From: a virus
Lineage: Duplodnaviria; Caudoviricetes
Direction: 5' to 3' (one strand)
Virus record (IMG/VR): IMGVR_UViG_3300029811_000124
Location: 1 to 53,502 of that record
DNA: 53,502 nt
Shown here: piece by piece, positions 1 through 53,502 of the stretch
Position numbering within the stretch: the first letter of the stretch is position 1
Layout of the letters: each line of letters opens with the position of its first letter
Program-made: the position numbers and the translations under genes
Notes under the pieces: generated by a model
Databases searched by the model: none
Told to the model about the DNA's origin: nothing
What the model saw: only the letters and a program-made list of their open reading frames with translations

Positions 1-173
1 CACTTCCTCCAATTAATATTAATCATAAATATCTCTCCTAAAATATCTTTTTTGTTTGGGAGGAGATAAATAAATAACTCTTTTTCCCAAATTTTCTATT
101 TCATCAATTATCTCATTTATTTTTTCTGCTATTTTTTCCAGTTTAGTTTTATTTTCACTTGTAAGTTTTTCTA

Positions 174-1367
174 TCATTTTACTTCCTCCAATATTTTTAA
201 TCCTTTTTTTAGATCATCCTTAGATATTATCAAAGGAGGGGCTATCTTTATTGATTCTCTTCCTGTTTTGATTAATAATAAACCTTTTTCCATAGCTTTA
301 TAACACACTTTGGTGGCATACTCTTCACTTTCAGTTACTATTCCTGCCAATAACCCTTTGCCATTTATTTCACAATTTGGAAATATTTCTTTTAATCTTT
401 TATGTAATAAACAACCTTTAGATTTTACTGATGGTAATATTTTTAATATCTCTTTAAAGTTTGCCAATCCCACTGCACAACATAAAGGATTAGCTGAATG
501 AGTTGAAGACATACTTCCTTCTTCTGGTGTATCTAATATTTCCTTTCTACCTATAACTCCTGCCATTGGTAAACTGCTAGTAAATCCTTTACCTACACAA
601 ATTAAATCAGGCTCTATATCATAATGCATATAATTAAACAATTTACCTGTTCTTCCCATTCCTCCCTGTATTTCATCAAAACACACTAGAATATCATTTC
701 TTTTACACCATTTAATCAAATCTTGTATATATTTATTAGGATAAAATCTAGCACTCCAACCTTGATATGTTTCTATTATGATTCCTGCAATATCTTGAGC
801 ACTATAAAATAATTCATTGGGGTTAAATTCATCTCCATTATTTGGGAAATTTAACCAACAAATTTCAGGCATATCTTTCCCAAATGCCCATCTATTATTT
901 TTTCCTTTTCCCTTTAATTGTTCAGCTAACATAGTTCTACCATGCATTGCTCCTTCAAAGGAAATAATAAACCTTTTACCTCTATGAAAGTTTTTCATTC
1001 CATACATTTTCATCATTTTAACTGCCGCTTCTGTAGCCTCCGTTCCAGAAGATACTAAAAAAGCTTTTTCACAAAAAGAAGGAGTATTTTCAATTAAATA
1101 TTTAAGGAATTTAGCTTTAATTTCTGTATTAAAAGTATAGGAGTGTAATAACCAATCATCACATTGTTTTTTTATCGCTTCTATTATTTTAGGGTTGGAA
1201 TGTCCGATATTTGTGACAGCAATTCCAGAAGTGAAATCCAGATACTTTTTTCCTTGTAAACCATATACATAGCTACCGTTGGCAGAATTCCACACTACAG
1301 GAAGATTATTACGCATACTACGTGCCTCAAACCTGTATATTGCACCAATTACTTCTTTTTCTGTCAT
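174..1367 (-). CDS. PLP-dependent class III aminotransferase (ArgD/GabT-like)
   Basis: Motifs YLDFTSGIAVTNIGH, SGTEATEAA, FEGAMHGRT, FDEIQGGMGRTG, PDLICVGKG. Start placed at MTEKEV (ATG 1367, GGAG upstream) rather than the 1499 of the ORF track. Confidence 0.9.
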   Translation of the reverse strand: MTEKEVIGAIYRFEARSMRNNLPVVWNSANGSYVYGLQGKKYLDFTSGIAVTNIGHSNPKIIEAIKKQCDDWLLHSYTFNTEIKAKFLKYLIENTPSFCEKAFLVSSGTEATEAAVKMMKMYGMKNFHRGKRFIISFEGAMHGRTMLAEQLKGKGKNNRWAFGKDMPEICWLNFPNNGDEFNPNELFYSAQDIAGIIIETYQGWSARFYPNKYIQDLIKWCKRNDILVCFDEIQGGMGRTGKLFNYMHYDIEPDLICVGKGFTSSLPMAGVIGRKEILDTPEEGSMSSTHSANPLCCAVGLANFKEILKILPSVKSKGCLLHKRLKEIFPNCEINGKGLLAGIVTESEEYATKVCYKAMEKGLLLIKTGRESIKIAPPLIISKDDLKKGLKILEEVK

Positions 1368-1607
1368 TTTTATTTTCTCCATTTTAAACTTCTTGATTTT
1401 CATATTCACAATAAAATCCTTGTTCCAGTTTATTACTGTTCCCGTTATAATACATACAATATTCTCTACAAAAAAAGAAATCAACTTTTGGATGTTCACC
1501 TTTAATAATCATTGGACAATTGAATATTTGATTAAATGGAATACCTATTACTTTTTTCATTTTACGTGTCCTACTTTTATCTTGATCACTCCATTTTTCT
1601 GTCATTT

Positions 1608-1811
1608 TCATTTCCCCCATTTAACTCTATCCCAAGCGAGCTCATGAAAATAATAGCAAATGGTTTCCACTATTTCTATTGCCACACCTATTATTCCTGC
1701 TTGTTCTACAGAAACTTTATATCCAAGCAAATGACCTGCTATATAAACAATAATACTATGAACAAAGAGGTCGATGATGAGGTAGGTTAACGTTTTTACA
1801 ACAGTTCTCAT
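1608..1811 (-). CDS. DUF2061-like small membrane protein
   Basis: RTVVKTLTY ... YYFHELAWDRVKWG pattern with two hydrophobic segments. Confidence 0.7.
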   Translation of the reverse strand: MRTVVKTLTYLIIDLFVHSIIVYIAGHLLGYKVSVEQAGIIGVAIEIVETICYYFHELAWDRVKWGK

Positions 1812-2123
1812 TTTAAATTTATTCCATTGTAATAGTCAAATTACACGCTACAGCCCACATAATTCCAAATAAAAACATTAATGAAAGTAAAATTTGTTTG
1901 GTAATTACAAAAGTTATTATAGCTGGAATCATTCCACAAATAAATGCTATTTTAAATCCTTTTAAACCTCTTTTATATTCTTCCATTTTTATCTCCAAAT
2001 TTTAGGTTGACCAAAAGCTCCTTTGGTTATAGGTTTTTTCTTTTTTACATTAAAAAATTTCTTATATTTTCTTCTTTCCATCCAAGATATCCATTGTTTA
2101 AACATATTCATAATATTCACTCC

Positions 2124-2954
2124 TCACTTCCAGTTTATTTCAGCCTCACCCTTCGGACCCTGTGTTTTTGTTGTAATATCCTCTTTATCTTCAAAACTCT
2201 CTACTGTTTTTAATCTAGTTTTTGAAAGAGTAAATGGTTTTAATCTTGTTCCTGCTGGTCCATAACATCCATAACCTTCTTTAACCCAAGCATCTTCTAA
2301 TACCTGTCTATCAGCAACATAATATTGTCTCAACATACTCTTATGTTCTAATCCTATATGACACTCTCTATGATGTATATAAACATAAGCATCTCTAGCA
2401 GGTATAACAGTTCCTCCTACACCATAAACTCTCATAATTATATCATTTTCTCCTTGACCACTAATAAAGTTTCTATCATATCCTCCAAGTTCAAAAAATA
2501 ATTCTCTATTCATTAAAGCCATTGGAGCCATTATAGGAGTATCATTCCATTTACCAAAGAATCTATGTTGATGCCAAACATCTCTTCCATCTTCAATAGT
2601 ATGCATAGAAACTATAGCTTTTTTACTATTTGCGTCTTTATAATATTTATATGCTTTATCTAAATTCTTTTGAGGGAGTCCTATTGTTTTTAAACTGTAA
2701 GTGGCATCATCTGTTGACCATCCGCACAATAAGCCACTAGCATAGTTAGCGGAGATTTGGTAACATTGTGCCGGCTTACACGCAGCTTCAATATATTTAA
2801 ATTCTGGATATTTAGATAAATCAAAAGTTGGTTTATTTGGTCCAGCAAATATTACCTCATATGGTATTGTGTTATCCTTTAAAGAATCTAAAAATTTAAC
2901 CCAATCCTTTGGACGAGCTGCACTAGCGAACAAACTTACTAAAGGTTTCTCCAT
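2124..2954 (-). CDS. Glycosyltransferase family 2-like protein
   Basis: PLVSLF N-terminus, YEVIF, TDDA (DxD-like), FFELGGYDRNF..GENDIIMR motif. Start at MEKPLVS. Confidence 0.75.
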   Translation of the reverse strand: MEKPLVSLFASAARPKDWVKFLDSLKDNTIPYEVIFAGPNKPTFDLSKYPEFKYIEAACKPAQCYQISANYASGLLCGWSTDDATYSLKTIGLPQKNLDKAYKYYKDANSKKAIVSMHTIEDGRDVWHQHRFFGKWNDTPIMAPMALMNRELFFELGGYDRNFISGQGENDIIMRVYGVGGTVIPARDAYVYIHHRECHIGLEHKSMLRQYYVADRQVLEDAWVKEGYGCYGPAGTRLKPFTLSKTRLKTVESFEDKEDITTKTQGPKGEAEINWK

Positions 2955-3128
2955 TTTTATTTTTCTCCTTTTTCTATTTTTTCCACTTTTTCCACTTTTT
3001 CTACTGTCAAAAATGCCCAACCTAAAGGTTGATTTCCAGCATACAAAGCTCCATTTTTCCAAGTTACTTTAAAAATACCTTCATTTGTTTTAACCATATC
3101 TCCAATTCTCACCTTTTTATCGTTATTG

Positions 3129-3473
3129 TCATATATAAAATAGTCTTCTGCTTTCATCTTTTTCTTGGTGTTTTTTGTTTTTTTTCTGTTTTTTTTCTGT
3201 TTTTTTTCTTATAAATCTTGCTCTAGCTATCTTTTTTCTATTAATTTTAGATTTCTCTTTATCTGTAATTCCTTCTTGTATATTTTTTTCATATCCTGAA
3301 TGTCCTTTTAATTTTTCCAATCTCTCTTGTTGTTCTTTTTGATATTCTTTATTCTTATTCCACAGTTCTTTAATTTTCTTTCTTTGAATTTCCTTCTTTC
3401 CTGCTCTCAATAGTTGAGTTGTTTTATTTTTAGCCTTTTTGTGTTCCGTTCTTCGTCTTTTACTGTGAGCCAT
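3129..3473 (-). CDS. Highly basic Lys/Arg-rich hypothetical protein
   Basis: Composition; GGAG RBS. Confidence 0.5.
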   Translation of the reverse strand: MAHSKRRRTEHKKAKNKTTQLLRAGKKEIQRKKIKELWNKNKEYQKEQQERLEKLKGHSGYEKNIQEGITDKEKSKINRKKIARARFIRKKTEKKQKKNKKHQEKDESRRLFYI

Positions 3474-3727
3474 ATTTATTCTCCTTCAATTGCTATACCT
3501 ATTATTCCTGATTTATAACTATATTTCTTTTTGAATGTTTACTATAGTATACCCCAAAATATTCTTTAATTTGATATAGTAAATCTCTCATAGATTCCAA
3601 GTCACTGAATTCATTTTCGCCTTCTGCTACTACAACAGAAGTTTCTTCTTCTGCTCCATTAAATTTACCTTTTAAAATATAACCATTTTCAACTCTTTCT
3701 ATTTCCAATTTCCACATTTTAACCTCC

Positions 3728-6079
3728 TCAGAACCTCCTAAAACCGCGAAAAGAAGAATCTTCCTTTAAATACAACTCTTTAGCTTGTTTTCTCATATAT
3801 CCTGCATGTTTGGAATAATAATTATTTATTAATTTGCAGTTAGCTTTATAAAGTAATTTGTTAGCCTGTTTCTTGCTAATATCTTCCATAAAATTAACGG
3901 ACATTAAATCGGAATTAATATGTTTTATGTAAAAGTCTTCACAATCCTTTATTAATCCTTTTTCTATTGCATAATAATATAATGGACATCCTGGGTATGG
4001 AGTACAAAATCGAATAGTCCTTAATTGGGCACAATCATCATATTTAAGTAGGAATTCTACATCTTTTTTTAAAGTTTCCTCTGTATCTCCTCTACTTCCC
4101 CACATAATATTGAGCCCGGAACTGATCTTCTCCTTTAAAGTTGCTTCAACTCCTTTTATTATTATATCAGTAGTAAGGGCTTTATTCATTAACTTCAACA
4201 CTTTATTATCCATAGCTTCTACACCATAGTTAATAAATATACAACCAGCTCTTTTCATTATTTTTAATACTTTTGGAGTTGCATAATTTAACCTACCATT
4301 ACAATGCCATTTAATGTTCAATTCAGATTTAATTATTGCTTCACAAAAACTTATAGTCCTTTGTTCGGAAGACATTAATAATTCATCAGAAAAATCTATA
4401 GCATTAATATTGAAAGCTTTTTTTAAATATCTTATTTCATCTAATATAGCTTCATGATTTCTAGGTCTAAACTTTTTGTCCATTCTAAAACAGAACGAGC
4501 AATTATGTACTAAAACTTGATTGGCAAAAAACCAATTGTATCCAGGAACTTCCATACAGTAAGTGTCTTCTTTTTTATCTAACCATTCTACTCTTACTAC
4601 TTTATGGTTGATTTCTTTTTTATTTTTCCTTCTTGTTTCTAACATTTTTCTAACAGTATCAGGATTTTTCATTGGATTATCATCTGATAACATTCTTTTT
4701 CTAGCACCTTCTGCTATATTTATATTTCCTATATTTGGGTGAGATATTTTTTTATATTTTTCTTTTAATGTTTCTCCCATTTTTTTAGCAATAGTTTTAT
4801 CTTTCATAGGATTTTTATTTTTCATCCTTTCCGAATGTCTTTTTTTATTTTTTTCAGACATAGGATGTCCCTTTAATATACCGTCTTCCCATAATTTTTT
4901 TATTCTTTTTCTTATATCTTTTAAATGATATTTTTTTGTATGCTCACTTTTTGTTGTAAGTTTTAAATTTAAAATTAGGTTATTTTCTTTGTTATGGTCA
5001 ATGTGATGTATACACTCATGTTTTTTCAGCTTTCTACCAATAAAACTTTCTATTATTAAAATGTGCTTTTTAATGCGTTGATATTTCCCAAATTTAATAT
5101 CAATATATCCATTAAATTTTTTGTATTTTATAGCTCTAACCCTTTGTTTAGTTTTTAAATATTGAGCTTCCATTTCCTTTTCTTTTGTTATTTTATGTTG
5201 ATTCCCTGTTTTAAAAGTCATAAATTTATGGTCTGGAGTGCAATCTATAAAAGAACCATCATCAAAATGCACTCTAACTAATTCAGCTTTTTCTCTAGTT
5301 AGTGAAATATTTTTTGCTTTAGCATAAATTAAATCTTTTGTTTTAGGATTTCTAGTTAAAACACTAACATTTTTACCTATTAAATCTTTAATTTTCTGTT
5401 GCCCCATTTCTAAAGTATCTATTAAAGTATCTCCTTGTAGGCAATTAAATTTACAACCTCTCCCGGAAAGAACCGGTAGCATGAAATCCTCAGAATTTAT
5501 GTGAACATATCTTTGTAATCTATAAAAATATATAGGAAATTTTTTATAAGCAGGCCAAGGTATACTATCTATATCTTTAATTAAAGGTCTATCTTCATTT
5601 ATAGTTACTTCATTTGTTATTGGATTCCTAAAAGCAATACCTTTAATATTATCAGGTTTACCATTATTAGATATTTCCTTTAATAATTCAACTACAGTTT
5701 CCTCACCTTCCGATCTCACAACAATATCCGCTTGCATTTTTTTAAGATAAAATTCTGGTTCGGGACTAGGTCCGTGTCCTCCTAATATATATATAGGTCT
5801 ATCTTTAGCTTCATTAATAGCTTTAGATATTTTTTTTAATTTTTGATATTGATAATATCCAGCTATTATATTTACTCCTATAACATCATAGTGACTTCTA
5901 TTGAGAAACCAAGTAATATGTTCATCTGGAGAATGATGTAAATCTTGAGTATAAATATCAACATGATATCCCTCCTTAATTAAAGTTCCAGCTATATAAG
6001 CTAGTCCTTGAGGGAAAGGAGGGATAAAATTGCCTGAATCATAAACCAAGAGCAATATCCTTGTTTTATTTAGCATCAT
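3728..6079 (-). CDS. B12-binding domain radical SAM protein, intein-containing
   Basis: PQGLAYIAG, ILGGHGPS, VRSEGEETV (B12-binding); GRGCKFN-[intein]-CSFC reconstitutes CxxxCxxC; YGVEA and TPYPGCPLY. Confidence 0.92.
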   Translation of the reverse strand: MMLNKTRILLLVYDSGNFIPPFPQGLAYIAGTLIKEGYHVDIYTQDLHHSPDEHITWFLNRSHYDVIGVNIIAGYYQYQKLKKISKAINEAKDRPIYILGGHGPSPEPEFYLKKMQADIVVRSEGEETVVELLKEISNNGKPDNIKGIAFRNPITNEVTINEDRPLIKDIDSIPWPAYKKFPIYFYRLQRYVHINSEDFMLPVLSGRGCKFNCLQGDTLIDTLEMGQQKIKDLIGKNVSVLTRNPKTKDLIYAKAKNISLTREKAELVRVHFDDGSFIDCTPDHKFMTFKTGNQHKITKEKEMEAQYLKTKQRVRAIKYKKFNGYIDIKFGKYQRIKKHILIIESFIGRKLKKHECIHHIDHNKENNLILNLKLTTKSEHTKKYHLKDIRKRIKKLWEDGILKGHPMSEKNKKRHSERMKNKNPMKDKTIAKKMGETLKEKYKKISHPNIGNINIAEGARKRMLSDDNPMKNPDTVRKMLETRRKNKKEINHKVVRVEWLDKKEDTYCMEVPGYNWFFANQVLVHNCSFCFRMDKKFRPRNHEAILDEIRYLKKAFNINAIDFSDELLMSSEQRTISFCEAIIKSELNIKWHCNGRLNYATPKVLKIMKRAGCIFINYGVEAMDNKVLKLMNKALTTDIIIKGVEATLKEKISSGLNIMWGSRGDTEETLKKDVEFLLKYDDCAQLRTIRFCTPYPGCPLYYYAIEKGLIKDCEDFYIKHINSDLMSVNFMEDISKKQANKLLYKANCKLINNYYSKHAGYMRKQAKELYLKEDSSFRGFRRF
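4502..5443 (-). mobile_element. Intein (314 aa) with HNH endonuclease insert
   Basis: Starts CLQGDT, block B CTPDHKF, internal IHHIDHNKENN, ends FFANQVLVHN followed by C+1. Confidence 0.92.
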
Positions 6080-6644
6080 TATAATCTTTGTTCATTTCAG
6101 ATTCTGATATTGTTCTATTTTTATTTTTAATTCTTTGAGATAAACTTGGAGAAACTACTCTATTTTTACTTTTTGCCTTTTCAACTATCTTTTGTTTTGT
6201 TTTAGCTACATTAGATATTTTAATTTTAGGTCTTTTTCCTTTACTATCTCCCAATTTCTCTACTAATTTAATTAAATTACCATCAAAATCTTTACAGAAA
6301 CAAATTTTAAATTCTCCAGTTTCATCTACTGTTGGTTCTGAAATAAACCTCACCTTAGATTCTAAAAGAGATGTATAAACATCATCAATATTATTTACAC
6401 TAAAAGCTATATGATTCCATTTACCCTTTTCAAAATCTCTAGGCATAACATAAAGCTCAATTATAATATTACCTTTACCTACTTTTATATAATTAAGATT
6501 TTTTATTTTTAAAACTTTATTGGAAAAATTCTCATTTGCCATCCCTTTTTCCATAACCTTAAATCCCAATATATTACAATAAAAATCTAGAGCTTTCTTT
6601 TCATTTTTAACACTCAATCCAACTTGTACTATTTCTTTAAACAT
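6066..6644 (-). CDS. VOC/glyoxalase-family protein with basic C-terminal tail
   Basis: VGLSVKN..KALDFYCNILGF, IELY, NHIAFSV, FCKDFDGNLIKLVE. Confidence 0.85.
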   Translation of the reverse strand: MFKEIVQVGLSVKNEKKALDFYCNILGFKVMEKGMANENFSNKVLKIKNLNYIKVGKGNIIIELYVMPRDFEKGKWNHIAFSVNNIDDVYTSLLESKVRFISEPTVDETGEFKICFCKDFDGNLIKLVEKLGDSKGKRPKIKISNVAKTKQKIVEKAKSKNRVVSPSLSQRIKNKNRTISESEMNKDYNDAK

Positions 6645-6861
6645 TATTTACCTCCTGTTTTCCTTTGTTTTTTTACTTTAAAAACCTATTTCCATAAAAA
6701 ACAATAAAATTAGCTGTACTAAATAAAATATTAATAAGACCTTGATGATGTTTACCTAATATTAGACAACATATTCCTGCCACTAAAAACGTTCCACATG
6801 CCAGTGGTTGACATATATCTAGTATTAATTTAACCATATTCTTCTCCTTTTTTAGCATCAG

Positions 6862-6988
6862 TTACCAGAATAGTGTTTAAGAGTATCCACGGAATACTCT
6901 TAAATAGCACGAGGATAGGTCTAGAATCGATTTTAGTAGTAAAATCGTATATCTCCACTTATAAAAGGAAACTACGCTTAAAACGCAT
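6862..6988. repeat. Intergenic element, copy A (inverted copy B at 45932-46034)
   Basis: 6862-6880 plus 6905-6937 match the reverse complement of 45983-46034 at 51/52 nt; AAACGCAT follows 43 nt later in both copies. Confidence 0.9.
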
Positions 6989-6998
6989 CCTAAGAACA

Positions 6999-7448
6999 TT
7001 AAATTGTATTTCGATAATCTCTTATCTTAATGTAAGATTCATAGTAAAGTATATCTGTCTTTTTCAATTTCTTTATATAACCTCTCTTAACCATTCTATC
7101 AATCATAGTTTTATACAGTTTTGGGTAATGTTTTTTCATCATTTTAACAGAGAATTTTTCAGCTTGATATTCACTTTCTATTTTTTGTTTATCTGTTCTA
7201 TAAGGTAATTTGTTGAGGAAATGTCCTAATTCATGAAAAAGGGTATTAATTAAATTAAAATCTTCTAATTGCCCCAACCTTCTAGAATGATATACTAAAC
7301 AAATGTTTTCGTTATCCCATTCGCTTAAAGAAACCGCACAATCACATCTATTGTCTTTAAGTATAGGTATACTTTTAGCAAGATTTAATCTTCCTACCCA
7401 ATAGTGAAATAATCTGATAAATTGTGTGGCTTTAGTTTCTTTTTTCAT
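6999..7448 (-). CDS. HExxH zinc metallopeptidase-like protein (ImmA/IrrE-like)
   Basis: TLFHELGH followed by ESEYQAEKF. Confidence 0.6.
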   Translation of the reverse strand: MKKETKATQFIRLFHYWVGRLNLAKSIPILKDNRCDCAVSLSEWDNENICLVYHSRRLGQLEDFNLINTLFHELGHFLNKLPYRTDKQKIESEYQAEKFSVKMMKKHYPKLYKTMIDRMVKRGYIKKLKKTDILYYESYIKIRDYRNTI

Positions 7449-7876
7449 TTGCTATCTAATGCCTTTCCACAAAAATCACATATCAATCTTTGTCCATCAA
7501 AATGACCTGGAGCCCACATATAATCCATCCACTCTGAAGTAGGGTGGTTACAGTATTCTTGTAATTTTTCTATTTCTCTTTTATGTCTATTCCTCATTTC
7601 TTCAATGTTTTCCATATTATATCACCTCTATTACTATTTTACCTTTACGAGCTTTAATTTTAATTTTTGAGCCTTTTATATAATCATACATTAATTTTGT
7701 CAAATTATGATTGTCTAGAATTAATCCTAATTCTTCATTCAAAAGATCATCCCAATTACAAGTATAAGTATCTTCAAATTCTTCATCCCAAATTTCTCCA
7801 GTTCCAAGAATTGGTGATATTATGTTATCTTTTTGTTGGATTCCTCTTTCCATTCCTTTATTACCATCTACATTAG

Positions 7877-8533
7877 TCATTTCTTTCTCCTACTTAATAT
7901 GTCCCATATAGGAATCTTTCTTTTGAATTCCCTTGAGGCCTGAAAATGTCTTATTACTACTCCCTCATCCGATATAAAAGGTTTCCTTCCTTGAGGGAGA
8001 GTATTTATATAACAATAGGTTAAGGGTAATTCGTAAATTTTAATATCTTTTCTAGTTTTTAGTATTTTATCTAAACAGACCTGCTCCCAAACATTACCTT
8101 CCATTGATTTTCTATACCACTCTTCACATAAATTTCTAACATGTGGTCGATTTCTTGCCATAAATGTTCCTGTCAACAATTCCCTTACTTTGCTACCTGG
8201 ATAGTTATACCAAGTCTCCCAATTTAATCTATGAAAAGCCAAATCATACTCTGGAGGAATCTCCTCAAAAAGCACCGGGGTTTTTTCAATAATACAATCA
8301 ACGTCTAAAAGAACCAGATTATAAGGAAAAGGATAATCTACCAAATGTTCAAGTAGAAAAATTGCTTTATAAGCAGTATTTTTATACCAATTGCCCAAAT
8401 TAGGAACTTCTTTAACACTATAGTTGAGATTAAATCTCTTTAAAGAAGGTATTAATTTCTCTTCTGCAATGTTCTTATAAGGGGTGTTCTGAGTCCAATA
8501 TCCTAAAAATATAGTATGTTTCATATTATTCAT
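7877..8533 (-). CDS. Nucleotide-diphospho-sugar transferase (GT-A fold)
   Basis: YKAIFLL, VLLDVD (DxD), LTGTF, WEQ..L, LP..YC, IRHFQASR. Confidence 0.7.
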   Translation of the reverse strand: MNNMKHTIFLGYWTQNTPYKNIAEEKLIPSLKRFNLNYSVKEVPNLGNWYKNTAYKAIFLLEHLVDYPFPYNLVLLDVDCIIEKTPVLFEEIPPEYDLAFHRLNWETWYNYPGSKVRELLTGTFMARNRPHVRNLCEEWYRKSMEGNVWEQVCLDKILKTRKDIKIYELPLTYCYINTLPQGRKPFISDEGVVIRHFQASREFKRKIPIWDILSRRKK

Positions 8534-9045
8534 AATAATTTTAAATGTCCCGTTATCTTATCAATATCTTCTGATTTGGCTGGTCCAATAGCTACTGCTG
8601 TTAATGTTGGTTTATTTACTTTCATTTCCCCAGTTCCTTGACATTTAAAACAAAGAGCGTTATTACCTTCTCCAGTTTCAACATAACCGTCCCCATCACA
8701 ATTATCACATATAATATCTTCTTTAAATTCAGTATTTCCGCAATCTTCTATTATAGCACAAGGTAATTTTGTAGCTTTAGCGTCTTGGTATAAACAAACT
8801 AGTTTTTCTTCTGAATCACAGCCAACTACTATTTTGGTGAATTTGCCTTTTAACCACTCTTTAATATCATCTTTATTTGTTAAATCTATTTCCAATTTAC
8901 ATATTTTATACTTGTCAGCTTCAATTTTAGTAATAATTTTGCATATATTTAATAACACCTTCATACTTGCATGAGCCCCTTGAGACACCATTTTTCCTTT
9001 CCTCATATTGAGATCCTTCCGTAAAATGATTACTTGCTTAATCAT
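8530..9045 (-). CDS. pth2: Peptidyl-tRNA hydrolase Pth2 with CxxCxGxG zinc-finger insert
   Basis: KQVIILRKDLNMRKGKMVSQGAHAS, KIVV, IIEDCGNTE, TAVAIGP, IDKITGHLKLL. Confidence 0.92.
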   Translation of the reverse strand: MIKQVIILRKDLNMRKGKMVSQGAHASMKVLLNICKIITKIEADKYKICKLEIDLTNKDDIKEWLKGKFTKIVVGCDSEEKLVCLYQDAKATKLPCAIIEDCGNTEFKEDIICDNCDGDGYVETGEGNNALCFKCQGTGEMKVNKPTLTAVAIGPAKSEDIDKITGHLKLL

Positions 9046-9721
9046 TTTTTTCTATCCTCTTGAAAAACTCCGAATAGTCAATCTTTTCAAATTGGTAAAT
9101 ATGGCTACTAGGACTAACATTTACTATCTTACAATCTTCTTTATTATATAAGTCAAAATCTTTAATTTTCTTATTTGGAGTATTATTTTGGTTGAGATAT
9201 ATTTCAGGGTTACCTGCTCCAGTAGAATATATATTTAATTCCTTTATTTTATCCTGATAACAATGAGTCTTTCTATTTGCTATACTAGTTGATCCCCAGT
9301 CAAATCCCAGAATATAGGCTATATCAAACTTTTCTCTAACCGCTAAAGATAGTGCAAACATTCCTACTAATCCATTGGCACCTATAAATATATGGCTAAC
9401 TTTTTCCATTTTTTCTTTATAAAATTCTTTCTCTCTACAAACATCATATTGTTGTATAATATCTCCAAAAAAAGCATAATGAGCGTGTCTTTTACAACAT
9501 AATATTACTCCCTTTTTTGACATATTTTGTATAGCTGCTCCATTACGTCTAAAGAAACTTATATCCACCCATAGTTGCCTGGTTGGTAATAAATCTGAAG
9601 GAAATATTCTATATATACTATTTAAACTCCATATTTCTTTACCTTTTATTTTTTCCCATAGACCTTTACTTATACCATCTTCTATAGATGTTCCGGCTCC
9701 GAGTATGATTACACTTTTCAT
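9038..9721 (-). CDS. MAF/MptE-like (sialyltransferase-like fold) protein
   Basis: IILGAGTSI ... SLN ... ALSLA ... YILGFDW ... IVNVSPSS..FEKI pattern. Confidence 0.55.
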   Translation of the reverse strand: MKSVIILGAGTSIEDGISKGLWEKIKGKEIWSLNSIYRIFPSDLLPTRQLWVDISFFRRNGAAIQNMSKKGVILCCKRHAHYAFFGDIIQQYDVCREKEFYKEKMEKVSHIFIGANGLVGMFALSLAVREKFDIAYILGFDWGSTSIANRKTHCYQDKIKELNIYSTGAGNPEIYLNQNNTPNKKIKDFDLYNKEDCKIVNVSPSSHIYQFEKIDYSEFFKRIEKND

Positions 9722-10284
9722 TCTATATTTCCTCCAATTTTCACATCACTTTCAATTTCGTCTCCCCAAACATTCCAAATTGGAGAATCTTTTTGCTTAA
9801 AAAGATTTAATGAGGTTTTTCTGCGAGCAAAAAGTTCTAAATATGGAGGATAACTTACTTTTTCTATCATTTCTCTCATTTTCTCAGGTTTTACAGAATG
9901 TTTAGTTCTATTTTCAAATAAGACGGTTAATCCTTGTTGTCTTTTATTGTCTTTTATTTTATAAGGCAGACATCCTTTTACTCCAAATAAACAATGTTCA
10001 GTCATTCCTCTAAAATATTGTCCAAGTCCAAATCTATCTTTTACCCATGTAATCATAGTTTTATATTTAAATCCCCATTTTTCCATTACAAATAAACCAT
10101 CTTTAAGAAAGTTATTTGTAACCCATAAATATAAATGAGCATTGTCTTCGGATGGTATTTTAAGGTTTGCTATATCTTTAGTTTTCATTAATCTATAATG
10201 CCTATCGGCTCCTCTTTTAATTTTTCCTCCACCTTGTTCGTTCCAGGGCGGATCAGAATAGATGGTTTTATAGCATTGTTGCAT
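9718..10284 (-). CDS. MT-A70 family adenine methyltransferase
   Basis: IYSDPPW, HLYLWVTN, WGFKYKT..TWVK, TEHCLFG, HSVKP, YLELFAR. Confidence 0.93.
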   Translation of the reverse strand: MQQCYKTIYSDPPWNEQGGGKIKRGADRHYRLMKTKDIANLKIPSEDNAHLYLWVTNNFLKDGLFVMEKWGFKYKTMITWVKDRFGLGQYFRGMTEHCLFGVKGCLPYKIKDNKRQQGLTVLFENRTKHSVKPEKMREMIEKVSYPPYLELFARRKTSLNLFKQKDSPIWNVWGDEIESDVKIGGNIE

Positions 10285-10429
10285 TTAATATCCTTTTTAC
10301 TTCCTTAAAATTTCTTTTTTCTTTACCCATTAAATATCTAATCTTTATTATTGTTTTTTCACTGTTTTTTTTATTTTCTAAATATTTTATTAAGTTTTCT
10401 CCACTCAATTTTATTTCACTCCTTCTATT

Positions 10430-11911
10430 TTATAATGAAATAACATTAATTTCTTCTGGTAAATCGTTTAAACTATGAACGACACATAATAATTGGAAAG
10501 GTAGGTTTTTAAATAGATTTAATACTATTTGTAAATTTTCAGAATCAAGTGATGAAAATCCTTCATCTGCTATTATTAATCCACTTTCTCCTTTTTCCAT
10601 TAGTAATGCTAATTGAAACGCTATAGAGATAACTAATCTTTGTCCACTAGATAAATCTTTATAATTATATTCCTCTTTATCTTCTTTATCTTCTTTATCT
10701 TCCCTACTATTCTTAATTAATTTTAAAACAATATCTCCTTTTTCATCTAAATCAAATTTAATAGTAAATCCGACCTTTATTATAATATCATTAATAATAG
10801 GTTCCAATATTTTTATCCACTCTATTATACAATAGGATGTAAATCCATCTAATTCTTTTATAGATTTCTTAAATATTTCAATATCTTTATTTGTCCATTT
10901 ATATTTCTTGAGTTTTAATCTATTTTCCAATTTATACTGTAATCTATTTAGTTTGGTTTTTCTTTTTAAATCTTTATCTATTAGATTTTTAAAATAATCT
11001 AAATTCTCTTTACTTTCAAGTATTTTTGAATTCGCTTCATTTATTATTTTATTTAATTCTGCTATTTCATTGCTAATTTTACCAATCAAATGTAGCTTAA
11101 TACTTTCAGTTATCTCTCTTTTACAAATTGGACAGTTTGAATATTGAATTATATCATTCTTTTGTTCTTTAAATATATTTTTCTTACTTTCATTTCCACT
11201 TTTTTTTCTAACAAAATTTAAATGATCATTTTCCAATATTTTATATTCTCTTTCGAAATTGAACATTTGTTCAGTGAGATTTAGTAATCCTATTTCTATT
11301 TGATATAATCTTTTTTCTGAGGGATATAAAATGGAGTTTAGCTGTAAATTATCTTTATTAAAGATTTCTCTTTCTCTCTTTTTCTCCATTAAATTATTTC
11401 TCATATTATTAAATAGAGATTCATTAAAAGAAAATAAAGTTTTCCTTAGAGAAGTTTTACCTTCTTCTAGAATATTAATTCCTTGTTTTAAATCTATCAT
11501 TCTAAACTTTCTAAAATAATCTATATTCTTATATCTTTTATTTAACCACTCTTGAGCGGTTTTACTAGTTGCAAATTCCAATGGAACTAATTTATTGTCA
11601 GCAAGATATTCAACTTTAAATATTTTTAAATCTGTAGGATATTTTCTTACTATTTTCAAATCGTCAATATAACCTTCAACACAACATTCTTTAGTTTTAT
11701 TTCTAGTAGGCAGTTTGGATAAAGCAACTTCACTGAATCCAAAAAATAGAAACAAAATACTGTCTTTTATTAGCGTGGACTTACCTATTCCGTTTTTACC
11801 TGTTATTAGATTAACTTTATCAAAACAAAATGTACGTGGTTTATAAAAGTTTTTAAAACCTGTTAATGTTATACTTTTTATTTCCATTTCACTTCCAAAT
11901 ATGTCCAACAT
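10430..11911 (-). CDS. sbcC: Rad50/SbcC (gp46-like) ABC ATPase
   Basis: GKNGIGKST, coiled coil with CPIC hook, LSSGQ signature, IIADEGFSSLD. Start probably MEIKSI (~11888). Confidence 0.9.
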   Translation of the reverse strand: MLDIFGSEMEIKSITLTGFKNFYKPRTFCFDKVNLITGKNGIGKSTLIKDSILFLFFGFSEVALSKLPTRNKTKECCVEGYIDDLKIVRKYPTDLKIFKVEYLADNKLVPLEFATSKTAQEWLNKRYKNIDYFRKFRMIDLKQGINILEEGKTSLRKTLFSFNESLFNNMRNNLMEKKREREIFNKDNLQLNSILYPSEKRLYQIEIGLLNLTEQMFNFEREYKILENDHLNFVRKKSGNESKKNIFKEQKNDIIQYSNCPICKREITESIKLHLIGKISNEIAELNKIINEANSKILESKENLDYFKNLIDKDLKRKTKLNRLQYKLENRLKLKKYKWTNKDIEIFKKSIKELDGFTSYCIIEWIKILEPIINDIIIKVGFTIKFDLDEKGDIVLKLIKNSREDKEDKEDKEEYNYKDLSSGQRLVISIAFQLALLMEKGESGLIIADEGFSSLDSENLQIVLNLFKNLPFQLLCVVHSLNDLPEEINVISL

Positions 11912-12218
11912 ATTTAAATTTAGTTACAGCTTTAAGCCAATTTTTAAATTCAAAAAAATGTAAATCTTTATAATAAGCTTTTATATATCCAGCATTAAGT
12001 TCAACATCCAAAAGAACACCCCAAACTCTATCATCTATTTCATAAACTTCTCCATTAATATAATCTCCACTTTTATCACTTCTAATCGCCACTGGATAAT
12101 GACCGGCATCATATAATATATATCCTGGTATATTTGTTTCATAAAGGAATTTAGAATTTCCTAATAATCTATGATTATAATGATTCTTTTTCAGAGATCC
12201 GTAGATGAACAATTTCAT
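11889..12218 (-). CDS. Gamma-glutamylcyclotransferase (AIG2-like)
   Basis: LFIYGSLKK..NH, YP, INGEVYEID..LLDVE. Confidence 0.88.
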   Translation of the reverse strand: MKLFIYGSLKKNHYNHRLLGNSKFLYETNIPGYILYDAGHYPVAIRSDKSGDYINGEVYEIDDRVWGVLLDVELNAGYIKAYYKDLHFFEFKNWLKAVTKFKYVGHIWK

Positions 12219-13086
12219 TTTCTAATACCCTCCTAACATCCATATCACTGATACTTTTTATCCACTTGTTAAATATATCTTTTAAAGATAATTTTATATT
12301 TCTACCTTTAGGTGTAATTGTTATGTTATCAAAATCACATTTAATTTTAAACTGAACAAACCTACTTTTATATTTTTGAATATAATTTATTCCATTTTTA
12401 AAATCATCAAAATTCTTAAATGTTAATCTAACTTTAGTATTTCTATCTATATCATCCAATTCATTTATATTAAAAACTTCTTTCATAGGAATAGCGTTTT
12501 TTATTTCGTAGAAATCTATTTTACCTTTTTTATATTTAGCTATATATTTTTTATCAACACCAATTTCTGCAAAAGTAGTGTAAATAATGGAACCTAAGTG
12601 ACAGTCTTTATTGTTGATTTGTTGCCGTTGATGCTGATGTCCCAAAAAACTGTTTTTATACTGTTTCAAATCTTTGGTATTAACTAAATACCTATCATGA
12701 CTAGGCAGATTAATAGCGAAAAACATATAGGATTTTTCTGTCATTTTATGACCAAAATATATATTATCAATAACCAAATCTTCAACGATATTAATACCTA
12801 AATATTTTAAATATTCCACACTATTATCATCATCTTTATAATTAATCATAGGGTGATTGCCACGAAGCATATAAAAGTTTAATGAATTTTGAAAAAACTC
12901 TTTAGCCCAATAAGTTCCAAATTTTAATTCTTTAGCAGTTGGTCTATTCTTATGAAAGAAATCTCCCAGTTGAACAATAATATCATTATTTTTATCCGTA
13001 TGAGTTAAAATTTCAGAAAAAACATTATCTAATTCGTCTAAAGAGTTTTCCTGTATATGGCTATCCCCAACGACTAGTATATTCAT
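12175..13086 (-). CDS. sbcD: Mre11/SbcD (gp47-like) nuclease
   Basis: GDSH, LGDFFH, GNH, GH, LGHQH, GS metallophosphoesterase motifs; next to Rad50. Confidence 0.88.
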   Translation of the reverse strand: MNILVVGDSHIQENSLDELDNVFSEILTHTDKNNDIIVQLGDFFHKNRPTAKELKFGTYWAKEFFQNSLNFYMLRGNHPMINYKDDDNSVEYLKYLGINIVEDLVIDNIYFGHKMTEKSYMFFAINLPSHDRYLVNTKDLKQYKNSFLGHQHQRQQINNKDCHLGSIIYTTFAEIGVDKKYIAKYKKGKIDFYEIKNAIPMKEVFNINELDDIDRNTKVRLTFKNFDDFKNGINYIQKYKSRFVQFKIKCDFDNITITPKGRNIKLSLKDIFNKWIKSISDMDVRRVLENEIVHLRISEKESL

Positions 13087-13301
13087 TTATTCAGTTTTTT
13101 TCTCTTCAACCTTCTTTTCAACTTTACTTTCTTCTATTAACTCTTTAATTGATTTTAAAGCACCACTGATTTCAAGAAGTCTCATATCATAAGTATTAAG
13201 CAGTTTTTGAGTATCTTGTTTTTTACCTAAAAGCTCTCTAGCTTCAGTTTCTAATATTTTAATTTTATTTTCTAAATTCATTTTTTCTCCTTTGTTCTTC
13301 T

Positions 13302-13907
13302 CTATTTCCCTCTGTTTCTTCCTTTATTTTCATTGCCTCTACCTAACTTTTTACCTAATCCCAATCCACGACCTCTACCTAATCCTTTACCTCTACCCAT
13401 TCTGTCAGATTTTGCAACTAAATCACAATTTTTCCCTCTTCCAAGTCTTCCGCTGCCATCCTTATTAGGCATAATTTCTCCTTTTTTTAATTTTCTATGT
13501 AATTTTAAATGACAACTTCTACATAAAGTTATTCCATTATCCACGTTAAATCTTAAATGTGGATAATCTGCAAAAGATTTTTTATGATGTGCAACAATAT
13601 TTCTTAATTTTCTAAAACATTCCTGACAAGTATAATTATCTCTTTTATAAACTTTATCTCTCCATTCTTTATATTCTTTAGATTTTTTAATTAAAGAATT
13701 TTTAGATGTTACCCCTCCTTTCCAATTAACATTCTTCTCTCCAATGTGTTCTCCTTTTTTAAATTCTGTTTTAACAGAAAGATGTCTACCTTTGAGAGAT
13801 TTACTTATTTTGTTTTTAGTTTCTTCAGAATGTTTGCCAGTAAATCCACTACTGCCCTTTTTAAACCATCCTTTATTAAGCCCATTTTTTGGTATGCCGG
13901 TTGGCAT
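13302..13907 (-). CDS. NUMOD3-HNH homing endonuclease, in frame with a Gly/Arg-rich DUF5320-like peptide (own ATG at 13472)
   Basis: KHSEETK, RDNYTCQEC..AHH..NGITLCRSCH; second RBS (GGAG) before MPNKDGSG. Confidence 0.8.
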   Translation of the reverse strand: MPTGIPKNGLNKGWFKKGSSGFTGKHSEETKNKISKSLKGRHLSVKTEFKKGEHIGEKNVNWKGGVTSKNSLIKKSKEYKEWRDKVYKRDNYTCQECFRKLRNIVAHHKKSFADYPHLRFNVDNGITLCRSCHLKLHRKLKKGEIMPNKDGSGRLGRGKNCDLVAKSDRMGRGKGLGRGRGLGLGKKLGRGNENKGRNRGK

Positions 13908-13919
13908 ATTATTACCTCC

Positions 13920-13991
13920 TTAAAATTTTTTATTATGCAAATTTGGCCTCTTTCTATTTACTTTTAATTTAGCTATAATTTCTTGTTCCAA
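13920..13991 (-). pseudogene. Displaced duplicate 3' end of mazG-like gene
   Basis: Reads LEQEIIAKLKVNRKRPNLHNKKF*, compared with LEWQIEKKLAYNRKRPKRHGKLF* at the end of 14803..15129. Confidence 0.8.
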
Positions 13992-14803
13992 GGAATAGTA
14001 TTTTTTCGATAACATTTTAAACACATTTTACTTCCATACAAAAAAGTATTTTGATGAATTTTTTTATTACAAATTATACAATAATATTTCCTTTTTGTTA
14101 CTCCTCCCTTCCAATTACCATTATATTCCCCATTACCTTTGCAAAATGGACATATACAATCTTTTTTGTGATTCGATTTTTTCTCTTTATGAGAATTAGA
14201 CATTTTTCTTTTACTTTCTTCTGTGTGATGTTTACCATAAAAATAATGTTTTTTTCCTTTTTTTGCTTCAGACATTTTTCTTTTAGTTTCTTCAGAATGT
14301 TTTTTACCTGTATTTATTTTAATTAGTTGTTTTCGGTGTTTATCTGATATTTTTTTACCTTTACTACCTAATCCAATTTTTCTTTTAGTTTCTTCAGAAT
14401 GTTTCCTGTTTCTTCCAGCTAAACTTATTTTTTTTCTAGTTTCTAAAGAAGCAACTCTTCCTTTAGCTCTTTCAGATATTTTTAAACGTGTGGCTTTGCT
14501 TGGTTTCCACCCCAAATTACCTTCACCTCCATCAGTAAGGTTATATCCATTTGGTCTTTTTGATTTTAAAAGTTTTATATAATATTTTTCCCTTTCAAAA
14601 AGTTCTTGTTTTGTTTTACACTTATCAATTACTTCCCAAGAAAAATTTTCAATTTTATATTTATTAATAGCTCTATACAATAAATATTTTTGTTTTTGTT
14701 TAGCAGCTTTCAAATGTTGTTTAATTCTTTTTTCTAAAGAGTAACTTGTTTGGCCTACATAAATTTTTTTGTTTATATTATTAGTAATTTTATAAATAAT
14801 CAT
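13973..14803 (-). CDS. GIY-YIG homing endonuclease with NUMOD3 repeats
   Basis: IIYKITN..KIYVGQT, REKYYI, GYNLTDGGEG, repeated KHSEETKRK. Confidence 0.92.
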   Translation of the reverse strand: MIIYKITNNINKKIYVGQTSYSLEKRIKQHLKAAKQKQKYLLYRAINKYKIENFSWEVIDKCKTKQELFEREKYYIKLLKSKRPNGYNLTDGGEGNLGWKPSKATRLKISERAKGRVASLETRKKISLAGRNRKHSEETKRKIGLGSKGKKISDKHRKQLIKINTGKKHSEETKRKMSEAKKGKKHYFYGKHHTEESKRKMSNSHKEKKSNHKKDCICPFCKGNGEYNGNWKGGVTKRKYYCIICNKKIHQNTFLYGSKMCLKCYRKNTIPWNKKL

Positions 14804-15129
14804 TAAAAAAGTTTACCGTGTCTTTTGGGTCTTTTGCGGTTATAAGCTAATTTTTTTTCTATTTGCCATTCTAAATCAATATTTTCCGATTCACAAAGGT
14901 CAAAAATTCTGATTGTGGTATCACAAAGTTCATCTTCAAAAGTATCTTTTCTCCAAACTTTATCTTTTTGTAAATTTCCTTTTCTAAGTGCTTCACAAGC
15001 TTCTGCTAATTCTGTCACACACAACATGAGTAACTCGGATAAATTTCTCTTCTTTTTACCATTCTTACCCCAAAAGCCCTTAGACACTGCTATAGCGTGA
15101 GATTGTTTTTGTAGTGTTTTTAAATTCAT
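14803..15129 (-). CDS. MazG-like nucleotide pyrophosphohydrolase
   Basis: LMLCVTELAEACEALR, EDELCD..IRIFD, NRKRP..HGK. Confidence 0.85.
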   Translation of the reverse strand: MNLKTLQKQSHAIAVSKGFWGKNGKKKRNLSELLMLCVTELAEACEALRKGNLQKDKVWRKDTFEDELCDTTIRIFDLCESENIDLEWQIEKKLAYNRKRPKRHGKLF

Positions 15130-15450
15130 AATTGTTTCTTTTTATATAATGGGCATTTTATTATTTTAACGAAACCAAACTGTTTACAACTTTTTTCACA
15201 AGTCAGACATTTAGTATTCCATTTCGTTGATTTCTTTCCTAAACTTTTCTTTTGTTTTTTTTCTGTTGTATATTTTGTCATTGCCTTTCACCCTTGTACG
15301 AGGATTAAATCCCCACATCACTCTTCCTTTTAGTTTTTTGTACTGTTTTAGAATATCTTTTTCTTTCATTTTTAACTCTACATTGAGGACATTTACAACT
15401 TGGTAAACACAAAGGTAATCTCCAATTTCCTCTCGATTTTTTTCCCATTT

Positions 15451-16185
15451 CTAAATACTTCTATTATTCTGTAAAGAAAATAATCTAATTTTTTCCCACA
15501 ATAGTTCCGTTGAAATAACATCTTCCACATTGTGATCCAAAACATGTTTAAGAGCTTTTTTATCTCCTTTAGCTGCATTATACCAAGATTGAAAATCAAA
15601 TTTATGTCCTTTAGCTTCAATACCAAAAAAATTACAAGCATTAAATAAACTTCTAGATTTTAAAGAAAATTTAGTTTTTAATAGAAAATATGTATCCGTA
15701 TGATAAATTTCCTTATATACAGGAAAATCCATTCCATAATAAACTGCTCTAGTTCTTAGAAAAGGAAGATCAAAAAAAGTAGAATAATGTCCTATAACTC
15801 TAGTATATTTTCTCAAGTCTTTAATTAAATCAACCATTAATCTCTTATCATTGTCCTTTGATAACATACATTCTTTAGGAGTTATAGAATTTGTATGTAC
15901 TTTTCCATTTAAATCCTTAATACAATAAGTCATCATAAATCCCATATCAGCTTTAAAGTTAAAAGTAAAAGTTTCTATATCAAGAAATCCTATCCTTTCT
16001 TTTATAACTAATTTTCTTCCTTTAGATGTTGTAAGTACTGCTTCCTCTTTATAAGCACAATTTGGATGTGTTAAAAAATTGTGTCCATGCTTACAAGTCA
16101 TTCTAGATAATTTTAATATATCCTCCTTCTTCATCTTAGATATTAAACGGTATGTAGCTAAACTGCCTTTTTTATTTTTTTTCAT
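15451..16185 (-). CDS. DEDD / RNase H-like 3'-5' exonuclease
   Basis: FLDIET, GHYSTFFDLPFL, HTDT, HNVEDV. Confidence 0.85.
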   Translation of the reverse strand: MKKNKKGSLATYRLISKMKKEDILKLSRMTCKHGHNFLTHPNCAYKEEAVLTTSKGRKLVIKERIGFLDIETFTFNFKADMGFMMTYCIKDLNGKVHTNSITPKECMLSKDNDKRLMVDLIKDLRKYTRVIGHYSTFFDLPFLRTRAVYYGMDFPVYKEIYHTDTYFLLKTKFSLKSRSLFNACNFFGIEAKGHKFDFQSWYNAAKGDKKALKHVLDHNVEDVISTELLWEKIRLFSLQNNRSI

Positions 16186-16412
16186 TTATTCTCCTTACCA
16201 TTAATATATTTTGTAGATTTTTCACCAAAATAGAAAGCTAATAAAGCTACATCAATAGTCTTTAACAATTCAGGAACCTTTAAACCTACTATTATTAAGT
16301 AAGATGTAGTTCCAAAGAACAGTATAGTGAATACTGTTCTAGGTTTTATTAAAGTTAATATAGCTTTATTAGTATCTAAAATCACTTTTCCTATGATTTC
16401 ACCTACATTCAT
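16182..16412 (-). CDS. Small membrane protein (holin-like)
   Basis: Two hydrophobic helices ending LAFYFG. Confidence 0.4.
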   Translation of the reverse strand: MNVGEIIGKVILDTNKAILTLIKPRTVFTILFFGTTSYLIIVGLKVPELLKTIDVALLAFYFGEKSTKYINGKENK

Positions 16413-16709
16413 ATTACGCTTTTCCGTTTTTCACCAATTGATAAATAACTTCAATAGATAGATTTAATATACTATCAGATATATTAATTCCTTTAGATTG
16501 AATATAATCAGTAATCTTTTGAAACACTTGTTTCTTTGCTTCTTCATTTTCTAAATCTGTACCTTGTACTTCTTTAATAATTGTCACTAATTCATCATAA
16601 ATAGGTGAAATATAAACTTTTACAAAGTTAAATACCCATCTAATCTTACGATATACTGAACTAAAAAATTCAAATATTTTCCACATAATCATTCCTCCTT
16701 TTAAATATT

Positions 16710-18218
16710 TTATAATGTACAGGATTCGTCTGAACATTTTTGTCTTGCCGGTTTTTTTCTTACTAATACTCCATCTTTACTTCCATCACGAAAAATAGTA
16801 ATACCTTTACATCCATTTTTCCAGGCTTGCATATAAATATTTTTAACATCTTCTACACTAGCTGAATTTGGTAGATTAATAGTTTTACTAATACTACCAT
16901 CTAACCATTCCTGCCATTTGGCTTGAACCTTTAAATGCCATTCAGGACTAATTTCGTGAGCTGTTCTAACATATTTAGATTTATATAACTCTCTAGTTTC
17001 TCTGATAATGCCAACTGTTAAATGTCTTTCAAAGTCTATATCAAATATAGGTTCTATACCACTACTACAATCTGCTAATAAAGATAAACTACCAGTTGGT
17101 GCTATTATTCTTTTCCAAAAACAATTCTTTGCCAATTTATCAGTAACTTCTTTATAAACTACTCCTATTTGATCTATAAAATCTAAACATTCTTGACTAT
17201 CATATTTAATACCTAATTTTATTAAACAATCAGCAAATCCCATTATACCTACCCCTATAGGGTCTAATTCTTTCATAGTTTTAGTAATTCGGGATAAGGG
17301 ATAATGCGACACTGCATTATTATTTCTTAATGCTCTAACTGCAACTTCCAAATATTTTTCAAATAAGTCAAAATCAAATTTATTATATCTTACTAATTTA
17401 CTAACATTAATACTTCCCAAACAACAAGCTCCATATTCCGGAAGTGGAACCTCCCCGCATGGATTAGTTGTTTTAATTTTTATTTTTGGAAAGTATATAT
17501 TATCTTTATTTATTCTGTTATAAAACAAAAATCCAGGATCTCCACTGTTCCAAGCACAAAAACACATTACATCAAATATAGTTTTAGCATTTAATATTGC
17601 ACAAGTTTTATTGTTATTGGGATTTTTTAACTCTATCTTATTATTTTTTTCTACATCCTGCATAAATTTATCACTAACCATAACAGATATATTAAAATTT
17701 GTTAAATCACCTTTTATTTTACTTTGAATGAAATTCATTATTTCTGCATGTTCAAAATTAAGTACACCCATTAAAGCTCCACGCCTAAACCCGCCTTGTT
17801 TAACTACTTCAGTAGCTGTATCAAATAATTTCATAAAAGATACAACACCACTACTTGTGCCCCCTGTTCCAAGAGTAGAATCTTTAGGTCTTAATTTGGA
17901 AAAATTAATTCCAACTCCTCCTCCTGACTTAAAAATAATTATCATATCTCTTAAAGCGTCACTAATACTTTCCATAGTATCTTCAATAGGTAATACAAAA
18001 CAAGCATGTAAATTGCCTTTTTTTGTTCCAGCATTTCTAATACAAGGAGAATTTGGCAAAAAAATTCCCTCATTCATAGCCACTCTTAATTTTTTCTCAA
18101 ATTTAGAATCTCCAAGAGATAAAGCATTAGCTACCCTTTTATAAACATCTTTAGCTTGTTCATTATCTCTACAATATCTCTGTTCGAGAAGATTTTTTGC
18201 ATTTCTACTAATTGACAT
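16710..18218 (-). CDS. nrdJ: Class II (adenosylcobalamin) ribonucleotide reductase
   Basis: FLPNSP, ACFV, GGGVG, RRGA.M, TNPCGE, CLGSIN, APTGS, C-terminal CSDESC. Confidence 0.93.
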   Translation of the reverse strand: MSISRNAKNLLEQRYCRDNEQAKDVYKRVANALSLGDSKFEKKLRVAMNEGIFLPNSPCIRNAGTKKGNLHACFVLPIEDTMESISDALRDMIIIFKSGGGVGINFSKLRPKDSTLGTGGTSSGVVSFMKLFDTATEVVKQGGFRRGALMGVLNFEHAEIMNFIQSKIKGDLTNFNISVMVSDKFMQDVEKNNKIELKNPNNNKTCAILNAKTIFDVMCFCAWNSGDPGFLFYNRINKDNIYFPKIKIKTTNPCGEVPLPEYGACCLGSINVSKLVRYNKFDFDLFEKYLEVAVRALRNNNAVSHYPLSRITKTMKELDPIGVGIMGFADCLIKLGIKYDSQECLDFIDQIGVVYKEVTDKLAKNCFWKRIIAPTGSLSLLADCSSGIEPIFDIDFERHLTVGIIRETRELYKSKYVRTAHEISPEWHLKVQAKWQEWLDGSISKTINLPNSASVEDVKNIYMQAWKNGCKGITIFRDGSKDGVLVRKKPARQKCSDESCTL

Positions 18219-18249
18219 TTTCCATTTCCTTTAATTTGTTTTTAAATAT

Positions 18250-18277
18250 AGAGTTGCCCAATTTCTCAGGCAACCCC
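18250..18277 (-). terminator. 12-bp hairpin with GAAA tetraloop upstream of nrdJ
   Basis: Minus strand GGGGTTGCCTGA-GAAA-TTGGGCAACTCT; the U-tract is weak, so it may be a processing or stability hairpin. Confidence 0.55.
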
Positions 18278-18760
18278 AATATTTCTTTTATTATCTACTT
18301 TCTTCCGTATCTCTACGATCTAAATCATCAGTTTTAGGTTCTTTTAATTCGATACCTTTAGCTTTTAAATCAATAGTTTGATTTGTTCTTACATTGTGCA
18401 ATAGCTTTAAATTTAAAGTTGACAATTTAACCAAAACTTTTAACAAACTTTCTACACTAGCGTCTTTATCACCTATAACTTTGTGAGCCATATTAATCTC
18501 TTCATGAATAGCTGTACTTGATAACATTACTTTCCCTCCTTTTTTCCAAACTCAATATTAGTATCCTTCTTTAAAAACTTTTCACTTTCTTTTAATTCAT
18601 CATGATAAGTTTTCTCAATAAATCTAACTTCATAATCTTTATCTAAATTTAAAAGAAAATGCCCCAATTCGTCATTGTTTTCCAAGTAAGTTATAAAATT
18701 CAACTTACTTTTTCCATGTTGTAATTCTACCTTCCAACCCATAATACCTCCTCTATCTTC

Positions 18761-20881
18761 TCAGAATAAACTAAGCTGATTTTCATCATGTAAATCTATT
18801 GTACTCCATTTTAAACTATCATAAATATTTTCAGCTTTATTAATAATATTCCTTCTAATAATCTCTTTCCAATTGACATCATCTTTATTAAAAACACTAT
18901 CTTTTTTTAATCCTATAACATCAATTATTTTACCATCATTATCATAACCCAACTTTTTGGTGAATATATACCAGAATAACTCTACATTTCTAACATCAAA
19001 TTTATCTCCAAATAGCTTTTTACTATTTTCTCTTGCTCTAACAAATATTGGTTTATAAAGGTATTCTTTGTCTTGAACTTTACAAGGAAACGCTACATCA
19101 ATTAACGGTAAAGTTTTTATTCTTTTCTTTTCATTTTTTATCCACTTTATAATTTCACTTTGAGATTCTTTGTTTAAAACTTTTTCTATTAATTCTCTTT
19201 GGAAGTAAGCCTCATATTTACTACTAGAAGCTCTTTTTACTTCTACTCCTTTTATTTCTGGCTCCTTTTTTCCTTCCACATAACCATAGTAATGGCACAT
19301 CCCGAGAAAAATAATTTTAGTGAAATATCCTTCATAGTCAAATTTTAAATCAATACAATTTTTACCATATTTTCTACCCCAATCCTGTATATATTTATTT
19401 AATTTAGCGGATAAATCTTCCTTTGAGTTATACAGTAAACTGTCAGTATCCCAAAAAATTACTTTATATCCATCTTCTTCTATTCTATCTTTACAATAGA
19501 TTAATAAATCTCTAACTAAAAAAGTAATAGATGATACAATATCATTATTATAAAGCCTAAAATACGGAGATCCGAATACGCCAAAAGCCGAATTTATAAT
19601 TCCTTTTACAGCATCATATTTGTTTTTTAAATCAGGATTTTCCTTTAATTCCTTCTTTAAATTGTTTTTTAACACTAATATTTTTTTAACCATACTAGGA
19701 AGTAAAGCGTTACTATTCTGTTTAAATTTAACTCCATTTATTTCTGTACCTTCTTTTCCTTCTTTTTTATTTATATTTGATTCATCAAGACAAAAATTTA
19801 TTATCATTGAAGGATATGCCGATCCAAGATCAACTTTTCCAACATCAAAAAACATACCATTTTCAGTAACTTCTCTTGTGGCTCCTTTAAATCCTAATTT
19901 TTTAACATCTTTCTTTTTATTTGGAAGGATTATATTCTTTAGCTTTGCTTCTTCTAAGAGCATTGATTCTATTATACGAGAATTCCATTTAAGATCTTCC
20001 CACTTGACCTTAGAGATTCTTCTTATTTCATCATAATAAGGAATAAGTTTATATCTATTCTCTAACTCTACCATCATACTTACATCATCATAATTTCTTA
20101 ATTTTATGTTTTCATTTAACATACTAAAATCAACATCTTTATATACTTTACCCTTACCTAAAAACTTTTCTCCAATATAATCTAAAGTATAACTTGCTTC
20201 TCTCATAAATACTTTACTAAATAATCCTGGACTTTTCTTATTTCCCGAATAATCCACTATACTGATTCCGGCAGGATAAAAAATATCTTTCCCTTCACCC
20301 ATTCTAACACTATTTATAGGACTTATTTTTTTAGCAAAATTTTTAATCCTATTATGGAGATAAGTATAATCAAAGCTTACATTCCAGCTAAACCAGATAT
20401 CCGGTTTAATATCTTGCAAATACTTTACAAATTCATTTAACAATGTTTCCTCATTAGAACACTCACCTAAATACCAAGTATTATACTTTTTAGTAAATGA
20501 ATCATAAGATGTAATACAAGATATTGGATATTTGGCTTGTTCCGGATGTGGGAAATCTTTACACAACACCTCAATATCTATAAATACATACTTAATTGGG
20601 CAAGGTTCTATTTTATCTACTTTATGTATAAGATAATTATTTACATATAAAATATCTGCACTATAACTATCTTCCGATCTAAATTTAGAAACATCTTTAG
20701 GTTCTGATACAAATATCTTTTTTAAAGGAACTCCATCATAACCTATATAACTACCTTTTTGGTCTGGCGCGTAGTAATGAGGGAAAAAGTCAGAATTCTT
20801 TCTTATAATTTGATTTCCTTTGTCGTCTCTGGAAAACAAATAAACTATTTTACCTTTTGAATGTATGTTAGTTAATCGCAT
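18761..20881 (-). CDS. polB: Family B DNA polymerase
   Basis: FIDIE, WNVSFD exonuclease motifs; DLGSAYPS, KGIINSAFG, WDTDS, IKGVE; C-terminal QLSLF. Confidence 0.95.
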   Translation of the reverse strand: MRLTNIHSKGKIVYLFSRDDKGNQIIRKNSDFFPHYYAPDQKGSYIGYDGVPLKKIFVSEPKDVSKFRSEDSYSADILYVNNYLIHKVDKIEPCPIKYVFIDIEVLCKDFPHPEQAKYPISCITSYDSFTKKYNTWYLGECSNEETLLNEFVKYLQDIKPDIWFSWNVSFDYTYLHNRIKNFAKKISPINSVRMGEGKDIFYPAGISIVDYSGNKKSPGLFSKVFMREASYTLDYIGEKFLGKGKVYKDVDFSMLNENIKLRNYDDVSMMVELENRYKLIPYYDEIRRISKVKWEDLKWNSRIIESMLLEEAKLKNIILPNKKKDVKKLGFKGATREVTENGMFFDVGKVDLGSAYPSMIINFCLDESNINKKEGKEGTEINGVKFKQNSNALLPSMVKKILVLKNNLKKELKENPDLKNKYDAVKGIINSAFGVFGSPYFRLYNNDIVSSITFLVRDLLIYCKDRIEEDGYKVIFWDTDSLLYNSKEDLSAKLNKYIQDWGRKYGKNCIDLKFDYEGYFTKIIFLGMCHYYGYVEGKKEPEIKGVEVKRASSSKYEAYFQRELIEKVLNKESQSEIIKWIKNEKKRIKTLPLIDVAFPCKVQDKEYLYKPIFVRARENSKKLFGDKFDVRNVELFWYIFTKKLGYDNDGKIIDVIGLKKDSVFNKDDVNWKEIIRRNIINKAENIYDSLKWSTIDLHDENQLSLF

Positions 20882-21080
20882 ATTTTTAATTATAGAGTTA
20901 GTTTTATATTAACGTTATATCCTACTGTCTTTCTATCTCCAATTTCGTAAATTTTAGATATATCTACATTACAATCCATTAGACTTTCTCCAGTAAGTTT
21001 AGATAAAAGTTTTGAAATTTTATTTTCTACTATTTCTCTTTCATTTATAATTTCTTTAATTGTCATATTTACCTCTAAAC

Positions 21081-21422
21081 TTACTCTGGTTTATTCTTCA
21101 TTATACTTTGTTGGAAATTAATCAACATTTTTCTAGCATCCAAAATCCTCTCAATTCCTTTATAGGAGGCTTCATTTTCAATCATTCTTTCTAAAGCTTC
21201 CTTTAATTCAATACTTCTAGAAGATAGTTTTAAATAAGCTTTATCCTCAGAAATACTATCCTTAATAGTATTCTCTTCATAAGCTTTGGCTAACGCTATT
21301 TTTAAAACTTTTACAGCCTTAGCGTAATCTTCTCTAGCTTTTAAATAATTATCTGCTAATCTACAATTATCTTTAGCCACTTCCCAGAGAGCCTTAGAAT
21401 CATCAAAGTCTATATTGTACAT
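21081..21422 (-). CDS. Helical hypothetical protein (possibly UvsY-like)
   Basis: Coiled-coil character and position in the recombination block only. Confidence 0.25.
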   Translation of the reverse strand: MYNIDFDDSKALWEVAKDNCRLADNYLKAREDYAKAVKVLKIALAKAYEENTIKDSISEDKAYLKLSSRSIELKEALERMIENEASYKGIERILDARKMLINFQQSIMKNKPE

Positions 21423-21424
21423 AT

Positions 21425-21802
21425 TTATTCTCCTTTTTTCCTTTCACTCATACATTTTTTACACAACGATGAGATCCATCCTTTGGATTGTGTAACTTCA
21501 TCTTTAGAGCCACATACTTCACAAGTTTTATAAGATTCTTCTTCGGCTTTATCAATTAAATCTTCTATTTCATCATTACTGTAATAACAATATACCCTCA
21601 ATCCACCGTATTTTTCTTTGGTTTGTACAACTTTGAAATCTTTTAACTTTTCTTTTTTAACTATCTTGTTTATATCTGAAAATAATTTTTCAAGTAATGG
21701 AATCCATCCGTTTCCACATTCAAATCCAAAAACCATTAGCCCTTCTTGCAAGTTGGTAGGTTTCAGAAAATCATATTTATCTTGTAGTTCTTTTCTATTC
21801 AT
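21425..21802 (-). CDS. Conserved phage hypothetical protein with C-terminal zinc ribbon
   Basis: GW..L, QTKEKYGGLRVY, CEVCG..LCKKC. Confidence 0.6.
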   Translation of the reverse strand: MNRKELQDKYDFLKPTNLQEGLMVFGFECGNGWIPLLEKLFSDINKIVKKEKLKDFKVVQTKEKYGGLRVYCYYSNDEIEDLIDKAEEESYKTCEVCGSKDEVTQSKGWISSLCKKCMSERKKGE

Positions 21803-21916
21803 ACTGCCTTCGGATTACAACCATTACAGAGCCAAACTAATTTATCATTTGCTCTCTCATTAAAAAATACCCACTTACCTTCCTTCTCTTTTTTACAACA
21901 AAAACATATATGTTTT

Positions 21917-22453
21917 TCAGGCATCTAATTCTCCTATATTATATTTACTAATCTCAATTCCACTTTCATTCAAGATTGTTTTAGAATAACTATCATATTC
22001 AGGACCTTCTAAATAAACTAATCTTTTTACTCCAGCATTAATAATTTCTATTGCACAATCCTTACATACTTGTCCACAGAAACAATATAGTGTAGTATCT
22101 TTTGTAGATATTCCATTTCTTGCCGCTTGAATTAAAGCGTTCCTTTCTCCATGTCCCGCTTGACAGAGATGTAATCCTTCACCAGATTTGTAACCTAAAA
22201 CTTTACGAGGACAACCATCTGGTATTGCCCCATCTATACTTTTTTCGTATACTTTTTCTTTATCTAAATTACAATAGAAATCCATTAATCTTTCATTACA
22301 GTGTTTAACTCCACGGCTTGGTCCATTATATCCTGTACTAACAATCGCCTTATCCTTAACTAATACTGCTCCAATTTTACGAGATAAACAAGATGAGTTT
22401 TTAGATACTTCTCTTGCGATACGGAGAAAATATAAATCAAACTTCTTACTCAT
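21917..22453 (-). CDS. dCMP deaminase
   Basis: SSCLSRKIGAVLV, TGYNG, HGERNAL, CKDC, INAGV. Confidence 0.92.
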   Translation of the reverse strand: MSKKFDLYFLRIAREVSKNSSCLSRKIGAVLVKDKAIVSTGYNGPSRGVKHCNERLMDFYCNLDKEKVYEKSIDGAIPDGCPRKVLGYKSGEGLHLCQAGHGERNALIQAARNGISTKDTTLYCFCGQVCKDCAIEIINAGVKRLVYLEGPEYDSYSKTILNESGIEISKYNIGELDA

Positions 22454-23021
22454 AACTCTCTTATTCTATTTTGTATTTCATCTCTAATTTTATCAAAAAT
22501 TTTAACAATTACTGTATCACAAACATTATCTATTCCACTACCAAGCATCTCCAAAAATCCTACTATATATGCTACTATAGCTATAGGAACTAAAACAAGA
22601 AATAGTAGAAAGTGTAGAAATCCTTTAAATATATGTTTTATGGTTTCCATTCTTTCCTCCTCTATAACAACAGTAAAATAACAAATGTTATTACAATTCC
22701 TATAACTAAAGCAGAAACTGTAGTACGTATAAGTCTAATCACTATTTTTCTTTCAATCTCCATCTTACTCCTTATTTAACTTTAAAGATAATTCTTTCAC
22801 TTCTTTTTCAAATTCCGCAACTTGGTATCTCAAGTCAATATTTTGTTTTTCAAATTCACCTAACTCCAAACCAACTTTAGCTCTTTGGTCGTAGATTTTT
22901 CTAAGTATACTAGTTTGTTTTTTCAATTCGTTTAAATTCTTTTTTAAACTCTTATTCTGTGCTGACAATTCTGCCATTTTAACTTTCTCTTTACCATTTT
23001 TAGAATTAATTACTACTAACA

Positions 23022-23903
23022 TTATTTCTCCTTTTTTTCAAACCCTGACTCAAAATAATAAGGGAGATGTATTTTTGTCAATTCTGGTTTTGTACCAGGT
23101 GTTTGAGTTTTTTGAATAGTCAATACCATATTAAACCCAATAATTTCAACTACTTTTTTTCCATTAACCTCCTTCGTGGCTTTTGGAGCATCCACCTTTT
23201 GACCTCTTCTTGCGTGAAGAGTTAAAACAGAATTGTGTTTAAGTGCGGAGCCCCCTGTAAGTTGTTCTATTGCTATAAACCCTATACTTGTTCTAGTTTG
23301 TCCTATTAATAAGACTGCTGTATTGGCTCTAAATACTGAATCTCCAGCCATTCTAAAAAATTGCGATAACTTCCGGGCCAATAGAGCCATACTGTCGGAT
23401 TCCAGTGACTTTTCTCCCTTCTTATCTTCCTGCTCTGACTTTGGAGAAAGGCTATGAACCGAATCAAGAATAATCAAATCAACAAGTTTTTCTTTTGTTA
23501 ATTTTATTATAGAATCCAACGATTGTTCTGCTATAGGAAAACGACCTATAATCAATTTACTCAAATCAACACCAAATTGTTCAGCTCTTACAGAATCAAA
23601 AGGTTCTAATGCAATATAATATACCGTTTTACCTTCTCTTTGAGCTTGTGCTGTTAAATAATGAGCCATTGTAGATTTCCCACTTCCAGGACTTCCCCAT
23701 ATAACGGAGAAACGACCTCTAGCTATACCTCCTCCTAATATTTCATCAACTTTTGGTATACCAAAGGATATTTTCTCCCATTCCTTTTCAGAACTAGCAA
23801 AATGTACAGTATCTATACCATATTTCTTATTTATCTCTAGTAGGGATTTTTTTAAGAGAATTTGTTTACTAATTTTTTCTTCTTTTTTTTCTTTCTTTTT
23901 CAT
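23022..23903 (-). CDS. recA: RecA-like recombinase
   Basis: LGGGIARGR, GSPGSGKST, IILDSV, LARKLSQ, IGQTR, TGGSALKH. Confidence 0.9.
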   Translation of the reverse strand: MKKKEKKEEKISKQILLKKSLLEINKKYGIDTVHFASSEKEWEKISFGIPKVDEILGGGIARGRFSVIWGSPGSGKSTMAHYLTAQAQREGKTVYYIALEPFDSVRAEQFGVDLSKLIIGRFPIAEQSLDSIIKLTKEKLVDLIILDSVHSLSPKSEQEDKKGEKSLESDSMALLARKLSQFFRMAGDSVFRANTAVLLIGQTRTSIGFIAIEQLTGGSALKHNSVLTLHARRGQKVDAPKATKEVNGKKVVEIIGFNMVLTIQKTQTPGTKPELTKIHLPYYFESGFEKKEK

Positions 23904-24256
23904 ATCAATCTCTCCGAGTATAATCTTTTCATTATTCTACAAAATTCAATAAAATCAAGTAGAGCGAATTTATCTTTATTTTTATTTTCTAAAACATATA
24001 AAGGAATTTTTTTAGAATTTAAAGGAATTTCAGAACATAATTTATCCCAAGTATCTTTTTTTATTGTAATATTTTTAGTTGTTCGCTGTTTACATTCCAC
24101 ATAAAAATAAGGATTGTAAATATCTCCTAATCCATTACTAGCCCCCGAATTTTTACTAGGTCTAATTGTTTTATCCTGAAAAATAGAGCAAAAAGTTGCG
24201 GCTACAAATTCTTCCAAAGAAAAACCCTTTCTGTTACTCTTTTTATAGTTTCTCAT
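23900..24256 (-). CDS. PD-(D/E)xK nuclease, Holliday-junction resolvase-like
   Basis: KG..LE, SGA, GDI, YVECK. Confidence 0.65.
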   Translation of the reverse strand: MRNYKKSNRKGFSLEEFVAATFCSIFQDKTIRPSKNSGASNGLGDIYNPYFYVECKQRTTKNITIKKDTWDKLCSEIPLNSKKIPLYVLENKNKDKFALLDFIEFCRIMKRLYSERLI

Positions 24257-24549
24257 TGTCCTAATTCGTTTATATTAACAAACCCATTTTCATCCGTCAT
24301 ATTTTCAATCATTGTTCTCAATTCATTGGACATTTCTCTTAATGTTTCCAAATCACCATGAGCGCCAATAAGACTTTTAGAATCATCAATTTCATCACAA
24401 TCTTCTCCACATTCGACACATTTACAATTTGGGTCTTTTTTAAATCCTATAAATCTAAACAAAAAACAACCATCTTTATGTGTTGCATTATATCTATATA
24501 CCATTTCTATAATATCCTTTAATTCAGATATTTTTTCTAATTGTTTCAT
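24253..24549 (-). CDS. Hypothetical protein, paralog of 28033..28284
   Basis: Shared A.G....LR...N.LR..IE....GFVN pattern. Confidence 0.55.
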   Translation of the reverse strand: MKQLEKISELKDIIEMVYRYNATHKDGCFLFRFIGFKKDPNCKCVECGEDCDEIDDSKSLIGAHGDLETLREMSNELRTMIENMTDENGFVNINELGQ

Positions 24550-26082
24550 TTAATACTCCCATTTATTTTCCTTTAACCATTTATTGTATCTTCGCAAAAT
24601 CTGTTCAAAGGTAACCGGCATAAAATCCCAAACATCACAACTTATATTTATAGCGTCCGTGTGTAGATTTCCTTTTCTAATTCTTTTAATTTGCCAAGCA
24701 CTATTACACATAATTATAACTTTACCATTTCTACGGGTAACTATAGTATCCAATGGTACATTAACACACCAAAGAATACCTTGATATTCCCTTTTTACCA
24801 AGTTATCGGTATTAAATGTTGTAAATTGTTTATCCAATAGTATAGTTAAAATATAATTTTGCTTACGATTACTGTTTTTAGTAAGTTTTTTTGCAGAAAT
24901 TGAACATTTATGACCATTTAATACACAAATTTCTTGTAATAAATCAGACTCTATTTTTTTTGATGTAGAAATCTGTATGTATATATGTTTACCTAAATAT
25001 TTAATACCATCGGTATGAGAATATTCTTCTAACAGAATTTTTGCTTGATGTTTAGATACTTTTCTCAAAAATTCTGGCAATCTTTTTCCATCTTTAAAAA
25101 TTTCTATAAATTTCGTTAACTCCTTTGATTTTAATAAATTAATCCTATAAGGTATTAAAATTTGTTGACTCTCTATTTTACATTTATTTATAGTATATTT
25201 AATATTAAGTTTATTTAATAACAATATTAATCTATCTATTTTTCGTTGTTTACTGAGTTTAAAACGTATAAATGGTGTTTTACCATCGTATGATATACTA
25301 CCATCGGCCGCTATCCAAACAATTAATTGTATTTCATCATCTGTTATATTTAAACCATTATAGTTTATATTTCCCGAATTATAGTAGTAATAAATTGTAT
25401 TTTTTTTATCTAACAATCCTTTAGATATACTTTCTTTAAACCCTTTACTATTATGTTTCCTTATATATAATCTATGTTTTTCAGATATCCCAAAATTGGT
25501 TGAACGGGACTCTAAAGTTATTATTGGTTGTTCTGTTTTCTCTATTTTTATATAATTAATATTATTTAATTCCAAATTTTTGGTTAACTTATTAAGAGAT
25601 ACTACCAAATCTGATTTGGTAATATTGGTGTGGTTTTTCCAACCATTTTCAGTTAGTATTTCTGTTTTTTCGTCTAAGCAGTGTACGTGCCCACAGAAGT
25701 TTATATCATAGTTAAAATTAACATGCTCAGGTTTATGTACTAAAAATACTCTTTTTCCACCATATCTAATAACTATATTTTCTATTATAGTTTTACATCC
25801 ATTGTTAACTGTGTGATTACCCTTAATATGGATAATTTTTCCATTTAACTGTTTATCATAATCTATAGCTTTTTTAATAGTACCTTCTCCTTTTTTACCC
25901 CCTGGACTGTTATGAAAATTCCAATCTCCCAAATCAAATATAATATCATCCTTTTTAACCCTGCTATTCCAATTGGAAATTATTTTGGCATCCATTTCCT
26001 CTACATTCTTAAATGGACGATTACAATACCGGATAATATTGGCATGCGAAAAATGTGTATCTGAGATATACCAATTATTCAC
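24550..26082 (-). CDS. Calcineurin-like metallophosphoesterase, intein-containing
   Basis: ISDTHFSH, DLGD, KGNH, H.P, CGHVH then intein, INISCDVWDF.PV. Confidence 0.9.
   Translation of the reverse strand: MNNWYISDTHFSHANIIRYCNRPFKNVEEMDAKIISNWNSRVKKDDIIFDLGDWNFHNSPGGKKGEGTIKKAIDYDKQLNGKIIHIKGNHTVNNGCKTIIENIVIRYGGKRVFLVHKPEHVNFNYDINFCGHVHCLDEKTEILTENGWKNHTNITKSDLVVSLNKLTKNLELNNINYIKIEKTEQPIITLESRSTNFGISEKHRLYIRKHNSKGFKESISKGLLDKKNTIYYYYNSGNINYNGLNITDDEIQLIVWIAADGSISYDGKTPFIRFKLSKQRKIDRLILLLNKLNIKYTINKCKIESQQILIPYRINLLKSKELTKFIEIFKDGKRLPEFLRKVSKHQAKILLEEYSHTDGIKYLGKHIYIQISTSKKIESDLLQEICVLNGHKCSISAKKLTKNSNRKQNYILTILLDKQFTTFNTDNLVKREYQGILWCVNVPLDTIVTRRNGKVIIMCNSAWQIKRIRKGNLHTDAINISCDVWDFMPVTFEQILRRYNKWLKENKWEY
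24703..25680 (-). mobile_element. Intein (326 aa) with LAGLIDADG endonuclease
   Basis: CLDEKTEILTENGWK ... WIAADGS ... YSHTDG ... WCVNV...RRNGKVIIMCN followed by S+1. Confidence 0.9.
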
Positions 26083-26416
26083 TGTATCCTTTACTCCTCT
26101 TCCTCTTCAAGATAGAAGAATAAATCTTCTTCTTTCATTCCGAAATATTTACAATATTCTTTAATTTTATTTGCAGGTACAGAAATAAGTAAATGACCAT
26201 TATCCACTTTCTGTAGTATTTTACAACCCAATAGTTTTGCTTTTTTTATACACTTCAATTGAACTTCTAAAGATTTAATAACATCATCCCATTTTTTTAA
26301 ACCTTCGCATACCCATTTAAAATGGAACCAATCTTCACCATTTCCTTTTTTAATTGTTTTCTTCTTTATTGTCTTCTTTTTCATTCTTTCTCCTTCATTT
26401 TCTCCTTTATTAAAAT

Positions 26417-26679
26417 GCCAATGTGGGATAGGCTAAGAAGCCTAAGTATAATAATCAACTATAATTAATAACCAAGACGAGTTTTTATGATATATTAACA
26501 ATTAACAACGGTATGTTTGTTTTAATAGTATACCAACAATTACTCGTGCCATTATGGGAATTTCCATAAATTGTTTATTAGATAGCTATTCTTAAATCCT
26601 ACCCCACTCTACTATTTTAACGTTCAAATCTCTTAAGAGATTTTACTTATTAAAAATTCAAGCAGCTTTCCACATCAGC
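26417..26679 (-). ncRNA. Candidate multi-stem structured RNA
   Basis: 10-bp closing helix GCUGAUGUGG/CCACAUUGGC enclosing at least five further stems in a non-coding gap. Confidence 0.6.
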
Positions 26680-26689
26680 TATTATATTT

Positions 26690-26980
26690 TTATTGTAATG
26701 GTTCCAATAATTTATCTACATCTGCAACTAAATCTATTGTATATTTTGCGTTTGCTTGTTTAATTTGAGAGTCAACTTTAAATAGAAATGTTTCCAACTC
26801 TACTACCTTTTTATCTACTGTTTTTACATCATATTGTGGTTCTTCCAATTCGGATCTTGAATTATCCCCAACTCCATAAATACTTGAACGTTTAATAGAA
26901 ACTTGATTCCTTAATGTTTGTAATTCACTAAGTCTTTTCTTTACTGCCACTTGTAATGCTAAAGCTTCGTTAATAGTCAT
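26690..26980 (-). CDS. DIP1984-like (DUF6847-like) coiled-coil protein
   Basis: M.INEAL.....L..L...R, EP.YD, D..I..AN...I pattern. Confidence 0.55.
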   Translation of the reverse strand: MTINEALALQVAVKKRLSELQTLRNQVSIKRSSIYGVGDNSRSELEEPQYDVKTVDKKVVELETFLFKVDSQIKQANAKYTIDLVADVDKLLEPLQ

Positions 26981-26990
26981 AGTTTACCTC

Positions 26991-27479
26991 CTATTTTTTT
27001 GCCAACAATAATTTTTCCGTTTTATTTATAAACTGTTTTCTTTTTTTCTCTAAATATTCTACAGTAAATGTTAATTCTTTTTTATCATTATCTCTAAGTT
27101 TCTTTATTATACCTTTACCATATAGTTTTATAATACTATCCATATAATCTAAAACATTTCCGGCGAGGAAAATGTTGCACCGCATACACTGTATATGACA
27201 TCCTTTTTCATAAAATAGATTAGCATTGTTTCTTCCTGATACAAAGTGACCTGCCTGTAATTTCTTGAAGGGGAAAAGACGTCCACATGAAATACAATGA
27301 CCCCAATCTGGTTTTCCTGTAGTTCTTAAACAATCTCTAGTTCTTATAAAAATACTAAATTCTTTCCAACATTTATCTTTTGCTTTTTTTATTGTTAACT
27401 TTTTTTTTATTTTTTTTACTTTCTTCTTTTTCATTTTTTCAATATTGCCCATATTCCATTGTAAACACACTCTTCGCAA
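26991..27479 (-). CDS. ninG: NinG/Rap-like HNH recombination nuclease
   Basis: FS.FIR.RD, CISCG, QAGHF.S, HIQC.RCN..L.GN. Start probably MKKKKV. Confidence 0.85.
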   Translation of the reverse strand: MRRVCLQWNMGNIEKMKKKKVKKIKKKLTIKKAKDKCWKEFSIFIRTRDCLRTTGKPDWGHCISCGRLFPFKKLQAGHFVSGRNNANLFYEKGCHIQCMRCNIFLAGNVLDYMDSIIKLYGKGIIKKLRDNDKKELTFTVEYLEKKRKQFINKTEKLLLAKK

Positions 27480-28032
27480 CGATTGACCAATTTATCATTA
27501 TAAAATTCACCTTTTAATTTTATTACCTGTTTTTTACACACATCACATATAAGAGGTTTAGGTTTTCCTATTCCGTTAAACGGTGTTCTAGGTATTTGAT
27601 TGGAGCCAGGACTAAAATGTTTTTTAGCCCATTTTTTATAATCAACTCTATTCTTTCTTCTAGTTCTGTCAGCTCTCCAAGAACCTAACTTTTTTCTTTC
27701 AGTTGATTTCTTTTGCATTTTTTTCCGTCTCCACTAAGAGTAATTTGTTGTCTTTATATTTAGTGTATTTTTTACTAATACTTTTTATTAAGTATTTAAA
27801 CCCTTCTTCGGAATCAAATACTTTATCTTCTTTTATTACCTCGTCCAAATAACCGAGTATAAATTCAAATTTTTCTTTCATTTAAACAAACCTATAACAA
27901 TAAATATTATTCCCATGATAAATAAAAGAGGTTTTAACATACTCCACCTCCACCAAGTACAGATACTACTAATTAATACATAAATTATTCCAAAACTTAT
28001 ATAACTTATATTCATATTAATTCCTTATAAAA

Positions 28033-28284
28033 TTATAAATTTACAAAACCATCTTCACTAGAATCCTCTATAGTATCTCTTAAGTCATTTAATAAGTTTC
28101 TTAAATGTTTTTTAGTTCCAAAAGCAAATATAGCTCCAGAATTTTTTTTCATTTTAGTTTGTTCTTTATTTTCAAACGCCACCAATGCCCCTATGAATAC
28201 AACATTTTTGTTATTTGCTCCTAAATAACGTTGAATAGCCTGCATTGTATCTTTTATTTCACATTGGAAATCTTCTTTATTCAT
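28033..28284 (-). CDS. Hypothetical protein, paralog of 24253..24549
   Basis: See 24253..24549. Confidence 0.55.
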   Translation of the reverse strand: MNKEDFQCEIKDTMQAIQRYLGANNKNVVFIGALVAFENKEQTKMKKNSGAIFAFGTKKHLRNLLNDLRDTIEDSSEDGFVNL

Positions 28285-28300
28285 TAATTGCCTCCAATTA

Positions 28301-31183
28301 TCATTTCACTATTATATCATTGTTGGGATTTGTCCCCTCTAATTCATCCTTTCTCATTAATTTTCTAGTCATAAAATTATACGAACAGGGAATTACTACC
28401 TTTTTCCTTTTATTCTTACTTTCTCTCATAACTTCCACTTGAAAATAACCATTAGTTCCATCACCTTCATCTACATATAAATATTTACAAGAAAAAGAAG
28501 TAAACATATTTACCATATTTGAATTGCCCGTAATAAAAACTTTATTTTTTCTTCTAGCTATAAAAGCTCCTGTAGATACTGTTGGACACCAAACAACACC
28601 TTTGTATGGTATTTTGTTGACAGTTTTACCAAAATTATTACTTGAAATTTCCTTCCAATTTTGTTTAAAAACCTGTACATGATGAATAATATTCTTGGTT
28701 TTTTTCCTAGTATAGAAATCAGTGTTATAATATTTTCTAATAATAGCTCTATATCCTAAATGACAACATAAAATTTGAAACCAATCAACAAAATACTTAT
28801 TTTTTTGGTAGAATTGGAAACTATTCCCAGATAACAAAATAGAACCATCTCCACCAATTAAACCTTCAAATAAACTTTCTAATTCTTCCTTTTTTAGCAT
28901 TAACAAATTATAAGAAGGTTTTTTATTATAATCCATAAAGTTCCAAATAATTTCATATATTTTTTCTCTTTTAAATTTACTTCCTCTTTTCAAATAAAAC
29001 CGAATTCTACCTTTTTTTATTGATTCTGTATAACTAATTTTTAAGTTAATCAATATTTCTCTTATACTATCTACCTTTTCTTTATTAACATTATTTGATT
29101 GAGAAATTGTAATTGTTTTTAATTTTTTATCATATGAACCTTCTGTTAAAATCCAACCTATTAAAGATGCTAAGCCTTTACCTATACTGTAGGTAGAGTT
29201 TAAACGACCCCCTAAAGGAATTTTTATTCCACCGTGAGGTCCTAAATTTTTAGATTCTTCAAAATGCCATTCTTTATCCCACCATTTAATATGTTTTTTA
29301 TTATTTTGTCTACGATATTTTAATAACATTTTATGATTTAATGTAAGTAGTTGTGAAAAATATCTATCTTCTATACTAATCATATCTCCATTATAATTAA
29401 ATTTATTAATTTTTGTAGCTAACTCATAAGTAATTATTTCATTTTTAGGATTAAAGCAAGCTATTTTATCTTCCAATTTAATATTTTGTATATTTTTCCA
29501 TCCGTTTTCCGTTAAAGCTTCCGTTTGTTCATCAATACAGGCAAAGAAACTTCCATCCGTTTTAAGTTGAACAAATACTATTAAAATTCCTCCACTTTTA
29601 ACCAACTGTCTAGATAAATGTCCAAATATTTTATCAGTTAGAGCATAATCTTTCGGCATTAGCCAATCTATTATTGTAACGGAATTTTTTTCCAATTCTA
29701 TATTATCAGGATCTGACTCAATAGCATATTTATAATCTCCTTCTTTCAGTCCAAGCGATTGAGATATACTTGCAAAACGATTTCCGGATTCTAAGCAGAC
29801 ATAATAAGGTTTAATATCTTGTTTAACCAATCTTTTTATTATATTTAACGCTATATGTGATTTACCAGTCTTATTTTGTCCACCTATTACAATCATATCT
29901 CCATTTCTAAAAATAGCTATATCGTGAAAATAAGGCATTTTAAAGTCTATTTCAACACATTCTCCCATCCAGGTTTCTTTCCAATCTACTTTTTTTAAGA
30001 TACAAAACATTCTACCTTTTTTTAGAATATATTCTTCTTTAAGTAGATAACTTAAGGCTTTATCTATTCTTTCTTTCTTTATTTCCAAAGCCTCTCTTAA
30101 ATCTCTAGAGGTAGCCTCTCCAACCATTCTTAAATATTCAAGTGTTTTTTTTGTTATTTCTTCATCATCATAGGAAGTATACTTATCCAAACTTCTCATT
30201 ATAGTATTATAAAAATCTTTTTTCTCCACAGGAGGGTCAAGAAATATACTATTAATTAAAAATAAAATATCAGCAGTTTGGTTTATGGAATATTTCTTTC
30301 TTAATATCCCTCCAATATGCATTAAAATATAATGTTGGCCTCCCCCTTTACCTACAATTTTTATAATTTCTTCTGGAGAGATATTAATATCTTTGAAATC
30401 CCAATTTTCTTTTTTCTCAAGAGAAGACTTCCAATTTTTAGTTTGGGATAAAATAAAATCCTTAACTTCAGAAGGCATTTCTATTATATCCTTAAAACTC
30501 ATAGTCCTGCCAACTCCTTCTACTATGGAAGGATGAGCAACTACCTGGCCTCCTAAATTTTCCAAATCAATTTTTAAATCACTTATTCTACTTTTCTTTA
30601 AATCTTCGGTATATTTAAAAAATAAATGTATTCCATTTTTAGTTTTTTGGGTTAAAGTTTTTGGTACATATTTTTCTAACACTTCAGGAATATTTTGACT
30701 GTCAATATCAACCACGGTAATGTTGCTACATTTCCCTGTTTTAATCCCTATATTACTTCCTCTATCTAACCATTGCATCCATTCTTCTTTATTGATATGT
30801 TTTTTATTTACCCAATCTTTTTCAATTGGTATCTTGCCATCTTTAACTATAGGAACTAAATCAAAACCATTCTTTTCATAGAAACTTAAAGCATTATCTA
30901 TATCCTTTTCAGTAATTATATCTAACTCCAATAACTCCTTAACATAATTTTCTATATTATCATCATTCCATTCTTTCTTATCTTCTTCAAGTATTCTTAC
31001 TATATCAAATAAATTTCCTATCTTTTGGCAAGACATACAGAATAGACTAAAATCAATAAAAGGTCTTAAACTAGCAATAGGTTTATTACAGTTAGGACAA
31101 ATATACATACCGCCTATATTTTTTAAATCTTTCTTTTTTAAATACTCTTCTGTATAATTAAATATTTTCCTCATTTTTCTCAC
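28301..31183 (-). CDS. Zinc-finger + Prim-Pol primase + RecA-type helicase fusion, intein-containing, with NPN C-terminal tag
   Basis: CPNC..CMSC; NIGIKTG..VVDID, TKNGIHLFF (bifunctional primase-polymerase); GQNKTGKS, IIDW; ends GTNPNNDIIVK. Confidence 0.85.
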   Translation of the reverse strand: MRKMRKIFNYTEEYLKKKDLKNIGGMYICPNCNKPIASLRPFIDFSLFCMSCQKIGNLFDIVRILEEDKKEWNDDNIENYVKELLELDIITEKDIDNALSFYEKNGFDLVPIVKDGKIPIEKDWVNKKHINKEEWMQWLDRGSNIGIKTGKCSNITVVDIDSQNIPEVLEKYVPKTLTQKTKNGIHLFFKYTEDLKKSRISDLKIDLENLGGQVVAHPSIVEGVGRTMSFKDIIEMPSEVKDFILSQTKNWKSSLEKKENWDFKDINISPEEIIKIVGKGGGQHYILMHIGGILRKKYSINQTADILFLINSIFLDPPVEKKDFYNTIMRSLDKYTSYDDEEITKKTLEYLRMVGEATSRDLREALEIKKERIDKALSYLLKEEYILKKGRMFCILKKVDWKETWMGECVEIDFKMPYFHDIAIFRNGDMIVIGGQNKTGKSHIALNIIKRLVKQDIKPYYVCLESGNRFASISQSLGLKEGDYKYAIESDPDNIELEKNSVTIIDWLMPKDYALTDKIFGHLSRQLVKSGGILIVFVQLKTDGSFFACIDEQTEALTENGWKNIQNIKLEDKIACFNPKNEIITYELATKINKFNYNGDMISIEDRYFSQLLTLNHKMLLKYRRQNNKKHIKWWDKEWHFEESKNLGPHGGIKIPLGGRLNSTYSIGKGLASLIGWILTEGSYDKKLKTITISQSNNVNKEKVDSIREILINLKISYTESIKKGRIRFYLKRGSKFKREKIYEIIWNFMDYNKKPSYNLLMLKKEELESLFEGLIGGDGSILLSGNSFQFYQKNKYFVDWFQILCCHLGYRAIIRKYYNTDFYTRKKTKNIIHHVQVFKQNWKEISSNNFGKTVNKIPYKGVVWCPTVSTGAFIARRKNKVFITGNSNMVNMFTSFSCKYLYVDEGDGTNGYFQVEVMRESKNKRKKVVIPCSYNFMTRKLMRKDELEGTNPNNDIIVK
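28523..29539 (-). mobile_element. Intein (339 aa) with LAGLIDADG endonuclease
   Basis: CIDEQTEALTENGWK, LIGWILTEGS, GLIGGDGS, WCPTV...RRKNKVFITGN followed by S+1. Confidence 0.92.
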
Positions 31184-32070
31184 TCTTTTAATTTTCTACA
31201 CAAATCTGTATATGCTTCCATTGGAGTATTACCTTTACCTATAAAATAACACTCACTTTCAATTTCCCAGAAATCATCACATGTTATATCATCAGAATTT
31301 ATAGCATCAGGAATATTATTAAATTCTATTTGCCACGCAGTCCATTTCCCACCAGAATAAGAACCACAATATCTATCATGAACTATAGTGCAAGGATATA
31401 TTTTTTCCATATTATTTTACTTTTTCCGATAACTTATCATATAACAAACATATAGCCCCTGACAAAGCATTAATATCCGCAAATTGAGCAGGCATAGCTT
31501 GTATAGCTAAACAACTTGACCTTAAAGTTTCATCCCTTCTTAATTCTTCTGGAGTCCTAAATTTGTTATCACCTACCGCCGGTAATATTTTTGGTGTTTT
31601 TTTAATAATATTCACAAGCATTAATAGCCTTTTTCCACTTTCATCTTTTTCATATTTTACATTTACTTCATCGCCTTTATTTATTGTATCCAAAATTTTA
31701 GCAACCTCTGGAGTTTTGGTATACCAATCTTTTGTATCTGGAGTATTTCCAATTCTATAATAATTCTTATCTTTGCTAATAGCATATATTATCATTGTAT
31801 CTCCTCTATTTCTCAAAAGCTTCTTCTAATGGAATTAAAAAATTAATCTTTACTTTTCCTCGATTTAATAAATAAGCTTCCAAAAATAATCTGTTTTCGA
31901 TTATTTCTCCACATTTTTCACATTTATATCCATAATGATTGACTGGAAGTTTCGAAACAAATACCTCCAAAGTCTTTTCTTTTAAAATTTTCTTTATTTT
32001 ATCTTCAACTATATCAACTGCTGACTTTTCTTTTGATTCTTTTTGTTTTTTCATATTTCTCCTATAAAAA

Positions 32071-32196
32071 AACTTGGCAGAGCGTCAATCCTTGTTCGGA
32101 GTACTATTATTGGGTTTAAGCTCATAGATCCAAACTCACGTTTAAGTGTATTACCACTCACGATCATTTATAACGGACTTCTACCGTCACCAAGTT
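32071..32196 (-). ncRNA. Candidate structured intergenic RNA or leader
   Basis: AACUUGG...CCAAGUU closing stem followed by a U-run; internal hairpins; GC-richer than flanks. Confidence 0.4.
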
Positions 32197-32201
32197 AATT
32201 T

Positions 32202-32501
32202 TTATACTTTACTAACTATATACTTGCCATGTTCTGGGTGTTTGATATTAATCTTATCTCCAATTGCAACATCTGCTTCTTTTAAAGCTGACTGTAAAGT
32301 GTATGTACTAGCTGTAACAATTCCTTCTTCACCTACAAACTCAAAAACAAAACCCTGTCTTACATCTTCTTTTGTTTTTGGCTCAAAATCTGGCTTATTG
32401 GTGATTTTTCTAATATCAATAATCTCCAATGTTACATCTTTACCTATAGCAGTACTAAGGTAATTCCCAGAACCTGATACTTCCTCGTGCCATTTGCTCA
32501 T
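32202..32501 (-). CDS. Putative OB-fold ssDNA-binding protein
   Basis: Beta-rich 99 aa with aromatic residues, located between nuclease and primase genes. Confidence 0.35.
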   Translation of the reverse strand: MSKWHEEVSGSGNYLSTAIGKDVTLEIIDIRKITNKPDFEPKTKEDVRQGFVFEFVGEEGIVTASTYTLQSALKEADVAIGDKINIKHPEHGKYIVSKV

Positions 32502-32522
32502 AATCTTTTTGCCCTCCTTTTT

Positions 32523-33380
32523 TTAAAATAGTACGTTTTTTTTACTATTTTTAATTTGTAATTTTTTTAACTGTTTTCTTTCTAACATTTTCATTGATTT
32601 TTCAAATGTTATCACTTTATCTTTTTCATAAATCTTTTTAAATCTTTCATGTAAATTTCTAAATGGAAGTTTTTCTATATCCCATTCTTTTTCAGGTAAA
32701 AAACTAATCTGCTCCTTTATTTTACTTTCAACTTCTTCCGGTAAACTTAATAAATTAATTATCAAAAATCTTCTTTTATAATCTTCTTCTGTTTCCACTT
32801 TACTTATAAGGTCATCCGATACCTCCTTCCTTATCTTACTCTCAATTATTTTATATGGATTTTTCGGTGGTTTTTTATAACATTTCTTTTTACTGTGAGG
32901 AGAATATATTTTAACATTTGGTAAAGCAAATAACTGTTCAAAATCTGCATCCACACTTAATATTACATTTTCATTATCTTTAAAATATCTACATCCATAC
33001 GCTATCACATCATCTGCCTCTAAACCCCAAATTTGTATAATATGGAATGGAGTATTTGAATCTAAGATATTAAGATAATCATTAAAACTATCATACATTT
33101 CCTTCCAAGGTATATCTTTTTGTGCCTCTCTTTTAGCTTTTCTAGTATTTTTATATTCTGGGTCTTTATCCTTTCTCCAACTTCTCCCAGTATCACAGGC
33201 TATTATTATTTTATCATCTTTATCTACACCTATTTTTCTTAAATCTCCAAGTATCATAGTAGTGCAAAGATATGTTGGAGGAGTTGTTTTCATATTTCTC
33301 CAGGCAAAAACTGATTTATGAAGATACATCCCAAAGTCAATCCAAATATATTTCATTATCTCTTCATTTGCTCTAGACAT
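32523..33380 (-). CDS. 5'-3' exonuclease / T4 RNase H-FEN family
   Basis: IWID, ACD..SWRK...EYK.TR, LEADDVIA, SVDADF.QL. Confidence 0.9.
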   Translation of the reverse strand: MSRANEEIMKYIWIDFGMYLHKSVFAWRNMKTTPPTYLCTTMILGDLRKIGVDKDDKIIIACDTGRSWRKDKDPEYKNTRKAKREAQKDIPWKEMYDSFNDYLNILDSNTPFHIIQIWGLEADDVIAYGCRYFKDNENVILSVDADFEQLFALPNVKIYSPHSKKKCYKKPPKNPYKIIESKIRKEVSDDLISKVETEEDYKRRFLIINLLSLPEEVESKIKEQISFLPEKEWDIEKLPFRNLHERFKKIYEKDKVITFEKSMKMLERKQLKKLQIKNSKKNVLF

Positions 33381-33506
33381 TCTTCATGATAAATCTTCTT
33401 CTTTTTAATTTTATATTTATCAGTAATTAAAACAGCATCTTTACAGTAATAGCACCAACCTAGAATACTAACAACTTCAATCTTACCCAATTCTTCATTA
33501 TATACT

Positions 33507-34094
33507 TCAATTACTTTCATTTTCTTTCATAATATTTTTATAGTTTTCACTTCCTTTGTCGCTTAAATTATAAGTATCTTTATCATGCTCTTTAACTTTA
33601 GAATAATAAGCAAACCATTCAATAAATGATAAACAGAATACTTGTGAAATGTGTGGTTCTAATACATCAATCCATTCTTTTTTAGACCACTCCTGTAATA
33701 TTGTTGATATTAAATTCATTCTATTTTTAACAACAACCAAATCTTCTTTAGATTTCTCATAATAATTCCAAACTATAGAAACAAACTTTGGAAAGTTTTC
33801 AGTTTTAATTTTTATATTAGTGTCTATTGGACTATCAACTCCTCTATCTTGTAAAAAATAACCTCGCTTCAACCATATTAGGTAGCAATAAGTTGAAATT
33901 TTGAGAAGATCTCTTTCCCTTTTTAAGTTAGAATATCTAAAAATATATTTGTCTAATGTCCCAAAGAGCCAGTTCTTCCCATGAGCGTCAAACAATATAT
34001 CAGTGCTTTCTCTTTTATCATCAAGAGCATATTTTTTTGCTCCATAGCTTAGTTGATCGAAAAGCAACCCGATAAATGTATCAAATTTTTTCAT
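33507..34094 (-). CDS. Hypothetical protein, possibly all-alpha NTP pyrophosphohydrolase-like
   Basis: YGAKKYA and DLLK..Y helical motifs. Confidence 0.3.
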   Translation of the reverse strand: MKKFDTFIGLLFDQLSYGAKKYALDDKRESTDILFDAHGKNWLFGTLDKYIFRYSNLKRERDLLKISTYCYLIWLKRGYFLQDRGVDSPIDTNIKIKTENFPKFVSIVWNYYEKSKEDLVVVKNRMNLISTILQEWSKKEWIDVLEPHISQVFCLSFIEWFAYYSKVKEHDKDTYNLSDKGSENYKNIMKENESN

Positions 34095-34426
34095 AATACT
34101 CCTATTATTTTTAAATCTTTTTGCATTTTTTTCTTTTATATCTTCCTTTCATATTATATTTTATCAGGAATATCAGAATTTTCTTGCTCGTTTAATTGTT
34201 CTCCTATTAAATATATATCCGACTTTATATCATCAATTAGTTCAGCAACCCCCTCAATAGATTCCTGACCATATATTATTGTATCTAATTCGTCTACTTC
34301 TTTTGACTCTAGAAAATTTTGTAAATCATTAGCTATTGTAAATAAAGTTGTTTCTAAAGCTGACATTTTTTTATGTATTCTTTCCAATCTAATATTTATC
34401 CAATTCTTTTTCATTTATTTCTCCCA

Positions 34427-35218
34427 TTAAAGTAGAGTTATATTTTTTATTTTATTATTATCAAAATCTTTTATTCTTTTTTTGGCTATAGAGAATGTTT
34501 TACTATCTTTTTCAATTCCAATAAAATTCCTATTTGACTCTTTACAAGCAATTGCTGTAGTTCCTGAGCCCATAAAAGGGTCTAGAATTAAATCTCCTTC
34601 TTTAGTAAATATTTTTATAATTCTCCTTGCTACTTGAATAGACATTACTGCAAAATTACCTTCACACGCAAACCTTTCTTTGTTAACAAATGAATTAGTA
34701 TGTTCAGTAAAACAAGTTGTAGCTGTACCTTTCCTATCAAATTCTATTTTATATCCTCTATTATTATTTATTTTATCAAATACCATTATAAATTCATAGT
34801 TATGCGTTAATACATTTTTACCAATTGCCGGGTTGGCAACTTTTTTATGCCATATTAAAACATCTTTAATATATTTTTCATAATCTCCCAATATTTTAAA
34901 TATTGTAGATTTAGTTTTAGATAAATACTGTATATTAAAAAATACTTGATTTTTTGTGACTCTTATTAACTCATTTATTATACACCTTAAAAACTTATCA
35001 TATTCTTCCTTTCTTAAATCATCAGCATATCCTTTATATACTTTTTTTGTCCGGCTTTTGTTATTTTCACTTTTGGGTCTTATAGAATTTTCCAAATTAT
35101 ATGGAGGACTGGTAAAAGAATAATCAACGCTATCATTATTAAATTTTTTCAACACAGAAAAACAATCTCCAAGATAAATACTGTTAATTTTCATTTTATT
35201 CCTAATTCCTTCTTCCAA
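34427..35218 (-). CDS. DNA N4-cytosine/N6-adenine methyltransferase (beta class)
   Basis: GDC, TSPPYN, IW.K, ILDPFMGSGTTAIA, FIGIE. Confidence 0.93.
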   Translation of the reverse strand: MEEGIRNKMKINSIYLGDCFSVLKKFNNDSVDYSFTSPPYNLENSIRPKSENNKSRTKKVYKGYADDLRKEEYDKFLRCIINELIRVTKNQVFFNIQYLSKTKSTIFKILGDYEKYIKDVLIWHKKVANPAIGKNVLTHNYEFIMVFDKINNNRGYKIEFDRKGTATTCFTEHTNSFVNKERFACEGNFAVMSIQVARRIIKIFTKEGDLILDPFMGSGTTAIACKESNRNFIGIEKDSKTFSIAKKRIKDFDNNKIKNITLL

Positions 35219-35577
35219 TATTTAATATTAATAACTTTATCAAGTATATTTTTCGATATTTCCAATTCTTTTTCAGACCATCCAAGTACATATTTTATCT
35301 TATTATATAACTTATTCTCTTTTTTCTCTTTTATTTTTATCTTACCCAAATATGGTGTTTTAGAATGTTTAATCCCCAAAAAGAGTAAAATATAAAAATG
35401 ATTTGGTTCCAATATAGTATGATATTCTTTAGAAACCAATTCTTTAAGATATTTAACATTATTCTCATCCCAGGAGAGCCATTTTAATAAAATTATATTT
35501 AATGGTCTATCTATATTGATATCCAATTTCCTTTTTTCATAGATAGATTTAATGATTTCAAAAAAATTAAATGCCAT
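35191..35577 (-). CDS. Clamp loader small subunit (gp62-like)
   Basis: N-terminal FF..IK.I, WLS, position directly after the RFC-like ATPase and clamp as in T4 genes 45-44-62. Confidence 0.5.
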   Translation of the reverse strand: MAFNFFEIIKSIYEKRKLDINIDRPLNIILLKWLSWDENNVKYLKELVSKEYHTILEPNHFYILLFLGIKHSKTPYLGKIKIKEKKENKLYNKIKYVLGWSEKELEISKNILDKVINIKYWKKELGIK

Positions 35578-35595
35578 ATTTACATATTAAATGTA

Positions 35596-35648
35596 GGAGA
35601 GAAAGAAATGTACAAAGAATTATATAAATATATACTTTCTCCCTCTCC
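35596..35648 (-). promoter_or_regulatory. ~18-bp imperfect hairpin between clamp-loader genes
   Basis: GGAGAGGGAGAAAGTATA pairs with TGTACATTTCTTTCTCTCC (one bulge, G-U pairs). Confidence 0.5.
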
Positions 35649-35652
35649 CAAT

Positions 35653-36546
35653 CTATATTAATTTAGAAACTTCCAAGATATTGGCTAAAAATATTATTTC
35701 AAGCGAAACACCAATATTAGAAGATTTTTCAGTGTCTGCTAAAATGTTAGCTATCTTAGAAGCTCTATCTAAACCATATTCTTCCCAATTTACAAAAATA
35801 TACTCAAATAACCAATTATTAAAATCAAGTATATCCAATTCTCTATTGTAAACTAATTTTTTTAGAAAACTAAAATCTTCACTTTTTATTGAAAGTAATA
35901 TATGTTTATAATTTTCTATATTTGATTTCAATCCTAATTTTATTTCTTGAAGTTTCTTAACCATAGTACGAATATCAGGATAATATTTATTTATAAATTC
36001 TCTTATATCCATATTAAGAGATATTTTCTCTTTATCAATTATATATGATAGTTTTTTTTCTATATCTTCTTTAGGAGGGTTATTAAAATCCAATATAATA
36101 CATCTACTCTGTAATGGTTTAATTATTTTATTTATATCATTAATAGCAAATATGAAAAAACAATTGCCACTATATTCTTCCATTAGATTTCTTAAACTAT
36201 CTTGGGCAATTTTGGTGACAGAATCTCCTTCATCCATAAACACACATCTTTGAGAATTAGTTGAAGATAGAGAAGTTACAAAAGATTTAATTTTATCACG
36301 GATTGTATCTATACCTCGCTCTTCACTCGCATTTAACTCCAAGGAATCACATTTTAATTCTGATATTATAATCTTTGCTAGAGAGGTTTTTCCTGTTCCG
36401 GGGGTTTTGCTATGTAAAATTAGAGAAGGAAATATTGTTAAATTTAAAAGATTATATATTACCTCATCATCCTTTAAAATTATTTCCTCCAAAGTTGATG
36501 GCCTATAAAATTCCGTCCACACTAATCTTTCTAATTCTGTTTTCAT
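35653..36546 (-). CDS. Clamp loader AAA+ subunit (RFC/gp44-like)
   Basis: W.E.YRP..L, PGTGKTS, ELNASEERGIDTIR, MDEGD, AQ.SLR..ME, PLQSRC, D.R. Confidence 0.92.
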   Translation of the reverse strand: MKTELERLVWTEFYRPSTLEEIILKDDEVIYNLLNLTIFPSLILHSKTPGTGKTSLAKIIISELKCDSLELNASEERGIDTIRDKIKSFVTSLSSTNSQRCVFMDEGDSVTKIAQDSLRNLMEEYSGNCFFIFAINDINKIIKPLQSRCIILDFNNPPKEDIEKKLSYIIDKEKISLNMDIREFINKYYPDIRTMVKKLQEIKLGLKSNIENYKHILLSIKSEDFSFLKKLVYNRELDILDFNNWLFEYIFVNWEEYGLDRASKIANILADTEKSSNIGVSLEIIFLANILEVSKLI

Positions 36547-36547
36547 A

Positions 36548-37246
36548 TTATATCTTTCTCTGTATCAATATATCAAAAGTATAATCATCATTATCTATTT
36601 TTATAGATACAGGGGTATCATTGCCCAACTTTATTTCTATATCATCATCAATTAGCGACAATATATCCATAAAAACATTGGAAAGTTTGACTTTAAACTT
36701 ACTTAATACATCAACATCAATTATACCAATTAATTCGTTTTCATTCTTTTCAGATATAATAGCCAATTTTCCATTTTTATTTGTCAATATTATATCATAA
36801 GAACCTACTGTATTATAATAAGTTATCAATTCTTTTATTTGATTTTCTGTTAGTTTTATAGGGTTGGATGTATTTGAATTTAATATTTCATCAAATTTGT
36901 TATTATCCAAGCTGTTTTTAATATAGGTGGGATTTCTAAGTATGCAGGATATTGTTAATTTATCATCTTTAAGTATTAATTTATTATCTTTTTTGGATAG
37001 ATTAATATTTCCTTGAAAAGATTTGACACATTTCGTTAAAAATTGAACATCATCAATACCTATATCTCCAATATTATCAAATTCGCCTTTTAAATTGCCT
37101 CTTAAAGCTACAATTTTTGAACAATGACAAATAATTGCCTTTAGACTATTATTTCCAATATTAAATATAGCCTCTTTATTCTCAATGTTCTTCTTTAAAC
37201 CTAAGACTTTCAAGAACTTAGATAATTTATTTCTATCAATAACCAT
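36548..37246 (-). CDS. Sliding clamp (PCNA/gp45-like)
   Basis: 232 aa two-domain beta/alpha pattern, C-terminal IEIKLGNDTPVSI..Y.F.ILI, adjacent to clamp loader. Confidence 0.7.
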   Translation of the reverse strand: MVIDRNKLSKFLKVLGLKKNIENKEAIFNIGNNSLKAIICHCSKIVALRGNLKGEFDNIGDIGIDDVQFLTKCVKSFQGNINLSKKDNKLILKDDKLTISCILRNPTYIKNSLDNNKFDEILNSNTSNPIKLTENQIKELITYYNTVGSYDIILTNKNGKLAIISEKNENELIGIIDVDVLSKFKVKLSNVFMDILSLIDDDIEIKLGNDTPVSIKIDNDDYTFDILIQRKI

Positions 37247-37306
37247 TACTCCTCCTGAATTTTTTACTCTAATTTTTTTTTGATTACATATATATTATAT
37301 GCTAAA

Positions 37307-37939
37307 CTAGTCGATTGTAAAGATATTTTTTAAGTTTTTTTTGAGGATTTTAAGGATATTCTTAAATTTGTGGGAAACTGTTTGGTGACTCATATTAAAC
37401 CCATCTTTTTTCAATTCCTCGGCTATTTTTCTATAGGATTTCTTCCCAATAAATATTCCATCTATTATTTTATTGTCTAAATCATTAAACAATTTTCTAA
37501 CATTCTCCCAATGAATTTGATCTTCCAACAGTTTTTCATATCCTGTAGAATTCCACAAAGAATTTGAAATCAAATCTTCAGAACAACCTGCTCCTTCTTC
37601 ATTCCCGCCATTATTTAATCTCTTTTTTCGCTCCGTTAGTGCTTTACCAAATAAATTTGACATTCTGTTTTTCAATTCTAAATTTAATATTTTCTTTAAA
37701 TATATTAAATCTTTAATATCTTTTTTCTGTTTTATTTTTTCAAATAGCCAAACATAGGCTTCACTGATACAATCCTCCATCTCATATCCTAAATACTTAT
37801 ACACATCTCTATTTTTTTTATAAAGATTTATTACTATTCCTTTGAAATTCACATTACTTTCGGTATTAGGTTTGAAAAATCCTAATTCTTTTTTTATCAA
37901 CTCATTGATACCCTCAGTAGTTGTCAAATCATACTTCAT
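37307..37939 (-). CDS. Sigma-70/ECF-like factor
   Basis: EDCISEAY region-2-like helix; region-4 HTH SYRKIAEEL...SHQTVS. Confidence 0.6.
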   Translation of the reverse strand: MKYDLTTTEGINELIKKELGFFKPNTESNVNFKGIVINLYKKNRDVYKYLGYEMEDCISEAYVWLFEKIKQKKDIKDLIYLKKILNLELKNRMSNLFGKALTERKKRLNNGGNEEGAGCSEDLISNSLWNSTGYEKLLEDQIHWENVRKLFNDLDNKIIDGIFIGKKSYRKIAEELKKDGFNMSHQTVSHKFKNILKILKKNLKNIFTID

Positions 37940-37951
37940 TCTCTACCTCCT

Positions 37952-38191
37952 TTATTCTTTTATTATTATTTTATTATTAGGATTTCCACTCCCAATTTTT
38001 TTCAACTTTAATTCGTCACCATATCCATAACATACACCATTTATATAACCTGGACATCCATAGTTTTCATTACAACAATAACACTTTTCAATTGGACAAC
38101 ATTTAATTTCTTTTATAACAAATCTTATTTTTCTCACAAAAGGAAGAGTTTCTACCATATCTCCAATCTTTAGTTTTTTTAGTTTCTTCAT
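37952..38191 (-). CDS. NPN-tag family small protein (Cys-rich SH3/KOW-like)
   Basis: LKIGDMVE ... CPGYINGVCYG ... GSGNPNNKIIIKE. Confidence 0.75.
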   Translation of the reverse strand: MKKLKKLKIGDMVETLPFVRKIRFVIKEIKCCPIEKCYCCNENYGCPGYINGVCYGYGDELKLKKIGSGNPNNKIIIKE

Positions 38192-38208
38192 TTTTTCCTT
38201 ATATATTT

Positions 38209-38466
38209 TTATACTTCTAATACTATATTGGAATTTATACTTTTCTCTCCAATCTTTGTTAAACTAAAACCTGGAGTATATCCAAAACACTTGCCATTTA
38301 TATGACCCGGACAAATACTTATATCATATCCATCTGTACATCTTTCATTATGAGCTAAACAATCACACTTTGTTGTTGACTGTATAAGAAATTTACATCC
38401 AATCTTGTTCAAATTATAGTGGTTTTTGTTAATCTCAACAAAATCTCCAATCTTAAATTTACTCAT
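38209..38466 (-). CDS. NPN-tag family small protein (Cys-rich, degenerate tag)
   Basis: FKIGDFVE ... CPGHINGKCFG ... KSINSNIVLEV. Confidence 0.7.
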   Translation of the reverse strand: MSKFKIGDFVEINKNHYNLNKIGCKFLIQSTTKCDCLAHNERCTDGYDISICPGHINGKCFGYTPGFSLTKIGEKSINSNIVLEV

Positions 38467-38716
38467 ATGTTTCTTTTACAATTATATTATTATTAGGGTT
38501 AGATATTCCAATTTTTTTCAAATGATAAACATTCCCCCTTCCAAAACACCTATCATTTACATAACCAGGACAAATATAACTTTTACCATAAGCACGTAAA
38601 CATTCTTCCCTATTTCTACAATCTGAAATTGTTTTTATAATAAATTTATATTTACTAACTCCAAAATTATCTATTACTACATCTCCCACTTTAAATTTCA
38701 CTTTATTTTCTCCCAA
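38459..38716 (-). CDS. NPN-tag family small protein (Cys-rich)
   Basis: FKVGDVV ... CPGYVNDRCFG ... GISNPNNNIIVKE. Confidence 0.75.
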   Translation of the reverse strand: MGENKVKFKVGDVVIDNFGVSKYKFIIKTISDCRNREECLRAYGKSYICPGYVNDRCFGRGNVYHLKKIGISNPNNNIIVKETYE

Positions 38717-39534
38717 TATCTATCTTTAGCTTCATCTATTGTTACATCATAATATATTAAAGTTGATTGAATATTTTTATGCCCCAATAGTTTTTGAGCA
38801 ACTCTAATATTTAATCCTTTTCTAGCTAACAATCTCCCAAATCCGTGCCTCAAAATATGTAGAGTTAATCTTTTTCTGTTGGGAACAAAATCCTTTAAAT
38901 CATTTATTAAATATGCCAATTGTCCAATAGTTATATTAAAGGCGTTGGTTATTTCTGGATAAGTATTAAAATATAAATCAACATTTCTCTTTACTTTTTC
39001 AGTAAAAGGAACTTCTCTCTCCATTCTATTTTTAATCTTACCTTTAACATATACTGTTAATCTATCTAAATCAATATTCTCTCTTTTTAAATTAATAAAT
39101 TCTTGCTTTCTCAGTCCTGTAAAAAATAAAAAATATAATATTGCTCTCAACTTTATTGGGTCTATAAAATAACAAAAACTCATTCCCATAGATACTATTT
39201 CATCTAACTCTTCCTCTGTAATGTAGGAATGAATCTTTTTTGTTTCTTTCAACATTTTAATTTTATAGATATATTTTAATAATTCTTCATTACAGCTACC
39301 CTCTCTTATTAAAAATTTATAAAAACATCTTATAGCTTTGATATCATTATTTATAGTATTATTTTGCCATCCTTTGTTTTTTAAATATATAATATATTCC
39401 ATATAGTTTTCAAATGTCAAATTAATATAATCTATACCTTTCTCACCACAGAATTTTAAAAAACTTCTAATCTTAATATAATAGGTATAATGATAATCAA
39501 CTATTTTTAAATAGTCTTCAAATTTTTTTAACAT
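38698..39534 (-). CDS. Tyrosine recombinase (XerC/D-like)
   Basis: TGLRKQE, K, HILRH, LLGH, T..Y catalytic residues. Confidence 0.93.
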   Translation of the reverse strand: MLKKFEDYLKIVDYHYTYYIKIRSFLKFCGEKGIDYINLTFENYMEYIIYLKNKGWQNNTINNDIKAIRCFYKFLIREGSCNEELLKYIYKIKMLKETKKIHSYITEEELDEIVSMGMSFCYFIDPIKLRAILYFLFFTGLRKQEFINLKRENIDLDRLTVYVKGKIKNRMEREVPFTEKVKRNVDLYFNTYPEITNAFNITIGQLAYLINDLKDFVPNRKRLTLHILRHGFGRLLARKGLNIRVAQKLLGHKNIQSTLIYYDVTIDEAKDRYWEKIK

Positions 39535-39537
39535 AAT

Positions 39538-39810
39538 TTATAATGCCCTCACTACTATTTTATTATTGGGATTTGTTTCGCCAATTATTTTTAGATTGTT
39601 ATAAGTTTCACCTCCCCCCGGATATTCACACAATACCCAATAGTCGTTACATCCTCCACCATTAACTTTGTCTTCTTTTTTCACACAACAACCATTTAAA
39701 TGATTTCGTTTACAATTACCTTTTATACCATTTATACATTTCACTATTCCTTTTGAGGAGTAATTAAAAGATATATAATCTCCTACTTTTAAATCTCTTG
39801 TAGTTATCAT
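39538..39810 (-). CDS. NPN-tag family small protein
   Basis: LKVGDYI ... GETNPNNKIVVRAL. Confidence 0.75.
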   Translation of the reverse strand: MITTRDLKVGDYISFNYSSKGIVKCINGIKGNCKRNHLNGCCVKKEDKVNGGGCNDYWVLCEYPGGGETYNNLKIIGETNPNNKIVVRAL

Positions 39811-39820
39811 ATTATTCCTT

Positions 39821-40057
39821 TTATTCCTTAATTATTATATTGTTATTAGGATTTATAGAATCTATTTTATATATTATTCTTCTACCTTTATCATCAAATT
39901 CATTATAATTGGTATTTACAGAATTGTCAAAATGAATTTCATAAACTGTACCTTTGTTGGTCCCAAAAGAATTAAAAATAACTCCTTGAAAATCTCTAAG
40001 ATTTCTCTCTTTATCTTTATTAGTATTCCAAAAAACTCTATCTCCTACTTTCAACAT
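39821..40057 (-). CDS. NPN-tag family small protein
   Basis: LKVGDRV ... SINPNNNIIIKE. Confidence 0.75.
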   Translation of the reverse strand: MLKVGDRVFWNTNKDKERNLRDFQGVIFNSFGTNKGTVYEIHFDNSVNTNYNEFDDKGRRIIYKIDSINPNNNIIIKE

Positions 40058-40076
40058 ATTCCCCTATTTTTCATAT

Positions 40077-40358
40077 TTACATCTTTATTATTATATTATT
40101 ATTCGGATTAGATATTCCAGTTAATTCCAAATCGCCTTCTATATAACCATTTGTTATCCTTTCATCCCATTCATCCCATTTAACTCTATATTTAAAAAGA
40201 CTGTCATTACGAACTTCAATAATTCTTCCTACTGTCTTACCACAGATACCTCCCCATAGTGGATTATATTTTGAATCAGAAAAACGTCCACTTATATATT
40301 TAACTTTATCTCCAATTTTAAAACATCTCTTTGAATCTTTCTCTAAAAAACTTGGCAT
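40077..40358 (-). CDS. NPN-tag family small protein
   Basis: FKIGDKVKY ... YRVKWD ... GISNPNNNIIIKM. Confidence 0.75.
   Translation of the reverse strand: MPSFLEKDSKRCFKIGDKVKYISGRFSDSKYNPLWGGICGKTVGRIIEVRNDSLFKYRVKWDEWDERITNGYIEGDLELTGISNPNNNIIIKM
40087..40118. repeat. 32-bp perfect direct repeat (second copy 50246-50277)
   Basis: attattatattattattcggattagatattcc at both loci; encodes GISNPNNNII. Confidence 0.9.
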
Positions 40359-41040
40359 ATAACTTCCTCCTTCTTCTATTCAGTCTTGGTGCACTATTAA
40401 CTTCTAATATATAAAATTTTCTATCTAAACCTAACATAATATCTACCGCTCCAAAATCATAGTTTAGTGCTTTAATAGCTTCAATCCCTAATTTTTTGAG
40501 AGTTTCGTTATGTTCTCCATCATAATCCACTTGTCCCCATCCTCTATCTCTTGACCAAATATGAGGATGATTGGAACTATCTTCAAATTTAAACTTTGTA
40601 GAAATACCAATTACCTCGTCTCCACAAACATGAACTCTAAATTCAGTTTCTTTAGGTATGTATTCCACAAAATAATGTCTTTTATTCACCCTTTTTTTCC
40701 TTCTTAGCCAACTTACTCTATTTCTAATATAAATAGCCTCTTTCCCTTTACAATGAAAATATTTTCTTGCAATCACAGGATAGCTATATGTTCTACTTCT
40801 ATTCCAATCAATTAAAGAAACATTTGGAGCATTTAACCCAGCTTCTTTAAATTTTATGATTTGAGTATATTTATTATTAATAAGTTTAGCATTTAAATTG
40901 GCTTTATTTCTTACATCTGTTCTACCATAATTTACTAAAAAATTAACATCTTCCGGTATAACATATCCCCCTTCACAATCCTTTAAATGAAAAGCCAAAT
41001 TAACTGCTGTTTCTCCTTTTCTTGTTCCTACTATGTACAT
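40318..41040 (-). CDS. ATP-grasp ligase (RimK-like)
   Basis: NKY, YPVIARK, EYIP..EFRVHV, DFGAVDI, YILEVNSAP. Confidence 0.9.
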   Translation of the reverse strand: MYIVGTRKGETAVNLAFHLKDCEGGYVIPEDVNFLVNYGRTDVRNKANLNAKLINNKYTQIIKFKEAGLNAPNVSLIDWNRSRTYSYPVIARKYFHCKGKEAIYIRNRVSWLRRKKRVNKRHYFVEYIPKETEFRVHVCGDEVIGISTKFKFEDSSNHPHIWSRDRGWGQVDYDGEHNETLKKLGIEAIKALNYDFGAVDIMLGLDRKFYILEVNSAPRLNRRRRKLYAKFFRERFKEMF

Positions 41041-41057
41041 TCATACCTCCCTTTTTT

Positions 41058-41309
41058 TTATAACTCTAATAGTATATCACTATTTGGATTACCTCTAAAT
41101 ATCTTTAACCAATTTCCTCCATCATTTGCCAATGCCCAAGTATTATTCCATCCTGAACCTCTTTGACCATCTTCTCTTTCTACAGAAAAATAGCCTCTCT
41201 CTTTATTTTTTCTTACCACTTTTCCTTTAACGTGAAGTTCGGAGAGAGATAAAAATACTATTTCATCTCCTACTTTTAATTTTCTAATTATATCTATTTC
41301 AGATCTCAC
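41058..41309 (-). CDS. NPN-tag family small protein
   Basis: LKVGDEI ... RGNPNSDILLEL. Confidence 0.75.
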   Translation of the reverse strand: MRSEIDIIRKLKVGDEIVFLSLSELHVKGKVVRKNKERGYFSVEREDGQRGSGWNNTWALANDGGNWLKIFRGNPNSDILLEL

Positions 41310-42330
41310 TTTCTAACTCCTCTATTGTCAAAAGACCTTTTACGGTTATACGTCTACCTCTAGCTGTTCTCGAAATTAAATTTTCTCCCAAAAGATATGG
41401 CTCTATACAATAGAGATAGTTTTCTGTAGAAGTATTTAAGTAACTTGCTAAACCCTGAAGTCCAACAGTTTTCTCTTGAGCAACATACTTTAAGATTTTT
41501 AAATCTTTATTAGTATAACCATCTTTAATTATATCAAAACTATTAATTACTTCTTTAATGTCTCCTCTAAAGTATATAGTTGCTTCTAATAATCTTAACA
41601 AAGTTCTTGGAGTTCCTCTACAATTTTTAGATATTATTTTATATATCTCCGGATGTAATCCATCGAAAGGAAACATCATTTTTCTATACTGTTTACATAT
41701 TTTAGTCAAATCTTCCAAATCATAGTTTTCTAATTCAATAATAATTTTAAACCTATCATAAAAAGGTCTTCTGTCTTTTAAAATTTCTCCCAATTCAGTA
41801 GTAGCTCCCATTAATGTAAAAGGCTCAATACTTTCCCCTTCAAAATAAAAATCTTCCATTATAGTATATAATTTCTCTACTTCATCCCTTCCAATTGAAT
41901 GAATTTCATCTAAGAACAAAATCCCTCCATTTACCCTTCTTACTGATTCTATAAATTTTTCAAAATTTTTCATTTCACTAGCTATATTTTCCACCAAAGA
42001 AACTTCAAGTTCATTGGCAATTATTTTAGCTAAAGTTGTTTTACCCATTCCTGGATTTCCGTGAATAAGAGTATGAGGAAAAACCAATTTTCTTTCAATA
42101 ATAGCTCCAATATAATTATCGAAAATTTTCTTAGCCCTCTTTTGACCAATATATTCATCAAAAGTCTTAGGTCTAAATAAACTAGGTTTGGTAGTTATTT
42201 TGTTTTCCAGATTTATTTTGTCTTCATCTAGAAAATCAAATAACTTTTTAACTTTATTAAACATTTTCCTACTTCTTCTCCTTTTTTTACAGTTTAATAA
42301 TTTGAATAAGTAAGTAAACAATCTGGACAT
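41299..42330 (-). CDS. ruvB: RuvB-like AAA+ ATPase
   Basis: RPKTFDEYIGQ, GNPGMGKTTLA, FLDEIH, LY..MEDF, FTLMGATT, DRF, RGTPR, EPYL..RT.RGR. Start probably MFNKVK. Confidence 0.9.
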   Translation of the reverse strand: MSRLFTYLFKLLNCKKRRRSRKMFNKVKKLFDFLDEDKINLENKITTKPSLFRPKTFDEYIGQKRAKKIFDNYIGAIIERKLVFPHTLIHGNPGMGKTTLAKIIANELEVSLVENIASEMKNFEKFIESVRRVNGGILFLDEIHSIGRDEVEKLYTIMEDFYFEGESIEPFTLMGATTELGEILKDRRPFYDRFKIIIELENYDLEDLTKICKQYRKMMFPFDGLHPEIYKIISKNCRGTPRTLLRLLEATIYFRGDIKEVINSFDIIKDGYTNKDLKILKYVAQEKTVGLQGLASYLNTSTENYLYCIEPYLLGENLISRTARGRRITVKGLLTIEELESEI

Positions 42331-43316
42331 AAAGGAAACTCATTATATTTTTTAACCAATTTTGAAATCATAAATTCTTCATTACAAGCACCACAATAAT
42401 CAGTTTCCAATTTTAGAAAACCTCTTCTAACTTTTTGTCTACATTTTCTACATAGAAAAAATCTCTTTTCCTTTTCATTCTGAATAGGTCTTACATTTTT
42501 ATAAGAATAACAATTCTCACATTCACCATAATATAAATCATCATCTCCTTTACCAACTTTAGAATATAACCCCTTTACTTTTTCTCTTTTATCTTTTTTA
42601 TCTTTTTTCTCCTCAACTTTCGTTTCTTGATTTCCTTTCAATCTCGAATTTCGAGAATTTTCTAATAATTTTGTTCGACTTCCCTCATACCTATACTTAT
42701 TAAATCCACAATAAAGAACTCTTGTTTCATAACTTCTATTACTATAATAAATTTCTCCACTATCTACTTTTTCTTTTACAAACTCTCCTAGAAACAATAA
42801 TGAACCATCTTTATTCAAAAAAGTAAGTTTGTTATAACTCCCTATCATTTCTACGATTAATTTCTGGAGGACGTCATTTTTATAAATATTTTTTCTCACC
42901 ATTTTATCACTTAATATTGTCATAATAAAATTTTGAGTATCACTTAAATCTCCCATTTTGCTGTTGAAACCATACATTACTCCATTGTGTGCTACTGCTA
43001 AATCACAGTTCATACTAACTTTCCTAATTACCTTTTCATCTTTTGTCAAAGGAAAAGGATGTCTATTCCCTTCATCTACTAATCCACATGTTGCATTTCT
43101 AAAATGAACAATTAAACTATCTTCTTTTTCAATATGCTTTCTCAACCAGAAAATTAAATGTTCTACATTAACAAAGTCTTTTTTAATTATAACTTTATTA
43201 GTTTCTTTCTTCCAATAACAAATTCCAGCCCCATCACTGTTACCAGAATAACCATTTCTCAAATGTTCGTCATTCGGTAAACTAACACCTTTAGCTTTAG
43301 CAACAATTAAACACAT
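42294..43316 (-). CDS. Class II glutamine amidotransferase (Ntn) with C-terminal zinc ribbons
   Basis: N-terminal MC, N.DGAG, HFR.AT.G, HPF, AHNG, SDT. Confidence 0.9.
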   Translation of the reverse strand: MCLIVAKAKGVSLPNDEHLRNGYSGNSDGAGICYWKKETNKVIIKKDFVNVEHLIFWLRKHIEKEDSLIVHFRNATCGLVDEGNRHPFPLTKDEKVIRKVSMNCDLAVAHNGVMYGFNSKMGDLSDTQNFIMTILSDKMVRKNIYKNDVLQKLIVEMIGSYNKLTFLNKDGSLLFLGEFVKEKVDSGEIYYSNRSYETRVLYCGFNKYRYEGSRTKLLENSRNSRLKGNQETKVEEKKDKKDKREKVKGLYSKVGKGDDDLYYGECENCYSYKNVRPIQNEKEKRFFLCRKCRQKVRRGFLKLETDYCGACNEEFMISKLVKKYNEFPLCPDCLLTYSNY

Positions 43317-43357
43317 AAACCCTCCTTAATTAATATTAATTAAACTAACTTTATTTT

Positions 43358-44785
43358 CTACAATGCAGATTTTTTAAAATAACCTACCATATGACCATAT
43401 CTATGTTGTTCTCCCGCCCATTTTTTGAAACCAATCCAAGATTTAGCTTTTAGTAAATAAACAGCAGAAACATCCTTTATAAAATGTGATATTGCATCAC
43501 AATATTGTAAAGTAGCTAAAAATCTATCAATATTTAAAGTTCCTCTAAATATTCTTAATTCAATAGTTGGCTTACCAGTTTCAATGTTTAAACAAATATG
43601 TCTTCCACCTTGAGATTGATTTTTATTAAAATATTTATCCTTCGAAAAATTCTCACTTGCACAAAACTCATTTCCAGTAGATCCTCTTTTTGAAAAACTA
43701 TATATCTTTTCGTAATTAACAGAGTGAAATATCCTCATTTTTTTAATATCTTTAGGAGTGAAAAAACTCTTGGATAAATGTATATGTAATCCACATTTTC
43801 CTCCCCAGTAAGATACAAAACTATTTTCTTTTAGCCATTTCAAAATATATTTGAATCTCATATTTTTATGAGCGTGTTGCAAACTAAAAGGGTGAGTTAC
43901 AATTTCAAATCCTATTTTGTGACCATTATTATCTCTCAAACTACCATCTTCTTTAAAATAAAAATCACTATAAAGTTTTTCCTGAGAAAGAAAATCTTTT
44001 AGATCCTCAGCCTTATTTTCACAATCTTTACATTGTACTTCTAATTCCAAGCCCATCATTAAATCATTATCCCATTTGTTTTTATTAAACTTTAATTTTC
44101 TGGGCATATATGTATAATTTTTAATTATTTTTTCCTCTTCAAAACAAGAAGTGCAATAATAAAGGTTTCTTCTTTCATTAAATCTTAAATTTCTTTTGAA
44201 AAATAAATCTCCACATTTACCACAAATATTGAAAGTAGATTCATAGCAACCTTTACAATAATCTTTATTTTCCAAACCTTTCTTTGTTTCTTTAAGTTTT
44301 TTCTCTTTATTACAAACTACACAAATAGTAAATTGTTTTTTATAACAATTATTACAGTAAAAATCTTTGGCAAGAGAAAACTTTCCTAAAGTTTTTAGCA
44401 AAAACTCTCCACAATGTTTACATATCTCGTAATTCTTAAAACAACTTCTACAAACCCTATAGCCTTGGATTTTTTTCATTAGAGAGCCTCTACATATTTC
44501 CCCACAATCTTCACAAGAAAAATGTTTAATGCCTCCAATAATTCTACCGTTCATATTTCTTTTTATTTTAGTAATACTGGACAAATATACCGGCCAGATA
44601 GGATTTTTTTCTCCAAAATCCTTGCTTAGTTTGTAGAATCTAATCATAGCTATTTTGTTGTTACTAGTTTCATCAACAGCAAACCCCACAATCCTGCCTT
44701 CAGATCCTTCACTACTATAAATATAACTCTTACCTCTTCCGTTAACCTTCACATAACTACCAATCCTCAAATCTGCACTAGCCAC
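43358..44785 (-). CDS. Putative amidoligase (COOH-NH2 ligase type 2) with N-terminal SH3-like and multiple CxxC repeats
   Basis: GLELEV, KEDGSL, FEIVTHP, CGLHIH.S, TIELRIFRGT. Confidence 0.88.
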   Translation of the reverse strand: MASADLRIGSYVKVNGRGKSYIYSSEGSEGRIVGFAVDETSNNKIAMIRFYKLSKDFGEKNPIWPVYLSSITKIKRNMNGRIIGGIKHFSCEDCGEICRGSLMKKIQGYRVCRSCFKNYEICKHCGEFLLKTLGKFSLAKDFYCNNCYKKQFTICVVCNKEKKLKETKKGLENKDYCKGCYESTFNICGKCGDLFFKRNLRFNERRNLYYCTSCFEEEKIIKNYTYMPRKLKFNKNKWDNDLMMGLELEVQCKDCENKAEDLKDFLSQEKLYSDFYFKEDGSLRDNNGHKIGFEIVTHPFSLQHAHKNMRFKYILKWLKENSFVSYWGGKCGLHIHLSKSFFTPKDIKKMRIFHSVNYEKIYSFSKRGSTGNEFCASENFSKDKYFNKNQSQGGRHICLNIETGKPTIELRIFRGTLNIDRFLATLQYCDAISHFIKDVSAVYLLKAKSWIGFKKWAGEQHRYGHMVGYFKKSAL

Positions 44786-44786
44786 C

Positions 44787-45023
44787 TTACACCTCCTTAA
44801 TTATTATATTAGAATTAGGGTTGGTTTTACCTAATACTATTAATTCTCTATCACAAAACCATAAATCCTTTTCATTTAACTCCTCATCTTTAAACTTCAC
44901 TTTCCAACAAAACCTATCCTCAATCCACTTGCATATAATACCAGTTTTTCCTATATAGTTAAAATAATCTTCATAATCCTGGGTTATATCTATAACCTTA
45001 ACTTTTTTACCTATCTCAACCAT
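44787..45023 (-). CDS. NPN-tag family small protein
   Basis: IGKKVKV..GKTGII..WKVKF ... GKTNPNSNIIIKEV. Confidence 0.75.
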   Translation of the reverse strand: MVEIGKKVKVIDITQDYEDYFNYIGKTGIICKWIEDRFCWKVKFKDEELNEKDLWFCDRELIVLGKTNPNSNIIIKEV

Positions 45024-45270
45024 ATTTAACTATTATCCCCGAATTAGGACATCCAACAGATTTCATAAATTTTTTGTCAATCCACCTACAATAACCGTTC
45101 TTCCCTGAGCCGAGACAATCGTGACCACTTCTAACTTTTTCAACAAATTCTACTCCATAATAATCTTTACCAAAATTAGAGACACATATTACCTTGCCTC
45201 TTAATCCATTAAGTTTAAAAGTAGGATAATTTCTATGGTAACAATTAACTTCTATTTTTTTACCTATCAC
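45016..45270 (-). CDS. NPN-tag family small protein (CAP-Gly-like SH3 variant)
   Basis: YGVEF...GHDC.G.GK.G.C.W ... VGCPNSGIIVKYG. Confidence 0.7.
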   Translation of the reverse strand: MIGKKIEVNCYHRNYPTFKLNGLRGKVICVSNFGKDYYGVEFVEKVRSGHDCLGSGKNGYCRWIDKKFMKSVGCPNSGIIVKYG

Positions 45271-45491
45271 AATAATATATCATTATTAGGGTTATCTTCC
45301 ATTATTTCTATATCTTTTAATGACATCCAACCAAAACCAAATGAATCGATTTTCACCTTTTTAACATTATATGACCAATATGCCCATATTTTCTTACCTT
45401 CTACCTTTACTATTCTACCATATCTCCAGATATCACGGCAAGGATCGAGATATCTAATAATAGATCCAATTTTTGCCTCTCTATTCTTCAT
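45267..45491 (-). CDS. NPN-tag family small protein
   Basis: KIGSII ... EDNPNNDILL. Confidence 0.72.
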   Translation of the reverse strand: MKNREAKIGSIIRYLDPCRDIWRYGRIVKVEGKKIWAYWSYNVKKVKIDSFGFGWMSLKDIEIMEDNPNNDILL

Positions 45492-45699
45492 ATTTAACTA
45501 TTATCCCTGAATTGGGACATCCTGCTTTTTCAAAATTTGACTCACAAAACCAATGAGGATATTCTTTTAATTTAATAGCATCAATTCCACTTACTATTTT
45601 AACCTCTTCAATCGTTCCAACATCTCCAATTTTTATAGGAGTACAATCGCAGACTATCCTTTTAACCCTATCTCCAACTTTAAGTTTCATTATTTTCAA
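45481..45699 (-). CDS. NPN-tag family small protein
   Basis: LKVGDRVKR..IGDVGTI ... AGCPNSGIIVKYEE. Confidence 0.75.
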   Translation of the reverse strand: MKIMKLKVGDRVKRIVCDCTPIKIGDVGTIEEVKIVSGIDAIKLKEYPHWFCESNFEKAGCPNSGIIVKYEE

Positions 45700-45953
45700 A
45701 GTTTAATTATTATATTGTTATTGGGATTAGATGTTCCTACATATTTAAATCTTTTATTTTTCATAGAATAAATTTTTTTAGTTTTAATACTTTTTACACA
45801 ATATAACCCTGTAGAATTGGCTCCGTAATTCTTAAATCTTTTAAGAATAACAATATCTCCCATAAAAGAATGAGGGGAGCCCAAACTTACAACTTTTAGC
45901 ACATCTCCAATTTCTATTTTATCGCTCATAAATGCGTTTCCCTGCGTTTTCAT
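45696..45953 (-). CDS. NPN-tag family small protein
   Basis: IEIGDVLKV ... GTSNPNNNIIIKL. Confidence 0.75.
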   Translation of the reverse strand: MKTQGNAFMSDKIEIGDVLKVVSLGSPHSFMGDIVILKRFKNYGANSTGLYCVKSIKTKKIYSMKNKRFKYVGTSNPNNNIIIKL

Positions 45954-46034
45954 ATTAAGGCATATTAGTACACACCTTTAACACTAAAATCGATTCTAGA
46001 CCTATCCTCGTGTTATTAAACACTATTCTGGTAA
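45932..46034. repeat. Intergenic element, copy B (inverted relative to 6862-6988)
   Basis: See copy A. Confidence 0.9.
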
Positions 46035-46040
46035 GGGGTC

Positions 46041-46316
46041 TTAATCATCCCACCCTTTTACCACTATATCTGGACAATTTACATTACCTACCTTTTTTAA
46101 CGAATAAACAATATGACCATTAGGATCGAAAGTATTTAATCCAAAACACATACCATTTATTTTATCTTCACATCCCAAATTTCCACAAGGTCCGATTATA
46201 CAAGTAGTTATTGTTTCAATTTTAAAAGGAGAACTTCCCCCATATTGAGATATTTCCTCTTTTGGGAAATTTTCAGGGAAATCTACTTTTACCATATCTC
46301 CAATTTTAAATTCCAT
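46041..46316 (-). CDS. NPN-tag family small protein (Cys-rich, degenerate tag)
   Basis: FKIGDMVKV ... CEDKINGMCFG ... VGNVNCPDIVVKG. Confidence 0.65.
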   Translation of the reverse strand: MEFKIGDMVKVDFPENFPKEEISQYGGSSPFKIETITTCIIGPCGNLGCEDKINGMCFGLNTFDPNGHIVYSLKKVGNVNCPDIVVKGWDD

Positions 46317-46730
46317 ATTACCAATCCTTCCCTAGTTGAAAATTAATTCTCAAGTTACAACTCTTACCCATTTTATAATAGCTTATTCTTATTCTCCACC
46401 ATAACAAATCAAAAAATACATATTTAGTTCTTTTTAACTGTAAAACTCCTTTTTTAATACTCATATTCCGACTCCTATTAAATTTGGAAATGACAATTAA
46501 GCATATTGGAAAAATAACCAAAATAAATGTTTACAAAGCGACTCCTTGGCATATAATATAAGTGTAGCTTAAAAGAGGTAAGTTATTAGTACCAGTCTTG
46601 GTTTTATATTTCTATATTTTCCACTCTTTTTTAAACATAGGTCAGGATTGTCAATAAAGAAATCCTTAACTCCTTTATACTCTACATTTTATACTAATAG
46701 GGATTGAACACTATATAGACAACTTTACTA

Positions 46731-47294
46731 TTATTTCTTTGTCTCCTCTTCTTCTAACCTTCTAGCTTCATTTAAAATATCAATCTTATTCTGTTTCAAA
46801 ACAAGACCACCAATAAAATTATCGGTTATCTGACTACCAAGATGTTTTTGTACTAATAACGCATTAGCTGTTTTTACATAAGTATCACTAATTACTTTTT
46901 TCATTTCATTTTCTCCTGTTTTATTTACCAATCTTAAATTCTTAAATTCGACTCGTTGATCACAGAGTTTTCCCTTTTTATTTCCTCTACAATTTGTACC
47001 ATTTACGTCTAACACTATAAAAGTTTCACCAGCGTTCCAATAACTACCATCAGCTTTATTCTTCAATACTTCTACTTCATCTCCAACTTTAAACTTATAT
47101 TTACTCACCTCCTCTTTTTCTACTGTACCTAATAGAATAAAAGATTTAGAACTATGATTGCCACCACCTGGAAATTCTTTTAATATTAAAGTTCCAAATT
47201 TTACATCAGTAATTGTTCCAACATCTCCCACTTTCATTCCATTATGATCCCCCATAACCCTTTTTACAATATTACCAACCTTAAACTTACACAT
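46731..47294 (-). CDS. Protein with two tandem SH3/KOW-like modules, no NPN tag
   Basis: KFKVGNIVKR..VGDVGTI and KFKVGDEVEV repeats. Confidence 0.6.
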   Translation of the reverse strand: MCKFKVGNIVKRVMGDHNGMKVGDVGTITDVKFGTLILKEFPGGGNHSSKSFILLGTVEKEEVSKYKFKVGDEVEVLKNKADGSYWNAGETFIVLDVNGTNCRGNKKGKLCDQRVEFKNLRLVNKTGENEMKKVISDTYVKTANALLVQKHLGSQITDNFIGGLVLKQNKIDILNEARRLEEEETKK

Positions 47295-47873
47295 TACACC
47301 TCCTCCGATTCTTTTAGTTTTAATAATAAATCTTTAACTTCTGCTCCAAATGTTTTATTTAACCATTTTAAATATATTTTTAATAATCCTCTTTTAACTA
47401 TAAATTTGTACGCATATGTATGTAGCATATAATGTAAACATCCTTTAATTTTAACCTTATTTTTATAAGTTCCATCTTTACTTCCACTAAGATGATGTTT
47501 TTCAAACTTACTTATCCATATCATATTAACTATCTCTTTAAAGTCTTTAGACTTTTTAGAAGATATTTTACCTTCTTTATTTAAAACATCAATCCTATTT
47601 AATAATGTTTTTAATTTCATTCTTCCTCTTCAGTCCATTCATAGTGAGAACATTCTAAAACTTTATGGTTACTATAAACACTTGTTTTATTATTTGTAAT
47701 TCTTTCCGTTCCATATATTTCAAATAATTCAGGTATTCTACACCTAATAACCTTCTCTTCTTTTTCAAATATACCATAACCATATTCTTTACTTCTCCTT
47801 TCCTCTTCTAATATTTCACCAAAACTTTTGTAATACATTAAAAACTCCTATTTTGGTTTTACCATATTGACAT

Positions 47874-47902
47874 ATTATACAATTCGGATTATCCTCTAAC
47901 AA
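47874..47902 (-). promoter_or_regulatory. Sigma-70-like promoter
   Basis: TTGTTA-N17-TATAAT on minus strand, just after the Ubl terminator and ~35 nt before the next ATG. Confidence 0.5.
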
Positions 47903-47917
47903 AATAATTATAAATAC

Positions 47918-47945
47918 AATTAAGGGAGAATTAACTCCCTTAATT
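47918..47945 (-). terminator. Hairpin terminator after the Ubl gene
   Basis: Perfect 11-bp stem AATTAAGGGAG / CTCCCTTAATT, 6-nt loop, AT-rich tail. Confidence 0.65.
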
Positions 47946-47951
47946 TTAAAA

Positions 47952-48179
47952 CTATCCTCCCTGTACAGCAGTTACTACTGTAATCAGATCTCCTTTCTTT
48001 AACATATAAGTTTTATTAACCACTTTACCGTTCACTCTAATTGCGGAATTATATGTTAAATCTTTCTTTTTCAGTAACTCATCCAGAGAAATGGGTTTAG
48101 ATAGTTTAATGTTTTTAGCTTGTTCTGCTAACTTAGCTAAAATCACAACTATACTTTTGGATGCTACACGTCTAGCCAC
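47952..48179 (-). CDS. Ubiquitin-like beta-grasp protein (ThiS/MoaD/Ubl) with C-terminal GG
   Basis: SL.ELL, IRVNG, LKKGD.I.VV..VQGG*. Start GTG after GGAGGTGA. Confidence 0.85.
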   Translation of the reverse strand: MARRVASKSIVVILAKLAEQAKNIKLSKPISLDELLKKKDLTYNSAIRVNGKVVNKTYMLKKGDLITVVTAVQGG

Positions 48180-48210
48180 ACTGATCACCTCCTTTTTTGT
48201 TAGATTTTTA

Positions 48211-48975
48211 TCACTTTACTATTCCATATGATAAATTTTTAACTTCTCCTCTTTTATAACTTTGTTCTACTATTATTACATTATTATTTCCCAATGAAAT
48301 AATATATGCTTCTTTAAAACCTCTACATAATTGTCTTAAAGATGGTCCTCTATCATATTCAGGTTCACCGTCAAATTTACCTATTCTTAATATTCCACAA
48401 GGTATTAATTTTTCTTTTATTAGAGTTACCATACCTTCACTCATTGTAGAAGTGGAAATTGCAACCATTCTATGGCAATTATCTCCTGCTCCTCTTTTAA
48501 GTCTAGTTATTTTTCTAATAATATTTTTCTTATCTTTTCCTAACATATAACAATAAGGATAAGCTTCATTATTTCTATGGTTATTCCAAAATTTAACTCT
48601 TAATTTACATATCTGATTATATATTTCTTTAGATATTAATACATCAGTATCGGGTTTTTTAATTTTCTTTTTTTGTTTTAATTTCTTTTTTGGAGAGAAT
48701 CTATTTATTTTTTCTAAACCTTTCACTGTTGTTATTATTGTTCTATTCCTACAATCTATTTCACAACTTACTAAACAATAAATATGTCCACGATGATTTA
48801 TTTTTTTGATTAATATTCCTTCTCTTCCTGTTCTGACAAAATTGTAAGCATACCATTTTGCTACTTCGGGATGTTTTTCTTCTATTTTTTTAATTTTATT
48901 CAGAAACCACTCTCCTATTACAGTTCTAATTTCAGAAGTATCAACGATTTTTACTTTATCTCCAAGTTTAATCAT
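48211..48975 (-). CDS. N-terminal SH3-like domain plus putative inactive MPN/JAB-like domain
   Basis: LGDKVKIVD; VLIS..IY..I ... CYMLG ... IPCGILRI ... AYIISL follows MPN spacing but lacks HxH. Confidence 0.4.
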   Translation of the reverse strand: MIKLGDKVKIVDTSEIRTVIGEWFLNKIKKIEEKHPEVAKWYAYNFVRTGREGILIKKINHRGHIYCLVSCEIDCRNRTIITTVKGLEKINRFSPKKKLKQKKKIKKPDTDVLISKEIYNQICKLRVKFWNNHRNNEAYPYCYMLGKDKKNIIRKITRLKRGAGDNCHRMVAISTSTMSEGMVTLIKEKLIPCGILRIGKFDGEPEYDRGPSLRQLCRGFKEAYIISLGNNNVIIVEQSYKRGEVKNLSYGIVK

Positions 48976-48985
48976 ATTACTCCTT

Positions 48986-49657
48986 TTATTTTGTATCCAT
49001 ATAAATCATATTAGTCAACCCAAATATCAATTCTTTAGGGAAGTTTCTTTCCTTCTTAACTATACTCTTTACTGCTCTACATATTAAACTTGAAATCATC
49101 ATTACACAGTAAATAATAGACCTCTCTGAACAAGGTAAATTCACAGGTTTTACTTCAAAAGTTTTTCCATAGAATTTTATTAACTTTCTATCTTTGGATT
49201 TTATTATGAAGATATGAGCCAATTCTCCCCCCATTCTTCCATCAATAAAATGTTTTGTTTTAGATTGTTTTAAGAATTGATTCCAAACTACCTTTCTAGA
49301 CTCTAAAGAATCTGTACAAGTTATCACCATTTCGCTTAACTTTTCTTTAGTGTAAAACTTTTTGTATATCTTTACCTTAGTGTCGGAGAAATCCTCTATT
49401 ATATCTTTCAACGCTTCAACTTTGAAACTGTCTAAATCTTTCTTCCTATAGAACTGGTTGGGTAAATTGTGTTCACTAACTCCATCTTCATCAAAGATTT
49501 CAATAGAACCAACTCCCATTTTAGCCAAACTTAAAGCAGTAAAACTACCAGTGGCTCCAGCTCCAATTATACTAACCTTTAAAGAAGATAATTTCCTCGA
49601 GTCAACAATCCCAGTTTGTCTATCGTATCTAATTCTTCCGTTTCTAATCCTTCGCAT
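48986..49657 (-). CDS. ThiF/E1-like activating enzyme
   Basis: RYDRQ, IIGAGATGS, FDEDGVSEHNLPNQ, K, CTDS..SR, IDGRMG, LPC. Confidence 0.93.
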   Translation of the reverse strand: MRRIRNGRIRYDRQTGIVDSRKLSSLKVSIIGAGATGSFTALSLAKMGVGSIEIFDEDGVSEHNLPNQFYRKKDLDSFKVEALKDIIEDFSDTKVKIYKKFYTKEKLSEMVITCTDSLESRKVVWNQFLKQSKTKHFIDGRMGGELAHIFIIKSKDRKLIKFYGKTFEVKPVNLPCSERSIIYCVMMISSLICRAVKSIVKKERNFPKELIFGLTNMIYMDTK

Positions 49658-50223
49658 ATCTCTACCCTCCTATTAAATCTTTCATATTCAACTTTTCTTT
49701 TTACTTCTCTATAACAATTTTCTTTTAATTTTCCTCTAATTGGTAAAACCTTTACTGGAATATCAGCTTGTTGACCTTTGTCATCAATTCTTCCTATCAT
49801 ATCTACATTTTTATTTATACATATAGACAATAAATAAGAATTTTCTGAATGTCTAGTAATATTATCTTCATCGGTTCCTGACCAATGAACTCCAAAGTCA
49901 TTATGAGAGTGCCACCATAGTTTCCATTTTCCTATATTTTCTCCTCTTCTAATTAACCTACCTAAAAATAAATGTAGAGTTTCTTCATCTAAAGATGTAT
50001 GAATTGATGTACACTTTTGTTTGAATATTTTAACATTAGTAACAATAATTCTATTACCTATCTTTTTTATCTTACCAAATCCTGAAATTTCTCCTCTAGC
50101 TTTTTGTGTATAATGAACCATTTTAGAATAAGCTAAATTTGATAATTCTAATTTTATATTTTTACCCCACCACTTCTCTAAAAGTAAATCTTCTGCTAAA
50201 TCCTCTTTAAAAAAATTCTTCAT
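49579..50223 (-). CDS. JAB/MPN+ metallopeptidase
   Basis: GEISGFG ... WWHSHNDFGVHWSGTD (E..HxH-x7-S-x2-D). Confidence 0.88.
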   Translation of the reverse strand: MKNFFKEDLAEDLLLEKWWGKNIKLELSNLAYSKMVHYTQKARGEISGFGKIKKIGNRIIVTNVKIFKQKCTSIHTSLDEETLHLFLGRLIRRGENIGKWKLWWHSHNDFGVHWSGTDEDNITRHSENSYLLSICINKNVDMIGRIDDKGQQADIPVKVLPIRGKLKENCYREVKRKVEYERFNRRVEICEGLETEELDTIDKLGLLTRGNYLL

Positions 50224-50235
50224 ATTATACCTCCT

Positions 50236-50439
50236 TCATATTTTAATTATTATATTATTATTCGGATTAGATATTCCTCTTAGTTTTAATTTATAATAAG
50301 TTTCTCCTAAAGAGTAACATGAGCCATTCCTGTCATTTTCCCAAGAATTATCGCTAACTACTGTTCCTGTAGAACCTTTACGTGCAAGCCCTGCGATTTG
50401 TTCTACAACTTTTATTTTATCACCTATTTTAAATTTCAT
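50236..50439 (-). CDS. NPN-tag family small protein
   Basis: FKIGDKIKV..GSTGTVV ... RGISNPNNNIIIKI. Confidence 0.75.
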   Translation of the reverse strand: MKFKIGDKIKVVEQIAGLARKGSTGTVVSDNSWENDRNGSCYSLGETYYKLKLRGISNPNNNIIIKI

Positions 50440-50445
50440 ATTGTT

Positions 50446-51087
50446 TTATATTAAAAAATCATTTACAATAAAATCAGTATCTCTTAATAGCACTCCTTTT
50501 TTTGCCCAGTTTTCTTTTAACTCTTTTAGTGGTAAATTAGGTAGTTCTTTTATTGCATCTTCTACCACTATAATTCTATAATTTCTTTTCTCCAATCCCA
50601 ATACAGCTAAGTTTACACACACATTTGTCGCAACTCCATAAACTATTACTATAGTTGGAGATAAGAATTCTAATATATTAGAAGTATGTTTATTTCCTTC
50701 AAATACATCAAATTTATCCTTTTGTATAATAATGTTTCTTGCTCTTTCTAATACAGAAAAGTTTATTTTTTCATTATTCCAACCACATATATAGTAGTTA
50801 TCACCATAATTACAATTAGGACAAGTTTCTGGTATAAATTCTGCACCATCAGTTCCTGCCATACAGTGAGGAGGGAATGTAGTTTTAAAATCAGGTTTAT
50901 CAGATATTTCTTCTGTATCTTTTCCGTGATAATCTGCCGTATTTACAACTATAATATTAAATTTCTTAGCGGCGTTGGTTAGTTTTTGTAAATTCTTTTT
51001 TATTAACTCTGCTCCTTCTACATATAACGCACCATCTTTGTTTATGAAATCTTTCTGTGAATCGACATTCCAAAATATTACTTTCAT
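50446..51087 (-). CDS. pncA: Nicotinamidase (cysteine hydrolase)
   Basis: VDSQKDFI..GALYV, T.D.H, FPPHCM.GT.GA, K, GVATNVCV, V.DAI. Confidence 0.85.
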   Translation of the reverse strand: MKVIFWNVDSQKDFINKDGALYVEGAELIKKNLQKLTNAAKKFNIIVVNTADYHGKDTEEISDKPDFKTTFPPHCMAGTDGAEFIPETCPNCNYGDNYYICGWNNEKINFSVLERARNIIIQKDKFDVFEGNKHTSNILEFLSPTIVIVYGVATNVCVNLAVLGLEKRNYRIIVVEDAIKELPNLPLKELKENWAKKGVLLRDTDFIVNDFLI

Positions 51088-52179
51088 ATTACCTCCTTTT
51101 TAATATCTATTTTTAGTGTTGCTCGCCTTCTGGGTATCTTGTAGATATCTTTTGCTCTATTTTTATATTCATATCATTGGTTGTTTTGCCACAACTTTTA
51201 CATTTTTGATTTGGTATTACATTATCCCAATAGTTTCTATCATCATATGCACCATAGTTGGTTTTATGATTACCACAATTTTCACATTCTAAATCACAGA
51301 CACAGTCCCTTCTAAGTTGATTATAAATTTTTAATACTTTCATCTTTCCCTCCTTGTTAATTATATTTAAATCTCTAAATTAGCCCCTTTTATTATAACT
51401 GTATTTGCTAAATCCATTCCAGTTTTCAAATCAATTCCATTATTTTTATCATAGTAAGAAACATTTTTTATTTCCAGAGGATAACTATCTGTATCATATT
51501 GTAATTTTACTTTACAATTTCCTGGAATTTCCTTTAATACCTTTACTAAATCTTTAACAAGCATATTACCTCCCTATTCTTTTATATTATTCTCTATACA
51601 TTTTAACAAATCCTACAATTAAAACAATACAAGATATTAGAAACCATAGATAATTTGTTAGAGTAAAAGGTATGTTATTAATGTCCATAAATTTTCCTAA
51701 ACTCACTCCTCCTATAAATATTAAAATAAAAGCAAAAACCATATTATACCTCCTTTCTTTTTTATATTATTCCTTTTGTTAATTTTTTCTTATTTGTAAT
51801 TGGTGTATATCCAATTAGCATTAATATTAGTTGAGTTAGTTGGTCTGGTTTCTTTTTAGGTTGTTTTCTTTTCATACTACTCCTTTATACATCCATATCT
51901 GCTACTGGATACATGTGCACGTTATTTATTATCTCTTCCCATCTACTTCTATCTTCTACTACCTCAATTTCTTTAGCACCACCACTGCAATCATGAAAAG
52001 TATAATAGTCTTGGTCTTCAAATATTATAAAAGTTTTGCCATCATCAAACATTATATATCTAGCTTCAAAGTTTTTCTTTCTTTTGGAGAGAACCTTACT
52101 GTAAGAGTAATCTCTTTCACCCCTAATCTCTAATATTCTCATTCCTTTTAATGAATGTATTCCTATCATACTACCTCCT

Positions 52180-52521
52180 TTATACCAAACAATAAATAAT
52201 TTTCATTCCAATATGTAATCCCTGATCTACATTAGGATTATAAACGTTTTCAGATTTAAAATAATCAATTATCCAATGAGATATAGTTTCTATCAAACCT
52301 AAGTAAATATTATTAGTTATTAAATATACTATACCTCCGTGTATTAAAGAGTGGTGGCTGAGCCACATCCACCACAACCTCATAGGTTTCTGTCCTTTAG
52401 GCACTTTAGACATATCAATAGGTGTGCTCCTTCTTTTCCCTCTGGACATTTCACCAGGTTGTAAAGCACCATCTGCTAAAGAGTGTCCGCATATTAGTAA
52501 GAATAATAATTGTAAATTCAT
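52180..52521 (-). CDS. DUF3307-like membrane protein
   Basis: H.LAD..LQ, HSLIH, HWIID..K, DQ.LH. Confidence 0.8.
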   Translation of the reverse strand: MNLQLLFLLICGHSLADGALQPGEMSRGKRRSTPIDMSKVPKGQKPMRLWWMWLSHHSLIHGGIVYLITNNIYLGLIETISHWIIDYFKSENVYNPNVDQGLHIGMKIIYCLV

Positions 52522-53345
52522 TATCTCCCTATTGTAGGAGGGGTTGGCTTCCTACTTGATTTTTGTGGTTTTGTGATTCCTGGTATATATAATTTTTTAG
52601 TGATAGAATTTTTAATCATTTTAGGTCTTTCTGTTTTAAATTTATTTTTCTCTACTCTTTCCGTTATTAATGTTACTATATGGTTTGGTATTTCTCCCCT
52701 AACATTATCATACCAAACTTTAAGACAATTATCTATTTCTTTATATGTAATTCCCAATTCCTTCTCATCTGTCTGCCCTTCCCATAGTCCTGCACTGGGT
52801 GGTTTATTTATTATCTCTTTAGGAATATTTAAATACTTAGCCAACTTAAATACTTCTGTTTTATATAGGTGTCCAATTGGTTCTAAAGCACAAGCTCCAT
52901 CACCGTGCAGAGTATAATATCCTAACATTAACTCTGTTTTGTTTCCAGTTCCTACTACTAAGGCATTAAAAAGATTTGAATAATCATATAAATATATCAT
53001 TCTAATTCTAGCTTTTATATTTCCCAATCTGTTGTTTTCTTTGAATTTATTATGACAAAAACATTCTCCATATAGTTCATCAACATTTTTCTTTATATCA
53101 GTATAATGATTTTCTAGATGTAACCAATCTATAAGAATATCACAATCTTTTAAATCATGTTGTTCTCCATAAGGTAATAAAATTCCTTCTACATTATCTC
53201 TCTCCAAACTTCTACATAATAAAGTAGCCACAACTGCTGAATCCAATCCTCCAGATATACCAATGACCGCTTTAGAAAATCCCTTCTCTTTAAATGTTTT
53301 AGATATAAACTCTTCAATTTTTTCTGTTTCTTTTTTACAATTCAT
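52521..53345 (-). CDS. nadE: NH3-dependent NAD+ synthetase
   Basis: GISGGLDSAV, GNIKARIRM, GTGNKTE..GY.T.HGD, LYKTEV, PSAGLWEGQTDEKELG. Confidence 0.95.
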   Translation of the reverse strand: MNCKKETEKIEEFISKTFKEKGFSKAVIGISGGLDSAVVATLLCRSLERDNVEGILLPYGEQHDLKDCDILIDWLHLENHYTDIKKNVDELYGECFCHNKFKENNRLGNIKARIRMIYLYDYSNLFNALVVGTGNKTELMLGYYTLHGDGACALEPIGHLYKTEVFKLAKYLNIPKEIINKPPSAGLWEGQTDEKELGITYKEIDNCLKVWYDNVRGEIPNHIVTLITERVEKNKFKTERPKMIKNSITKKLYIPGITKPQKSSRKPTPPTIGR

Positions 53346-53500
53346 TTTATCTCCTTATATAAACCCTGTTTTAAAATATAACTTTCTACTTCAAAAGGTA
53401 CATAACCTGTTATAGGATCTTCTCTTTTAACCATTTGTCTAATTAAAGTTGACCTAATATAATTCTTTTTTTTCATAAAATCATATCCTGCGAATTTAAC
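53342..53500 (-). CDS. nadD: C-terminal fragment of nicotinate-nucleotide adenylyltransferase (truncated by window edge, not in ORF track)
   Basis: Manual translation ...YIRSTLIRQMVKREDPITGYVPFEVESYILKQGLYKEIK* matches the NadD ISST.IR...VP..V..YI...GLY tail; its stop overlaps the nadE ATG. Confidence 0.75.
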   Translation of the reverse strand, partial: VKFAGYDFMKKKNYIRSTLIRQMVKREDPITGYVPFEVESYILKQGLYKEIK

Positions 53501-53502
53501 TG

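What the first reader, a model, noticed from the sequence alone, without database searches (positions are those of the whole stretch)
28301..28345. The primase-helicase carries the same NPN tag as the small accessory proteins
The 960-aa replication enzyme ends ELEGTNPNNDIIVK*, matching the tag on 14 tiny genes 10-22 kb away. The tag is therefore portable and not just part of the small-protein fold. It may link the accessory family to the replisome or to a shared receptor; the small proteins could be cargo, competitors or decoys.
Basis: partly seen in the sequence, partly recalled or inferred. Interest (0 to 1): 0.7.

Follow-up and report, generated by a model that had tools for sequence, protein, structure and literature searches.

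The report
Helicase carries a small-protein family's tail
In this uncultured phage the replication helicase ends in the same 12-residue tail as 14 tiny barrel-shaped proteins, most likely because it captured the end of one of their genes; whether the tail does anything on the helicase is still open.

Summary
The 960-aa PrimPol-helicase (28301..31183, minus strand) ends ...DELEGTNPNNDIIVK*. A matrix built from 11 small-protein tails scores this end at 23.2 bits. The best unrelated hit in six frames scores 9.9 bits, and chance probability is 9e-9 per position. The tail belongs to a family of 14 (perhaps 15) small proteins in the window and 27 more in metagenomes. These are five-stranded SH3/KOW-like barrels (AlphaFold2 pLDDT 85.6). 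The tail is modelled as an unstructured extension after the last strand. It is the only family-specific conserved element, and its codons vary synonymously. Similarity between helicase and family is limited to the last 12 residues. The tail lies in the C-extein behind a 339-aa intein, so it would stay on the spliced enzyme.

None of 105 helicase homologs has the tail. Two related phages have similar small-gene arrays with different tails (19 and 7 genes), and their helicases lack those tails. All three arrays are interleaved with amidoligase, amidotransferase, ATP-grasp and RuvB-like genes.

My best reading is a portable C-terminal peptide motif captured once by the helicase. A neutral fossil is nearly as likely. 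No receptor was identified.

The parts
28304..28339 (-). The tail on the helicase: residues 949-960, EGTNPNNDIIVK, followed by the stop codon at 28301..28303
   Evidence: PSSM score 23.2 bits. The family HMM aligns only here, 19 bits.
28301..31183 (-). PrimPol-helicase ORF, 960 aa with the intein (621 aa once spliced). It has an N-terminal Cys4 zinc motif, a Prim-Pol domain, a winged-helix domain and a P-loop ATPase.
   Evidence: Pfam Prim-Pol E 2.3e-18, DnaB_C weak at 0.03. PHROG primase/polymerase families. PDB ORF904 of pRN1, E 0.0012. 105 homologs at 29-58% identity.
30515..30889 (-). Prim-Pol domain, residues 99-223
28523..29539 (-). Intein, residues 549-887 (339 aa), running from CIDEQTE... 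to ...VFITGN with Ser at +1. It contains a LAGLIDADG endonuclease domain and interrupts the ATPase domain.
   Evidence: It is absent at exactly this site in 6 of 6 aligned intein-less homologs. LAGLIDADG_3 scores 25.1 bits against a cut-off of 22.5. PDB AceL NrdHF intein, E 0.0048. All 65 phage records found by tblastn match only this part. Coordinates.
28304..28522 (-). C-extein, residues 888-960. It holds the conserved end of the helicase core (...IPCSYNFMTRKLMRKDE) followed by the tail.
37952..38191 (-). Small family member, 79 aa, tail GSGNPNNKIIIKE
38209..38466 (-). Small family member, 85 aa, degenerate tail GEKSINSNIVLEV
38459..38716 (-). Small family member, 85 aa, tail GISNPNNNIIVKETYE
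39538..39810 (-). Small family member, 90 aa, tail GETNPNNKIVVRAL
39821..40057 (-). Small family member, 78 aa, tail DSINPNNNIIIKE
40077..40358 (-). Small family member, 93 aa, tail GISNPNNNIIIKM
41058..41309 (-). Small family member, 83 aa, tail FRGNPNSDILLEL
44787..45023 (-). Small family member, 78 aa, tail GKTNPNSNIIIKEV
45016..45270 (-). Small family member, 84 aa, variant tail VGCPNSGIIVKYG
45267..45491 (-). Small family member, 74 aa, tail MEDNPNNDILL
45481..45699 (-). Small family member, 72 aa, variant tail AGCPNSGIIVKYEE
45696..45953 (-). Small family member, 85 aa, tail GTSNPNNNIIIKL
46041..46316 (-). Small family member, 91 aa, variant tail GNVNCPDIVVKGWDD
50236..50439 (-). Small family member, 67 aa, tail GISNPNNNIIIKI. 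This is the member that was modelled.
51367..51564 (-). Marginal family member, 65 aa, with no clear tail
   Evidence: HMM E 1.1e-5
40318..41040 (-). RimK-like ATP-grasp ligase lying inside the small-gene array
   Evidence: Pfam RimK 5.7e-6. PHROG 2599, 6e-23. NCBIfam rimK_fam 8.6e-10 and MvdD 4.7e-6, both below their cut-offs.
41299..42330 (-). RuvB-like AAA+ protein lying inside the array
   Evidence: Pfam RuvB_N 1.6e-27 and RuvB_C 6.3e-16
42294..43316 (-). Class-II glutamine amidotransferase-like protein lying inside the array
   Evidence: Pfam GATase_4, 4.1e-5
43358..44785 (-). Amidoligase_2 protein lying inside the array
   Evidence: Pfam PF12224, 3.5e-7. PHROG 16683, 6.9e-30.

Best explanation
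The last 12 residues of the helicase-primase are a true copy of the C-terminal tail that defines a family of small SH3/KOW-like phage proteins. In those proteins the tail is a flexible extension behind the last barrel strand. It has a turn-prone [ST]-N-P-N-[NS] stretch followed by a strand-prone I-I-[IV]-K. It is the only element that stays constant while the barrel diverges. It therefore behaves as a short linear peptide motif that most likely docks on one conserved partner, probably by adding a strand.

The helicase acquired it in a single event. Recombination or a deletion fused the last ~12 codons of a family gene, in frame, directly behind the conserved end of the helicase core (...RKDEL). 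That replaced the short, variable and often acidic tail that homologs have there. Because the tail lies in the C-extein it survives intein splicing, so the hexamer would display six copies on its C-terminal face. The helicase would then meet the same partner as the small proteins.

Shown here: the match is not chance; the similarity is limited to the tail; the tail is modelled outside the fold; the tail peptide is conserved across the family, while the Pro codon takes all four synonymous forms among the window's copies; and the helicase tail is unique to this lineage. Inferred: the capture mechanism, the docking, and any present function on the helicase. The partner is unknown.
For: The match is not chance: 23.2 bits against 9.9 for the best unrelated site, P 8.7e-9 per 13-mer.

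The similarity is limited to the tail. The family HMM aligns only the last 12 residues of the helicase. DNA identity between the helicase and the paralogs is 0.64 on average in the 36-nt tail but 0.32-0.33 in both flanks, which is background.

The tail lies outside the fold in the AlphaFold2 model: the barrel (residues 8-53) has pLDDT >= 90 and the tail has no secondary structure, with pLDDT falling from 74 to 55. KOW and SH3 matches with rmsd of about 2 A end at residue 53-55.

The tail is the conserved element. In the 38 of 41 family sequences that could be anchored, P is present in 38, the following N in 38, the I at +4 in 37 and the K at +7 in 30. Only 0-4 residues follow the K position; two sequences end one residue short of it. 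24 of 27 non-window members keep N-P-N.

Selection appears to act on the peptide. The Pro codon occurs as CCT, CCC, CCG and CCA among the window's copies. Against 38459..38716, the helicase tail differs at 5 synonymous and 1 non-synonymous codon out of 9, read by eye.

Homologs end in variable tails right after the same conserved core: median 9 aa, range 0-39, net negative in 52 of 105. That position evidently tolerates replacement.

There is a precedent. The C-terminal tails of T7 gp4 helicase dock on the polymerase and set processivity (PMC12593628, passages read).
Against: None of 105 helicase homologs has the tail. In 2 of 2 related phages whose small-gene arrays have their own tails, the helicase lacks the local tail. 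The small-protein system therefore does not generally need a tagged helicase.

No receptor is known. No long protein other than this helicase carries the tail among all the proteins retrieved.

The retention of consensus residues on the helicase could simply mean the capture was recent.

Low AlphaFold2 confidence in the tail is not proof of disorder, and the alignment has only 41 rows.

No close relative of this phage was available to test whether the helicase tail is conserved over time.
Confidence: 0.45

Rival explanations
1. Neutral fossil. The same capture event happened: a family gene once lay beside the helicase gene, and a deletion fused its last codons in frame. On the helicase, however, the tail does nothing. 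It is tolerated because this end of the enzyme is free to vary.
For: Homolog tails after the conserved core vary from 0 to 39 aa in length and share no sequence. The tail is found on 0 of 105 homologs, and the local tail is found on 0 of 2 helicases in related phages with similar arrays. DNA identity between the helicase tail and the paralog tails (mean 0.64, maximum 0.72) is what any paralog shows to the others (mean 0.68). That fits a donor gene that was destroyed in the event. With 14 copies, the genome offers many donors.
Against: All core residues (N-P-N-N, I-I-V-K) are intact, although the codons differ from every paralog at synonymous sites. If the tail is an autonomous docking peptide in the small proteins, an exposed copy on a hexamer would bind the same partner whether or not it was selected for that. 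A harmful interaction would have been purged.
Confidence: 0.33
2. Recognition handle for the neighbouring ligase module. The tail is the constant element by which the co-located amidoligase, amidotransferase, ATP-grasp or RuvB-like proteins recognise many variable small proteins, as a leader peptide does in ribosomal peptide systems. Having captured the handle, the helicase becomes a client and is modified or remodelled.
For: In 3 of 3 phages examined, the small-gene arrays are interleaved with Amidoligase_2, class-II amidotransferase, RimK-like ATP-grasp and RuvB-like genes. The tails differ between the three phages but are constant within each: 14, 19 and 7 genes. The ATP-grasp also weakly matches MvdD/MvdC-type peptide maturases (E 4.7e-6 and 1.6e-4), though below the cut-offs.
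Against: Adjacency in a variable accessory region is weak evidence. These enzyme families are described from many phages (search listing), and whether those phages have such small proteins was not checked. The tails have no conserved acidic or acceptor residue: three window tails contain no D or E, and the final residue varies. That argues against a graspetide-like ring or a RimK-like C-terminal addition with a fixed end. The bodies are well-folded barrels, not peptide cores.
Confidence: 0.1
3. A DNA- or RNA-level element. The conserved 3' ends are cassette boundaries, promoters or translational-coupling signals, and the peptide is a by-product.
For: DNA repeat families D1-D3 and D8 cover the tails of subsets of paralogs. 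Each tail is followed within about 20 nt by the next gene's ribosome-binding site and start codon. The N-I-I codons can spell TATAAT.
Against: The Pro codon uses all four third bases, and the N, I and K codons vary. Non-window members conserve the peptide, with N/S and N/D/K exchanges. The helicase 3' end is not a member of any DNA repeat family. Only 4 tails overlap promoter-like matches, all weak at 9 of 12; the region has 70 sites against 52.7 +/- 7.1 in shuffles. The motif occurs only in frame at gene ends.
Confidence: 0.06
4. Chance convergence in an N/I/K-rich proteome, or an assembly artefact joining the helicase to a paralog's end.
For: The genome is 27.9% G+C, and N, I and K are the commonest residues. 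Unrelated proteins can end in a similar way: a 367-376-aa marine protein family ends G-x-I-N-P-N-E-G-I-I-[IV]-K-[IL].
Against: P is 8.7e-9 per position, and about 6e-6 hits are expected at 130 gene ends. No exact repeat longer than 13 nt is shared with the helicase 3' region.
Confidence: 0.02

Closest known systems
Acidic C-terminal tails of phage T7 gp4 helicase-primase (and of the T7 single-strand-binding protein gp2.5)
   Same: Both are short flexible tails at the very end of a hexameric helicase-primase, and the T7 tail is a docking peptide shared with another phage protein. [quoted passage not shown] That gp2.5 shares this kind of tail is recalled and comes from no call.
   Different: The tail here is not acidic (net charge -1) and has no terminal aromatic residue. 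It is shared with 14 small barrel proteins of unknown function rather than with the SSB. Its partner is unknown.
Hub-binding C-terminal motifs of replication proteins (clamp-binding QL[SD]LF and PIP-type motifs; SSB C-terminal tip)
   Same: One short terminal peptide is carried by many otherwise unrelated clients of one hub. That SSB tails act as interaction interfaces is from PMC9917605 (passages read). The clamp motif consensus is recalled.
   Different: The sequence is unrelated. In this phage the DNA polymerase (18761..20881) itself ends ...ENQLSLF, so the clamp-type motif is a different one. The 232-aa ORF next to the clamp loader could not be confirmed as a clamp.
SH3-like small beta-barrels (KOW of Spt5/NusG, SH3, Tudor-like C-terminal domains of UvrD/PcrA, SH3-like 2B domains of Pif1/RecD)
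   Same: The body of the small proteins is modelled as a five-stranded barrel. VIA-align gives Z 6.0, rmsd 2.0 A over 47 residues to Spt5 KOW2-3, and Z 5.3, rmsd 2.1 A to NusG. Foldseek's best rows are SH3 domains with probability up to 0.98. The Atlas structure rows are Pif1/RecD SH3-like domains.
   Different: No match is significant (Foldseek E >= 0.05; Z < 8). No Pfam family is hit. None of these folds carries this tail.
Precursor families of ribosomal peptide systems (many paralogs with a constant recognition sequence and a variable core, encoded beside ATP-grasp or other maturases)
   Same: There are many paralogs with constant ends and a variable middle, interleaved with an ATP-grasp ligase and amidoligases. 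The comparison itself is recalled.
   Different: The bodies are folded domains. The tail has no conserved donor or acceptor residues. The maturase-family matches are below their cut-offs.
PrimPol-helicase fusion proteins (pRN1 ORF904 type Prim-Pol domain with a P-loop helicase)
   Same: The enzyme that bears the tail belongs here: Pfam PF09250 E 2.3e-18; PDB 1rni E 0.0012; 105 homologs.
   Different: It has an intein in the ATPase domain and the foreign tail at its end.

Membership tests
Small SH3-like 'N-P-N tail' family (no Pfam or PHROG name; alignments A1/A2) | C-terminal tail G-x-[ST]-N-P-N-[NS]-x-I-I-[IV]-K within 0-4 residues of the end | tested here: met
   The helicase end scores 23.2 bits with a matrix that excludes it, and no residue follows the K. 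One residue is missing between G and N, as in three non-window members.
Small SH3-like 'N-P-N tail' family (no Pfam or PHROG name; alignments A1/A2) | N-terminal K-F-K-[IV]-G-D-x-V strand and a five-stranded barrel body of 65-95 aa | tested here: not met
   The family HMM aligns only the last 12 residues of the helicase with confidence. The full-length HMM search of six frames does not list the helicase. The helicase shares the tail but is not a family member.
PrimPol-helicase | Prim-Pol catalytic domain | tested here: met
   PF09250, 67.6 bits against a cut-off of 22.8, residues 99-223
PrimPol-helicase | P-loop helicase/ATPase domain | tested here: inconclusive
   DnaB_C scores only 14.1 bits against a cut-off of 27. 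A Walker-A-like GQNKTGKS is visible, and the core is conserved in 105 homologs.
Intein with homing endonuclease | Insertion absent from homologs at the same site, beginning with Cys and ending with Asn followed by Ser/Thr/Cys | tested here: met
   Residues 549-887 are missing in 6 of 6 aligned homologs. The insert starts at C549 and ends ...TGN followed by S888.
Intein with homing endonuclease | LAGLIDADG endonuclease domain | tested here: met
   PF14528, 25.1 bits against a cut-off of 22.5
Intein with homing endonuclease | Penultimate His before the terminal Asn | tested here: not met
   The sequence reads ...ITGN, with Gly in that place. That some inteins lack this His is recalled. Splicing was not tested.
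Clamp-binding C-terminal motif (QL[SD]LF type; consensus recalled) | Q-L-[SD]-L-F or a similar Q/hydrophobic/aromatic pentapeptide at the end | tested here: not met
   The tail has no Q and no aromatic residue. The phage polymerase ends QLSLF.
T7-type acidic helicase tail | Strongly acidic tail | tested here: not met
   The net charge of the 13 residues after the core is -1.
SH3-like / KOW fold (body of the small proteins) | Five-stranded partly open barrel that superposes on solved SH3/KOW domains | tested here: inconclusive
   The model has five strands. Best low-rmsd match is Z 6.0 at 2.0 A over 47 residues to a KOW domain, but a Z under 8 may reflect only a common arrangement. Foldseek E >= 0.05.
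Graspetide-type precursor peptides | Conserved Thr/Ser/Lys and Asp/Glu partners in the modified segment | tested here: not met
   The window tails GISNPNNNIIIKI, GTSNPNNNIIIKL and GISNPNNNIIIKM contain no Asp or Glu.
Ubiquitin-like (ThiS/MoaD) tags | Beta-grasp fold ending in Gly-Gly | tested here: not met
   The model is all-beta with no helix, and no member ends in GG. A separate ThiS-like gene that does end in GG exists at 47952..48188.

The most novel reading that the evidence does not exclude
A group of large AT-rich phages carries arrays of 7-19 small SH3-like proteins built as a variable barrel plus a constant, lineage-specific C-terminal handle. The handle is read by the amidoligase, amidotransferase, ATP-grasp and RuvB-like module with which the arrays are always interleaved. 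The module modifies or loads whatever bears the handle. In this phage the replicative helicase has captured the handle and so has been wired into that system. This would be a natural example of a protein being re-addressed by acquiring a 12-residue tag.
Probability: 0.12. Interest if true: 0.8.

Novelty: new variant of a known kind. Interest (0 to 1): 0.5.

Why it matters
Short terminal peptides organise replisomes: the T7 helicase tail, SSB tips and clamp-binding motifs all work this way. Here a different tail, otherwise confined to a large undescribed family of small phage proteins, sits on a replicative helicase. If it is functional, it identifies a new docking code in phage replication or host takeover. 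It would also give a direct handle, a 12-residue peptide, for fishing out the partner of a family that no database currently explains.

Even as a fossil it has value. It documents how a modular tail moves between genes, and it marks the tail as autonomous rather than part of the fold.

The wider pattern found on the way deserves study in its own right. Three phages carry arrays of small barrel proteins whose tails are constant within a phage and different between phages, always interleaved with amidoligase and ATP-grasp genes.

Tried and rejected
Complex prediction. The small protein (A4) was folded against helicase residues 888-960. The queue was full, and the job was accepted. The verdict was 'no answer' (score 0.01). 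It counts neither for nor against binding.

Context of other N-P-N-tail members.
- The search for related loci with the helicase found no close relative in viral contigs.
- The family alignments A1 and A2 were too variable for that tool.
- The narrower A3 matched 599, 427 and 179 pattern stretches in viral, metagenome and genome contigs, and none was confirmed.
- Degenerate DNA patterns for the tail returned only unrelated sequence. These hits were a tail-fibre-like gene, a 367-376-aa marine protein family ending G-x-I-N-P-N-E-G-I-I-[IV]-K-[IL], ThiG internal sites and short spurious frames.
- The family HMM found no convincing member in any of these loci: none at E <= 1e-3 in the metagenome and viral loci, and in the genome loci only six weak hits (E 5e-4 to 0.01) to spurious frames of 30-85 aa.

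Long proteins with the tail. It gave six multi-SH3-repeat proteins without the tail. This is weak evidence, since only 8000 candidates were scored.

Homology of the three arrays. hhalign of A2 against A6 gave 93.9% probability, but only over the first 17 columns. The arrays are called counterparts on synteny plus the shared N-terminal motif, not on full-length homology.

Clamp idea. I considered that the tail binds the sliding clamp and set this aside, because the polymerase ends QLSLF. The 232-aa candidate clamp matched nothing in PHROGs, PDB sequences, Pfam or NCBIfam.

Fold searches.

Synonymous/non-synonymous count. A formal count on the tail codons was not obtained. Only differences read by eye are given.

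Literature.
- A search for the tail strings found one unrelated maize paper.
- The amidoligase/phage search gave 36 papers, of which I saw only the listing.
- In the jumbo-phage review PMC7824862, the passages read say nothing about this family.
- Iyer et al. 2009 on amidoligases is not held, so what I say about it is recalled.


Full report
What the window is. The window is a whole IMG/VR virus record of 53,502 bases, 27.9% G+C, estimated at about half of a genome, with nearly all long ORFs on the minus strand. It holds the replication and nucleotide-metabolism part of a large phage: a family-B DNA polymerase, a clamp loader, a UvsX-like recombinase, ribonucleotide reductase, dCMP deaminase, several homing endonucleases, and an accessory region with NAD-salvage, ThiS/ThiF-like and amidoligase-type genes.

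The observation. Positions 28301..28345 (minus strand) encode ELEGTNPNNDIIVK and the stop codon of a 960-aa ORF. Fourteen small ORFs of 67-93 aa lie between 37952 and 50439 and end in a related tail. Ten have N-P-N-[NS]-x-I. Four have degenerate variants (C-P-N-S-G, N-C-P-D, S-I-N-S-N). A fifteenth ORF is a marginal member.

A position matrix made from 11 small-protein tails, without the helicase, scores the helicase end at 23.2 bits, exactly at the C-terminus. The best unrelated site in six frames scores 9.9 bits. With the window's own residue frequencies the probability of 23.2 bits or more is 8.7e-9 per 13-mer. That gives 3.8e-4 expected hits in 44,322 six-frame positions. None of 20 million random 13-mers reached 20 bits.

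A mis-join at a repeat is unlikely. The helicase 3' region shares no exact word longer than 13 nt with the rest of the window.

The enzyme that bears the tail. The protein has an N-terminal Cys4 motif and a Prim-Pol domain (PF09250, E 2.3e-18; PDB ORF904 of pRN1, E 0.0012). It also has a winged-helix region and a P-loop ATPase.

Residues 549-887 are an intein. They are missing at exactly this place in 6 of 6 aligned homologs. The insert begins with Cys, ends ...TGN followed by Ser, and holds a LAGLIDADG domain above Pfam's cut-off. All 65 phage records found by tblastn match only this part. The tail lies in the 73-residue C-extein, so it would remain on the spliced 621-aa enzyme.

A search with the N-extein returned 105 other proteins at 29-58% identity. 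After the shared core end (I-P-C-x-Y-x-W-x-T-K-E-L-x-R-I-D-E) their tails are 0-39 residues long, with a median of 9. They are unrelated to one another. Net charge is negative in 52, zero in 40 and positive in 13. None has the tail. In the window's protein the 12 foreign residues start right after the core end (...RKDEL, the counterpart of R-I-D-E-L).

The family that owns the tail. Neither Pfam nor PHROGs names the small proteins. A profile search of 1.84 billion representatives gave 137 hits. Together with two proteins from the earlier word-index search, 37 proteins of 66-90 aa were in hand. Ten are the window's own and 27 come from elsewhere. Of those 27, 24 keep N-P-N-[NS]-x-I-I-[IV]-K and the other three keep degenerate versions.

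The remaining hits are long proteins made of repeated SH3-like units, matched through the N-terminal strand only. None has the tail.

Across the 38 of 41 aligned sequences that could be anchored, the tail is by far the most conserved part: P in 38, the following N in 38, I at +4 in 37, K at +7 in 30. Only 0-4 residues follow the K position; two sequences end one residue short of it. The middle of the protein varies freely, with cysteine-rich inserts in some members.

The conservation is of the peptide. Among the window's copies the Pro codon is CCT, CCC, CCG or CCA, and the N, I and K codons vary too. The helicase tail differs from that of 38459..38716 at five synonymous codons and one non-synonymous codon out of nine, counted by eye. 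A formal count was not obtained.

Is the tail part of the fold? With 15 sequences, AlphaFold2 gave a weak model (pLDDT 66.8) whose last seven residues were below 50. With 41 sequences, the 67-aa member 50236..50439 gave pLDDT 85.6. That model has five strands between residues 8 and 53 at pLDDT 90 or more. Residues 54-67 (R-G-I-S-N-P-N-N-N-I-I-I-K-I) have no secondary structure, and confidence falls from 74 to 55.

Structure searches place the body among SH3, KOW and Tudor-like barrels. The best low-rmsd matches are Spt5 KOW2-3 (Z 6.0, 2.0 A, 47 residues) and NusG (Z 5.3, 2.1 A). All stop at residue 53-55. Foldseek lists SH3 domains first but nothing at E <= 0.001. The ESM Atlas lists SH3-like domains of Pif1/RecD helicases and viral hypothetical proteins. 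These scores are middling, so they describe the fold class only.

The family HMM aligns to the helicase only over its last 12 residues (19 bits). DNA identity between the helicase and the paralogs is 0.64 in the tail and 0.32-0.33 in both flanks, which is background.

Related phages. Forty IMG/VR records encode helicase homologs. The family profile found weak matches in four of them.

Two were read in full. G034 is 109 kb; its helicase ends ...LENAIDED. It has 19 small ORFs with the same N-terminal K-F-K-[IV]-G-D-x-V start but a different constant tail, K-K-I-I-K-[EP]-[YF]-G-I-V-x-F-[CM]-K-K-Y-Y. G013 is 49 kb; its helicase ends ...RIDEEENGKV. It has seven such ORFs ending K-R-K-G-Y-A-L-W-I-H-N-I-E-x-K-R-K.

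HMMs of these local tails hit no large protein in either record. The next-best E-values were 0.29 and 0.46, among 390 and 249 ORFs. So in 2 of 2 related phages with such arrays, the helicase does not carry the local tail.

Profile-profile comparison links the window's family to these only through the first 17 columns (93.9% probability). I treat them as counterparts on that basis plus synteny. In all three phages the small genes are interleaved with Amidoligase_2, class-II amidotransferase, RimK-like ATP-grasp and RuvB-like AAA+ genes, next to the sigma-like, candidate-clamp and clamp-loader genes.

How it most likely works. The small proteins combine a variable barrel with a constant, exposed, terminal peptide. 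That is the signature of a short linear motif read by one conserved partner. An Asn-Pro-Asn turn followed by three beta-branched residues suggests binding by strand addition.

The helicase has the peptide at a position where its relatives carry disposable tails. The simplest origin is a single fusion with the 3' end of a family gene. Helicase C-terminal tails can matter: in T7 they dock on the polymerase and set processivity (PMC12593628, passages read). Shared terminal peptides are also how SSB and clamps gather clients (PMC9917605, passages read; clamp motifs recalled).

The tail here is not of those kinds. It is not acidic, and the phage polymerase carries its own QLSLF end.

I put 0.45 on a functional, portable docking tail captured by the helicase. 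I put 0.33 on the same capture being neutral. That rival is favoured by the tail's absence from all homologs and from the helicases of the two related phages, and by the fact that the helicase tail looks like just another paralog tail at the DNA level. I put 0.10 on the tail being the recognition handle of the neighbouring ligase module, 0.06 on a DNA- or RNA-level element, and 0.02 on chance or artefact.

The one complex prediction I could run, small protein against the helicase C-extein, gave no verdict.

What is known and what is new. The enzyme, the intein and the fold class are ordinary. I found no description of the tail or the family. There are no Pfam or PHROG names. A full-text search for the tail strings found one unrelated paper. 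The passages I read in a comparative review of jumbo phages do not mention it.

A terminal peptide shared between a replicative helicase and other phage proteins is a known kind of arrangement, as in T7. This is a new variant of it, with an unrelated sequence, an unexpected set of co-bearers and an unknown partner. The more unusual result is the pattern behind it: arrays of small barrel proteins with tails that are constant within a phage and different between phages, always embedded in an amidoligase and ATP-grasp module.

Limits. No close relative of this phage and no genome context for the 27 non-window family members could be obtained. The structural statements rest on predictions from a 41-row alignment. 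No experiment or expression data were used.

Noticed in passing
G034 (loci L247-L252), about 28.6-43.3 kb; G013 (loci L253-L255), about 13.7-22.1 kb: Two related IMG/VR phages carry arrays of 19 and 7 small ORFs. They have the same K-F-K-[IV]-G-D-x-V start as the window's family but their own constant C-terminal tails (...IKPYGIVxFCKKYY and ...KRKGYALWIHNIExKRK). They are interleaved with the same amidoligase, amidotransferase, ATP-grasp and RuvB-like genes as in the window.
   Followed up: partly
window 47952..48188 and 48986..49657: There is a ThiS/MoaD-like 78-aa protein ending in Gly-Gly (Pfam ThiS 2.2e-9) and a ThiF/E1-like adenylyltransferase (Pfam ThiF 2.3e-22). An unassigned 254-aa ORF (48211..48975) lies between them. 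This may be a phage ubiquitin-like activation pair.
   Followed up: partly
window 18761..20881: The family-B DNA polymerase ends ...ENQLSLF, which matches the clamp-binding consensus as I recall it. The polymerase of G034 ends ...QMQLF.
   Followed up: no
window 24550..26082: A 510-aa phosphoesterase-like ORF matches PHROG 32482, which also matched the intein part of the helicase, and an RNR-named PHROG (12229), over its residues 66-462. It may hold a second intein or endonuclease insertion.
   Followed up: no
window 13302..14803 and 3728..6079: Several homing-endonuclease genes (HNH, GIY-YIG) lie among the replication and ribonucleotide-reductase genes. Direct repeats D4 and D11 lie inside the 13.7-14.4 kb endonuclease region.
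   Followed up: no
window 46731..47294: A 187-aa ORF at the edge of the array shows two weak matches to the small-family profile (E 9.5e-5, two stretches). It looks like a tandem SH3-like protein, and it has no tail.
   Followed up: no
window 50446..51087 and 52521..53345: An isochorismatase/nicotinamidase-like gene and an NAD synthetase gene suggest phage-encoded NAD salvage.
   Followed up: no
loci L004, L009, L011, L013, L018 and about 30 others (metagenome contigs): A 367-376-aa protein common in these metagenome contigs (several are TARA records) ends G-x-I-N-P-N-E-G-I-I-[IV]-K-[IL]. Its C-terminus looks like the phage tail but belongs to an unrelated, larger protein. This shows that turn-plus-strand endings of this type can arise independently.
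   Followed up: partly
loci L155 and L158 (two Clostridia genome bins, about 26% G+C): Two ORFs of 57 and 103 aa end ...NPN[IN]NPNKNIIIK directly at the stop. They did not match the family profile (E <= 0.01), and I did not examine them further.
   Followed up: no
window 38698..39534: A tyrosine-recombinase (integrase-like) gene sits in the middle of the small-gene array (PHROG 1, E 7e-42). The ORF at the matching place in G034 had no Pfam hit.
   Followed up: no

What the first reader, a model, noticed from the sequence alone, without database searches (positions are those of the whole stretch)
37952..50439. Repertoire of 14 variable SH3/KOW-like mini-proteins sharing a constant C-terminal NPNxxIIxK tag, interleaved with protein-tagging enzymes
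Seen: 14 ORFs of 67-93 aa begin with a (F/L)K(I/V)GDxV-like strand, have highly divergent middles, and end NPNNKIIIKE, SINSNIVLEV, NPNNNIIVKE, NPNNKIVVRAL, NPNNNIIIKE, NPNNNIIIKM, NPNSDILLEL, NPNSNIIIKEV, CPNSGIIVKYG, NPNNDILL, CPNSGIIVKYEE, NPNNNIIIKL, NVNCPDIVVKG and NPNNNIIIKI. The Pro uses all four codons and Asn uses AAT/AAC, which indicates selection on the peptide. The genes surround ATP-grasp, GATase, amidoligase, RuvB and Ubl/E1/JAB genes, and two of those enzymes also start with a similar SH3-like module. Inference: variable binding domain plus constant docking motif is the logic of substrate adaptors (as in F-box or SOCS-box proteins). This may be an undescribed viral adaptor system that delivers many host targets, such as defence proteins, to one viral modifying or unfolding machine. 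A capsid-packaging or export signal is the alternative. This is my best candidate for a novel system in the window.
Basis: partly seen in the sequence, partly recalled or inferred. Interest (0 to 1): 0.92.

Follow-up and report, generated by a model that had tools for sequence, protein, structure and literature searches.

The report
Phage mini-proteins sharing one tail
A phage carries fourteen small, very different SH3-like proteins that all end in the same short peptide. Two related phages have the same kind of gene array, each with its own end-peptide and each wrapped around the same peptide-ligase gene, which suggests an undescribed tag-and-reader system whose reader has not been shown.

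Summary

- **The tail in the window.** All 14 ORFs exist. The tail lies 0-5 residues from the stop. In six frames it occurs elsewhere only on a 15th carrier, the 960-aa primase-helicase; 0 of 78 helicase homologues have it.
- **Conservation.** All 30 foreign small homologues in a 1.84-billion-protein library keep the tail while their bodies diverge (69% vs 30% identity). Codon use shows selection on the peptide.
- **Structure.** AlphaFold2 closes the SH3/KOW-like barrel before the tail and leaves the tail unstructured.
- **Relatives.** Two related phage records hold syntenic arrays (19 and 7 members), each with its own different constant tail.
- **Phyletic pattern.** Of 92 window ORFs, only the RimK-like ATP-grasp ligase is present in exactly the two array-bearing relatives out of 11. 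GATase and amidoligase nearly match, RuvB-like is almost everywhere, and Ubl/E1/JAB occur nowhere else.

Best reading: a genome-specific C-terminal recognition peptide on a repertoire of variable binders, read by one shared partner, most likely the ATP-grasp ligase module. The partner is inferred, not shown.

The parts
37952..38191 (-). mini 1, 79 aa, Cys-rich SH3-like body, tail GNPNNKIIIKE
38209..38466 (-). mini 2, 85 aa, Cys-rich body, degenerate tail SINSNIVLEV
38459..38716 (-). mini 3, 85 aa, tail SNPNNNIIVKETYE
39538..39810 (-). mini 4, 90 aa, tail TNPNNKIVVRAL
39821..40057 (-). mini 5, 78 aa, tail INPNNNIIIKE
40077..40358 (-). mini 6, 93 aa, tail SNPNNNIIIKM; its start overlaps the ATP-grasp gene's end by 41 nt
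40318..41040 (-). RimK-like ATP-grasp ligase, 240 aa; best candidate reader of the tail, by phyletic pattern only
   Evidence: Pfam RimK 26.5 bits against a cut-off of 21. phrog_2599, E 6e-23. The only one of 92 ORFs present in exactly G003 and G014.
41058..41309 (-). mini 7, 83 aa, tail GNPNSDILLEL
42294..43316 (-). class-II glutamine amidotransferase, 340 aa, starts MC
   Evidence: Pfam GATase_4. Present in G003, G014 and G011.
43358..44785 (-). Amidoligase_2 enzyme, 475 aa, with Cys-rich (CxxC) repeats before the catalytic domain
   Evidence: Pfam, phrog_16683. Present in G003, G014 and G011.
44787..45023 (-). mini 8, 78 aa, tail TNPNSNIIIKEV
45016..45270 (-). mini 9, 84 aa, tail GCPNSGIIVKYG
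45267..45491 (-). mini 10, 74 aa, tail DNPNNDILL; its body is closest to G003 mini A9 (E 3e-9)
45481..45699 (-). mini 11, 72 aa, tail GCPNSGIIVKYEE
45696..45953 (-). mini 12, 85 aa, tail SNPNNNIIIKL
46041..46316 (-). mini 13, 91 aa, Cys-rich body, variant tail NVNCPDIVVKGWDD
50236..50439 (-). mini 14, 67 aa, tail SNPNNNIIIKI; the member that was modelled
28301..31183 (-). Prim-Pol helicase with a LAGLIDADG intein, 960 aa; 15th carrier of the tail (...ELEGTNPNNDIIVK, tail core at 28307-28330)
   Evidence: 0 of 78 homologues carry the tail.

Best explanation
This is a phage multigene family of small SH3/KOW-fold proteins. The bodies are hypervariable. The last 10-25 residues are a constant peptide that is specific to each genome and hangs free of the fold.

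The tail most likely works as a recognition or docking peptide for one shared partner that co-evolves with it. The variable barrels would supply different binding surfaces. The best candidate partner is the RimK-like ATP-grasp ligase that sits inside the array, acting with the class-II GATase and the amidoligase. That module would either modify the tail-bearing proteins or use them as exchangeable adaptors or carriers.

Shown: the family, the free tail, peptide-level selection, genome-specific tails in three phages, and the phyletic and positional tie to the ATP-grasp gene.

For: 1. **The tail is real and selected.**
   - 14 regex hits against 0.055 in shuffles, all within 6 aa of a stop.
   - 30 of 30 foreign small hits, from a profile search of 1.84 billion representatives, carry the tail in their last 16 aa. 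0 of 97 long hits do.
   - Mean pairwise identity is 69% in the 9-aa tail core and 30% in the bodies, n = 43.
   - Pro uses four codons.
   - The share of identical residues encoded by the same codon is 0.69 against 0.59 expected in the window, and 0.61 against 0.59 in G003. This is not recent gene conversion.
2. **The tail lies outside the fold.** AlphaFold2 on mini 14 with 44 sequences gave mean pLDDT 88. The five strands end at residue 53. 13 residues score pLDDT 50-70, the mean for residues 61-67 is 60, and no secondary structure is called after residue 53. Foldseek's best matches are SH3 and Spt5-KOW domains.
3. **The tail is portable.** It ends the Prim-Pol helicase of this phage, while 0 of 78 homologues (39-69% identity) have it.
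4. **Same architecture, other tails.**
   - G003 (109 kb) has 19 tails of the form (K/R)xIK(P/E)(Y/F)GIVxF(C/M)KKYY in a syntenic array.
   - G014 (49 kb) has 7 tails of the form ...IKRKGYALWIHNIExK.
   - Some bodies are closest across genomes although the tails differ. W10 against A9 gives E 3e-9, and 15 of 39 top hits lie in another genome.
5. **Link to the ATP-grasp.**
   - Of 92 window ORFs searched in 11 relatives, only the ATP-grasp is present in exactly G003 and G014. GATase and amidoligase add G011.
   - Minis flank the ATP-grasp on both sides in all three genomes, with gaps from -41 to +17 nt.
   - Array bearers are not one clade in a UvsX tree. WIN+G011+G005 has support 98/96 and G003+G007 has 89/84.
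6. **Precedent, recalled and from no call.** RimK-family and TTL-family ATP-grasp ligases act on protein C-terminal tails, and LysX loads the tail of the small carrier LysW.
Against: - No binding or modification is shown.
- Only three array-bearing genomes are known with DNA, so the phyletic match rests on 3 against 9.
- G014 is estimated 49% complete and G003 80%. The window is a fragment, so the true partner may lie outside it.
- The ATP-grasp/GATase/amidoligase set also occurs in unrelated phages without such arrays, as in the UFV-P2 gene table. The 7 isolated phages with a roughly 30%-identical ATP-grasp were not inspected for minis.
- G011 has GATase and amidoligase but no minis.
- The three tail types share no common last residue (KE; KKYY; RKRK). 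That does not fit a RimK-like extension of one defined C-terminal carboxylate.
- The G003 tail is predicted as a helix at pLDDT about 80. It may pack on the barrel and be partly structural.
- The first Ile of the window tail is ATA in 14 of 14 cases against about 50% background. This nucleotide-level bias is not explained by this reading.
Confidence: 0.45

Rival explanations
1. The tail docks on a replication or host hub rather than on the ligase. The hub could be the polymerase, the single-strand binding protein, a clamp or a host chaperone. The minis would then be accessory factors or competitors at that hub.
For: - The only non-mini carrier in the window is the replicative Prim-Pol helicase. 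Its relatives end in variable acidic tails at the same point.
- The array lies directly upstream of the sigma-like gene, the 232-aa clamp-sized gene and the clamp-loader gene.
- Untagged SH3-like minis from other sources end in QLLLF(E/D) (P0223, P0227). That resembles the bacterial clamp-binding motif (recalled).
Against: - PolB ends in ENQLSLF, so the phage's presumed clamp motif differs from the tail.
- No replication gene shares the arrays' phyletic pattern.
- The 232-aa ORF has no detectable family. It is taken as a clamp only from its size and position.
Confidence: 0.2
2. The tail is a structural or self-association element. It would be an edge strand or capping helix that stabilises the barrel or links minis into oligomers, with no separate reader.
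For: - The G003-type tail is a confident helix, residues 74-83 at pLDDT about 80.
- The only other conserved element in the minis is the first strand, KIGDxV. That strand could pair with a donated strand.
Against: - In the window type the barrel is complete without the tail, and the tail has low confidence and no secondary structure.
- The tail also sits on a helicase that lacks the barrel. In G003 it sits on a body that the mini-body HMM did not hit at E <= 0.1 (31028-31282), and in G014 on a 40-aa ORF.
- A structural element packed on bodies that are 30% identical would not be expected to stay 69% identical.
Confidence: 0.12
3. The tail is a virion-packaging or export signal. It would load a repertoire of variable small proteins, and the helicase, into the capsid for injection. 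This resembles the variable internal proteins of T4, which share a capsid-targeting peptide (recalled).
For: - The logic is the same: many unrelated small proteins with one short terminal peptide that differs between phage lineages.
Against: - The T4 signal is N-terminal and is followed by a protease site. Here the peptide is C-terminal, and an (I/L)xE site is present in only some tails.
- The arrays sit in the replication and early region. No virion gene is in the window, so no link can be drawn.
- This reading does not explain the exclusive tie to the ATP-grasp.
Confidence: 0.1
4. One reading: the tail delivers targets to the Ubl/E1/JAB conjugation set or to the RuvB-like ATPase acting as an unfoldase.
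For: - In the window, mini 14 lies next to the JAB, E1 and Ubl genes, and mini 7 overlaps the RuvB-like gene's end.
- The RuvB-like gene is also flanked by minis in G003 and G014.
Against: - Ubl, E1, JAB and the 254-aa ORF are in 0 of 11 relatives, including both array bearers.
- RuvB-like is in 9 of 11 relatives at E <= 1e-30, most of them without minis. It has RuvB_N and RuvB_C domains typical of a DNA motor.
Confidence: 0.05
5. The conserved 3' ends are DNA signals rather than peptides. They would be a promoter element for the next gene, or recombination sites used by the tyrosine recombinase inside the array, as with integron cassettes.
For: - AAT ATA ATA contains TATAAT.
- The first Ile codon is ATA in 14 of 14 tails and the second in 9 of 10, against about 50% background.
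- A tyrosine recombinase gene lies inside the arrays of all three genomes.
Against: - Synonymous sites are otherwise close to random (0.61 against 0.59 expected in G003). Pro and Ser codons vary freely.
- DNA copies are only 62-78% alike.
- Foreign proteins keep the peptide.
- The recombinase is present in 8 of 11 relatives, most of them without arrays.
- The promoter scan finds 110 sites against 85.5 +/- 7.9 in shuffles of this AT-rich region, and the 60 strongest sites, the only ones listed, show no pattern at the tails.
Confidence: 0.03

Closest known systems
RimK with ribosomal protein S6, and TTL/TTLL with tubulin tails (ATP-grasp ligases acting on protein C-terminal tails; recalled)
   Same: A RimK-family ATP-grasp gene (Pfam RimK above its cut-off) is tied to proteins whose conserved feature is a free C-terminal tail.
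   Different: There is one enzyme gene but 7-20 different tail-bearing proteins per genome. The tails are not acidic and share no common last residue across the three types. No modification is shown.
LysW amino-group carrier protein with the RimK-like ligase LysX (recalled)
   Same: A very small globular protein with a conserved C-terminal extension is recognised by a RimK-family ligase. About half of the window-type tails end in K-E or K-E-E, with a terminal Glu as in LysW.
   Different: LysW is a single-copy zinc-ribbon protein with an EDWGE tail in an amino-acid pathway. Here the proteins are SH3/KOW-like barrels in large hypervariable arrays, no EDWGE is present, and no pathway enzymes of that kind are nearby.
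Substrate adaptors with a constant docking box (F-box, SOCS-box; recalled)
   Same: The logic is a variable binding domain plus a constant element that would dock on one machine. The constant element differs between lineages, as expected if it co-evolves with its reader.
   Different: There is no homology. The constant element here is a 10-25-residue terminal peptide, not a folded box.
T4-type internal proteins sharing a capsid-targeting sequence (recalled)
   Same: This is also a hyperplastic locus of unrelated small phage proteins that share only a short terminal peptide.
   Different: That signal is N-terminal and is cleaved. Here it is C-terminal, lies in the replication region and is tied to a ligase gene.
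Phage ATP-grasp / class-II GATase / amidoligase gene sets. These appear in the LUZ24-like phage UFV-P2 gene table (PMC3890496, passages) and in OM43 phages (PMC10580990, passages). They were proposed as peptide-modifying by Iyer et al. 2009, which is not held and whose content is recalled.
   Same: The same three enzyme families are present, together with a gamma-glutamyl cyclotransferase-like gene in the window (GGACT, E 1.6e-13). As in UFV-P2, the set lies beside the primase-helicase region.
   Different: The passages read for those phages describe no repertoire of tail-sharing small proteins. Here the enzymes are interleaved with such a repertoire.

Membership tests
SH3/KOW-like small beta-barrel fold | five-stranded barrel | tested here: met
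   AlphaFold2 models: mini 14 has strands 8-14, 24-27, 32-35, 41-43 and 49-53 at mean pLDDT 88. G003 mini A16 is also modelled as a beta-barrel, mean pLDDT 84.
SH3/KOW-like small beta-barrel fold | significant similarity to solved SH3 or KOW structures, or to Pfam SH3/KOW models | tested here: inconclusive
   Foldseek's top matches are SH3 and Spt5-KOW domains, but the best E is 0.041, with 0 matches at E <= 0.001 and TM 0.44-0.59. No Pfam family matched more than 1 of 14 minis; the best was SH3_12 at E 0.023.
RimK-family ATP-grasp (the neighbouring enzyme) | Pfam RimK model above its curated cut-off | tested here: met
   Window 26.5 bits, G003 38.1 bits, G014 27.2 bits, against a cut-off of 21.
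LysW-type amino-group carrier protein | zinc-ribbon globular domain with an acidic C-terminal EDWGE-type tail (recalled definition) | tested here: not met
   The bodies are SH3-like barrels. The tails are NPNxxIIxK, KPYGIVxFCKKYY or KGYALWIHNIE.
Graspetide (ATP-grasp RiPP) precursor | short unfolded precursor with a recognition leader and a core rich in Thr/Ser/Lys and Asp/Glu for side-chain cross-links (recalled definition) | tested here: not met
   The proteins are predicted to be folded domains of 67-93 aa. The conserved part is C-terminal and shows no such residue pattern.
Ubl conjugation system as the partner of the tail | co-occurrence of Ubl, E1 and JAB with the arrays | tested here: not met
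   0 of 11 relatives have them, including the two with arrays. G014 is a fragment and G003 is 80% complete.
Sliding-clamp-binding tail | QL[SD]LF-type motif (recalled) | tested here: not met
   The tail has no Gln and no aromatic residue. The phage's PolB has its own ENQLSLF end.
Integron-like cassette array | conservation at the DNA level of a recombination site at each cassette's 3' end | tested here: not met
   Synonymous sites in the tails are near random. DNA copies are 62-78% alike.
T4-type capsid-targeting sequence | N-terminal peptide followed by a prohead-protease site; the proteins are found in virions (recalled) | not testable with these tools
   The position is C-terminal. No virion genes or proteomics are available for this contig.

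The most novel reading that the evidence does not exclude
A genome-specific 'address tag' system. A phage peptide-ligase module (RimK-like ATP-grasp with GATase and amidoligase) reads a private C-terminal tag carried by 7-20 hypervariable SH3-fold binders and, in this phage, by the replicative helicase. The binders would serve as exchangeable adaptors or carriers that bring many different targets to one modifying enzyme. Tag and reader would change together between phage lineages. This would be a prokaryotic-virus counterpart of adaptor-based protein tagging.
Probability: 0.25. Interest if true: 0.9.

Novelty: new variant of a known kind. Interest (0 to 1): 0.72.

Why it matters
The role of the phage ATP-grasp/GATase/amidoligase gene sets is still described as unresolved in the one paper passage read on this point; as I recall, their protein substrates have never been identified. 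This locus offers concrete candidates: a repertoire of small proteins whose only constant feature is a free, genome-specific terminal peptide, wrapped around the ligase gene in three divergent phages.

If the tail is the ligase's recognition element, three consequences follow:
- The enzyme's chemistry becomes directly testable by mass spectrometry.
- It would show how a phage addresses many proteins with one enzyme.
- It would supply natural orthogonal tag-and-reader pairs.

If instead the tail docks on a replication or host hub, it defines a new short linear motif in phage biology.

Tried and rejected
**Searches for related DNA that found nothing useful**
- Pattern scans for the window-type tail gave only chance hits, none at the end of a small SH3-like ORF. 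The scans covered IMG/VR, JGI metagenome contigs and GTDB genome contigs. The DNA context of the 30 foreign tail-bearing proteins could therefore not be seen.
- The search for related loci with P0122 found nothing.
- The profile A2 against the 5.8-billion-protein set returned 9 and then 18 hits because of the word filter. It added one tagged protein (P0218) and several untagged SH3 minis.
- Scans for the other tail types and for the ATP-grasp in IMG/VR returned only G003 and G014 again.

**Family and RNA searches**
- Pfam and PHROGs gave nothing above noise for the minis.
- Rfam found no family in the window, and no tRNA was found.
- tblastn of a G003 mini against isolated phages gave no match.

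**Complex prediction**
The ATP-grasp (alignment A5) was folded with mini 14 (alignment A2). Verdict: 'no answer', score 0.00 against a mark of 0.32. No other partner could be tried because the cap is one job.

**Sequencing runs**
None was listed and no RNA holder was listed.

**Literature**
- Three full-text searches and passages of five papers gave no description of tail-sharing SH3 mini-protein arrays.
- Iyer et al. 2009 is not held and supplements are closed, so a mention there cannot be excluded.

**Readings considered and dropped**
- Sortase-type or PDZ-type C-terminal signals: the distance to the C-terminus varies from 0 to 5 residues and there is no membrane segment.
- An intein or Hint remnant: the tail has no HN or Cys/Ser/Thr junction.
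- Recent gene conversion: codon test.

Full report
**What is there**

The window is a 53.5-kb virus contig and is also the whole assembly held. GC content is 24-31%, and all the long genes listed lie on the - strand. It encodes these replication and nucleotide-metabolism functions:
- a family-B DNA polymerase, at best 27% identical to those of isolated T4-like phages;
- a UvsX-like recombinase, a tyrosine recombinase and a weak sigma-factor match;
- a clamp-loader-like AAA+ protein;
- a Prim-Pol helicase with a LAGLIDADG intein.

A strict regex for the tail hits 14 places in the six frames: 13 of the minis and one new place. Every hit lies within 6 residues of a stop, against a mean of 0.055 hits in 200 shuffles. 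The 14th mini has the variant NVNCPDIVVKG.

The new carrier is the 960-aa Prim-Pol helicase (28301-31183), which ends ...ELEGTNPNNDIIVK. Of 78 homologues at 39-69% identity, none carries the tail. They stop at ...KELKRVDE followed by variable, mostly acidic ends.

**Selection acts on the peptide**

- Pro uses four codons, Ser uses both codon families, and Asn uses both codons.
- Where two tails have the same residue, they use the same codon in 0.69 of cases, against 0.59 expected from codon usage.
- The excess comes mainly from Ile. The first Ile is ATA in 14 of 14 tails and the second in 9 of 10, against about 50% in comparable contexts. I cannot explain this bias.
- A profile of the 14 minis, searched against 1.84 billion representative proteins, gave 137 hits at E <= 1e-3:
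  - 40 are small (110 aa or less). 10 are the window's own and 30 are foreign.
  - All 30 foreign ones carry the tail within their last 16 residues.
  - None of the 97 long hits does. The 85 long hits listed by eye start with or repeat the FKVGDRVRV-type module.
- Mean pairwise identity is 69% in the 9-residue tail core and 30% in the bodies, n = 43.
- No Pfam or PHROG family explains the minis.

**Fold**

AlphaFold2 on mini 14, with an alignment of 44 tail-bearing sequences, gave mean pLDDT 88. The five strands end at residue 53. The last 13 or so residues have pLDDT 50-70 and no secondary structure.

Foldseek's best matches are SH3 domains and Spt5 KOW domains, all weak (best E 0.041). The Atlas look-alikes are SH3-like inserts of helicases and viral hypothetical proteins.

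In this model the tail is therefore not a strand of the barrel.

**Relatives**

DNA pattern scans for the tail found no related locus in IMG/VR, JGI metagenomes or GTDB genomes.

An alignment of helicase homologues (A3) brought in 45 related IMG/VR loci. The stretches up to 10 kb either side of the helicase hold 3001 ORFs, none of them a tagged mini.

I then searched 26 whole records with the mini profile. Four had any match and two hold arrays.

*G003* is 109,385 bp with direct terminal repeats, GC 30.6%, and is estimated 80% complete.
- Its region at 28.6-43.3 kb is syntenic with the window. The order is clamp loader, a 237-aa protein, a 237-aa ORF in the sigma gene's place, recombinase, RuvB-like, ATP-grasp, GATase, amidoligase. 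The 237-aa ORF does not match the window's sigma gene by tblastn.
- It carries 19 tails of a different constant form, (K/R)xIK(P/E)(Y/F)GIVxF(C/M)(K/R)(K/N)YY.
- 17 of the 19 lie 4-9 residues from the stop.

*G014* is 49,020 bp, GC 34.6%, and is estimated 49% complete.
- It has 7 tails of a third form, ...IKRKGYALWIHNIExK.
- They lie among the same enzymes.

The remaining evidence from the relatives:
- An HMM of the bodies alone, run on 6862 ORFs of the window, 11 relatives and the 45 loci, hits WIN 15, G003 17 and G014 6. Only 2 weak hits fall elsewhere.
- In G003 the tails' synonymous sites are random (0.61 against 0.59).
- AlphaFold2 models the G003 tail as a helix, residues 74-83, pLDDT about 80, after a complete barrel.
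- Bodies do not simply cluster by genome. 15 of 39 top hits are in another genome, and window mini 10 matches G003 mini A9 at E 3e-9, although their tails are of the two different types.

Tails are thus uniform within a genome and different between genomes, without DNA-level homogenisation.

**Which neighbours belong to it**

I searched all 92 window ORFs of 60 aa or more on the - strand in 11 relatives, 8 of them 90-100% complete.

| Gene | Relatives holding it (of 11) |
|---|---|
| ATP-grasp (40318-41040) | exactly G003 and G014, the two array bearers; the only ORF with this pattern |
| GATase and amidoligase | G003, G014 and G011. G011 has no minis and no ATP-grasp |
| RuvB-like | 9 at E <= 1e-30, plus one weak cross-hit on a clamp loader |
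| Recombinase | 8 |
| Ubl, E1, JAB, 254-aa ORF | none |

Minis flank the ATP-grasp on both sides in all three genomes, with gaps or overlaps from -41 to +17 nt.

In a UvsX tree, the window groups with G011 and G005 (support 98/96) and G003 with G007 (89/84). All three of those partners lack arrays. The array-plus-ATP-grasp set is therefore patchy rather than one clade.

The window also has a gamma-glutamyl cyclotransferase-like gene (11889-12218, GGACT, E 1.6e-13). This family sits next to the ATP-grasp in the UFV-P2 gene table (passages of PMC3890496).

**Reading**

The data fit a recognition peptide that is private to each genome, attached to a repertoire of variable small barrels, and read by a partner that changes with it.

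By phyletic pattern, position and known chemistry, the RimK-like ATP-grasp is the best candidate. The chemistry is recalled: RimK on S6, TTL on tubulin, LysX on LysW. GATase and amidoligase would be co-workers. I put 0.45 on this composite.

These points count against it:
- the sample is small;
- the same enzyme trio exists in other phages without minis;
- the three tail types share no last residue;
- the G003 helix may be structural;
- nothing shows binding.

Rivals are a replication or host hub (0.2; the helicase carries the tail), a structural or self-association role (0.12), a packaging signal (0.1), the Ubl/RuvB version (0.05) and a DNA signal (0.03).

**Comparison with what is known**

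The logic resembles adaptors with a constant box, T4 internal proteins with a shared targeting peptide, and the LysW carrier with its ligase. Membership in each of these fails or cannot be tested (see the table of tests).

Three full-text searches and passages of five papers gave no description of such arrays. The key 2009 paper on these ligases is not held and supplements are closed.

**Verdict**

This is a new family, with a conserved association that makes a long-open question directly testable: what the phage ATP-grasp/amidoligase sets act on. The mechanism remains inferred.

Noticed in passing
window 18761-20881 (-), C-terminus; G001 10534-12702: The family-B DNA polymerase ends in ENQLSLF, and a relative's ends in SMQLRIF. 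Both look like the bacterial clamp-binding pentapeptide (motif recalled). The phage's presumed clamp-docking motif therefore differs from the mini tail.
   Followed up: partly
window tails of the 14 minis and the helicase: The first Ile codon of the tail is ATA in 14 of 14 cases and the second in 9 of 10, against about 50% ATA in comparable contexts of the same contig. This nucleotide-level or decoding-level bias is unexplained.
   Followed up: partly
window 45021-45054 and 45489-45522: The tails of minis 9 and 11 (GCPNSGIIVKY) are 94% identical in DNA over 34 nt, far above the other tail pairs (D19). This points to a recent duplication or a local conversion between these two.
   Followed up: no
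window 37952-38716 and 46041-46316; foreign P0007, P0008, P0011, P0016, P0023, P0060, P0064: A sub-family of the minis carries a Cys-rich insert with the motif CPG(Y/H)(I/V)N(G/D)xC(F/Y)G. It may be a metal-binding knuckle inside the barrel.
   Followed up: no
proteins P0223 and P0227: Untagged SH3-like mini-proteins from other sources end in QLLLFEVD and QLLLFDL. That is a different C-terminal short motif, resembling a clamp-binding motif, on the same kind of small barrel.
   Followed up: no
window 11889-12218 (-): A gamma-glutamyl cyclotransferase-like gene (Pfam GGACT, E 1.6e-13) lies far from the array. It belongs to the family found beside the ATP-grasp in LUZ24-like phages. No match in the 11 relatives.
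   Followed up: partly
window 3728-6079, 24550-26082 and 28301-31183 (-): Three large genes look interrupted by inteins. The helicase has a LAGLIDADG_3 hit. The 783-aa and 510-aa ORFs show intein-like insertions by eye only.
   Followed up: no
G003 31028-31282, 42726-43274 and 40914-41330; G014 21917-22066: The G003-type and G014-type tails also occur on other bodies: an 84-aa ORF that the mini-body HMM did not hit, a 182-aa protein where the tail is internal and is followed by a hydrophobic stretch, a 138-aa SH3 protein with a long extra region before the tail, and a 40-aa ORF that is little more than the tail.
   Followed up: partly
window 43358-44785 (-), residues about 70-85: After its N-terminal LRIGSYVKV stretch, the amidoligase has KRNMNGRIIGGIK. 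This loosely resembles the tail (N-x-N-x-x-I-I) and may be chance.
   Followed up: no
window 51367-51564 (-) and 3502-3717 (-): Two other small ORFs end in tail-like hydrophobic runs, ANTVIIKGANLEI and RNIVINQE, without the NPN part.
   Followed up: no
window 47945-47918 (-): The only strong terminator-like hairpin on the - strand of the region (11 pairs, then a T-rich run) lies directly after the Ubl gene. It separates the Ubl/E1/JAB block from the rest of the array.
   Followed up: no
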